Assembly (NCBI GenBank): GCA_003512645.1 | Contig: DOPS01000280.1 | Span: 7,734-39,733 of the forward strand | Length of the DNA stretch: 32,000 nt | From: Desulfosporosinus sp. | GTDB lineage: Bacteria; Bacillota; Desulfitobacteriia; Desulfitobacteriales; Desulfitobacteriaceae | Reading direction: 5' to 3' | In this document: positions 1-32,000 of the stretch, one piece after another | Layout of the letters: every line of letters starts with the position of its first letter | How positions within the stretch are numbered: the stretch's first letter is position 1 | Notes under the pieces: generated by a model | What the model was told of the DNA's origin: nothing | The model's input: only the letters and a program-made list of their open reading frames with translations | Databases searched by the model: none | Made by a program: the position numbers and the translations under genes

Positions 1-45
1 TCGCAGCGCTCACTACGCGCCCGGGCTTGCGCACCTTCTTTAGCT

Positions 46-117
46 CTACTTTCCACAGCATCTTTTGTACTTATTGCCACTACCGCATGGACAAGGATCA
101 TTCCTGCCAACTTTACC
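46..117 (-). pseudogene. Orphan C-terminal SEC-C-type Cys-rich metal-binding motif, remnant of a decayed gene
   Basis: The minus-strand translation ends [23 protein letters not shown] with a stop at 46-48. The CPCGSG..K..CCG pattern is the SEC-C motif. There is no intact gene body or start codon upstream in frame. Confidence 0.4.
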
Positions 118-149
118 TTTTTCTTTACCAACACTTACCAAGCCAGAAC

Positions 150-227
150 TTAGGCAGTATTTGCGGCGTTGACAATTGCATCAACGGATATTTTTGTTAT
201 ATCGTTTCGGATTATTTCCAGTGGCAT
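150..227 (-). pseudogene. Macro-domain (ADP-ribose binding/hydrolase) N-terminal fragment of 25 codons
   Basis: ATG at 227 is preceded by AAAGGAG (plus-strand ctccttt, 240-246). The translation [25 protein letters not shown] then hits TAA at 150-152. [12 protein letters not shown] is the canonical macro-domain N-terminus; the rest of the domain is missing. Confidence 0.5.
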
Positions 228-322
228 AAGTGGGGATTCTCCTTTCAAAGGATTACTAGGTATCACATACTTCTAACGCTACTTTCAGCTTGTCAAAATG
301 TGTAATGCGCCAATCAAAGAAG

Positions 323-336
323 GGCGGCTGCCCGCC
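323..336 (-). terminator. Possible intrinsic terminator downstream of the DUF1643 remnant
   Basis: GGCGG (323-327) pairs with CCGCC (332-336) around a 4-nt loop. On the minus strand this is followed by CTTCTTTGATTG. The stem is only 5 bp, all GC. Confidence 0.3.
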
Positions 337-359
337 ACCCTAGAGCAACTGACGGCGCA

Positions 360-803
360 CTAAGCCAACTTCCAGTCTTTCAACTCCATCTCGTAGCCCC
401 AGACTTGACCATGTAAAGGATAGGGACCTTTCTCGGATACTCTATCGACATAAGTAATCGGCAGTGGGTTTAAAAGGCGAAGTACATCTTTGATCCGACG
501 GATATAGATCCTTTCAAATCCCTTAAGGGCTGTTCCCCAAGCTACAATTATTTTGCTCACTTCTCCTGCAGCCTGTTGAATGAATTCATCATTCCGGATT
601 CCTTTGATCCGTTGTTCCCCACCTTTGTTCTTACAGAGTTCTACTAGGTCATCCGCATTGGTTGTTCGGTATAAGAAACTACCTGTTTTTCTTGATGCTC
701 CCCCCGTTTACTGATGCTGCAATTCCACCGCGCTTTGAATCTCACCGGCGTTGTGATTATAATCCTCGGGAGACGATTTGATGAATTTCTTTAAAACCTT
801 TTC
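360..803 (-). pseudogene. DUF1643-like gene remnant with no start codon and an in-frame TAA
   Basis: The frame opens immediately after the DUF2779 stop (804-806) with no start codon. It reads ..SSPEDYNHNAGEIQSAVELQHQ, then TAA at 708-710, then TGGASRKTGSFLYRTTNADDL..IIVAWGTAL..GPYPLHG. The NLFayR..-like, vaWG and g.P.HPl pattern matches my recollection of DUF1643. The ORF track only shows the last 66 codons, from a GTG. Confidence 0.45.
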
Positions 804-2783
804 TTATTTCGGGTAAACTAAATCCTTCCAGCCCTCGTAAATCATAACCATTGCTAAAGTATCCAACTCACAATACTTCAACAATGCTTTCTCTATTTCC
901 GTACGTTCATATTCCGACATCTCTTCGAATTGCATTCGAGCATAAGCTGTTAACGCAGCCCCTCCATCACGCAACTCATCACTATCGCTCAACACTGCGA
1001 AGTCTTTTTCTGAAATATCCTGAAACATATTAGGCAATAGTTTATAGGGATCAAGGACCCTGTCTTCGACATACTCAATCCATTTCCAGTTTCGATAATT
1101 CAAACTTGGGATACCACCATCGGCGCCATAAATAGGGTTGGCGTATTTTTCTTGTAGGAATCGTGAACTATTCAGAATCGCTGGCAAAACCTGCTTAATG
1201 GAATTCGAGCCCTTCGTGGCGGGATCATAATAATATCGTTTGACAAGTTCGCACATATCGATCATATTGCGGGGCCCTGCCACCCACTCTTTACTCTTTT
1301 TTACTGGAGTTGTAATGGTGCGAATAAAGTTACAGAGTTCCTCCCTGTCTGGTATATCCTCTTGGTCTTCCCCCAATTGCCGATAAATCATATTTAAGTA
1401 CGTGTTTTCATGCGCAGCATATCGGAAAATGCTCCCTTGATCCTGGTCCAATTCGTTTTTCAGACTTCTGAGAAAACCATAGTTGGGGAATACCCCTGGT
1501 GCGGTGTTAAGATATTGTCCGCGATGTTCAATCCGCCCGTCTTTTTGCACGACATGGTGGGAAAACTGAAAGGCAATTCCTTCATAAGGACGTCTCCCTT
1601 TATTGAAGGGAATCGCAACCATGGAGGTTTCAAAATCTATGAAATGTAGCGGATAAACCCACGCACTCATCTCACGGTATAGATTTTCTGAATCGATCCA
1701 ATGAGTCGCGTCATGGCTTTGAGCTTTTGTTACTTGCAGCCATTGCCTAGCACTAGAGGATATACCCAGATTGTCATCATCTTTTGGTGAAATATCTTCT
1801 TTGCAAATGTCCGATAGTTTGATGCGTCCTTCATTTAGACATAGGTCCTTTTTTCGAAAATTCCAGATTTCGAACATGGTTGAATCCTTGAAATCCTCGT
1901 CGGACCAGTTCAGACCTTCCTTCCAGCACTCATGAAAGCCGCTTTTCATGCCTACCTCCCTCTCTTGGTCAGTCGCTTTGAACTCGCAATGAACGCAGCA
2001 AGTAGAAGGCAGCGAAACTATTTTTTCGTCTCTGACATAGTAGTTAGCCAATAAATTCACATGTTCAACAAAACTAATTGGTTTCGGACCGACAATGACC
2101 TCTTCGGAATAGATTAAGTCACAACTGTCATCGACCTTGACCTTGACCAGAATCTGTTCGGAGAGATCTTCCTCAGATAGAGTTTGAGCTACCAAAACAC
2201 TTTTTCTCCCGTTTTTATTTTTGGTGATTTTGAATTTCTGATTAAGCCCGTCCGCAGGACATAGGGCATTTTTATTGGCCATCATCAGATATGCAGAAAC
2301 GGCATACGCTGGAAAGGCAGATCGGATGACATGTTTCTGAAAAGCAACATCTTCTAGATAGGGTTTCCATGATGAGGTAATCGACCTGTTTTTAGTCAGA
2401 AAAGCTTCTTCAGAATCCGTGTCAACCGATTTCGCTTTGACCTCTACTAACTCGATGTGGTTCTTATTCTTGATTAGAATATCAACTCGGATGAAAAGCG
2501 TTTCAAAGCGAACAGCCGCTTCATAGATGATAACCTGATCATTCTTCAGCAAGTCATTTGTCTGACGTAGTGCCTCGTCATAATCCAGTGTCTTAATATC
2601 ATGCCCGCCAGGAAAATAGCACTTGGCCAATTCTCCGACTTGGAATCCTCCATCAGCCAAAGCGAGCAGAAACGTATCCTCTAGATTTTGATTAGCGTAT
2701 TCGGATTTCCCCGTATAATAAAGTTTTGTTGGACATTCTAATCCCAATTTATATCGGGATTTGGTCAAGTATCTGGATCGCAT
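804..2783 (-). CDS. DUF2779-family protein (Cas4-like PD-(D/E)xK N-terminal part plus an RNase H-like/exonuclease-like C-terminal part)
   Basis: 659-aa ORF. SD GAGGGAGGGG lies 7 nt before the ATG. The N-terminus YLTKSRYKLGLECPTKLYY, ELVEVKAKS (nuclease-type E-x-K), a Cys cluster CCVHCEF..HECW, and HFIDFETS (DUF2779 FxDFET signature) were all recognised from memory. Confidence 0.65.
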   Translation of the reverse strand: MRSRYLTKSRYKLGLECPTKLYYTGKSEYANQNLEDTFLLALADGGFQVGELAKCYFPGGHDIKTLDYDEALRQTNDLLKNDQVIIYEAAVRFETLFIRVDILIKNKNHIELVEVKAKSVDTDSEEAFLTKNRSITSSWKPYLEDVAFQKHVIRSAFPAYAVSAYLMMANKNALCPADGLNQKFKITKNKNGRKSVLVAQTLSEEDLSEQILVKVKVDDSCDLIYSEEVIVGPKPISFVEHVNLLANYYVRDEKIVSLPSTCCVHCEFKATDQEREVGMKSGFHECWKEGLNWSDEDFKDSTMFEIWNFRKKDLCLNEGRIKLSDICKEDISPKDDDNLGISSSARQWLQVTKAQSHDATHWIDSENLYREMSAWVYPLHFIDFETSMVAIPFNKGRRPYEGIAFQFSHHVVQKDGRIEHRGQYLNTAPGVFPNYGFLRSLKNELDQDQGSIFRYAAHENTYLNMIYRQLGEDQEDIPDREELCNFIRTITTPVKKSKEWVAGPRNMIDMCELVKRYYYDPATKGSNSIKQVLPAILNSSRFLQEKYANPIYGADGGIPSLNYRNWKWIEYVEDRVLDPYKLLPNMFQDISEKDFAVLSDSDELRDGGAALTAYARMQFEEMSEYERTEIEKALLKYCELDTLAMVMIYEGWKDLVYPK

Positions 2784-2838
2784 AAATCAACCCCTCCCTC
2801 ATCACCACTATTCCAAAAGGCGAAAACAAATCGTTGTT

Positions 2839-2862
2839 ACAATCAGGCTCACAGCTTTGAAT
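2839..2862 (+). repeat. Direct repeat copy 1 (ACAATnnGGCTCACAGCTTTGAAT)
   Basis: A 17-nt exact match plus a 5-nt flank (22 of 24 identical) with 11262-11285, in the same orientation. It covers the last codons (SKL) and the stop of the ParB-like gene. Confidence 0.6.
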
Positions 2863-3277
2863 TCCAATACTCTACATAGGCTTTATACCCTCGCACATCA
2901 GCAAAATAGGCTACAAGCTGCTCTCCTTTAAGCTTATATGAATTCAAGAACTCCACGTCATTACGGCAAGCTTTTTCGATTCGATGGTTTCCATCGATTA
3001 TTTCAAACACACCTGGTCGGATTTCTGCCTGTAATATCGGCTTAGTTATATCCACCTTTGGCAGATGATCCTCGTTTACAGAACCACGAATATGTCTCTT
3101 GAACCACTCACTAACCTTGATCAACTCTATTTCAGCTTCAAGTTTCCCTGCTGTGATATGTTCTAATATCTTTGAAATATTAAAGTTAAAAATTCCATTA
3201 GGATATATTTCATCGCCTACATTCGTTGGAATTGGATTGTAATTTTTATCAAGCTTGAGCTTTCGGCTCTTATTCAT
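2849..3277 (-). CDS. ParB/sulfiredoxin-like N-terminal-domain protein (about 142 aa)
   Basis: The ORF track gives 2849-3286 from a TTG. The ATG at 3277 (MNKSRKLKL..) overlaps the stop of the upstream zinc-ribbon frame (GATGAATAA). The motif FEIIDGNHRIEKA matches the ParB/Srx DGxHR signature. Confidence 0.55.
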   Translation of the reverse strand: MNKSRKLKLDKNYNPIPTNVGDEIYPNGIFNFNISKILEHITAGKLEAEIELIKVSEWFKRHIRGSVNEDHLPKVDITKPILQAEIRPGVFEIIDGNHRIEKACRNDVEFLNSYKLKGEQLVAYFADVRGYKAYVEYWNSKL

Positions 3278-3481
3278 CCTCAACAAGCCTCGCTACGTTC
3301 AGACCACATTTCTTACATTTGCCCTTAAGTAGGACGCCAAATATTCCGTCATCATGCAAAGAGTACTTGATAATAGTAGTTACTCCGCAAGCTGAACAGA
3401 ATACATTGTTTTCTATAAGTTCCTGTATATTTCGGGGTAGCTTTGCCCATTTCTGAGCTGCTTTGAATCTAGTACTGACAT
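3270..3481 (-). pseudogene. Small zinc-ribbon ORF (CxxC..CxxC), apparently frameshifted near its start
   Basis: A 76-codon open frame (3270-3500) reads ..STRFKAAQKWAKLPRNIQELIENNVFCSACGVTTIIKYSLHDDGIFGVLLKGKCKKCGLNVARLVEDE and contains no ATG/GTG/TTG. A strong SD (AAGAGGTGG, 3486-3494) plus ATG (3481-3479) sits one nucleotide out of frame and runs only 22 codons to a stop at 3413. A 1-nt indel just after the ATG would reconstitute a protein of about 70 aa. Confidence 0.35.
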
Positions 3482-3591
3482 TACGCCACCTCTTTCCCTT
3501 TCAATACGCTCTTAGTGGATCTGTTGAAAATCTTAAATATACGATATCACGACCATAGTAGTTCATTTCTGGGTAGCTCTATTATCTACAA

Positions 3592-4962
3592 TCATAAATA
3601 GTACTTTACTGTCAGTTTTGTCGACTTCCCTTTGGGCGGCGCAAAAATAATATCATACTCATAGTTAAGTTTCTTAGTCATTGCATCGCAAACCGTTGGA
3701 GTCGCATTTACAAGCCCCAACTCCTTTTGTAAATCGCCCGCTCGTAAAATATAAGTGCTTTCCCCTGCTGCTTTTTTTTGCTGCAAAAGATTGGATATAT
3801 AGTTCCTTACTTCTGACACTGATAGATTCGTCGTTGAGTGCTTCACCATTTTGGGCAAAACTGAAGTAGCTTTTTTCTTATTCATCGTTAAATGCTTCGT
3901 ATGCGGCATCTGCCCAAATCTAATACTATCCTTAATAAATCCAAACTCCTCAACTGACAACGGCTCCGCATCGAGTCCCTGGGTTAACCACAAACCACTC
4001 CGGCTTATTCTATCTACAGGGCTAGATTTGCCGAGCCAGTTATTATCCGGATAAAAATCATCTGAACAATTCAGAAGTGAAATCAATGCTTCTTCAATCC
4101 GCAGTCTAGCTTCATTATTATTAATGGGAAAGCACACAAAGGATATATTATTATGCAAGTAATCACTAACGGCGGTTTCGATTTCCGCCTCTTTTACTTT
4201 GTCGATGGTGGCTGTGTTCTTTTTGTTGGACATATCCAGTGTCCAAAGATCGAGATATGGATCATTATTCTTACTGAGCAAAGCTTTGCCAATATTTTTC
4301 CTAAAAATGCTTCCGTCTTTATTTTGACTGATAAAATGGTCTTTTAATCTTGCCTTTAAGCGACCCTCCGCGGTGTGAGTCCCCACTCTTACAATCCTAT
4401 CGAGTTCCCCCTGTTTTTGACCTTTCTCGAACATTATGTAGATTCCATCTTCAAAGGGAATCTTAGCAATCATTTGATAATCCATTCTGGGCATCCTATT
4501 AAATAACAGATGAACCGCTTTGCACAGATTTGTTTCACGCTCATAGGCTATTAAACGTTGAAGTGCAGATTGCCTTTCCCCTTGCCGTTTGCCTTCTAAA
4601 GGCAGGTAAATGTTTATGATACTGGGTAGTAGATATTTGCAATAATTATTGCCTGCCAGAATAATAAACTCATCCTTTTCAAGGGATGCTATGTCTTTTA
4701 GCTGTGCTAAAACGTTCTTGCTCCAGTCTTTCTTTTCATCCTCAGATTTATCTAAGAGCGTATCATTGTATGGCGCTAAGACCTGATCTTTCGATACAAG
4801 TCCATATTTTGCAGAAAGTACGTAAATATCGTCTGCAACAATTTCCGCATATGCATAGGCAAGTCGAAACGTCGGGCTTTTGGAATATAGCTCAACAGCA
4901 GGGCAATCGTAGTCTTCTTTTAGACTTGTACATGATATTAACGCTATTCTTGACAATATCAC
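3592..4962 (-). CDS. DUF6884-like N-terminal domain fused to a GIY-YIG nuclease domain, with a C-terminal restriction-associated small domain
   Basis: 456-aa ORF from a GTG at 4962; a TTG at 4956 has better SD spacing. N-terminus: IALISCTSLK..PAVELY..IYVLSAKYGLV..APYNDTL, DUF6884-like from memory. Middle: GIYIMFEKG..RIVRVGTHT..RLKARLKDHF..SIFRKNIGKALL, the GIY-YIG pattern. C-terminus: ILRAGDLQKELGLVNATPTVCDAM, a motif I associate with restriction-related proteins. Confidence 0.6.
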   Translation of the reverse strand: MILSRIALISCTSLKEDYDCPAVELYSKSPTFRLAYAYAEIVADDIYVLSAKYGLVSKDQVLAPYNDTLLDKSEDEKKDWSKNVLAQLKDIASLEKDEFIILAGNNYCKYLLPSIINIYLPLEGKRQGERQSALQRLIAYERETNLCKAVHLLFNRMPRMDYQMIAKIPFEDGIYIMFEKGQKQGELDRIVRVGTHTAEGRLKARLKDHFISQNKDGSIFRKNIGKALLSKNNDPYLDLWTLDMSNKKNTATIDKVKEAEIETAVSDYLHNNISFVCFPINNNEARLRIEEALISLLNCSDDFYPDNNWLGKSSPVDRISRSGLWLTQGLDAEPLSVEEFGFIKDSIRFGQMPHTKHLTMNKKKATSVLPKMVKHSTTNLSVSEVRNYISNLLQQKKAAGESTYILRAGDLQKELGLVNATPTVCDAMTKKLNYEYDIIFAPPKGKSTKLTVKYYL

Positions 4963-5034
4963 ACCTTCTTCTGTCTGTTCTACTCTTTCCCAATACGTTA
5001 AAGATTACGTTCTTGTGTTTTGATAATAGAAGCT

Positions 5035-6234
5035 TTAAGAAGCATTGGTCACCCATTGATCGACTAAGTAATCCAAAAGAAACCGAAGTCTATCCGTATT
5101 ATAACTACCGTCTGTCAAATTGGACCCTCTGAAGGCTCGCACTAGTGCGTCTTTACCTTCGAGTTCACCTTGATACCTATCTAATTCACGATTGTATGAT
5201 GTCCAACGCAAATAACTTATAGCTGAACTAATTTTGCTCATGTCCAGAAAGCATTCGATTGCAACGGCTGAGCCATTAATGTCTTCAACAGACTCTCCAT
5301 TCGGGCCTATCGTTCTGAAGCTTGAAAAATATTCATGATCGGGCAACTTGCATATATGCAAATTCTTTGGCCTGGATAAATCTCGACATTTTTCAAATTT
5401 CTCAATTCCCGCTGCATCATTATCAAATATCACAAGAATATTGTTTTGTATCTTTATTCTTGATAGTCCTTGGCAAAACCGGAATAGGTTGCCTGTTCCC
5501 GTAAATGGATAATTCTCTTCCATATCCACAAAGTAGAAAAAGTCCGAGATATCAGGATAAAGCGCATTTATTGAACGCTTAATAATAAAGGAGTCAGAAG
5601 AACCTTCTGTAACGACTAATATCTTTGACGTATCAGATAGCGGGATGAACACCTCGTCAAAGCTAACCCATCCTCCTTCCACAATATCAGCGTAACGCCA
5701 CTGAACAAGGAAATCTGCATTTTCGTCTTTCTCAGCAAGTAACCTTAACGTAATATATGGATCCAAGTTTTCAAAAAAAGTGCCTAAATCCTTATCAATA
5801 GTAATACCTTCTGGTAAGTATTGGGATAATTCAGGATCAGCAAAAATATAACGACTAACAAACTCACCCAAATCACAATCATAACAACAATTAGGGTCAA
5901 GTACTATTTTTTGAAGGTCTATTGAACTAATAGCTGAAAGAAATTGTTCAAAAGAAATTGTAACCTCTGAATAATAGCTAGGCATCATTTGAAGATGCTC
6001 TACATATCTCCTTTTTAAAGACTGAAAGGAATACCCCAACAGATCCAACCGTTTCTTTAGAGAGCCTAACTTTCGTGAGAATCCTTCTTTCATTTCAACA
6101 ATATCATCAGCATAATAATAAGGAATTTGCATGACGTCAAATCGTTGAAACAAACACGAATGATCTGTAAAGGAATTATTCTTTCCCCAATCTATCTCAA
6201 ATTTATCGATCCCCAAGGTGATCATTGAACCCAT
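5035..6234 (-). CDS. Stand-alone Toprim-domain protein (OLD/AriB/DUF4435-like) with a HEPN/Toprim-associated N-terminal domain
   Basis: The ORF track gives 5035-6270 from a GTG. The ATG at 6234 lies 9 nt after GGGGG and is the better start. Toprim glutamate: ILVVTEGSSDSFIIKR. DxD: LVIFDNDAAGIEKF. The N-terminus ITLGIDKFEIDWGKNN..LFQ resembles the HEPN_Toprim_N family as I recall it. No ATPase partner gene is adjacent. Confidence 0.55.
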   Translation of the reverse strand: MGSMITLGIDKFEIDWGKNNSFTDHSCLFQRFDVMQIPYYYADDIVEMKEGFSRKLGSLKKRLDLLGYSFQSLKRRYVEHLQMMPSYYSEVTISFEQFLSAISSIDLQKIVLDPNCCYDCDLGEFVSRYIFADPELSQYLPEGITIDKDLGTFFENLDPYITLRLLAEKDENADFLVQWRYADIVEGGWVSFDEVFIPLSDTSKILVVTEGSSDSFIIKRSINALYPDISDFFYFVDMEENYPFTGTGNLFRFCQGLSRIKIQNNILVIFDNDAAGIEKFEKCRDLSRPKNLHICKLPDHEYFSSFRTIGPNGESVEDINGSAVAIECFLDMSKISSAISYLRWTSYNRELDRYQGELEGKDALVRAFRGSNLTDGSYNTDRLRFLLDYLVDQWVTNAS

Positions 6235-6637
6235 AAGCATTATCCCCCATTTTATAAATTCCCAGAACACAGTGCTAACCTTCTTAATTTTATGCGCAGT
6301 GTCACACGTCGCATAATAGACATAACTACTTTTTAATATTTAGGCATCAGGCCTCGTTACCAATGAGATCGTTCTGATTAGCGTTCTATATTAGTTATTC
6401 CTCTTTATCCAGTCCTCATCTCCGTTGTTTTAGTAAAACATAAGATACACACGTTATAGGAGTCCATAGACTCCTGGGCCTCATGTTTCAGTTACTCATC
6501 TTACTCCAATGAAAATGTAAGCCCTTAAAACCGCAGCTGTCTACGATGGCCTCTGGGGCATTTCAAATACCCCCATATAGTATTTCTAAGTTACTAAAAT
6601 TCTCGAACGCGTTAACCTCTTTCATATTAAAAAAGTG

Positions 6638-7423
6638 TCAGTCAAAAACAAAAAAATGCTCTTTCCAAGGCGAAATCTGAGTTAAACGAATTCCCCTAGC
6701 CCTTAATAGTCCAATATGTTCTGATGAAGGGACAATGAAGAATGCCCTCAATGTACCTCGCTTGTAAAGCAGCGCGAAAATGTTATCAACACCGAGTTTT
6801 TCCTTCAACTGATCTAACCTTTCTTTCATCTGAACTTCGGCTGGTCCACTTCGGCATAAATGATGATAGATAACCAAACTTTGTTCGCGCTTTACGAAGG
6901 GAACCAATTCTTCAAAGAATGTATATTTTGGCCCGGTCTTTTGATGAGATTTAACAGACTTTACCTCTAACCCATTATCAGGATCAACAAAAATCACGTC
7001 GCACCCCAACGTCGCCTCAAGCGCTTTGCTACTCCATCGGTTTCTGTAACTGATCCGTTCGTTTCGAGCAGCAGGACTATTGTTAGACATGCCCTCATAA
7101 CTAAGGGGCGTCTCATAGAAAACAGTCTTTGTTGGTAGCACATTGAACTTTTGAATTATCGAAACATCTCTTTTACCTGCCTTAATGATCTCAGATAGCG
7201 AATCATAAAGAGCTGGATCACCACTTCTGAAACGTGCTAGATTAGACGTTGTCTGCTCTAAATAGCGAATGTGTTTTCCGTCATCGTTGTGATTTTCATC
7301 TGGTACACGATACCAAACGACTCCCAATGATAAATCCAATTCGGTGCTATTTCCCATGCACAATGTTTTTAGTAGATGGTATTTACCAAAATCTCCAATA
7401 TCACCGACATATCTGTTTTGCAT
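6638..7423 (-). CDS. Uncharacterised 261-aa protein, possibly an RlmJ(DUF519)-like fold with a degenerate motif IV (DPDN)
   Basis: Strong SD GAAGGAGT lies 6 nt before the ATG. N-terminal GDIGDFGKYHLLK resembles RlmJ HAGNxADVLKH. VIFVDPDNGLE sits where RlmJ has lIDPPYE. SLVIYHH and RGTLRAFFIVPS parallel later RlmJ strands. The comparison is from memory only. Confidence 0.35.
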   Translation of the reverse strand: MQNRYVGDIGDFGKYHLLKTLCMGNSTELDLSLGVVWYRVPDENHNDDGKHIRYLEQTTSNLARFRSGDPALYDSLSEIIKAGKRDVSIIQKFNVLPTKTVFYETPLSYEGMSNNSPAARNERISYRNRWSSKALEATLGCDVIFVDPDNGLEVKSVKSHQKTGPKYTFFEELVPFVKREQSLVIYHHLCRSGPAEVQMKERLDQLKEKLGVDNIFALLYKRGTLRAFFIVPSSEHIGLLRARGIRLTQISPWKEHFFVFD

Positions 7424-7481
7424 CCTACTACTCCTTCTTCTCTTCTGTACTTAACTTCACTCTTTCTACACGAATTTCTGA

Positions 7482-8219
7482 TTACTTAAGTAAATGAAAA
7501 AGGTCTCTTTTAAGAATTTCTAATACCTTTCGCCTAAATGGTTCAAAAGAATCTCCTTTACTTCCGTAGTATAGGAAGTGACGACAAGCCATAATTACTC
7601 CCGCCTTTCCATTAGAATATTTGAATTGTATCAACGGAGCTTGCAGCTCCATTCCCACTATTGACTGTTCAACATTTATCGTATTGGGAGCGATCAATCC
7701 TCGACTAATAAAAATATCAACTGACTGATCCACCGTTTTCTTGCCATGTAGAATTATCAAGCTTGGCTTAAATTCCGTGACCAAACTATAAAATATATCC
7801 TTACCTTTCTCTATCACAAACTTAGGTTCCTTTTTAAGGGCCTTTAGATTGGCAGTCGGGTAAGGAATAGCATCCGTTTCAAGAATCGATGCGTCTGTAT
7901 AGTTAGAGAGCCAAGAAAAAAATGAATTCATACCGATTCGGGTACGAGATACTTCATCCTTATCCTGGCTTAATCTACTCGCTTTGTAAAAATCCATAAA
8001 CTCTTCGTAGTTTAGAAGTAAGTCGACGTACTTATCTATTTCCATGTCCATAGGGAATATTGGAGTCGCTGGGTTAATCCCCACAAAGAATATGTCTACC
8101 TTAGATAACTCACCCTTGCAGATAAAAGGTCGATAATAGGCTTTGCCAAGTTCTGGTGCCAGACACATTTTCTTAAGAGAATCATGTGAAACCACAGTTA
8201 CCCCTCCCATCTTTTCCAT
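7482..8219 (-). CDS. Uracil-DNA-glycosylase-superfamily-like protein (MUG/TDG-like motif 1)
   Basis: 245-aa ORF. The GTG at 8195 follows GGGAGGGG by 5 nt and is a likelier start than the ATG at 8219. VDIFFVGINPAT compares with E. coli MUG VVFCGINPGL. FKPSLIILHGKKTVDQ compares with MUG PQALAILGKQAYEQ. The second motif diverges (VIMACRHFLYYGS against VLPNPSGLS). Confidence 0.45.
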   Translation of the reverse strand: MEKMGGVTVVSHDSLKKMCLAPELGKAYYRPFICKGELSKVDIFFVGINPATPIFPMDMEIDKYVDLLLNYEEFMDFYKASRLSQDKDEVSRTRIGMNSFFSWLSNYTDASILETDAIPYPTANLKALKKEPKFVIEKGKDIFYSLVTEFKPSLIILHGKKTVDQSVDIFISRGLIAPNTINVEQSIVGMELQAPLIQFKYSNGKAGVIMACRHFLYYGSKGDSFEPFRRKVLEILKRDLFHLLK

Positions 8220-8376
8220 ATTACATTTGAGATAAAAGAGATTGTTTCGCTAATGCCCACTATTTTTGTCATTCCACTCTATCTCGTATCTATTAAACAT
8301 CTCTACTAAACTAAGGAATTCACGTGCCGAGCTGACTGTTTAAATAGTCAAGCCCAGGCTTCTTGTGCCAAAAAAA

Positions 8377-8775
8377 TCACTTTAAGCCTGATAACTCCCG
8401 TAGTCTATATAAAACATTTAAGAAAATCTTCTCCTTTATCACCTGTCCCCAAAACCCATCACAAAACCTTTCCCCACGAACAGAATGTGTGAGAATTGCC
8501 CGCAGGAGTTGAATATCGGCTTCTGCAATATAAATGTTTATTTTGCCAGTGTCGATCTGATTTTTTTCCAGATAATCGAAGTAGTTATTAATTAGCAAAT
8601 CACTATCATAGACGTCCTTGATAAAGCTATGTAGTTTTTCATCGTAAATTGGGTAATCCATTTCGAGCACACCATCGTTGGTTTCAGATGGCCTGTGCGA
8701 CATATACAAATCAAGACTCTCATCCTCGAAATAGCTTATGTATTCCAATAATTTTTGCCAGTTCTCAATTGCCAT
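8377..8775 (-). CDS. Small uncharacterised protein (about 132 aa), possibly DUF6508-like
   Basis: The ORF track starts at 8805. The ATG at 8775 has SD AAGGTGGTGG about 6 nt upstream and lies 1 nt after the TGA of the upstream 76-aa ORF. The C-terminal motif VRGERFCDGFWGQ was recognised only vaguely. Confidence 0.5.
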   Translation of the reverse strand: MAIENWQKLLEYISYFEDESLDLYMSHRPSETNDGVLEMDYPIYDEKLHSFIKDVYDSDLLINNYFDYLEKNQIDTGKINIYIAEADIQLLRAILTHSVRGERFCDGFWGQVIKEKIFLNVLYRLRELSGLK

Positions 8776-8776
8776 T

Positions 8777-9007
8777 TCAATCCACCACCTTAGATTTAAG
8801 TACAATCACCTTACGTTGACAAATTTTTGAACATGCAAGCATACAGTTGCCATTGATCATTTTATTGTCTTTTCGATGTGATACAATTAGGACGCATAAA
8901 GTATGAATATTTTGACTTCTAACCATACACCCATAATGTTCAATCCCCATTAGTTTAGCTGCAAGGTCCCGTAACTTCACCACGCCTTTATGCCATTTAT
9001 TTGGCAA
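8777..9007 (-). CDS. Possible 76-aa Cys/His-rich leader gene of the operon
   Basis: The TTG start at 9007 is preceded by GGAAGGGG. Its stop TGA (8777-8779) is 1 nt from the next ATG, which suggests translational coupling. I recognise no family, and it could be a spurious ORF. Confidence 0.3.
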   Translation of the reverse strand: MPNKWHKGVVKLRDLAAKLMGIEHYGCMVRSQNIHTLCVLIVSHRKDNKMINGNCMLACSKICQRKVIVLKSKVVD

Positions 9008-9110
9008 GCGCCCCTTCCTTGTGAAGGGATATCTTGGTTATCAAAAATTAAGTAATCCAAAATTAGAAGGATTTCTAGATTTACTACATAGCTGAAAGGA
9101 AAATGAGTGA

Positions 9111-11117
9111 ATGAGCGCAAGCCTTTTCGATCCTTTAGAACAAGATACTGAAATAAACCTTTTTAGCGAACCTTCGCGATCCGGTAATCGAATTGATGTA
9201 GTACAGATGGAGTTTGTCGAAGCAAAAAGTGTGCAGTGGAAGGATTTATTCAAAGGTTTTGATAAAATGTATGCCATCACCTATTCCTCTGGGATGAAGT
9301 TTATCTGTGATTTATTGGAGACATTCCAATATGCCGAAGTTATCTTTGGGTTTGAGGATGTAATGACCTATAGTTTACAGGAAATCATGGCTCACCAATT
9401 GAAAACAATCGAACGTTTGAGATTAACATCGAGTAAAACTAAGATTGATTTGGTTGCCAAAATAGATAACGGTTCTTTGAAAATGTTTGTAGCTCGAAAG
9501 AAATTATCCCACGAAAAGATTTATCTGCTCGAATCTACTGATGGGAAAAAGCGTGTCATTACCGGCTCTGCCAATATGTCCTATTCCGCTTTTTCTGGAA
9601 AGCAAAGGGAAAACATTAGCTATATCGATGGAGATAAGGCCTTTGACTGGTATAAAAATAGTTTTAATGAATTGAAGGAAATGAGTTCTGATAATATCTC
9701 AATTCCTTCACTAACAGTTGCAGATGATTTGGAGAAGGTTGACGAGATTCCGATTATGAGAACAATCCAATTGAAAAAGGCCTTGGTCATCGAACCCGAC
9801 ACAGAGTATAAAGACGATGTCAAATTCGTTCTTGATGTAAAAAACTTAGCCAATAAATTCACTCCATTTATGCCTAAACCCGATAAAAAAGGAAAGCAAA
9901 TCTTGTCGCCTGAGATTGTCGTGCAAACTAGGCGTAGACTGATCGGCGCTGCTGTGCAGGAAAAGGAGTTACGGAGCCAACATCCTCAACTGTTCATAGA
10001 TATTCCACTCATGCAGGTTACTCTTAATGAAACTAAATTAGATTTAAGCCCGACGACAAAGGAAATCCGAAATGATGTGGATTTGTTTCTTGAGTACATG
10101 GCGGGATATCAAAAATTTCATGGTGATACCGAAGGGATGCAATCTAAATACTATGCTTTCGCGAATTGGTTTTTCACAACGCCATTTATGGCCATTATGC
10201 GGGATATGGCAGTGAAATATAACCAGAACCTCCTGCCCTACCCTGTTTTTGGTTTAGTGTATGGTCAAAGTAAAGCTGGGAAGACAACTTTTTTAGAAAC
10301 ACTATTAAAAATGATGATTGGACAAAAGACCAAAATCTCAGCTCCTGATTTTACACGATCAACGATTGATGGGTTAAAAAGAACAGTTCAGGGTGCTCCG
10401 ATCATTGTAGATGACCTCACACAGGCACGATTCTCACAACACGCAATTGAGACCATAAAAAACGATGATTTTGGAGTGGTCGATAATATAACTACCTATC
10501 CAGCCGTGGTAATCAGCGCCAACGAAGATGTAAAAGCTGTTGCTGCCGAGGTTGTCCGGAGAACAGTCATTTGTCACGTTCAAGCCGGACTTAAAAATAC
10601 CGAGCTCATGAGAACAAGTACTGTGAGGCGTGTTCAAAGAAATATCGGAACAGCCTTTTACCGAGAGTATTTAAGGAGAATGATTGCGAAAATTCCCGAG
10701 TTGTTAGATGTCCTAAAGAATGATGAAGATCAAGAAGCTCCAGATATTTTGGAAGTATCCTCAAAAATCTTAGATGAAATTATCTCGGAACACTCCTCTG
10801 AGGTTCCAAACTATGTACGCATACTGACCCTCGATGATTATTTCTCCGAAAAGGTCACTGGTTCCCAGGCGATTAAGAAAATCAAAACCGCATGGCAAAT
10901 CAATCGTAAGGCCTTTGATATTAGCAAAAAACATAATCAGCTTCGATTCAACGCTGGCCAAACGTGGGAGGCCGACCGAATATTAAAAGAACTTCCTGAG
11001 GATTTGGAAGCTCATAAATCTGGAGAATGGATTGTTATGGATTTAAGTAAAGCTTCGGAGTTTTTTGGGATTACCTTCAGTAAATTTGGGGGGTTCCTAG
11101 CCATGTTTAAAGGTTAA
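9111..11117 (+). CDS. Fusion of a single-HKD phospholipase-D-family nuclease domain with an SF3/VirE-like P-loop NTPase
   Basis: 668-aa ORF and the only long plus-strand gene. HKD motif: LSHEKIYLLESTDGKKRVITGSANMS (H134). Walker A: GQSKAGKT (about aa 385-392). Walker B: APIIVDDLT. SF3-like motif C: AVVISANED. Confidence 0.7.
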   Translation: MSASLFDPLEQDTEINLFSEPSRSGNRIDVVQMEFVEAKSVQWKDLFKGFDKMYAITYSSGMKFICDLLETFQYAEVIFGFEDVMTYSLQEIMAHQLKTIERLRLTSSKTKIDLVAKIDNGSLKMFVARKKLSHEKIYLLESTDGKKRVITGSANMSYSAFSGKQRENISYIDGDKAFDWYKNSFNELKEMSSDNISIPSLTVADDLEKVDEIPIMRTIQLKKALVIEPDTEYKDDVKFVLDVKNLANKFTPFMPKPDKKGKQILSPEIVVQTRRRLIGAAVQEKELRSQHPQLFIDIPLMQVTLNETKLDLSPTTKEIRNDVDLFLEYMAGYQKFHGDTEGMQSKYYAFANWFFTTPFMAIMRDMAVKYNQNLLPYPVFGLVYGQSKAGKTTFLETLLKMMIGQKTKISAPDFTRSTIDGLKRTVQGAPIIVDDLTQARFSQHAIETIKNDDFGVVDNITTYPAVVISANEDVKAVAAEVVRRTVICHVQAGLKNTELMRTSTVRRVQRNIGTAFYREYLRRMIAKIPELLDVLKNDEDQEAPDILEVSSKILDEIISEHSSEVPNYVRILTLDDYFSEKVTGSQAIKKIKTAWQINRKAFDISKKHNQLRFNAGQTWEADRILKELPEDLEAHKSGEWIVMDLSKASEFFGITFSKFGGFLAMFKG

Positions 11118-11189
11118 TGAAAATAATATAAAAGCCTTGTAATGGAACATCTGTTCTGGCAAACTTAAGCTGTAACCGAAAGGCTACAC

Positions 11190-11227
11190 AAAAGCACTCG
11201 AATGCGGGCAGGCAAGCGGGTGCTTTT
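11190..11227. terminator. Bidirectional intrinsic terminator between convergent genes
   Basis: AAAAGCACTCG (11190-11200) pairs with CGGGTGCTTTT (11217-11227), including one G:U pair. T-runs follow on both strands. A smaller hairpin, tgtaacc-gaaa-ggctaca, lies at 11171-11188. Confidence 0.5.
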
Positions 11228-11261
11228 ATATTTGAATATTGTTACCCAATTAACTTGCTTA

Positions 11262-11285
11262 ACAATATGGCTCACAGCTTTGAAT
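11262..11285 (+). repeat. Direct repeat copy 2
   Basis: Lies about 32 nt downstream of the EVE-HNH stop. On the minus strand it reads ..YSKL and a stop, mimicking the ParB-like C-terminus. Confidence 0.6.
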
Positions 11286-11316
11286 ATTTGATACAGGTAT
11301 CTATATAAATGAATTA

Positions 11317-12348
11317 TTATCCCGAATGTACTTCTCTATGACAATTCGGGCAAACAGCTATTGCATTATCAACGGTATCTTCACCGCCATCTGTTAATCT
11401 TATAATGTGATGAACTTCAAGATATGGAGTACCGTCAGATCTCCTAATAAACGGTGCTGGTTTTTTACACTTTTCACAAACCCCGTTTGCTCTGACAAGA
11501 ACCTCTGCAATTACATCAGGATTACGTTTAAACACTATTGATATTGTCACATGCGTTTCAGGGATAAGTACCGTTCTACTTTCTAATCGTTTCTTTCTCT
11601 CCTCACTTCCATCCGCCAATGACTTTTGGACTTGCCTATTAAGTTCATCATGATTATCCAGCTGAAAATTTAATTCATTCAGCATCTTTACCATGCTGTC
11701 ATAATGTTTTCTTTCAAGTTCCAGTAACGTCCCCCTGTGATTCTTAATAATATCGCAATTACTCAGCTTTTCCATTATCCTTAAAGTATCCAGATCCAGA
11801 AATATGTTAAAATCTCTGGTTTTCTGAAAATCAACGAAAATTTCATTTTTCTCTTCGTACTTATCCACTACTTGACATATTGCAGTAACTGCTTTAGTCT
11901 CACCTGTTTCATACGCAAGTACAAGATCTCCTATCTGTATGTTCTTAAAGCAGCCTTCATTCTTTCGTTTGCCTCTGTCAGAGTTTAAGTTGGAATAACG
12001 TTGTCTACTGCCAACCTTAACAATTGAAAAGGCCCAATTATAAACCTTAGAATCAATATTTAGCCAGAAATACTTTGGTTGACGCCTGTTTTTCGGAAGA
12101 ATCCGATACTCACCTTTACCAATACGTTCAAAATATACTTTATATGTTGGGCTATGTGTATTTTCCGTTGCATTTGAAAGTATGACCCTCATATGATTTT
12201 CACTTGCTGGAATTCCGTTTCTTTTACAAAAGTCCTTAACCTTCTGAAAAGTAATTGGCTCAATGATCTCTCCTTCAATTACAGCTTTTACTAGTTCATA
12301 TCCTAAGCCTTCACCGTATTTTACCACTTTATCACCCAGCTTTCTCAC
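11317..12348 (-). CDS. EVE/PUA-like domain plus C-terminal HNH endonuclease (predicted modification-dependent, type IV-like restriction enzyme)
   Basis: 343-aa ORF. HNH: CEKCKKPAPF..LEVHHIIRLTDGGEDTVDNAIAVCPNCHREVH. Middle: YFWLNIDSKVYNWAF..IQIGDLVLAYETGETKAVTAICQV, EVE/PUA-like. N-terminus: YFERIGKGEYRIL, winged-helix-like. The GTG start at 12348 has no obvious SD, so the start is uncertain. Confidence 0.6.
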   Translation of the reverse strand: MRKLGDKVVKYGEGLGYELVKAVIEGEIIEPITFQKVKDFCKRNGIPASENHMRVILSNATENTHSPTYKVYFERIGKGEYRILPKNRRQPKYFWLNIDSKVYNWAFSIVKVGSRQRYSNLNSDRGKRKNEGCFKNIQIGDLVLAYETGETKAVTAICQVVDKYEEKNEIFVDFQKTRDFNIFLDLDTLRIMEKLSNCDIIKNHRGTLLELERKHYDSMVKMLNELNFQLDNHDELNRQVQKSLADGSEERKKRLESRTVLIPETHVTISIVFKRNPDVIAEVLVRANGVCEKCKKPAPFIRRSDGTPYLEVHHIIRLTDGGEDTVDNAIAVCPNCHREVHSG

Positions 12349-12867
12349 AATCCGAATACGATTTAATGAATTGTTACACAGTACTCAGCGTATCCTCTTC
12401 GTAACGTGTCCGTCTCATATGTAAACAGAATATCAGGCCACACTCTCTACTAAAGTCGGGAATGGCAAGTTAAATGATGTCGAATTAATGCTTTGTTAAG
12501 CTGTATCGATTGGCCAACCAACACCCAGAATTTGTTTGTTGATTGAAAAAGCCCTTGGATCTACTCCTCTTTCGCATCTGGTTCCGCGTAGAGTTCCAGT
12601 TACCTTTGCTGAACGACTAGTTCCACGAATAGCGATGAGGGTGTTAAAGTTTATTTTATGTTATCAACGAACAACAGAATAGTCCATCTGATGATGACAA
12701 CATACCGAAAACATTTTTACCCATGTTCTACTTGCTGTTCGAAAAATCGGATTACATTTAGTGATATTTTTACTTGCGAAGAAAATAATGAATCAGTTTA
12801 AGTTCTTTAATTTAAAAGGAACGAAAAAGGGTACATAAGATGAAGCCTCCATCTGCATAGTGGTTCC

Positions 12868-12882
12868 GAGGGGCCTCCCCTC
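12868..12882 (+). terminator. GC-rich hairpin in the long non-coding gap
   Basis: GAGGGG-CCT-CCCCTC is followed on the plus strand by ATTTCTTATAA. No plus-strand gene sits upstream, so its role is unclear. Confidence 0.2.
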
Positions 12883-12931
12883 ATTTCTTATAACACGAAG
12901 CAAAATCAGTCGACAGTTCCTGTCACCTGGT

Positions 12932-12948
12932 TGCGCCTTCGAGGCGCA
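12932..12948. terminator. Hairpin about 40 nt downstream of the CBASS effector stop
   Basis: TGCGCC-TTCGA-GGCGCA forms a 6-bp stem. It has no clear T-run on the minus strand. Confidence 0.25.
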
Positions 12949-12986
12949 CAATTATTAGAATCGGTTCCACTTGTGTTGGAGTCGGA

Positions 12987-13561
12987 TCACGAAACAAATC
13001 CGACCGGCCGGGAGGGATTGTGCCGGGAATTCAAATATATATCACCTGTTGTATTTCTTGAAGTCCAGTATCTTCCGGTTAGTTGATCGACATCGTCTAA
13101 CTCGATTCTGCATGTCCCATATTGCATGGGATTTTCATAACCATGTCTGCCTTTGGGGTTCGTTATGTATGTGTAGTACATCACATAGGCTCCATTTTCC
13201 TCGATTATCTCACTAGATATCGATGCACTTGTTATTTCATCTGTAATTATTTTAATACGAGTAGAAAATAAACTTTGCTTAACGGAATATTGGTAGCCTT
13301 TTCTCCGTCTACACCATTATAGCGGTATTCTATCTTTCCGATGTAATTTTGATTTAATCTCGGAATTTTCTCCAAAGGATTCCAACGCCATCCCCATTTA
13401 ACATAAATGATTGATAGTAACGTTGTACTAGTTATAGCGTATCCAGCATAACTGGTGTAATTAGCAAAAACGATTGGTTCTTTTATGTAACAACATAGGG
13501 AAAACACTAGGATAGCGAATACTATGATAGATTTTATATATCCTTTCTGTTTATCGCTCAT
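12987..13561 (-). pseudogene. CBASS effector, 2TM + beta-strand-rich (Cap15/S-2TMbeta-like), interrupted by a 1-nt frameshift
   Basis: The first ORF (13247-13561) has two TM helices (IIVFAILVFSLCCYI and YAITSTTLLSIIYV) followed by KWGWRWNPL..YIGKIEYRYNGVDGEK. The reading continues in the adjacent frame as GYQYSVKQSLFSTRIKIITDE..YVMYYTYITNPKG..GTCRIELDDVDQLTGRYWTSRNTTGDIYL, with a stop at 12987. The frames switch at the coding-strand run GGAGAAAAGGC (T4 at 13299-13302). One extra A restores a protein of about 191 aa. Confidence 0.6.
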
Positions 13562-13563
13562 AG

Positions 13564-14559
13564 TTAGGCTTCCTGAATATCATATTGGTAAAAGTCACTC
13601 AATGCTATTATAAAGGTTTTATAATTCTCTCTGTCTGAGGTAGTCGGAAACAGCGTTTTGATACCATTTGCTTCCTTGCATGTGCCAAAATTGTCAAAGT
13701 CACCTCTAAGATGGATGATCAGTTCATCAAATGTGTATCTATAGACAGAAGGATATTTTGCGTAAACAGCATTTGGAATGTTCCAAAGCAAGGATTCCAA
13801 CCCGAAAGATGACACATTTTTAGGACTTGAATATTCGTAATCAAGCATTAATTGTTTCATTTTCTTCATAATACGGACGTGCTTTTTAAAGCAATAGTTT
13901 GTAGCATTATTTTTAGCTCTACCATTTTTAATATGTTGTTCAGGGTAATTGATAATATTTCCCCCACTGTCTGGCCTTATTTCTATACCACCCACATAAT
14001 TATTGGCATCAAAGTGATAATCTTCACGATAATCTCTAAATCGATAAGCTGGTACAACATCAGCATCCACCCGATAACTATTACCATGAACCTTAATAGA
14101 TTTATCCTTGCGTTCAACACCCTCACCGTTGAATTTCCTCTTTAAGGCAGACTCAACTTCGTCTTTTAGTTTCTGCGCAGTGAACGTGCCATCAGTAAAA
14201 TTATAACTCTTTTTTGTTACTTCAATTCTGTATTCCGGAATAAACGTTGACTCTAGAATAACAGCAACATCCACGTCACTCTGAGTACGGATATTCGTAT
14301 TATTTGCATATGAGCCCTGTACCAGCAAAACAATTTTCTTGCCCATGTCACCATGCAGGTCTAATGAGAATGCCCATGTGTCAGTTTCATAGGAACGAAT
14401 TTCTTTGTTGTTATCGGTATATCCCACCAATTTCATTGCGTCTCTAATCATACGAATTGCGTTTTTACAACGTTCTTCCTCAGTTGCACTAAGCGGCGTT
14501 GCGTATGTTATTAATTGTGATTCTTTAAAATTCAACGCTATTCCTCCTCTAACAATCAT
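13564..14559 (-). CDS. CD-NTase (cGAS/DncV-like nucleotidyltransferase, SMODS) of a type I CBASS
   Basis: Active-site pattern: LLVQGSYANNTNIRTQSDVDVAV plus a third Asp in YRVDADVVPAY. C-terminal FGLESLLWNIPN. The stop lies 2 nt from the effector ATG. The likely true start is the TTG at 14535 (MNFKESQL), 7 nt after AGAGGAGGA. Confidence 0.75.
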   Translation of the reverse strand: MIVRGGIALNFKESQLITYATPLSATEEERCKNAIRMIRDAMKLVGYTDNNKEIRSYETDTWAFSLDLHGDMGKKIVLLVQGSYANNTNIRTQSDVDVAVILESTFIPEYRIEVTKKSYNFTDGTFTAQKLKDEVESALKRKFNGEGVERKDKSIKVHGNSYRVDADVVPAYRFRDYREDYHFDANNYVGGIEIRPDSGGNIINYPEQHIKNGRAKNNATNYCFKKHVRIMKKMKQLMLDYEYSSPKNVSSFGLESLLWNIPNAVYAKYPSVYRYTFDELIIHLRGDFDNFGTCKEANGIKTLFPTTSDRENYKTFIIALSDFYQYDIQEA

Positions 14560-14732
14560 AATACGCTTGCAAAATTTCAGTTCCTAATATCTCTTAAAAC
14601 GACTCAACTTTGTGCCTTATTTACTTTGTAATACCTTTGTGGTGTTGCGTTTGGGCATCAATTCAATTGAAAACAAGCTTCTATACAATGCCCCAACCGC
14701 CAAAGTGAAACAACACAGGTATCCCGCCTGAA

Positions 14733-17700
14733 TCAAATAATATCAATTAATCGCACCTCATAAGCGATCCTCTCACCCGCCACCCTATAAACATAAACAT
14801 GCTCCCTAATCAAACCATAATCCTGCTCCATTAAATCTTGGCTAAGCTCCCCTTCATTCGACGTCAAGATAATATATCGACTAACACCTTCAGTATCTTC
14901 GCTGATAAAATCAACCAAGCCATATGCATCCATCCTTTTCAGATTAAGCCTGCCTTGGTGGGTTTCATAATCTTTAACGATGCTTTCAAAATCATTGGGA
15001 ATTAAACGGCTATAGGGTGAATCTTCATAGGGTTGCACCTTAAATTGTGCTACCTTTTTCACAGAACGTAATTGTATGCTACGCTCCCTCTCGATTTCCT
15101 CTAATCGATCATGGCGACGCTCTTCTAGATCCTCAATCTGACTGATGGTCTGGTTGATCAGAGCACTATTTTTATGTGCGACATCTTCAGTCTGATATCT
15201 TTGCAGGCGCTCATAAAGGGTCGTCATTTGGGTATCAAATGAACGTCTTAAAAATTGACTTTTGCGATTCAGTAACTCTTCACGGCCTAGACGCAATGTG
15301 ATTAACTGTAGACGTGCTTGTTTAATGACTTCTCCCTTAAAGGTTTCGTCTTCAGATATGCCGATCTCCGTCCCCTTGATCGTGTCACTAAACAGCCAAT
15401 AGGGGGACAAGCGAATATAGGCACCATTAGCCCGCTTGGCCAGCAACAGCAAGCTGCGTTCTAATTCCCGTCCTTGCCCATTCACAAAACTAATTTCATT
15501 CAACTCAACAGTCATAGGTTCGTTCACTTTACACCTTATACTGCAAGTCGGCAGTGATATTCGTTGGACATCTTGCTCGGCATAAGCCAAGGCTAACTTA
15601 TAGAGTGGATGATCATTGGCTAAAAGTAATAAATCTTCAGTCTCTTTATCTTCCTTGACCGTAAACCGGTACGTTCCTTCATCACTGAAATGGATCTTAT
15701 GCTTTTTGCTAAAGTCTCGCACAGATTTAGGAATACGATCTATACGAATGATAGACTTATCATTTGATAGATTCAATTTCAAACGTGTTGACTGTAATTG
15801 TTCTAAAGCAAACTGTCCGTAGACACGCGCAGGTATGCTTTCCAGGGATAATTCATTATAGGAACGCCTCACTCCTGGGAGATCAAAGCTTTGATCATCG
15901 AGCCGCTCTTCTCGAGCTTGTTCCAGGAGCCGGCGATGTTCTTCTGATAAACGTTTTTCCATCTGAGCGATCAGATCATCAAGATTTTCTCTTCCAGAAA
16001 TAGCTTTTTCCATGAGGCTTGCCAGATCAATCTCCTCTTCTTCCAGAACTTCTCCAATGAAATCGTAGACAAGCTCCTGGCCTAGATCAACGCGCATTTG
16101 CTCAAGCTTCTCTAATAGACGTTTCATGACTTCCCCTTCGCGAGTGTTCACTGCCACAAGGTTAAAGACAAAGACTTCGTTCCTTTGCCCAATTCTATGA
16201 ATACGCCCCATACGCTGCTCGAGTCTGTTCGGATTCCATGGAACATCGTAATTAATCAACTGATTACAAAATTGAAGGTTGATTGATTCTCCACCAGCAT
16301 CGGTTGCCAACATAATCTGGACGTCACCCCGGAACTTTTCAATTTCTTCCCGACGTCGATCCATTGAGAAATCCCCTACAATTTTTGCCACCGATGGTAC
16401 CCGATCAAGTAAGCGCCGTTCTAAATAATTCAGGGTATCTTTGGCCTCCGAAAAAAGAAGAATTTTTTCTCCTTTGGCTAAAAGGCCCTCTGGTCCAAAC
16501 AAGGTAGATTCTAACTCTTGATATTTTCGCTCCACATCACTCAAGCGAACTCCATTGGCCTTTCTAATTAAATCCGTCAATTCATTGATTTCTAGCTGCA
16601 ATTCATAGAGGTCAATCGCATCCGTTTCGCCCTCCGCAACGCCCTCTAGTTCATCTTGTTCTTCAACTGTGGCCTCTTCATACTCCTCAATGGAGAAAAC
16701 ACGGACTTGTTTCAGCTCGTTTTTCAGGACATCTTCAAGCCGTTCTTTACGCCGTACCAACGATAAATAAATCGCCTCAATAGACGAGCTCAGCCTTCGT
16801 TGCAAGAGCATCATAGCAAATGCCGTACTGTGATTATTATTCTTTTTGGCCCGGTTAAAATGCTCACTGACATAGGACGTGACATCGTTATATAACTCTA
16901 ATTCATCAATGGACAAATTAAAGGCTAAGGTTTGAGTGGTCCGCTTAGGAAATAAGGGCGTACCATCAAAGGTGACCATAGACTCTTTCAAGCGACGAAT
17001 GATAAAGGGATTGGTTTTCTCATACAAAGAGTCGCTGGTATTGAGGTTCGAAAACAGATCATGGTCTATGAGGTTCATTAAGTGGCGAAAGTTCTCTTTA
17101 TCTCCCTTATGCGGGGTAGCCGTTAATAACAAACAGTGTTCTGCATTTCGCAAGAGCACTTCCCCAAGTTGATACATCTTAGTTCTTTGAATTTTTCGCT
17201 GCTTTACCCCATGAGTGTAGGCCGCCATTTTATGCGCTTCATCCACAATGATCAGATCGAATTTAGAACGGATCAAATAGTTTTTGACATCCTCACGCAT
17301 TGCCCAGTAAAGTGAGGCCAGGCAATTGTCGTGTTGATCAAATGGATTGAGATTACCAGATTCACGTAGCGTAGTGCGAGAAATGATCTTAAACTCTTCA
17401 CCAAACTTCTCACTTAACTCTTCTTGCCATTGAGGGAGCACCAGGGGGGGTACAAGAATCAGGATTCTCTCGACACTTTGTCTAGCCAATAATTCTCGAA
17501 TAAGCATTCCCGCCATAATTGTTTTTCCTGCACCTGGGTCATCCGCCAGCAAAAAACGCACCTGTGGGGTTTGCAACATTCGGCTGTAAACAGCTTCAAT
17601 TTGATGGGGTAAAGGTATAATCTGTTGGTTTCCTCGCATCCTTGACTTAGAATATCGTTCATCTAGCTTGAGAACATGGTACCGTAAGTAATGACTGATT

Positions 17701-17909
17701 TGATCGAGGGTAGCAACAGGATTAAGGTTTTCTTGTAATAATTCTAACGACTCAAGCTGTTCTAACTCCAGATAGCTTTCATAATACTCTCTCGTCTGGC
17801 GACCAATAGCCTCTACTAAGAAGAGGATCTTATCGATGGGTTCACATTTCTTTATTTCTACTGTTTCCGCCCAATAGGGACCTTGGATGATATCACCAAC
17901 TTTAATCAA
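14733..17909 (-). CDS. brxHII: SNF2-family helicase occupying the BrxL position of the BREX locus (BrxHII-like), with a C-terminal extension of about 450 aa
   Basis: 1058 aa. TTG start 8 nt after GGGGG. Motifs: LADDPGAGKT (I), IIVDEAHKM (II), LLLTATPHKG (III), QRMGRIHRIGQ (VI). It starts 90 nt downstream of pglZ. Confidence 0.7.
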   Translation of the reverse strand: MIKVGDIIQGPYWAETVEIKKCEPIDKILFLVEAIGRQTREYYESYLELEQLESLELLQENLNPVATLDQISHYLRYHVLKLDERYSKSRMRGNQQIIPLPHQIEAVYSRMLQTPQVRFLLADDPGAGKTIMAGMLIRELLARQSVERILILVPPLVLPQWQEELSEKFGEEFKIISRTTLRESGNLNPFDQHDNCLASLYWAMREDVKNYLIRSKFDLIIVDEAHKMAAYTHGVKQRKIQRTKMYQLGEVLLRNAEHCLLLTATPHKGDKENFRHLMNLIDHDLFSNLNTSDSLYEKTNPFIIRRLKESMVTFDGTPLFPKRTTQTLAFNLSIDELELYNDVTSYVSEHFNRAKKNNNHSTAFAMMLLQRRLSSSIEAIYLSLVRRKERLEDVLKNELKQVRVFSIEEYEEATVEEQDELEGVAEGETDAIDLYELQLEINELTDLIRKANGVRLSDVERKYQELESTLFGPEGLLAKGEKILLFSEAKDTLNYLERRLLDRVPSVAKIVGDFSMDRRREEIEKFRGDVQIMLATDAGGESINLQFCNQLINYDVPWNPNRLEQRMGRIHRIGQRNEVFVFNLVAVNTREGEVMKRLLEKLEQMRVDLGQELVYDFIGEVLEEEEIDLASLMEKAISGRENLDDLIAQMEKRLSEEHRRLLEQAREERLDDQSFDLPGVRRSYNELSLESIPARVYGQFALEQLQSTRLKLNLSNDKSIIRIDRIPKSVRDFSKKHKIHFSDEGTYRFTVKEDKETEDLLLLANDHPLYKLALAYAEQDVQRISLPTCSIRCKVNEPMTVELNEISFVNGQGRELERSLLLLAKRANGAYIRLSPYWLFSDTIKGTEIGISEDETFKGEVIKQARLQLITLRLGREELLNRKSQFLRRSFDTQMTTLYERLQRYQTEDVAHKNSALINQTISQIEDLEERRHDRLEEIERERSIQLRSVKKVAQFKVQPYEDSPYSRLIPNDFESIVKDYETHQGRLNLKRMDAYGLVDFISEDTEGVSRYIILTSNEGELSQDLMEQDYGLIREHVYVYRVAGERIAYEVRLIDII

Positions 17910-17999
17910 CAGTTGTACCCCCTACCCCGTCGAAAATCAGATCTTGCACGTTGGATGATCTTTATTTGCCTTTGCCAAATTATTTTTATATGTTACTTC

Positions 18000-20522
18000 T
18001 TAATAAAGCGCCTGGTACATTCTGAGTGTGAACACTTCATCACGATAAAGCTCGACCTTACCCGCTCGAATCGTCTCAATCCTTAACGTGCATGTTTCTC
18101 CTAGCGCATAATGACCTTCTGCCAAGGTGAATAAAACTGAGACATTCCGCTCCATCGCCTCGCCCGTTAAGTCAAACGTATAGATCACTTCATTAGAAGT
18201 TCTCTCGCCATTCTTATAAAAAGCCATCTTAACTTGTCGTAGCAATACATCGTTGGATATCCTTTTCTCTTGGTAGAAAGTTACCTGTTGTCGATAGTTC
18301 GTAATGATCTTATCTGGAGTTGCCACATTGATGTCGACCAGCTCGGCATCGGCAGTGCGGCGATAATCAATCAATGGAATAACCATTTCTTGGGGCATGG
18401 CTCCACCGTGAATGAATTGCAACCCCCCTGCTCCGATAAAACGGTTTAACCCTTTAGTGATCACTGCCTCACAATTAAGGATGACTGCTTCTTCTGGTAG
18501 GCGAATAGCCCCTTCCGGAACAGTTAAGCCCTTTCCTAAAGCGAAGCGTCGATTCTTATCATAGATTTCACCGGTGACCGCCTTGACCTTAGCGTCCGCT
18601 TCCACTTTATTATATTGAAATAAAAAGCCGTGGTCAGCGGTAATAAAGATCCGCTTAGCCTGAAGACGAGAGAGCTTGTCCACCGCATCCTTTAAGGCCG
18701 CAATCGTTCGTTCGACCGCTTCATACGTCTCACGCTCGGTTTTTGCTGTATCCCCCGTCGCATCAATTACATCATGATATAAATAAACCAAACGTTTGCG
18801 CTTGAACTTCTCATCAGCCTCACTAGGCGACCAATCCATGAAATCCCCTAGACGATAACAAACGGCTTCAGGACAATACGCTTGTAAAATAGCTTCTCGG
18901 TTGATTATCCCACGGGTTGATTTTTCATCGACATAGACTGTTCCACCTTCATCAATACGCATTTCACGGTGGGGCAACAGACACGCCATTCCCAGTTGGG
19001 TATAACTCGGCAAACTAACCTTCATGGGTTGAATTGATGCCTCTCCATTGATGCGTTGATTGAGCTGATCTGTTAGATCACGCCCCACCTCATAGCGAAA
19101 GGCATCGGAAATGATCACGAAAATCTTTGTCTGTTCCTTGTTTATAACTGGGCGAATCTTATCAGTAAAGAACTGTTCCTGCTTCAACATCTTACCCTTG
19201 GACTCGACCGTTCCTTCACATAACCAAGCATTAGTTTCTTCTGCCATACGCACAAGATACACATTTTCATACCAATTGGTCAGTTGTTCGATTAAAGGGT
19301 ATAGCAACTCCTTTTGTTCTATATGTAAATAATTTTGCATTAAGTGACGATAAATTTGGTCAATTTTATACCATTCATCTGCGTAAAGACTTAAGAAACT
19401 ATCCCATGACGAAGAATTAGAAGCAAACTTCTTGACCAGCATTTTTAGTTCAGTAAGTTTAATCACATGACTCAACACATCATAGTAACCGGCTAGTTTC
19501 TCCTTTTTCCCCCAATGGGTCTGTCTGTGAGCATTAATTCGCTCGCTCCAGGCACGAAGATCAGCCGTTTGATGCCTAATCTGATCGATCATTTGCTCGA
19601 TTAGTAGCCCCTCTGTCGAAGGGAATGTCGAAGTACGATCATAGGCCTCTAGTGGTTTTGCAATGAGCTGCTCGGGTATCCTGTACTTAGATTCAAACTC
19701 TTTAATATATCCCTCTAATTTCTCTACCTTCGGCTTTTCTTCCCGAAACCAGTCCTCAATAAAGAGAGCACAGGTATTTGGCAAGGTCGAATCTAAGCTC
19801 TGTATCAAAGGGGGATCAATAAGTGCAGCACTAGCAAAATGTTGATAAATCGTAATTTCCATTAAGTTTAATAAAGGATTACCGACCTCATCGATCGCGA
19901 TTCCAAAGTGGGGTAGAATTAACTTCCACATGCGATCGAGGGAGAAGAACTTAGCCACCTTTTTTAAGCCCTCATTGTTAGTTGAATCTAGTCCTAAGTA
20001 TAAGAGCTGCTGGGTAATATCGGGTATGGTCAGCGAGGGGGAACCGATAAGGACAGCAATCATCGCGCTTTCAACCATCTTCTGATCTGCTTTTGCAGGT
20101 AAAATACGCTTTAACTTCTGCTTGCGCTCTTTACCTTTAAAGAACGCAGCAAAGTCCTCCACCATAGGGCGGATGACATGATCCTCTACCTGCAGTTCCT
20201 CGACGACCATAGCAATCTCGTCCGACTTAAACTCCGCTCCATAAAGCAGTATATCCAGTAAGTAATTCTTATCATCCCTTGGACGAGGAAAGGAGGCATA
20301 GAGAATAAAGGAGGTATGGGGATGTTTAATTTCTATGTCATATTTGAGACGAAAGAAGTTATTTTGTGTTATGCGTCGTACTTCCATTGCTTCTGCCACA
20401 AACTCTAGTTCCAACTCAGCAAAGTCCATCTGTTCACTGGCGTCATACCAGAAAAGAATGGCGCGTGGTTTAGCATCGTTCTCTTGAGTAATTTTCTCGC
20501 GCAGTGACTGTATCAAATCCAT
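18000..20522 (-). CDS. pglZ: BREX PglZ (alkaline-phosphatase-fold protein)
   Basis: 840 aa. Motifs: FVIISDAFRYE and RIFITADHGF. The position directly after pglX is canonical for BREX. Confidence 0.85.
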   Translation of the reverse strand: MDLIQSLREKITQENDAKPRAILFWYDASEQMDFAELELEFVAEAMEVRRITQNNFFRLKYDIEIKHPHTSFILYASFPRPRDDKNYLLDILLYGAEFKSDEIAMVVEELQVEDHVIRPMVEDFAAFFKGKERKQKLKRILPAKADQKMVESAMIAVLIGSPSLTIPDITQQLLYLGLDSTNNEGLKKVAKFFSLDRMWKLILPHFGIAIDEVGNPLLNLMEITIYQHFASAALIDPPLIQSLDSTLPNTCALFIEDWFREEKPKVEKLEGYIKEFESKYRIPEQLIAKPLEAYDRTSTFPSTEGLLIEQMIDQIRHQTADLRAWSERINAHRQTHWGKKEKLAGYYDVLSHVIKLTELKMLVKKFASNSSSWDSFLSLYADEWYKIDQIYRHLMQNYLHIEQKELLYPLIEQLTNWYENVYLVRMAEETNAWLCEGTVESKGKMLKQEQFFTDKIRPVINKEQTKIFVIISDAFRYEVGRDLTDQLNQRINGEASIQPMKVSLPSYTQLGMACLLPHREMRIDEGGTVYVDEKSTRGIINREAILQAYCPEAVCYRLGDFMDWSPSEADEKFKRKRLVYLYHDVIDATGDTAKTERETYEAVERTIAALKDAVDKLSRLQAKRIFITADHGFLFQYNKVEADAKVKAVTGEIYDKNRRFALGKGLTVPEGAIRLPEEAVILNCEAVITKGLNRFIGAGGLQFIHGGAMPQEMVIPLIDYRRTADAELVDINVATPDKIITNYRQQVTFYQEKRISNDVLLRQVKMAFYKNGERTSNEVIYTFDLTGEAMERNVSVLFTLAEGHYALGETCTLRIETIRAGKVELYRDEVFTLRMYQALY

Positions 20523-20565
20523 CTCTTACTCAGCCCTTTCCCGAATTCGACCGCTGTTCCAACCC

Positions 20566-23500
20566 CTATATCTTAGCAAGGACCTTCTGTAGTTTCGCGT
20601 AGTTTACTTTCACGCCGTCATCTAAGTCTAGGGCAATTTGAGCATTGGCATATACTGCTAAGACTTTATCAAAATCGATTAACTCTTCAATCCGCCTACG
20701 GAAGAGTTCTTTCTTTTTCTCAAAGGCCCGCTTTTCCACAGCGCTCAAGGATGGGTTAACCAAACGCATTTCCAAAGTATCGATCTCGTTGCTATACTTG
20801 GCTTGGATTTCTTGCAATTGTTCGAAACGAATTGTAGCTAAGGTATCTGGTTGATAGCGATGTAGGTAGATGAGCGTACGTAACCCTTTGGCACTGCCTG
20901 AATCAACGAGCCAGTAGATGGGACGCTTCTGATAAATTTGACAATGGTCTTTGAAGAACTCGTCCAGGAAATAACGTCTGATTCTCTCCTCAGTCGATTC
21001 ATTATTCCTCTGGGTGAGTGATTCAGCAATCCAAGCAAGATTTTCTTCGACGGTATCTTCACTAAAAGTGACAGATAGAAATGTTTTTAGATGAGAGATG
21101 ATATCATTTTCAAAATAGGCGTCATCTGTTAAAAGAATTAAGCCATTCCTGTTAGGAGTGAATTTGTGATAGTTTGATGCATCAAAATCACCACCAGCAT
21201 ATGCAAGCCCCTCAAGATCGAGCGAGTATCTACCCATGACGCAGCCGATGAAGTACGATAAGAATGATTTGCTATCACGCAGGCGATCAGCTTTACGTAC
21301 GGTTACTTCTTCATCTGGGACTTCGGGCGTCATCTCATCTTGGAGTCCGTATTGTTCAATAAAAATACGATTTAGGGATTCTTCGTTGGATTTAAGCTGG
21401 GTGAACCTGTTATCTGCTTCGTTAATCCATCTTGAATAAGTATCCGAGAGTTTAGGAATTTCCTCTTCATGACACAACCATGGATGCCTAATAAAATCCC
21501 ATGATATTTCAGAGGAATTCCAATCTAACCGTGAAATTGAAATATTCTCGTTTACCTTTGATCGTATTTCGATTTTAGAGTGAGGTATTATTACAGGGAG
21601 ATTCTTAATGTTACCAACTTGGGAATGCATGGTAGGATTCAAGATCTTTAGCATTTCTACAGAAATATGACAACACATAAACCCCAGTAATAATTCGTAT
21701 TCATCATTACTAGGAAACGCCATCGAACCCGAGTTATCGAATAAGAATCCTTTAGGGAGAAATCTAACACCAAAATAACTTGAACTAACATCAGACCAAG
21801 TAATTCCTTGGCGAAAGAAGTAGCTTTTGTTTCTAATAATGGAGCGATTGAAGTTTTTAATCCATTGTCCGTCATTTTCCCAGTTAACAACATATTCCTG
21901 ATTTCCGTACCACTTTCTAAATGTACCACCTTTATTATATGGGAACCACTTTCTTTTACTAATTAATGCCTCCTTATAATCCTCAGAGTCAAACCCTATT
22001 TTTTGCATATTTACTTCGAACCAAAATCTTAAAAACTGATCATTATCACCAGTTTCCATCCCTTTCCTTGCCTCTGCTAGTTCATCTAATGTCAAAAATT
22101 CCTTGAATATTTTCCGAACCTGATCTGAACTCCAATAAGCAATTGGCGATCCAGGTATATCTAAGAATCTTTCCGAGCTTACTATTGCATATCGATTTTT
22201 CTTTACTGGAAAAACGCTAGGAATTCCCTCAACTAAATCCTCCAATTCTACATAATTAAATACGCCAACTTGTTTTTTAATACTCCTTAGTATTGTAGCG
22301 CATGTTCCAAATGCAATTCCCATAACGTTATTCCCCATATGTGTCATATTCAAAATCGAAAATTCTTGCAGCAGATGCTTTCGATAATCTTCATATGAAG
22401 ATAAGAACATCCAAGATTGCATCGTGACAGAAACATGGAAGCCAAAAGGTTTAACAAACGATTCCATACGTTCCATAAATACAGCGAATAAATCTGCTTT
22501 ACTATTTTTGTAGTTTTCTCTCAGATGCTCTGACAGCTTTGAATTCATTCCTTTATTGCCCATATAAGGGGGGTTGGTAATGACAATTTCATATCGGTCA
22601 GCAAGGGTCATAGCCTGCGATAATAGTTGTTCAAGTCTCGACAATAGATTTCTCTCGTTATTCACAAATAAGTTCTCGTTAAGCTGAGCCTTTAACCGTT
22701 CTACTTTAGTTAAATACTTGTTAAAATCGATCTGAATAGGCTTTAAAATACTGCCATAATTCTTAGCATCAATAAATGTTCGCAAAAGCAATTCTAATTG
22801 CATTACTTCATCTTCATTTTCCGCAATAAGCGGAACTACTCCCTCATCTAATAAACCATTCGACTCTTGAATCGAAATTATATTGATCTGAGGGGGATTG
22901 CGGAAAATGCGTCTTGATTTCGCTCTCGCTTTCATGAAGAGCGCAAAGGATGCTAGTTGGGCTGCACGGTCATCAATATCAATTCCAAATAAGTTCTTTT
23001 CTAAAATAAGAGTTGGAATATCACTCACGACATAGCCCCGCTCTTCATATATGGAATAGAGCAAATCAAAGGCATAGACCAGAATATGCCCTGACCCACA
23101 GGCAGGGTCTAGCAAACGGATGTTTTCCGGCGATAGTTTAGGGTTCTTTAGCTCTTCTAGTTGTTTCTTCACTTCTTCTGATTGTTCGGCTGATTCCACA
23201 TAATATCTCATTTCAGGCTTTATTGATGATTCGGGATGGGCTTCTAACCACAGGGTCCCCAAAGAATTCTCGACCATGTAGCGTACAATCCAGTTGGGTG
23301 TAAAAAGTTGAGTGGCTGCAGGGATGTCCTCTTTGATAATTTTAATATTTTTCTTTAATTTTGCGGAAACTTCATCCTTTTTTTCAGAGATATAATACTG
23401 ATACAACCAGCCAATCACTTCGACTTCCTGAAAGCTAGCAGTAAGTTCTTCATCCTTCACAAGCTCATTGATTACTGATTCACTGTCTAACAAGAAATCA

Positions 23501-24030
23501 GGCAATAGCAATTCTGTATAATCATCGATCCTCTCAAACATAAACGGCAAGATCGGTTGCAAGGCATTACACTGGGCAATAAAAAGCTTGCGATAGGCAT
23601 CTTCATGATTGCCCGCTTCAAGTAATTTACGGATAGTAGTTTTATCGACCTCAAGCTCCATACTGGCATAGTTGAGCACGATATCAGGCTCCACTTTCCC
23701 CGTACTACTGGAAAGCACGTTCACCCGCTCGGGGAGATACTCATGAATCTCCATATAGCGGATAGCGATAATACGATTGAACCAAATATAGGCCGCTTCT
23801 TCAAGCAACTGTTGATATCCTTTATCCTTATATGCACCCTGCAGTGATTCAAAGGTTCCTTCCATCGAAAGGGGATAAGCAAGCTTATTGACCATAAGCT
23901 TCTCGCCTTGGCGCTCTACTTTAGTATTAGTGTTGGCATCAATGCCGAAGAGCTGCGCTCGTAAGGACACTTTATGAATTAACTCTTGGCGTGCTGATAC
24001 GGCAAATGATTTGAGTGCTGCTTTATTCAT
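20566..24030 (-). CDS. pglX: BREX PglX N6-adenine DNA methyltransferase
   Basis: 1154 aa. SAM motif: LLDPACGSGHIL. Catalytic motif: VITNPPYMG. The N-terminus MNKAALKSFAVSARQELI is typical of PglX. Confidence 0.9.
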   Translation of the reverse strand: MNKAALKSFAVSARQELIHKVSLRAQLFGIDANTNTKVERQGEKLMVNKLAYPLSMEGTFESLQGAYKDKGYQQLLEEAAYIWFNRIIAIRYMEIHEYLPERVNVLSSSTGKVEPDIVLNYASMELEVDKTTIRKLLEAGNHEDAYRKLFIAQCNALQPILPFMFERIDDYTELLLPDFLLDSESVINELVKDEELTASFQEVEVIGWLYQYYISEKKDEVSAKLKKNIKIIKEDIPAATQLFTPNWIVRYMVENSLGTLWLEAHPESSIKPEMRYYVESAEQSEEVKKQLEELKNPKLSPENIRLLDPACGSGHILVYAFDLLYSIYEERGYVVSDIPTLILEKNLFGIDIDDRAAQLASFALFMKARAKSRRIFRNPPQINIISIQESNGLLDEGVVPLIAENEDEVMQLELLLRTFIDAKNYGSILKPIQIDFNKYLTKVERLKAQLNENLFVNNERNLLSRLEQLLSQAMTLADRYEIVITNPPYMGNKGMNSKLSEHLRENYKNSKADLFAVFMERMESFVKPFGFHVSVTMQSWMFLSSYEDYRKHLLQEFSILNMTHMGNNVMGIAFGTCATILRSIKKQVGVFNYVELEDLVEGIPSVFPVKKNRYAIVSSERFLDIPGSPIAYWSSDQVRKIFKEFLTLDELAEARKGMETGDNDQFLRFWFEVNMQKIGFDSEDYKEALISKRKWFPYNKGGTFRKWYGNQEYVVNWENDGQWIKNFNRSIIRNKSYFFRQGITWSDVSSSYFGVRFLPKGFLFDNSGSMAFPSNDEYELLLGFMCCHISVEMLKILNPTMHSQVGNIKNLPVIIPHSKIEIRSKVNENISISRLDWNSSEISWDFIRHPWLCHEEEIPKLSDTYSRWINEADNRFTQLKSNEESLNRIFIEQYGLQDEMTPEVPDEEVTVRKADRLRDSKSFLSYFIGCVMGRYSLDLEGLAYAGGDFDASNYHKFTPNRNGLILLTDDAYFENDIISHLKTFLSVTFSEDTVEENLAWIAESLTQRNNESTEERIRRYFLDEFFKDHCQIYQKRPIYWLVDSGSAKGLRTLIYLHRYQPDTLATIRFEQLQEIQAKYSNEIDTLEMRLVNPSLSAVEKRAFEKKKELFRRRIEELIDFDKVLAVYANAQIALDLDDGVKVNYAKLQKVLAKI

Positions 24031-24056
24031 TCTTAGATTCCTCCCAAGCGCCTTGC

Positions 24057-27000
24057 TTAATCGCTCTTCTTAAGATTACTAACCTTTAATTGCTCCATTA
24101 ATTTGGTGCGCAAGTGTTTGATGGCATCATCTAATTCGTTTAAGGTCGTGATCTGCTGTCTTGTATTAAAGAAGAGGTGATAGAGTTCCTTCTCTCTCAA
24201 GTCTCTGGTGGGCTTTTCATGGACACCTGTTGGCTGATAGGGTGCCTTTTCTTTCTTCTGTTGTCTCTGCAGTTCTTCCATCTCACTTGCCTTCTTAGCA
24301 AGGCGTTTTACCTGGTCATTGCACTCAATCTGTAGAGATCGAATGATTAACATGCTTGAATCCTTAGCAATACGCTCTATGAGTTGTTCTAAGATCCTCT
24401 GCCCTTCAGTGAGCATGACTCGGATAGGTTCATTTTCTGTGTAATAATCTATCAATTCCTGATTCTGGACTAAGGTGCCCTCCACCTGCTCGACGATTGT
24501 TTGGCGTGCGGCTTCCACATAGTCAGCGATCTTAGCTTTTAGTTGTTCTTGAAGCAGCGGCAAGTTCGGAATTAGTTGGTAAGGTTTGGGGTTGGCGAGA
24601 ATCGAATCAATTTGAAGTTTAATTAGGTTGATATCCCGATCATTCATCGACAATATCTCCTGCGCATACTTATTAAGCAGTTCGACCGAACTGTCAAAAT
24701 AATCGATGGGGTTACGCCCATAGAAGGAATTGAGTGTATTAAGGTCTTCAAACCACTCATCCAACTGATCCTCTACCAGAATAAACTGACTCACTAGGTC
24801 ATCATCATCGCTGAGGCTTAGAAGACGGTTGGTCCCCATTTTGAATCTCCCAATTTCCGCTTCCCCAGGGTAGGGATAAACCTTGGCACTCTTCCTGCGT
24901 TCTTCAATCTTGCCCAAAGGCCCCATGAATTTATCGTTCAATGCCTCTCTAATTGCCTTGGCCATCTCTTCGTAAGAATCTCCAATAGCATCATTGCCAA
25001 AATACTCACGAAAAATTAACTGGAGTTTTCTACGATCTTCTGCGCCGGGCACTTTTACAGCCATCAACAAGATGCGATCCCTTTCCTGTTGCTTACCCAG
25101 GCGATCGTAGAAGTTGGGATTCGTTGGAGTAAATGTGTCACCTGAATACGTCATCTTAACTTTGATGTCATGATACAAGGCCAAGACTATCGCAATCGTG
25201 TCATAGTCATTCCAACCATAAGGAACTCCACTATATTTGTCGATGAGGCTTTTTAAGGCGACTTTTTCGTGTGATCGATCCGCCTCTTCCATGTGCAGTT
25301 TTACATCTTCATAAGCATTTTTGTTTTCCATACCTTCAGTTGAGTACTGTAATCCGGCGGTTACCATTGAGATCCAGACATTCTTATAATCTTTATAGGA
25401 AGTCGGCTTATCAATATACGCTAACTTAGTGTACGTGTTCCGCACTAACATTTCCAAAGCACTCGTCATTCGGTTTTCAAAGGTGCCGTTAAAATTCCGC
25501 TCTTGACTTTGGATGAAAAATCTTGCTTGCTCACAAGCTCGTTCCATCATGTGCTCAGCTTTTCCCTCAAACCCTTCAACCTGATTAATCTTTGCCTCAT
25601 AGATTCGGTTCTGGCTGGGAGTTGTACTCGGAGATTTTTTGCGTTTTGTATAGCTGAGAATCTGTTCAACATATTCGAGTGCGCCCTCGACTTCAGCAAT
25701 CCGCTCAGGGTCCAAGCAAACGGATAAGACACCCGAGTTCGAGTTTAAGGCTACTTCACTATCACTAACTCGCCCACCATAGACTTGGACGGTGAGGGAA
25801 TGGGTCATGATCGTACGTACAAAATTATCAAATCGCTTATTATAGTCAAATTCTTTCTTTTCATAACTAACCTTCGCCTTATTATAAATAGTATCGAAAA
25901 ACATTTTCCCTAGGAGTTCTTTGATCCGCCCAGACTTGACTGGTTCGTTATGTATCTCACGATTGATCTCTTGCTCTTCATCGGATAGGAAAGAGTAGCT
26001 CTGGTCTGGATGTTGCTCGATATACCTGGTCTGTTCTAAGCGAGCTAGGGATTCCTTGACCGCGTTTTCCAGAGGTAAGCGCTCGCTATGAATACTGGGT
26101 ATTAGCAGGGTTGCGACGTTATTCGCTTTGGCTTTAAGCGCCTCTATACTCTTAATCATATAGAGAACGGTTAACACGTGCACATCAAAATCCAACAATC
26201 CTTCATTATTGCGTGCTCGATCCTCTGCCCGGGCAATCGTGCTGGTAATAGCGGAATCTAAGAAACTGCGGATCGAAGGATAGAAATCAGCCATCGTCAC
26301 TAAGTTCGTGGTATCTTTCTCTGCCTTCAGGAGGCAGGCTTCTTGGAAAGCTTTCAGTAGCGAGCGCTCCCCGTGCGCAAGGTGTGCACCACCCTCTCCT
26401 TGGGTGCGAATCTTATTAAAAACCTCTTTGAGCAACTCCACTTGGTAGGGTACGAAGGGAAAGAGTTCCACGAACTCCAAGGTTGAACGATAAGCCATCC
26501 GTAATTGGGTGGTACCTGGCTCAAAGGACAGACGATTGCGTATTATTTGCTCTTCTTGATCATAACGAAGGGTCAAACTTGCCGCAGCAGTCTCAGTTTT
26601 TTCGAGCAAACGGCGTTTAAGAACCGCATCCGTGTTTGCACTGGATAAATTCAGGCGAGTGATAAAACGTCCCTGAATTTTTGAAAAGTCATCCGAACTT
26701 TTCAAATTAATTGCGGATTCGATTTTTTCTTGTGAGGTGACGATCACCCAAGCTTGTCCCATGGCTGCTTGGCCAATTTCTTCAACCACCGTTTGTAAGT
26801 TGAGCATCAGATCCGAGTCTGTCCCGATATACTGACCGACTTCATCCGCTAAGAAGACTAGACGATAATCCGAACCCCGACTTTGGCAATACGTTGCAAT
26901 TAATTTGGCGAGCATATCGGCGGTCATCTCCAAGGAATCTTTAGCCGTCGTAAGAAATTGTCTGGCTGATTCCTCGTCAACTCCAAGATTGATCAAGGCT

Positions 27001-27629
27001 TGGATAATCCCTTTTTGCTTAAGGCGGATTTTCAAGCGGATCTCTTCCCATGATGATCCGGTAACCTTCCTAATTTCCTCTTTAAAGGATCGATAAATCC
27101 CTTCACTTTCTAATTGACGTTCAATATCCGCCACCCAAATGGTCTCTGAATACCCGAGATGTCCATTGAAAACCCGTAAGAATACCTCCACTATTCGTTC
27201 TTTATTACTGGCACTCGAAGAGGATTTAGAATCAATGTTAAAGAGTATAGCGTCGCTCGGTTTCTCGGAAACCTTTTGCATCATGTCCAGCAATTCACGA
27301 TCAGCGGTCTTATCTATGAAGTAATCAACTGGCCTTTTTCCAGCCACCTCTTTGTTGTCGAGTAAGTAGGAAAGGATTTTCAAGAAATGAGATTTACCTG
27401 AACCAAAGAATCCAGAAATCCAGACCCCAATATCCTTACCTGGTCGCTTGTACACTGCAAGATAATTTTTATAGAAGGCTGTAATATAGCGAGTGCCTTC
27501 CTCCGTCATGACGTATTCCTCGAGCTCTGTTTTCATGGTTTCTGGGTCAACTTGACCGGCTTGCACTACGCCGTTAATATTTCGTCTTATCTTCTTCTGA
27601 AAGATATCTTCGATAAGCAACGTTGCCAT
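24057..27629 (-). CDS. brxC: BREX BrxC/PglY P-loop ATPase
   Basis: About 1190 aa. Walker A: GFFGSGKSHFLK. Walker B-like: LVFLADEVGQY. The ORF track starts at 27638, but AGGAG abuts that ATG; the ATG at 27629 (MATLLIEDIF) has 9-nt spacing. Confidence 0.88.
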   Translation of the reverse strand: MATLLIEDIFQKKIRRNINGVVQAGQVDPETMKTELEEYVMTEEGTRYITAFYKNYLAVYKRPGKDIGVWISGFFGSGKSHFLKILSYLLDNKEVAGKRPVDYFIDKTADRELLDMMQKVSEKPSDAILFNIDSKSSSSASNKERIVEVFLRVFNGHLGYSETIWVADIERQLESEGIYRSFKEEIRKVTGSSWEEIRLKIRLKQKGIIQALINLGVDEESARQFLTTAKDSLEMTADMLAKLIATYCQSRGSDYRLVFLADEVGQYIGTDSDLMLNLQTVVEEIGQAAMGQAWVIVTSQEKIESAINLKSSDDFSKIQGRFITRLNLSSANTDAVLKRRLLEKTETAAASLTLRYDQEEQIIRNRLSFEPGTTQLRMAYRSTLEFVELFPFVPYQVELLKEVFNKIRTQGEGGAHLAHGERSLLKAFQEACLLKAEKDTTNLVTMADFYPSIRSFLDSAITSTIARAEDRARNNEGLLDFDVHVLTVLYMIKSIEALKAKANNVATLLIPSIHSERLPLENAVKESLARLEQTRYIEQHPDQSYSFLSDEEQEINREIHNEPVKSGRIKELLGKMFFDTIYNKAKVSYEKKEFDYNKRFDNFVRTIMTHSLTVQVYGGRVSDSEVALNSNSGVLSVCLDPERIAEVEGALEYVEQILSYTKRKKSPSTTPSQNRIYEAKINQVEGFEGKAEHMMERACEQARFFIQSQERNFNGTFENRMTSALEMLVRNTYTKLAYIDKPTSYKDYKNVWISMVTAGLQYSTEGMENKNAYEDVKLHMEEADRSHEKVALKSLIDKYSGVPYGWNDYDTIAIVLALYHDIKVKMTYSGDTFTPTNPNFYDRLGKQQERDRILLMAVKVPGAEDRRKLQLIFREYFGNDAIGDSYEEMAKAIREALNDKFMGPLGKIEERRKSAKVYPYPGEAEIGRFKMGTNRLLSLSDDDDLVSQFILVEDQLDEWFEDLNTLNSFYGRNPIDYFDSSVELLNKYAQEILSMNDRDINLIKLQIDSILANPKPYQLIPNLPLLQEQLKAKIADYVEAARQTIVEQVEGTLVQNQELIDYYTENEPIRVMLTEGQRILEQLIERIAKDSSMLIIRSLQIECNDQVKRLAKKASEMEELQRQQKKEKAPYQPTGVHEKPTRDLREKELYHLFFNTRQQITTLNELDDAIKHLRTKLMEQLKVSNLKKSD

Positions 27630-27654
27630 GAAATTCATCTCCTGTTTCTTCCAT

Positions 27655-28209
27655 CTAGATTCTCGATAACAGATACTGGTCTTCGTTATTTAGTCGATGA
27701 AATAAGCGCAGATTAAGTCCTGTAAATTGCCCAGGGTAAAATAATACGACCGTACGACGATACGCATAGGTAGATAATAACTTAAGCAGTTTACTTGAGC
27801 GCATTAGGGGAAAAGCATTTCCTACTCCGGTGATGAAGATAAGCTCTGCATTCCCAGCTTCCTTGATAAAGGACTCGACTAGAGTCTGTTCATTATCTAG
27901 GACCGTTTCTGTCGTTTCGACTAAGCCGCTCAGACCTTCTTCATCACTTATTTCTAAGAGTTCCTCGAGATCCCCCTCGAATAGATTCAGAAAGAACTCA
28001 AATAGGTTGATATTCTTTATTCTAAGCGTGGATTGCTCGATTAGGGCTTTGAGATAAATACGTACCTTTAGCTCATCCTCGGCAGGGTAATCAAACACAT
28101 AATGAGGAATTTCACTTCCTATTCCCTTGGGGGTAGTAAAACCCTGCTTGTGGATTCGGTTTTCGAGGTTATTTAAACGTTCATAGGTTTCAGCGTTCAA
28201 TTGATTCAC
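27655..28209 (-). CDS. brxB: BREX BrxB (DUF1788)
   Basis: 184 aa. The GTG start directly abuts the brxA stop (TAGGTG). Motifs: FITGVGNAFPLMRS and VVLFYPG. The position between brxA and brxC is canonical. Confidence 0.8.
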   Translation of the reverse strand: MNQLNAETYERLNNLENRIHKQGFTTPKGIGSEIPHYVFDYPAEDELKVRIYLKALIEQSTLRIKNINLFEFFLNLFEGDLEELLEISDEEGLSGLVETTETVLDNEQTLVESFIKEAGNAELIFITGVGNAFPLMRSSKLLKLLSTYAYRRTVVLFYPGQFTGLNLRLFHRLNNEDQYLLSRI

Positions 28210-28842
28210 CTACCTTAATGTTGTTAGTATAGCCAGCAGTGGATAGTGATCTATTGCATAATCTTTTAATTCCCGATTGACGTGTAGAGGAGTAATCTGG
28301 TAGACATGTCTCTCTTTTTCGGTCAGCAAGCCGCACTCGCGAAAAAACATCAGCATAGAACTTTTTAAGCGTTGCTTTGTCTTAGGGCTCCAACGTGCAA
28401 TTTCCTCAGTTTCAGCTTCTTTCCTTTCAAAGAAGAAATCCAGCTCTACTTTGCGCAAAATCCCTTGATTATGGAGATAATCATAAAGAACGATCTCCAT
28501 GAAAAATTCATAGGGCAAACGATACGTATATAGGTAACTATATAAAATTAGAGCGTTCTCCTCAAAGCGAGTCCCCTCTAAATAAGCCTCTAATAGGATC
28601 TCGTCAAAGTTGCCAATTCTTTGCAGCACCCTTTTCAGCCTATCGCGAATTCCAGCTTCACTCCTCATTTGGAACAAATTATGGTTTAAAACTTCTTGTA
28701 CAATTTCTGTTCTCGATAAGCCCCTTCTCTGAAGCCGGAGGACCTCCCGAATTTCCTGTTTAAATAAGCCGGTACTGGTAAAACCTGCAGAATATTTCTT
28801 CATATCATAGTAAACCATCCTCTGATTCATAATACTGATCAA
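28210..28842 (-). CDS. brxA: BREX BrxA (DUF1819)
   Basis: First gene of the locus. The ORF track uses the TTG at 28842; the ATG at 28803 (MKKYSAGFTSTGLF) is the more typical BrxA N-terminus. Size, position and pattern fit DUF1819. Confidence 0.75.
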   Translation of the reverse strand: MISIMNQRMVYYDMKKYSAGFTSTGLFKQEIREVLRLQRRGLSRTEIVQEVLNHNLFQMRSEAGIRDRLKRVLQRIGNFDEILLEAYLEGTRFEENALILYSYLYTYRLPYEFFMEIVLYDYLHNQGILRKVELDFFFERKEAETEEIARWSPKTKQRLKSSMLMFFRECGLLTEKERHVYQITPLHVNRELKDYAIDHYPLLAILTTLR

Positions 28843-29285
28843 TCGAACACACTTGATACTATATCAGGTTAAACCGACAAGAAACTGTTTATCTCGATAC
28901 TGTGAAGGCTGACTAGCCCTGACTCTATTCTGTCGTCTATATAATCGATGACATATCTTCTTAAAGGATTAATGTCATTTGAAATCTTCTAATTCCTTAC
29001 AATTATAGTTATTTCTACACCTTTATGAATTAACCTGCAAATCTCAGTTGAATCTTGAATTTTCCTTGATCTTTAATGGAGGCTTTTGAATTGAAAATTA
29101 CACTCGTAGAATATTCAAGGGTCTTCTAAATGCCGTTAATTTAACTGTGCAACATTCCTTCTACAGTATATTTTTCGACTTATTCTACGTTTAGTGTAAC
29201 CATTAGTGATAATGGATAACGGAAGTTACATTACGGCAAATCCATTTTCATCTCTTTAACATTTCGTGTTCCTTTCTTAAAACAG

Positions 29286-32000
29286 TTAATCCTCGAACAA
29301 TACCATTTGTTCAGTGTCAGAGTTTATTTCTTGTTTAGCCACAGGTTTTGATTTTTGGGGATACGTCTCATCCAAATACTTTGATACTTTTTTCAAGTCT
29401 CGTTTGGGGATCTTCTTCTCCATTTTTGGCAACTTGAGGTGTGATCTGTATAATCCCATATGATGCCGTTTATTCTCCAGACAACGCCAAGATGGCTCTT
29501 CCCCCCAATATCCAAATTCAACTGGGCCCCCGCATGTACGACAAGTTAGTTCTCCATTCATCGGATACTTCTGGTCAATTCCACGCGTAAAACAATTGTC
29601 GGTAACGCATCTCCAATAATAAGGGGCATCTTTACCTTCGGCTGCTATCATCTCTGAGCCGCAAACAGGACATTTGGATTCTGGTGTATCAATATAATTA
29701 ATAAGTTCAGAAAGCCTCAAAACCTCTTTATAATCTTTTTGTACAGTTTTACTGCACCTTCTCTCCATAATTTCCTGAGTCGATGAAAAACTTAACGGAT
29801 TCAGTGAGCCGGTCCAAACGATATCATCATCAATAAAAACTAGTTTTTCATGCATTTTCATTTTATGTATAAGGACTATACCAATATTCGAAATGTGTTC
29901 CTCTATTTCCCGGTATGTAGCAACCTCAGTCTTATTGCGGTCCTGAAGACTTTTAGTAATAACAAAGATAGTTACCCCCCGCTCAATTGCAGCCTGCAAT
30001 TGGGGTTGCAGATAGGACAACCGATCTTTTGTCATAAAGGGTGAGTATATTACTATCTCATTTTTTGCCTTTTCCAAGTCGTCCGATAAGTACATATAAA
30101 AAGACTCTTGGGTAACTACTAATCTTTCCTCGACCGTTTCAATTTTACCCCCAGCGACAATTCTTTGTGCTTTTAAAGATTGTTCATGTAATTTCGGTGC
30201 AAGCTCTCTTGCATCAATCATCGGAAACTTCTTTTCGTATATAAGATCATTTAGCAAATCGGCTAGCTCAGATTTCTTACCTTTAGAGAGACAATACTTA
30301 AAATCGCCAATAATAAAGAGTTTAAATTTGGCCCTTGTTATCGCGACATTAAAAAGGCGTCCCATCTGTTCCTTCATTTCAGAGGAATTCATAAAAAGAT
30401 TTACCCTAAAATGCGGCTCATCTACAACTAAATCAAATATGACAATATCCGCTTCTGAACCTTGAAAGCTGTGAACCGTTCCAGCACGAACTAAATCATC
30501 CTCAATTCCACTATCTTTTAATAGAAGGTCAATCAGTTTTGTGTGGGGCCGATATGGGGAAATAATTAAGATCTTGCTCTCTTTCCCTTTAAAGCTATTT
30601 GAACTGCTCTCTAAACCCTTTGAAATAATCCTTTCTGCAAGATTTACTGATAAAGTAGCAGAAAGGAAATTCAACCGGCTGCTTTGGTTTCCCTTTGATA
30701 CACTAGTTACCCAGGCGTTTAAACTTTCAGTATTAACTAAGACTACTGGACTGTCCGTTAAAAAACTATCATTGCACCACTTATCAAATTCAGCTTTGCT
30801 CTGCCTTCTTTTATCTGAACCCGGCGATTTTAACATCCCATAATAACGATTTGCTATTTCGGCGATATCAGGCTCCATTCGGTGCTGTTCATTAAGGGTA
30901 ATAAAGTAATTGGGTAAGCATTTTTTTACGTATTTTTCTTTGATACCAGATTGTTCAAAGATATCGCAACCAATCCACTTCTTGGCTATTTCAGTATCTG
31001 ATAAGACAATAGGCGGAAGTTGCTTGAAATCGCCAACAATAACGACATTATTGGTTGACAGAAGCGTTGCAGTCCAGAGTGCTGGAATCGGGGCCATAGA
31101 TGCCTCATCCAAAATAATTGTATCAAATTTCCTTGCATGAAGTTCATCGCTTAGATACGCTTTTGTTAATGTGGTTCCGATGATTTTGGCATCAGCTATT
31201 ATATGCTTTTCGATCTCATCAATTTTATTTTGAATCTCTGCAATTTCGGCAGTATAAAGTATGATATCTTTCTCAAGTAACTTAATATATTCTTTAGCCT
31301 CATCCGGACTAAAACCTATTAAACTTATACTGAGCAAATTATAGTTTTCATCCATCAATGACAGAAAGTCCTGGAAACTAGCACAGCCCTGGTATTCATT
31401 GCTTTGACCAGAAGTCATCTTAGTTTTCTCAATCTTATTTTCTATATAGTGTTTTTTTAAGCTAATGCTTTTTGTCAACGCAAGATTATTAGTTATACAT
31501 TCATTCAGCTCTTTTTCTAGTCTTGCATAATCTGATATTACTCCTTCAAGATCACTCCCAAAATCAGCTTCTATCTTTCTTATCTTTTCTTCTAGTTCAA
31601 CTATCTTGTCATCTAGTTCTTTCGATTTTTCTTTGCTTGCGTTCATAACTTGGTTACATTTCTCAATTTTTGCAAGCGTTTGTTTGTATTGCTTTTCTAT
31701 ATCCTTAATTGAGGTTGATACGGCTATTGAATGCAGTTCACTTTCGAGGGCAAACCTTTTTTGGTACGATGTATCTTTATTGCCGTATACCACAATTTTA
31801 GCCTTGAGTGTTTCGTTTAAATCGCGCAAGGTAGTATCAAGCAGAGTAATATCTTGGCTCAGACGCTCAGGTGAAGGTATACGTCTTAGAGCCCTACTGA
31901 TAACATTTGTTTGCGAAGCCTCTAAATGTAAATTTTTCGCCTTTAAAAGGTCAGAAGACTTGGTGGATATTTCAATTTGTAGATCATTTATCTCTTTTTC
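29286..32000 (-). CDS. Partial (5' end outside the window) SF1 Upf1/DNA2-like helicase with a coiled-coil insert, a C-terminal single-HKD PLD nuclease and two zinc ribbons (type II Mokosh-like)
   Basis: The frame stays open from 31829 to the window end, and Walker A is not in the window. Motifs: IILDEASMA (II), VIVGDFKQLPP (III), VHSFQGSEADIVIF (V), NVAITRAK (VI). PLD: MHEKLVFIDDDIVWTGSLNPLS. Zinc ribbons: CPVCGSE..WRCVTDNC and CRTCGGP..WRC. Confidence 0.7.
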   Translation of the reverse strand, partial: EKEINDLQIEISTKSSDLLKAKNLHLEASQTNVISRALRRIPSPERLSQDITLLDTTLRDLNETLKAKIVVYGNKDTSYQKRFALESELHSIAVSTSIKDIEKQYKQTLAKIEKCNQVMNASKEKSKELDDKIVELEEKIRKIEADFGSDLEGVISDYARLEKELNECITNNLALTKSISLKKHYIENKIEKTKMTSGQSNEYQGCASFQDFLSLMDENYNLLSISLIGFSPDEAKEYIKLLEKDIILYTAEIAEIQNKIDEIEKHIIADAKIIGTTLTKAYLSDELHARKFDTIILDEASMAPIPALWTATLLSTNNVVIVGDFKQLPPIVLSDTEIAKKWIGCDIFEQSGIKEKYVKKCLPNYFITLNEQHRMEPDIAEIANRYYGMLKSPGSDKRRQSKAEFDKWCNDSFLTDSPVVLVNTESLNAWVTSVSKGNQSSRLNFLSATLSVNLAERIISKGLESSSNSFKGKESKILIISPYRPHTKLIDLLLKDSGIEDDLVRAGTVHSFQGSEADIVIFDLVVDEPHFRVNLFMNSSEMKEQMGRLFNVAITRAKFKLFIIGDFKYCLSKGKKSELADLLNDLIYEKKFPMIDARELAPKLHEQSLKAQRIVAGGKIETVEERLVVTQESFYMYLSDDLEKAKNEIVIYSPFMTKDRLSYLQPQLQAAIERGVTIFVITKSLQDRNKTEVATYREIEEHISNIGIVLIHKMKMHEKLVFIDDDIVWTGSLNPLSFSSTQEIMERRCSKTVQKDYKEVLRLSELINYIDTPESKCPVCGSEMIAAEGKDAPYYWRCVTDNCFTRGIDQKYPMNGELTCRTCGGPVEFGYWGEEPSWRCLENKRHHMGLYRSHLKLPKMEKKIPKRDLKKVSKYLDETYPQKSKPVAKQEINSDTEQMVLFED

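Follow-up and report, generated by a model that had tools for sequence, protein, structure and literature searches.

Brig1, Brig2 and Brig3 are antiviral glycosylases of the UDG superfamily (PMC11078745; 10.1101/2025.10.29.685425; 10.64898/2026.02.25.707755). Brig1 is an alpha-glucosyl-5hmC DNA glycosylase (PMC11078745), and Brig3 is encoded together with BapA in a two-gene operon combining a 5hmC glycosylase with an ASCH-like deglucosylase; both Brig1 and Brig3 retain residual uracil activity (10.64898/2026.02.25.707755). The modification-dependent type IV enzymes GmrSD and AbaSI/PvuRts1I cut the backbone by means of a nuclease domain. E. coli RlmJ is the 23S rRNA m6A2030 methyltransferase and belongs to Pfam family PF04378/DUF519.

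In the present study we examined a block (6638-9007) of the window, the whole 32,000-nt stretch of DNA analysed, for which a preliminary description had proposed an operon pairing a MUG/TDG-like glycosylase with an RlmJ-like protein. The four minus-strand open reading frames (ORFs) of that proposal are all present, and three of them are real genes, referred to below as DUF6508, UDGL (UDG-superfamily glycosylase-like) and RlmJL (RlmJ-fold). The features of the block and its divergent neighbour are the following:

8777-9007, minus strand: 76-aa ORF with a TTG start, non-coding
8377-8775, minus strand: DUF6508 gene, 132 aa from ATG 8775 (a longer ORF to 8805 has 142 aa), assigned by Pfam PF20118 and gene callers
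8196-8376, minus strand: spacer between DUF6508 and UDGL, 181 nt
7482-8195, minus strand: UDGL, UDG-superfamily glycosylase-like gene, 237 aa from GTG 8195 (the ORF to 8219 has 245 aa), assigned by fold and alignment
7424-7481, minus strand: spacer between UDGL and RlmJL, 58 nt, carrying the RBS GAAGGAG for RlmJL
6638-7423, minus strand: RlmJL, RlmJ-fold gene, 261 aa, assigned by fold and alignment
9111-11117, plus strand: PLD-ATPase gene, divergent from DUF6508

Gene content and setting of the block

The block lies between recognisable defence modules, as had been reported. The window contains a type 1 BREX system (brxA, brxB, brxC, pglX, pglZ and an SNF2 helicase) along with CD-NTase-like, HNH-EVE, PLD-ATPase, HEPN/Toprim, DUF6884+GIY-YIG and DUF2779 genes, and the PLD domain of the PLD-ATPase matches RE_NgoFVII in Pfam. 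The motifs previously quoted for the block (ERFCDG, GDIGDFGKY, DPDNG and the TGA-A-ATG junction) were all found in the sequence, and the statement that it matches no named defence system holds for the PADLOC-DB 2.0 models, which gave no match at E<=1 for any of the four products. Promoter and terminator scans over the block performed at chance level; the terminator scan predicted none in the 58-nt spacer between UDGL and RlmJL, across which transcription may read through.

The 76-aa Cys/His-rich ORF had been counted as a gene, and this proved spurious: the stretch is non-coding and falls within the divergent intergenic/promoter region between PLD-ATPase and DUF6508. It was called by no gene caller in four assemblies, begins with TTG without a usable RBS, and has the lowest codon score of the block (0.08). 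The counterpart stretch in the closely related locus L015 is 78% identical over the ORF and contains many 1-2-nt indels that break the frame. Since the upstream ORF is not a gene, its TGA-A-ATG 'coupling' to the 132-aa DUF6508 protein is meaningless.

The UDGL family

The 245-aa ORF and the 157-nt gap (8220-8376) described previously exist as such, but the most likely start of UDGL is GTG 8195, preceded by the RBS GGGAGGGG, which agrees with the gene callers and the N-termini of homologues and gives a protein of 237 aa and a gap of 181 nt. A total of 99 homologues were obtained for UDGL, and its AF2 model (pLDDT 91.8) places it in the UDG superfamily fold. The top 50 PDB matches of this model in Foldseek were all UDG, UdgX or TDG, with probabilities up to 1.00 and modest TM scores of 0.45-0.56, the best neighbour being S. 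tokodaii UDG (4zby, E 2e-5), and a search of a viral structure library likewise returned UDGs, together with UDG-like domains from phage polymerases.

UDG families 1-6 share an alpha/beta fold built around a central parallel sheet, and their motif 1, G-x-[DNEQ]-P-[GA], follows strand 1 and carries the catalytic or water-positioning residue. The corresponding UDGL motif, V-G-I-N-P-A-T-P, follows a strand at residues 33-38, with G39, N41, A43 and T44 invariant among the 57 sequences of alignment A2, and by analogy with MUG, TDG and SMUG1 we infer a catalytic role for it. Other conserved motifs are S83-x-T85-R86, E106-T107...Y112-P113-T114 and C-R-H206-F-M-Y-Y-G, of which H206 is invariant in the same alignment and follows the last strand; UDG motif 2 is an HPS-type His/Asn loop near the C-terminus. 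The earlier assignment as MUG/TDG-like is thus apt for the superfamily fold and for the GINPA motif 1, which is like that of MUG/TDG/SMUG, and inexact in that family-4 UDG and UdgX rank first among its structural neighbours.

At the sequence level, the window protein did not match the Pfam UDG model PF03167 at E<=1, and 13 of the 57 relatives gave weak hits to it (best E 5.5e-4). Neither UDGL nor RlmJL had a match in scans of Pfam, NCBIfam, PADLOC and PHROGs, in PDB searches by sequence and by profile, or in a tblastn search of phage genomes. A scan of IMG/VR recovered 0 UDGL and only five distant RlmJL and two distant DUF6508 matches; these three are not typical phage genes.

UDGL and Brig1 have in common the UDG-superfamily fold, with S. 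tokodaii UDG (4ZBY) as the best PDB neighbour of both, a G-x-N-P motif 1, and occurrence as a single small gene in defence islands, sometimes near BREX/Pgl. ADP-ribosylglycohydrolase genes recur in the neighbourhood of Brig1, and DUF6508, the domain encoded next to UDGL, is fused to ARH elsewhere. In contrast, no sequence similarity was detected between the two proteins: hhalign (probability 0.3) aligned only the GxNPG motif and BLASTP gave E 0.09, in a sequence comparison that covered Brig1 only, using the sequence in supplement 1 of PMC11078745. Brig1 homologues are mostly actinobacterial, whereas the UDGL family is clostridial.

Island contexts of UDGL elsewhere include type I-C Cas3, OLD/UvrD, Mrr with type I RM, BrxD with an Lhr helicase and DndB, SIR2-STALD with TIR, and S_4TM. 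The family is not uniformly defensive, because its more distant branches occupy housekeeping or thymidylate-synthase-like contexts. The branch at ~37% identity is found at 15 loci in a housekeeping ybeY-dgkA-UDGL-DUF3048-era-recO operon, and the branch at ~40% identity clusters with thymidylate-synthase-like, dTMP-kinase-like, APH, NUDIX, PqqD and ABC-transporter genes, in one case on the Geobacillus plasmid pGeo12a. A conserved housekeeping context, which had been named as the observation that would speak against a defence function, was found in the distant ~37% branch. All examined members of at least 42% identity sit in variable, defence-rich or mobile contexts.

DUF6508 and its partners

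The DUF6508 protein, for which gene callers give 132 aa, matches Pfam PF20118 over profile positions 4-126 of 129 (E 6e-26, 91.2 bits, cut-off 23.6) and contains an R-x-ERFC-x-G motif that is invariant in the family alignment A4. A full-text literature search found no paper on DUF6508. A profile search retrieved 2190 clusters, the best 150 of which were mostly ~130 aa in length and included 24 fusions. One fusion joins DUF6508 to AbaSI/PvuRts1I (E 1.6e-71), and further fusion partners are ARH, NADAR, MacroD, EEP, a DUF2779 domain and RlmJL, the last represented by one protein (P0299). As a separate gene, DUF6508 adjoins GmrSD at two loci (L149/L150) and an EEP nuclease at another (L151). This repertoire suggests that DUF6508, in this block a small stand-alone protein, may be an adaptor, sensor or regulatory domain for such effectors.

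GmrSD (adjacent) and AbaSI-like enzymes (fused) share the DUF6508 partner with UDGL, as well as the same kind of island position; unlike these nucleases, UDGL would remove a base. Like Brig3-BapA, the pair of DUF6508 and UDGL sets a small or medium accessory gene beside a UDG-superfamily glycosylase within a defence island, and by analogy DUF6508 may correspond to the Brig3-BapA accessory in widening or enabling the recognition of decorated bases. Compared by description, the ASCH-like hydrolase BapA has a double beta-barrel and is encoded downstream of brig3, whereas DUF6508 is ~130 aa and encoded upstream of UDGL, and RlmJL has a Rossmann-type RlmJ fold instead of an ASCH one. BapA was rejected as a homologue of either RlmJL or DUF6508, being ASCH-like.

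Adjacency of DUF6508 and UDGL was found in two contexts only, the second (L148) having a different neighbour, YjbQ, upstream of the pair, and in none of 53 metagenome UDGL loci; DUF6508 is therefore dispensable for UDGL or recruited only occasionally. No conserved sequence was found among four spacers between DUF6508 and an effector, and RNA structure in the DUF6508/UDGL spacer was not significant (z = -0.51). This spacer (8196-8376) probably holds the UDGL promoter, and it contains a recombination breakpoint at ~8244 relative to locus L096, the homology of which begins at window position 8244.

The RlmJL family

RlmJL has >1234 homologues and occurs in >500 species. The RlmJ-like fold attributed to the 261-aa protein was borne out by its AF2 model (pLDDT 91.7), for which E. 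coli RlmJ (6qe5/4blw/6qe0, E 1.5e-6 to 9e-6) and the DUF519 structure 2oo3 (E 6.5e-5), all with probability 1.0, were the sole significant Foldseek matches, the next having E 0.035. E. coli RlmJ and RlmJL are also similar in length and have in common an N-terminal G-[ND]-x-x-D-x-x-K-[HY] (G-D-x-G-D-x-G-K-Y in RlmJL, G-N-x-x-D-x-x-K-H in RlmJ) and a D-P motif at an equal relative position.

The two nevertheless differ at the sequence level, where no match was found: the RlmJ Pfam model PF04378 matched 0/54 RlmJL members, and hhalign of the RlmJL profile against E. coli RlmJ gave a probability of 0.2. Alignment A1 (54 RlmJL sequences) has 40 invariant columns, among them D147-P148-D149-N150-G151, which replaces motif IV (DPPY, within DPPYE) of RlmJ. 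By manual motif comparison, an acidic loop, P-D-E-x-H-N-x-D-G-K, sits where RlmJ has the glycine-rich DTHAGAG. Because DPPY and the glycine-rich cofactor loop are lost and an invariant acidic pocket is gained, RlmJL is, judged from these motifs, probably not an rRNA m6A methyltransferase.

E. coli RlmJ is encoded in a housekeeping locus, whereas RlmJL has a mobile or island context or, in other phyla, belongs to a cassette with PurZ-like, dCTP-deaminase-like (DCD-like) and kinase genes, for example at Dehalococcoidia and Kordiimonas loci. At 20/80 loci a PurA/PurZ-like gene is situated no more than 4 kb from RlmJL, accompanied by a DCD-like gene at 15/80, and in the L021 cassette start and stop codons overlap. 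The genes conserved beside RlmJL in other phyla thus encode enzymes of nucleotide metabolism. Literature searches for an RlmJ-like family, for RlmJ with phage defence, or for PurZ with dCTP deaminase returned nothing relevant.

Co-occurrence and mosaicism

The co-occurrence of the families was assessed in 80 genome loci of the RlmJL family (8 kb around the gene) and 53 metagenome loci of UDGL. Neither UDGL nor DUF6508 was present within 8 kb of RlmJL at any of the 80 loci, and RlmJL was present at one of the 53 UDGL loci, namely L096, a relative with 92% identity. Among close relatives of the island, the three genes occur independently of one another. L015 retains PLD-ATPase, RlmJL and DUF6884, along with 65 nt left over from the 5' end of DUF6508, and is without window positions 8709-7438 and HEPN/Toprim, so that RlmJL directly adjoins the divergent PLD-ATPase gene. 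In L096, UDGL and RlmJL are adjacent and DUF6508 is absent, while L106 has UDGL without RlmJL or DUF6508. The proposed pairing of a glycosylase with an RlmJ-like protein in a single operon or system does not hold up against this lack of co-conservation.

Interpretation of the locus

We judge it slightly better than an even chance that this block, in the variable tail of the BREX island, is a mosaic of cargo genes that move independently, with DUF6508 and UDGL as a Brig-like module and RlmJL as a separate unit. The two-gene module would excise modified bases: by analogy, UDGL would extrude a base from the DNA helix and cleave its N-glycosidic bond by hydrolysis, the candidate basis for excision being the MUG/TDG/SMUG-type G-I-N-P with its invariant Asn together with the invariant C-terminal His, and the resulting abasic sites would block replication of the invading DNA. 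Invading DNA that carries modifications is a plausible target, since at other loci DUF6508 is attached to restriction enzymes dependent on 5hmC/glucosyl-5hmC, and, as these are specialised for such DNA, the substrate would most likely be a modified pyrimidine of the 5hmC/5hmU type or a decorated form of it. RlmJL is expected to be an enzyme whose substrate is a nucleotide or a base in nucleic acid.

Several other readings were considered. UDGL could be an ordinary repair uracil/mismatch glycosylase or a biosynthetic nucleotide N-glycosidase that sits in the island by chance and has no antiviral role, in line with the 15 ybeY-dgkA-UDGL-DUF3048-era-recO loci of the ~37% branch, the thymidylate-synthase-like/kinase clusters of the ~40% branch, including that on pGeo12a, and the residual uracil activity of Brig1 and Brig3 (10.64898/2026.02.25.707755). 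We regard this as unlikely, in view of the variable, defence-rich or mobile contexts of all examined members of at least 42% identity, the presence or absence of UDGL among near-identical islands, and the place of its partner DUF6508 in a modification-dependent nuclease network. That RlmJL is an active SAM-dependent methyltransferase, either an orphan or a protective DNA/RNA methylase partnering, for example, the PLD-ATPase, is highly improbable: the class I methyltransferase fold of RlmJ, the direct adjacency in L015 and the RE_NgoFVII match of the PLD domain would suit such a role, but DPDN stands for DPPY, the acidic loop for DTHAGAG, and 0/54 members match methyltransferase Pfam models. 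The PLD-ATPase partnership was itself rejected, as among 80 loci the adjacency occurs only in the closely related L015.

Two further readings join the three genes. It is very doubtful that DUF6508, UDGL and RlmJL form one co-transcribed defence system whose two base-flipping enzymes jointly act against modified DNA of invaders; although the genes are co-directional, the co-occurrence counts (0/80 and 1/53), the absence of UDGL from L015, of RlmJL from L106 and of DUF6508 from L096, and the quite different conserved partners of RlmJL elsewhere argue against it. In its favour, and in favour of some functional link that may exist inside this island, UDGL and RlmJL are 58 nt apart without a predicted terminator and are still adjacent in L096, and a DUF6508-RlmJL fusion (P0299) joins two of the three families. 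It also appears quite unlikely that DUF6508 is a previously undescribed sensor/adaptor domain for hypermodified (glycosylated/ADP-ribosylated) DNA that recruits interchangeable effectors and here serves both UDGL and RlmJL, which would counter modified phage DNA as the two effectors of one system. The effectors would then comprise type IV nucleases, hydrolases that remove sugars or ADP-ribose, a novel UDG family, and an enzyme of RlmJ fold whose chemistry is new and not that of a methyltransferase.

Implications

Antiviral DNA glycosylases (Brig1-3 and the Dag families) have been recognised only in 2024-2026, and each new family widens the range of phage DNA modifications that can be targeted and also provides a tool for detecting them. 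The locus examined here points to a clostridial UDG family without detectable similarity to Brig1. As a partner domain, DUF6508 connects glycosylases with 5hmC-dependent restriction enzymes and with hydrolases of ADP-ribose or sugars, and these links could explain why ADP-ribosylglycohydrolase genes recur beside Brig genes. For the large uncharacterised RlmJ-fold family, the conserved cassette with PurZ-like, DCD and kinase genes suggests unexplored nucleotide chemistry.

Island setting and gene content

The window derives from a genome resembling Desulfosporosinus sp. BICA1-9, and its UDG-superfamily glycosylase-like (UDGL) and DUF6508 proteins match database entries at 100% identity. A type 1 BREX system is present, followed by a tail of accessory genes comprising a CD-NTase-like gene and its partner, HNH-EVE, a PLD-nuclease/ATPase and then the block under study, beyond which lie HEPN/Toprim, DUF6884 with GIY-YIG, a 145-aa gene and a DUF2779 protein.

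Genes of the island in the window
804-2783, DUF2779 protein
5035-6270, HEPN/Toprim gene
6638-7423 (-), RlmJ-fold gene (RlmJL), 261 aa
7482-8195 (-), UDGL, 237 aa
8377-8775 (-), DUF6508 gene, 132 aa
9111-11117 (+), fusion of a PLD (NgoFVII-like) nuclease with a P-loop ATPase, candidate defence gene near BREX
11317-12348 (-), HNH-EVE protein, candidate defence gene near BREX
13247-14559 (-), CD-NTase-like gene with 104-aa partner, candidate defence genes near BREX
14733-17909, SNF2-type helicase, type 1 BREX
18000-20522, pglZ, type 1 BREX
20566-24030, pglX, type 1 BREX
24057-27638, brxC, type 1 BREX
27655-28209, brxB, type 1 BREX
28210-28842, brxA, type 1 BREX
29286-31829 (-), SF1 helicase-PLD protein, candidate defence gene near BREX

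The HNH-EVE architecture is typical of modification-dependent nucleases.

Three genes and two folds

All four ORFs of the block lie where the preliminary description placed them, although only three are genes. RlmJL has more than 1234 homologues across bacteria and archaea, every one annotated 'hypothetical', UDGL has 99, and the 132-aa product was assigned unambiguously to DUF6508. The UDGL start was assigned to a GTG at 8195, preceded by GGGAGGGG, which yields 237 rather than 245 aa. The 76-aa ORF was rejected: it is never called as a gene, has a TTG start and no RBS, and its counterpart in the related island L015, 78% identical at the nucleotide level over this stretch, contains many 1-2-nt indels.

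AlphaFold models built on family alignments bore out both folds guessed earlier. The UDGL model (pLDDT 91.8) retrieved UDG-superfamily enzymes only among its top 50 PDB matches, led by the family-4 UDG 4zby (E 2e-5) and followed by the T. maritima UDG, UdgX and TDG; a viral structure library likewise returned UDGs. Pfam UDG was matched weakly by 13 of 57 relatives. In the family alignment neither the G-I-N-P-A motif, which is of the MUG/TDG/SMUG1 kind, nor a C-terminal His varies. The RlmJL model (pLDDT 91.7) matched RlmJ and a DUF519 relative alone (E 1.5e-6 to 6.5e-5; following match E 0.035), with no sequence-level relation to RlmJ detectable. RlmJ and RlmJL share an N-terminal G-[ND]-x-x-D-x-x-K-[HY] motif, but in RlmJL the RlmJ motif DPPY is replaced by DPDNG, and the DTHAGAG loop by an acidic one, P-D-E-x-H-N-x-D-G-K. 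An m6A methyltransferase activity is therefore unlikely for RlmJL.

One system or separate genes

The block had been proposed to be a defence system joining glycosylase and RlmJ-like protein, a reading that co-conservation, the check suggested along with it, does not support. Matches to RlmJL came from at least 527 species, and in the 80 genome loci taken from these neither UDGL nor DUF6508 occurred within 8 kb of an RlmJL-family gene. Among 53 metagenome loci with UDGL, none had DUF6508 and one had an RlmJL-type gene, namely L096, a near relative at 92% identity, in which frameshifts appear to split both genes (L096:5875-7528), through either pseudogenisation or an error in the assembly.

Close relatives of the island vary gene by gene. 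L015 keeps the PLD-ATPase, a 65-nt DUF6508 remnant, RlmJL and DUF6884, and lacks window 8709-7438; L096 keeps UDGL, RlmJL, DUF6884, the 145-aa gene and DUF2779, and lacks DUF6508, with a breakpoint at window 8244; L106 has UDGL alone, and L148 has YjbQ, DUF6508 and UDGL. HEPN/Toprim, missing from the otherwise collinear L015 and L096 and split into three ORFs in L003, is one more independently variable cargo gene. DUF6508 with UDGL was the sole pair found in two different surroundings.

Genomic contexts of the RlmJL and UDGL families

Solitary RlmJL copies occur at many loci, near transposases and toxin-antitoxin genes. On a transposon-rich Desulfitobacteriia contig, a DUF7387-HicA pair in three tandem copies adjoins an RlmJL-type gene (L011:7023-8876). 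In 20 of the 80 genome loci (Dehalococcoidia, Kordiimonas, Emcibacter, Rhodospirillaceae) RlmJL lies inside a tight cassette, conserved across Chloroflexota and Alphaproteobacteria (L021:5960-9396, with overlapping start and stop codons; also L013, L014, L022-L035, L038, L042, L045, L061, L064, L076). The cassette holds a short PurA/PurZ-like synthetase scoring under both NCBIfam cut-offs, together with a dCTP-deaminase-like protein (15/80 loci). It also has a P-loop kinase that looks like the N-terminal domain of anti-phage dCTP deaminase and that is, at some loci, fused to the PurA-like protein and divergently transcribed. Apart from a weak match of the kinase to anti-phage dCTPase, PADLOC matched the cassette to no system, and the synthetase, deaminase and kinase cassette is absent from the window.

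UDGL members of at least 42% identity neighbour type I-C Cas3, HerA/OLD-UvrD, Mrr with type I RM, BrxD with an Lhr-like helicase and DndB, SIR2-STALD with TIR, or an S_4TM effector. A branch at ~37% identity, from gut-type metagenomes (L117, L119-L128, L130, L131, L135, L140), sits within the housekeeping operon ybeY-dgkA-(glycosylase)-x-DUF3048-era-recO, and its members may serve in repair. At ~40% identity (39-40%), UDGL clusters (L153, Geobacillus thermodenitrificans plasmid pGeo12a 28159-40788; L114, L115, L118, L132) contain two thymidylate-synthase-like genes, a dTMP-kinase-like ATPase, APH, NUDIX, PqqD, CPBP, CYTH and an ABC transporter. These look like a modified-nucleotide or natural-product pathway, and the thymidylate-synthase-like context may again point to 5-substituted pyrimidines.

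DUF6508 and modified DNA

DUF6508 precedes GmrSD in L149/L150, beside an Mrr-like gene, and an EEP nuclease in L151, in the same direction with gaps of 85-124 nt. A profile search returned 2190 clusters, the best 150 of which included 112 stand-alone proteins and 24 fusions >240 aa. Verified fusion partners were an AbaSI/PvuRts1I-type 5hmC-dependent restriction enzyme (E 1.6e-71), DraG-like ADP-ribosylglycohydrolase, YbiA/NADAR, MacroD, a member of the EEP nuclease family found in L151, a DUF2779 domain resembling the window's 804-2783 protein, and, in P0299, an RlmJ-like domain (profile E 6e-38); carriers are P0241, P0284, P0329, P0283, P0315, P0299 and L159:4386-5303. DUF6508 is joined by adjacency and fusion to enzymes attacking or processing modified DNA, and is therefore a promiscuous partner of such enzymes. 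Full-text literature searches found no paper mentioning it. By eye, further fusions appear to involve PD-(D/E)xK-like nucleases, a Cys-X5-Arg phosphatase, HIRAN and TPR.

A DUF1659-DUF2922-YvrJ trio, 32-39% identical between loci, adjoins both L009:6001-7900, with Mrr and a UDGL-family glycosylase, and L149:4000-9500, with SNase, DUF6508, GmrSD and the Mrr-like gene. This suggests a common hotspot with glycosylase and type IV enzyme as alternative cargo.

UDG-superfamily glycosylases are established antiviral effectors through Brig1, Brig2 and Brig3. UDGL shares with Brig1 its fold, best structural neighbour (4ZBY) and island setting, but sequence comparison, which covered Brig1, detected no similarity. 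The ASCH-like protein BapA, which partners Brig3, is related to neither DUF6508 nor RlmJL; ADP-ribosylglycohydrolase genes recur beside Brig1 and Brig3, paralleling the DUF6508-ADP-ribosylglycohydrolase fusion. The preliminary description is thus borne out in part. The idea of a modified-base glycosylase survives for the DUF6508 and UDGL pair only, where the partnerships of DUF6508 are the best available argument that the UDGL encoded downstream of it would target a modified base.

Follow-up and report, generated by a model that had tools for sequence, protein, structure and literature searches.

A fused PLD nuclease and ring-helicase-type ATPase as a candidate one-gene defence enzyme of bacteria

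We describe a protein of 668 residues in which an N-terminal PLD nuclease domain is fused to a C-terminal AAA+ ATPase module of the kind found in the replicative ring helicases of mobile elements. It is encoded in a stretch of 32,000 nucleotides from Desulfosporosinus sp. (GCA_003512645.1, contig DOPS01000280.1, positions 7,734 to 39,733), here called the window. Its domain architecture, the conservation of its catalytic residues, its fold relationships, the solitary state of its cassette and its defence-island context are matters of observation, and we regard the gene, one of a large and widespread family, as a good candidate for a novel single-gene defence enzyme. We lean towards the view that it encodes a stand-alone ATP-dependent DNA nuclease deployed against phages or other invading DNA, a defence role to which the genomic context points; the motor is best read as derived from a mobile-element replicative helicase. 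The nuclease and ATPase activities, oligomeric state, DNA substrate, defence phenotype and trigger discussed below are predictions for this protein. If the function is confirmed, an enzyme represented by 980 clusters in many bacterial phyla and on some plasmids would join the catalogue of one-gene defences; it would also follow that immune nucleases have taken over replicative ring helicases of mobile elements as their motors.

Domain architecture of the protein

The ORF (Table 1) is the sole credible plus-strand gene of the window, as the preliminary description had it: the two other plus-strand ORFs of at least 100 residues (4686-5132 and 30541-30843) both overlap long minus-strand genes. 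The same description had recognized an HKD motif and a P-loop NTPase in one polypeptide, and the motifs that it quoted lie at the residues it gave within the 668-residue ORF. The AlphaFold model of the full-length protein has a pLDDT of 89.2 and a pTM of 0.83, with a drop in pLDDT at residues 230-236 within the linker; the C-terminal module modelled separately (aa 291-668) reaches 95.6 and 0.93. The linker is likewise where relatives diverge most from the window protein, with a mean identity of 23% as against 33-41% in the other domains. Elsewhere, the HKD residues H134, K136 and N155 and the ATPase residues K391, D434-D435, N471 and R484 are invariant or nearly so in 87 relatives reaching down to ~24% identity, and the whole architecture of ~660 residues is retained in homologues as low as ~26% identity. 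The motif set is far beyond chance, since a word-indexed search recovered more than 1,873 homologues and an exhaustive one, run to E<=1e-3, found 980 representatives. Neither a hypervariable specificity domain nor a recognizable modified-base reader was detected in the protein.

Table 1. Features of the cassette, with positions in the window
Feature	Position	Strand	Description
Upstream non-coding region travelling with the gene	8710..9110	+	~85% identical to L005 (pairwise alignment)
Extended -10-like TGaTACAAT	8879..8887	+	candidate promoter, read from the sequence
CDS	9111..11117	+	ATG start, 668 aa; PLD nuclease fused to Cch/SF3-like AAA+ ATPase
PLD (NgoFVII/BfiI/Nuc-type) nuclease domain	9228..9686	+	aa 40-192; Pfam, model, Foldseek
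HKD catalytic motif	9510..9575	+	aa 134-155, SHEKIYLLESTDGKKRVITGSAN; extends to conserved Q165/E167
Variable helical linker	9687..9980	+	aa 193-290; lowest conservation in the protein
Helicase N-terminal (collar) region	9981..10241	+	aa 291-377; small beta unit and two long helices (model)
AAA+/SF3-like ATPase core	10242..10610	+	aa 378-500
Walker A GQSKAGKT	10263-10286	+	aa 385-392; sole Walker A in the protein
Walker B IIVDD	10401-10415	+	aa 431-435
Candidate pore-loop K450	within 10242..10610	+	K450 in at least 90% of relatives
Motif C/sensor-1 VVISAN	10506-10523	+	aa 466-471
K483-R484 arginine finger	10557-10562	+	R484, 13 residues past motif C
C-terminal helical domain and winged-helix-like alpha/beta domain	10611..11075	+	aa 501-597 and aa 598-655; DSSP of model
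Two adjacent hairpins between convergent genes	11171..11227	.	smaller 11171-11188, larger 11190-11227

The N-terminal domain passes the curated Pfam cut-offs of both RE_NgoFVII (31.8 bits against 23.8) and PLDc_2 (30.5 bits against 27), the matches spanning aa 120-192, and these models are matched by 68 and 65 of 72 family members, respectively. Foldseek connected it with a probability of 1.00 to 4rct, 2c1l, 4gel and 1byr (rmsd 4.3-5.9 over ~160 columns); R.NgoAVII (4rct) was recovered at E = 6.7e-6, and BfiI (2c1l), SauUSI (7clg), Nuc and also Zucchini were likewise fold matches. Hence, thresholds and folds alike bear out the earlier assignment to a single-HKD domain of the NgoFVII/BfiI/Nuc type. 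The HEK at aa 134-136 is the single HxK of the protein, with GSAN following at aa 152-155. As there is one HxK per chain, two chains must in principle pair for an active site to form. The catalytic residues, on whose conservation the preliminary description had made its reading depend, are kept throughout the family (H134 and S153 in 86, K136 and N155 in 87, and E167 in 86 of the 87 relatives); the eponymous D of the HKD is not, position 141 being K, S or E.

The compact ATPase core carries, within ~100 residues, a Walker A, a Walker B, a motif C asparagine and a downstream arginine, which is the motif set of the SF3/Cch type, with spacings of 43 residues from A to B, 36 from B to C and 13 from C to the arginine. 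K391, N471 and R484 are present in all 87 relatives and G385 and G390 in 86 of them; in the Walker B, D434 is found in 77, and an acidic residue (D or E) fills position 435 in every one. R364 and P378 are further invariant in the family alignment A4. A PDB sequence search with the window protein by itself returned no match. With a family profile, the helicase Cch (5dgk) surfaced at E = 3.6e-4 over the stretch from Walker A to Walker B, and the profile also weakly matched Cch residues 402-501, opposite the C-terminal domains of the window protein. Fold searches likewise retrieved Cch, at E = 2.8e-6 and 6e-6, the latter alignment spanning 408-431 columns with the collar included; SF3 helicases came next at E ~2e-3. 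The TM score of aa 291-668 to Cch is just 0.34-0.39, and the motor is overall remote from the solved helicases (TM 0.27-0.39, identity 9-15%). Other ring helicases matched by fold were the poxvirus E5/D5 proteins (MPXV E5), ASFV PrimPol, SV40 LTag, B19V NS1, NrS-1 and SaPI PriRep (PriRep5), and the matches among viral structure models were phage Toprim/DUF927 primase-helicases.

At the level of Pfam, the window protein stays below the threshold of every SF3 model (for RNA_helicase, 16 bits where 21.5 are required), with weak matches scattered over the 72 members (RNA_helicase in 8, VapE-like in 3, DUF5906 in 3, PPV_E1_C in 1 and DUF927 in 1); no primase domain was found in the window protein by the same means. 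The pre-sensor-1 beta-hairpin is absent from the AlphaFold model, in which residues 451-465 form a loop only. The preliminary description had called the NTPase SF3- or VirE-like as opposed to SF1/SF2. Motifs and fold uphold that choice, with one refinement: Cch, which among solved structures is the closest relative, has been described as MCM-like rather than SF3 and bears a C-terminal WHD that binds dsDNA (PMC9371898). SF3/MCM-like ring helicase is hence the safer label for the module, and formation of a hexamer and helicase or translocase activity may be expected by analogy with its relatives (PMC9371898).

Borders of the cassette

A comparison by blastn with the closest relative locus (L005, 90% identical) aligned window positions 8710-11232 with L005 4777-7295 at 86% identity, and homology ceases at both ends. 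The gene thus appears from this comparison to be an autonomous cassette, as had been proposed, and no gene is conserved next to it across 84 related loci. The region upstream of the CDS contains no ORF conserved between the window and L005 and is probably the promoter and 5' leader; its leftmost ~96 bp overlap the start of a divergent DUF6508 gene. The candidate -10 element falls within sequence that is identical in the two loci; the consensus promoter scan made no call there owing to the weak -35. At the other end, the larger hairpin has an A-run on one side and a U-run on the other; its predicted folding energy is -25 kcal/mol whichever strand is folded (z = -3.8 and -5.0), and the homology to L005 ends just beyond it. 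It looks like a bidirectional intrinsic terminator, in agreement with the preliminary reading. With its own promoter and terminator the compact gene occupies ~2.5 kb, which makes it easily tested.

Two points of that reading had to be abandoned. The shared promoter region of ~100 bp was measured from a 76-residue minus-strand ORF (8777-9007) that is not preserved in L005 and is probably spurious; the spacer to the DUF6508 gene is ~305 bp (8806-9110). The supposed operon at 6638-9007 is neither a single unit nor linked to the nuclease gene: in tblastn searches of the 84 related loci the window's neighbour genes were present only in L005 and L052, and unk245 together with the DUF6508 gene constitutes an indel relative to L005. 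A transposon-like cassette was also rejected, no terminal direct or inverted repeats being found at 8500-11450.

Size, naming and distribution of the family

With E<=1e-3 as the limit, the exhaustive library search yielded 980 clusters formed at 50% identity, of which 294 have E<=1e-30. Among the homologues listed, the precomputed Pfam family PF27394 ('Aq_aa27') is assigned in 120 of 120, including P0001 at 94% identity, these being scores of relatives and not of the window protein. The earlier statement that no named system could be recognized holds: NCBIfam gave no match and PADLOC gave weak domain-level matches only, on which we rejected membership in PbeA, mad8 and ZacB. The PbeA match (E = 7e-4) covers aa 87-198 only; as the PbeA models, which in effect describe PLD-SF2 helicases, score the SauUSI-like neighbours of the family at 3.5e-40, it reflects the shared PLD domain. 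Neither dnd nor pbe genes occur in the window. Searches of published full text found no description of this domain architecture, with aq_aa27/PF27394 yielding spurious matches only, and no experiment on any member was found in the published literature. Relatives at 56-70% identity come from Bacillota, a Fibrobacterota-related lineage, Spirochaetota, Kiritimatiellota, Lentisphaerota and Verrucomicrobiota; this spread across phyla implies horizontal transfer.

Genomic neighbourhoods

In the window, the gene lies in a densely packed anti-phage island comprising EVE-HNH, CBASS, BREX, a Mokosh-like gene, HEPN/Toprim and PDC-M57. The survey of homologous neighbourhoods that the preliminary description had called for likewise turned up defence genes: among 100 flanking ORFs of related loci, which are mostly from one subfamily (at least 56% identity) and not phylogenetically independent, 16 encode SauUSI-like type IV enzymes and five PDC-S41/Schlafen-like helicases, with type I R-M, Csm6, BrxL and ZorD-like genes also present. 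McrBC or Mrr adjoin the gene in L001 and L003, McrBC being the direct neighbour in L001. No methyltransferase stands next to the nuclease in the window, and the N6_Mtase domains in two of the 100 flanking ORFs belong to type I systems. Five distant contexts were also inspected, two of which adjoin parAB on plasmid-like elements. Across the loci, the neighbours differ right up to the ends of the gene, and the insertion sites are either defence islands or ordinary chromosomal genes; for instance, in L004 the gene stands by itself amid sugar-metabolism genes.

Proposed mechanism and alternative explanations

We propose that the PLD domain supplies half of an active site, two copies being needed to cut. 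The C-terminal two-thirds constitute a Cch/SF3-like AAA+ module of the type forming hexameric, DNA-encircling and translocating rings. The nuclease occupies the position in which the phage and mobile-element relatives have a primase, with the collar and the winged-helix-like domain retained. The protein would load onto DNA as a ring, ATP hydrolysis would power translocation or remodelling by that ring, and cleavage would occur upon the pairwise meeting of PLD domains, inside one ring or between two. As there is no accompanying methyltransferase, self/non-self discrimination cannot be by classical R-M protection, and it becomes the point of interest given that no recognizable reader domain is present either; it is more likely to be type IV-like, directed at modified DNA, or to depend on recognition of a structure or replication intermediate. 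A modular parallel is offered by the END nucleases, in which BfiI-like N-terminal PLD domains are joined to varied C-terminal modules in defence enzymes (PMC12191111, preprint). We more tentatively entertain, at somewhat less than an even chance, that the family represents a new class of single-polypeptide, methylation-independent and ATP-dependent restriction or defence enzymes, with a domesticated Cch/SF3-like motor and cleavage gated by half-site PLD pairing, which might take place among the subunits of one hexamer or across two rings that converge or lie head to head.

Alternatively, the protein might be a Rep-like initiator serving the replication or maintenance of a mobile element, with the PLD domain nicking and the ring helicase unwinding. 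PLD enzymes work via a covalent phosphohistidine intermediate, a chemistry reportedly established by Gottlin and colleagues in 1998, and the parvovirus Rep proteins, which combine an HUH nuclease with an SF3 helicase, provide an analogy. The nearest relatives of the motor are moreover phage primase-helicases and the replicative helicases, capable of self-loading, from SCCmec and SaPI, and some distant copies are plasmid-borne, including the two that adjoin parAB. We nevertheless consider this improbable. There is no homologue in 50,697 phage genomes (INPHARED) and one in 2.9 million viral contigs (IMG/VR), as against 166 in species-representative genomes; the lone IMG/VR copy is plasmid- or ICE-like, and a phage origin was rejected. 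The plasmids bearing the gene encode a Rep or DnaB of their own, no Rep, primase or integrase figures among the 25 Pfam families most matched by the flanks, and the cassette lacks bounding terminal repeats. Together with the changing neighbours and the nature of the insertion sites, this places the homologues outside phage or plasmid replication modules, the setting that the preliminary description had named as speaking against its defence reading.

A defensive role could also be exercised in other ways than as a stand-alone nuclease. The protein might be an accessory subunit that partners a SauUSI-like PLD-helicase, for instance by PLD heterodimerization, as well as nucleotide pyrophosphatases of the Nudix and MazG-like kinds, in a system of several genes aimed at modified-DNA phages. 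Tight, co-oriented arrays that combine the target gene with SauUSI-like, Nudix and MazG-like genes do recur in several lineages (e.g. L025, L027, L038 and L054), SauUSI-like proteins are the commonest neighbours, and a Nudix gene adjoins the IMG/VR copy. However, any such neighbour is present in less than a third of the loci, in shuffled order, and all are missing beside the window copy, L001, the plasmid copies and L004, where the gene is solitary; we accordingly give this partnership little credence. Rather unlikely, too, is an abortive-infection effector whose helicase module, instead of translocating, would serve as a switch-like AAA+ domain or as a sensor or decoy for phage replication proteins, activation leading to indiscriminate degradation of DNA or RNA by the PLD domain. 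The module resembles phage primase-helicases, neither a specificity domain nor a methyltransferase was found, the model has no clear DNA-binding beta-hairpin, and some PLD nucleases cleave RNA, with Zucchini among the fold matches. Against this, the ATPase residue set is complete, including the trans-acting arginine, and the basic residue K450 at the putative pore loop is conserved; a working ring motor explains this better than a switch does. The nearest PLD relatives are, moreover, dsDNA restriction endonucleases. The stand-alone ATP-dependent nuclease remains our preferred reading.

Comparison with known systems

A close parallel is SauUSI. Both proteins are one chain in which a single-HKD PLD domain of the NgoFVII/BfiI type, requiring dimerization, stands at the N-terminus and precedes a DNA motor powered by ATP, and both lack a cognate methyltransferase; the fold match and the frequency of SauUSI-like neighbours add to the likeness. 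In contrast, the motor of SauUSI is an SF2 helicase where the present family has a Cch/SF3-like AAA+ module, and SauUSI carries a DUF3427/SRA-like 5mC reader with no counterpart detected here. The window protein matches none of ResIII, DEAD, Helicase_C, DUF3427 or PADLOC mREase_IV, so that the PLD domain alone is common to both. R.NgoAVII/CglI and BfiI supply the best structural matches of the nuclease domain (4rct, 2c1l) and the RE_NgoFVII threshold is passed, but they possess a B3-like DNA-binding domain and a cognate methyltransferase, both absent here, the latter also from the genes adjacent to the nuclease in the window. NgoAVII, an ATP-dependent restriction enzyme by the title of PDB 4rct and reportedly described by Zaremba and colleagues and by Tamulaitiene and colleagues in 2014, and CglI have their ATPase as a separate subunit (BfiI has none), whereas it is fused here. 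If our reading is correct, the family would furnish PLD restriction enzymes with a third type of motor, besides the SF2 motors of SauUSI and of NgoAVII/CglI.

By both fold and profile, aa 291-668 are nearest to the Cch, SaPI Rep and DUF927/D5 primase-helicases (5dgk, 7ola, 7pds), and the same order is observed: the collar, the compact ATPase with motifs A, B and C plus the arginine finger, then a helical/WH region at the C-terminus (PMC9371898). Unlike this family, which is absent from phages and found in defence islands, those are initiators and helicases that replicate mobile elements and viruses; they usually have a primase as fusion or partner where this family has a nuclease, and the similarity is remote (TM at most 0.39). 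No primase domain, phage homologue or Rep/primase among the top 25 flanking Pfam families gives the present protein a replicative context.

McrBC, BrxL and HerA are ring motors, and the McrBC, BrxL and HerA-nuclease systems follow the same logic of a hexameric P-loop ring on DNA together with a nuclease, with no protection by methylation. They have no sequence relationship to the window protein, their ATPases are of other clades and their nuclease is a separate subunit or absent. They do share its setting, with McrBC adjoining the gene in L001 and BrxL occurring in the flanks.

A half-site PLD nuclease domain fused to a predicted AAA+ motor

The 9111-11117 gene starts with an ATG and encodes a 668-aa protein. 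As the preliminary description held, no other ORF among the 20 of at least 100 aa in the window makes a credible plus-strand gene, the remaining two plus-strand ORFs falling within long minus-strand genes. Its chain couples a half-site PLD nuclease domain to a complete AAA+ catalytic set, and both are conserved. The motifs originally read from the sequence lie at the residues assigned to them: HEK (134-136), GSAN (152-155), GQSKAGKT (385-392), IIVDD (431-435) and VVISAN (466-471), with one HxK and one Walker A per chain. Pfam recovers the proposed NgoFVII-type PLD domain (aa 120-192) above both curated cut-offs; P-loop matches over aa 383-442 (RNA_helicase, MobB) are sub-threshold only.

Across an alignment of 87 diverse family members, K136, N155, K391, N471 and R484 are invariant, H134, S153, E167, G385 and G390 each occur in 86, D434 is present in 77, position 435 is D or E in all, and K450 is kept in at least 90%. 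The HKD residues, whose loss had been named as a refuting result, are thus retained, and selection accordingly acts on both catalytic centres throughout the family.

Table. Features of the window and predicted domains of the PLD-AAA+ protein
Feature	Position	Strand	Basis
PDC-M57A/B fusion	3592-4962	-	
HEPN/Toprim protein	5035-6270		
Two unknown genes (unk261, 6638-7423; unk245, 7482-8219)	6638-8219	-	
DUF6508	8377-8805	-	
PLD-AAA+ gene	9111-11117	+	
EVE-HNH type IV-like enzyme	11317-12348		
CBASS cyclase, 2TM effector downstream	13564-14559		
SNF2 helicase	14733-17909	-	
BREX type 1 (BrxA, BrxB, BrxC, PglX, PglZ)	18000-28842	-	
Mokosh-II-like SF1 helicase + PLD	29286-31829	-	
Disordered tail	aa 1-39		model
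PLD domain	aa 40-192		model
Variable helical linker	aa 193-290		model
Collar (small beta unit, two long helices)	aa 291-377		model
Compact ATPase core	aa 378-500		model
Helical domain	aa 501-597		model
Winged-helix-like alpha/beta domain	aa 598-655		model

We drew the domain map from the secondary structure and confidence of AlphaFold2 models (full length, 87-sequence alignment: mean pLDDT 89.2, pTM 0.83; residues 291-668 alone: pLDDT 95.6, pTM 0.93). Foldseek matches in the PDB separate cleanly into an N-terminal set, comprising R.NgoAVII (4rct, 6.7e-6), BfiI (2c1l), Zucchini (4gel), Nuc (1byr) and the type IV restriction enzyme SauUSI (7clg), and a set covering the remainder, namely the SCCmec ring helicase Cch (5dgk, 2.8e-6), ASFV PrimPol, MPXV E5, SV40 LTag, B19V NS1, NrS-1 and PriRep1. 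For the C-terminal module alone, Cch is the only strong match (E = 6e-6, albeit with a low TM of 0.34-0.39), aligned over 408-431 columns or essentially the entire module, and is followed by SF3 helicases and generic AAA+ rings. A family profile also places Cch first among PDB sequences (E = 3.6e-4), the alignment spanning the stretch between the two Walker motifs, A and B, and with less strength the C-terminal region. The best matches among predicted viral structures are phage primase-helicases of the Toprim/DUF927 type, a 'ring-shaped active helicase', C-terminal regions of P4-type primases and SF3 helicases, while a Pfam scan of 72 family members gave scattered weak matches to RNA_helicase (8), VapE-like (3), DUF5906 (3), PPV_E1_C (1, at 1.4e-5) and DUF927 (1).

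The motif spacing (43 aa from A to B, 36 aa from B to C, 13 aa from Asn to Arg) is typical of SF3 helicases. Cch is a self-loading, MCM-like hexameric helicase whose C-terminal winged helix binds dsDNA, while its relatives Cch2, PriRep5 and Rep1 are SF3 (PMC9371898); for this reason we describe the predicted motor as of the Cch/SF3-like AAA+ ring helicase type, a label spanning SF3 and MCM-like alike. The earlier assignment to an SF3/VirE-like NTPase holds to the extent that the fold matches include SF3 helicases, but the nearest match is the MCM-like Cch.

Distribution and genomic context of the family

Over 1,873 homologues came from a word-indexed search; the top 120 show 63-94% identity and have lengths of about 665-670 aa. 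Searching 1.84 billion cluster representatives exhaustively yielded 980 matches at E<=1e-3 and 294 at E<=1e-30, with single-stretch full-length alignments holding down to ~26% identity. All 120 best homologues bear the precomputed Pfam label PF27394 on their C-terminal region, whose name, 'Aq_aa27', indicates an Aquifex ORF without characterisation; NCBI names homologues only 'phospholipase D family protein' or 'restriction endonuclease PLD domain-containing protein'. The family is catalogued, yet uncharacterised: PADLOC v2 and NCBIfam r20 hold no model for it, and a full-text literature search found no description. Consistent with the view that the architecture is not a named system, PADLOC gave weak, domain-level matches to the protein (PbeA, 7e-4; mad8, 1.4e-3; ZacB, 5e-3) and NCBIfam (r20, June 2026) no meaningful one.

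We surveyed 80 loci fetched from 166 relatives among species-representative genomes, together with four obtained by exact protein look-up, four plasmid loci and one from IMG/VR, a sample in which one subfamily, and related Bacillota from gut and anaerobic digesters, predominate. Relatives at 56-70% identity come from Bacillota, Chitinispirillia, Spirochaetota, Kiritimatiellota, Lentisphaerota and Verrucomicrobiota. The window's own neighbours essentially never adjoin them, and 744 ORFs near homologues fall into 604 clusters, the commonest being present in just 15 of 82 loci. Of the 100 closest flanking ORFs that reach 200 aa, 16 encode SauUSI-like type IV enzymes (PLD + SF2 + DUF3427), five PDC-S41/Schlafen-like helicases and three mad2 matches, alongside type I R-M, Csm6, ZorD-like and BrxL; methyltransferases are rare (two ORFs), and no replication or integration family recurs. 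Homologues precede McrBC (L001), are flanked by PLD-helicases and Mrr (L003) or stand alone amid sugar-metabolism genes (L004). Distant plasmid copies are solitary too, found among toxin-antitoxin genes and IS elements, beside a DISARM-like helicase and methylase, or beside parAB. The gene is a solitary, horizontally spread cassette in a defence-island setting, with no accompanying methyltransferase.

In about 25 of the 82 loci we observed tight co-oriented arrays, in shuffled order, of a SauUSI-like PLD-SF2-DUF3427 protein, a Nudix hydrolase, the homologue, a MazG-like pyrophosphatase and, in some cases, a PDC-S41 helicase resembling Schlafen, as in L025 (1037-6943), L038 (3601-12094), L054 (2416-10564), L027, L033, L076, L077 and L082. 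These may constitute a recurrent 'anti-modified-DNA' island.

Limits of the cassette

Compared by blastn with L005, a locus carrying a 90% identical copy, the window shows three separate homology blocks. The block at 8710-11232 holds the gene with ~400 bp upstream and ~115 bp downstream, and its 3' limit lies just beyond a hairpin (11190-11227) that is stable on both strands and sits between an A-run and a U-run, in agreement with the bidirectional terminator previously proposed. This block, and the failure of relatives to keep the neighbours, bear out an autonomous cassette; no terminal repeats bounding it were found. L005 lacks the unk245 and DUF6508 pair (7438-8709) and the HEPN/Toprim and EVE-HNH genes, and keeps unk261 and the PDC-M57 fusion. 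Since unk245 and DUF6508 are absent while unk261 is kept, the supposed divergent operon at 6638-9007 is not one unit and the PLD-AAA+ gene is independent of it. Nor does the shared promoter region of ~100 bp survive: the 76-aa ORF at 8777-9007 (-) is disrupted by indels in L005, so the divergent spacer measures ~305 bp (8806-9110). The spacer is ~85% conserved with L005, on par with coding sequence, and its long identical blocks, including TTGACAAATT and CATTTTATTGTCTTTTC..TGTGATACAATTAG, suggest a regulatory region or structured leader. A conserved TGaTACAAT (8879-8887, +) is a possible extended -10, and a consensus scan of the spacer found no strong sigma-70 site.

Proposed mode of action and alternatives

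The protein would assemble as a ring, as Cch and SF3 helicases do, use ATP to load on DNA and move along or remodel it, and cleave when two PLD domains pair. Its trigger would be something besides methylation protection; the recurrence nearby of type IV enzymes and of pyrophosphatases (Nudix or MazG-like) hints that the targets are modified-DNA phages. The protein showed no reader domain, and conservation is poor only in the 193-290 linker. A replication initiator of the Rep kind is chemically attractive, as PLD enzymes act via a covalent phosphohistidine, but is contradicted by distribution and genomic context. Membership in phage or plasmid replication modules, which had been named as evidence against a defence role, is not borne out: homologues occur in none of 50,697 phage genomes, and no replication family recurs. 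The family is not a component of such modules. The single homologue in 2.9 million viral contigs (IMG/VR) lies with a MobA/VirD2 relaxase, ParA/ParB and Nudix; the contig is therefore plasmid- or ICE-like and probably a plasmid or ICE, not a virus. Two distant copies are immediate neighbours of parA/parB on plasmid-like elements (L087, 5738-8995; L089, this same contig, 6762-11941).

That the protein is an accessory of a SauUSI/Nudix/MazG system is likewise contradicted, the majority of loci having none of these genes. Another possible role is that of an abortive-infection effector whose AAA+ domain is of a sensor type. ATP-dependent PLD nucleases (SauUSI, NgoAVII/CglI) and ring NTPases with nucleases (McrBC and others) are already known in defence; the PLD-AAA+ fusion differs from these in its predicted motor type and in carrying nuclease and motor on one chain, and therein lies its newness. 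BfiI-like N-terminal PLD domains of defence enzymes combine modularly with diverse C-terminal modules (END-nuclease preprint, PMC12191111), a pattern that the protein fits with a module of a new kind. As a candidate defence enzyme the family is solid and abundant, and it would be easy to test.

Neighbouring genes

The window as a whole forms a dense defence island. For unk245 and unk261, Pfam, PADLOC, NCBIfam and PHROG gave no convincing match; unk245 and DUF6508 form an indel relative to L005, where a 28-aa DUF6508 remnant persists, and a 45%-identical relative of unk261 lies ~10 kb from the homologue in L052. The 456-aa PDC-M57 fusion joins PDC-M57A (DUF6884) and PDC-M57B, candidates that PADLOC models as separate proteins; downstream of it, a 659-aa DUF2779 protein (804-2783, -) has no PADLOC match. 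The CBASS 2TM effector (12987-13561, -) is split over two frames, with ORF 13247-13561 matching PADLOC profile positions 1-99 of 185 and ORF 12987-13184 positions 128-182 (E = 7e-24), and is therefore disrupted, as a pseudogene or by sequencing error; the cyclase is intact. The 847-aa Mokosh-II-like protein has an SF1 helicase (AAA_11/AAA_12) and a C-terminal PLD domain, matches only the C-terminal parts of the MkoA/MkoC models and is much shorter than these profiles. The BREX type 1 cluster (14733-28842, -) is complete, with BrxA, BrxB, BrxC, PglX and PglZ; in place of BrxL it is followed by a 1058-aa SNF2 helicase that scores best with DrmD (1185 bits) and also matches BrxHI/BrxHII.
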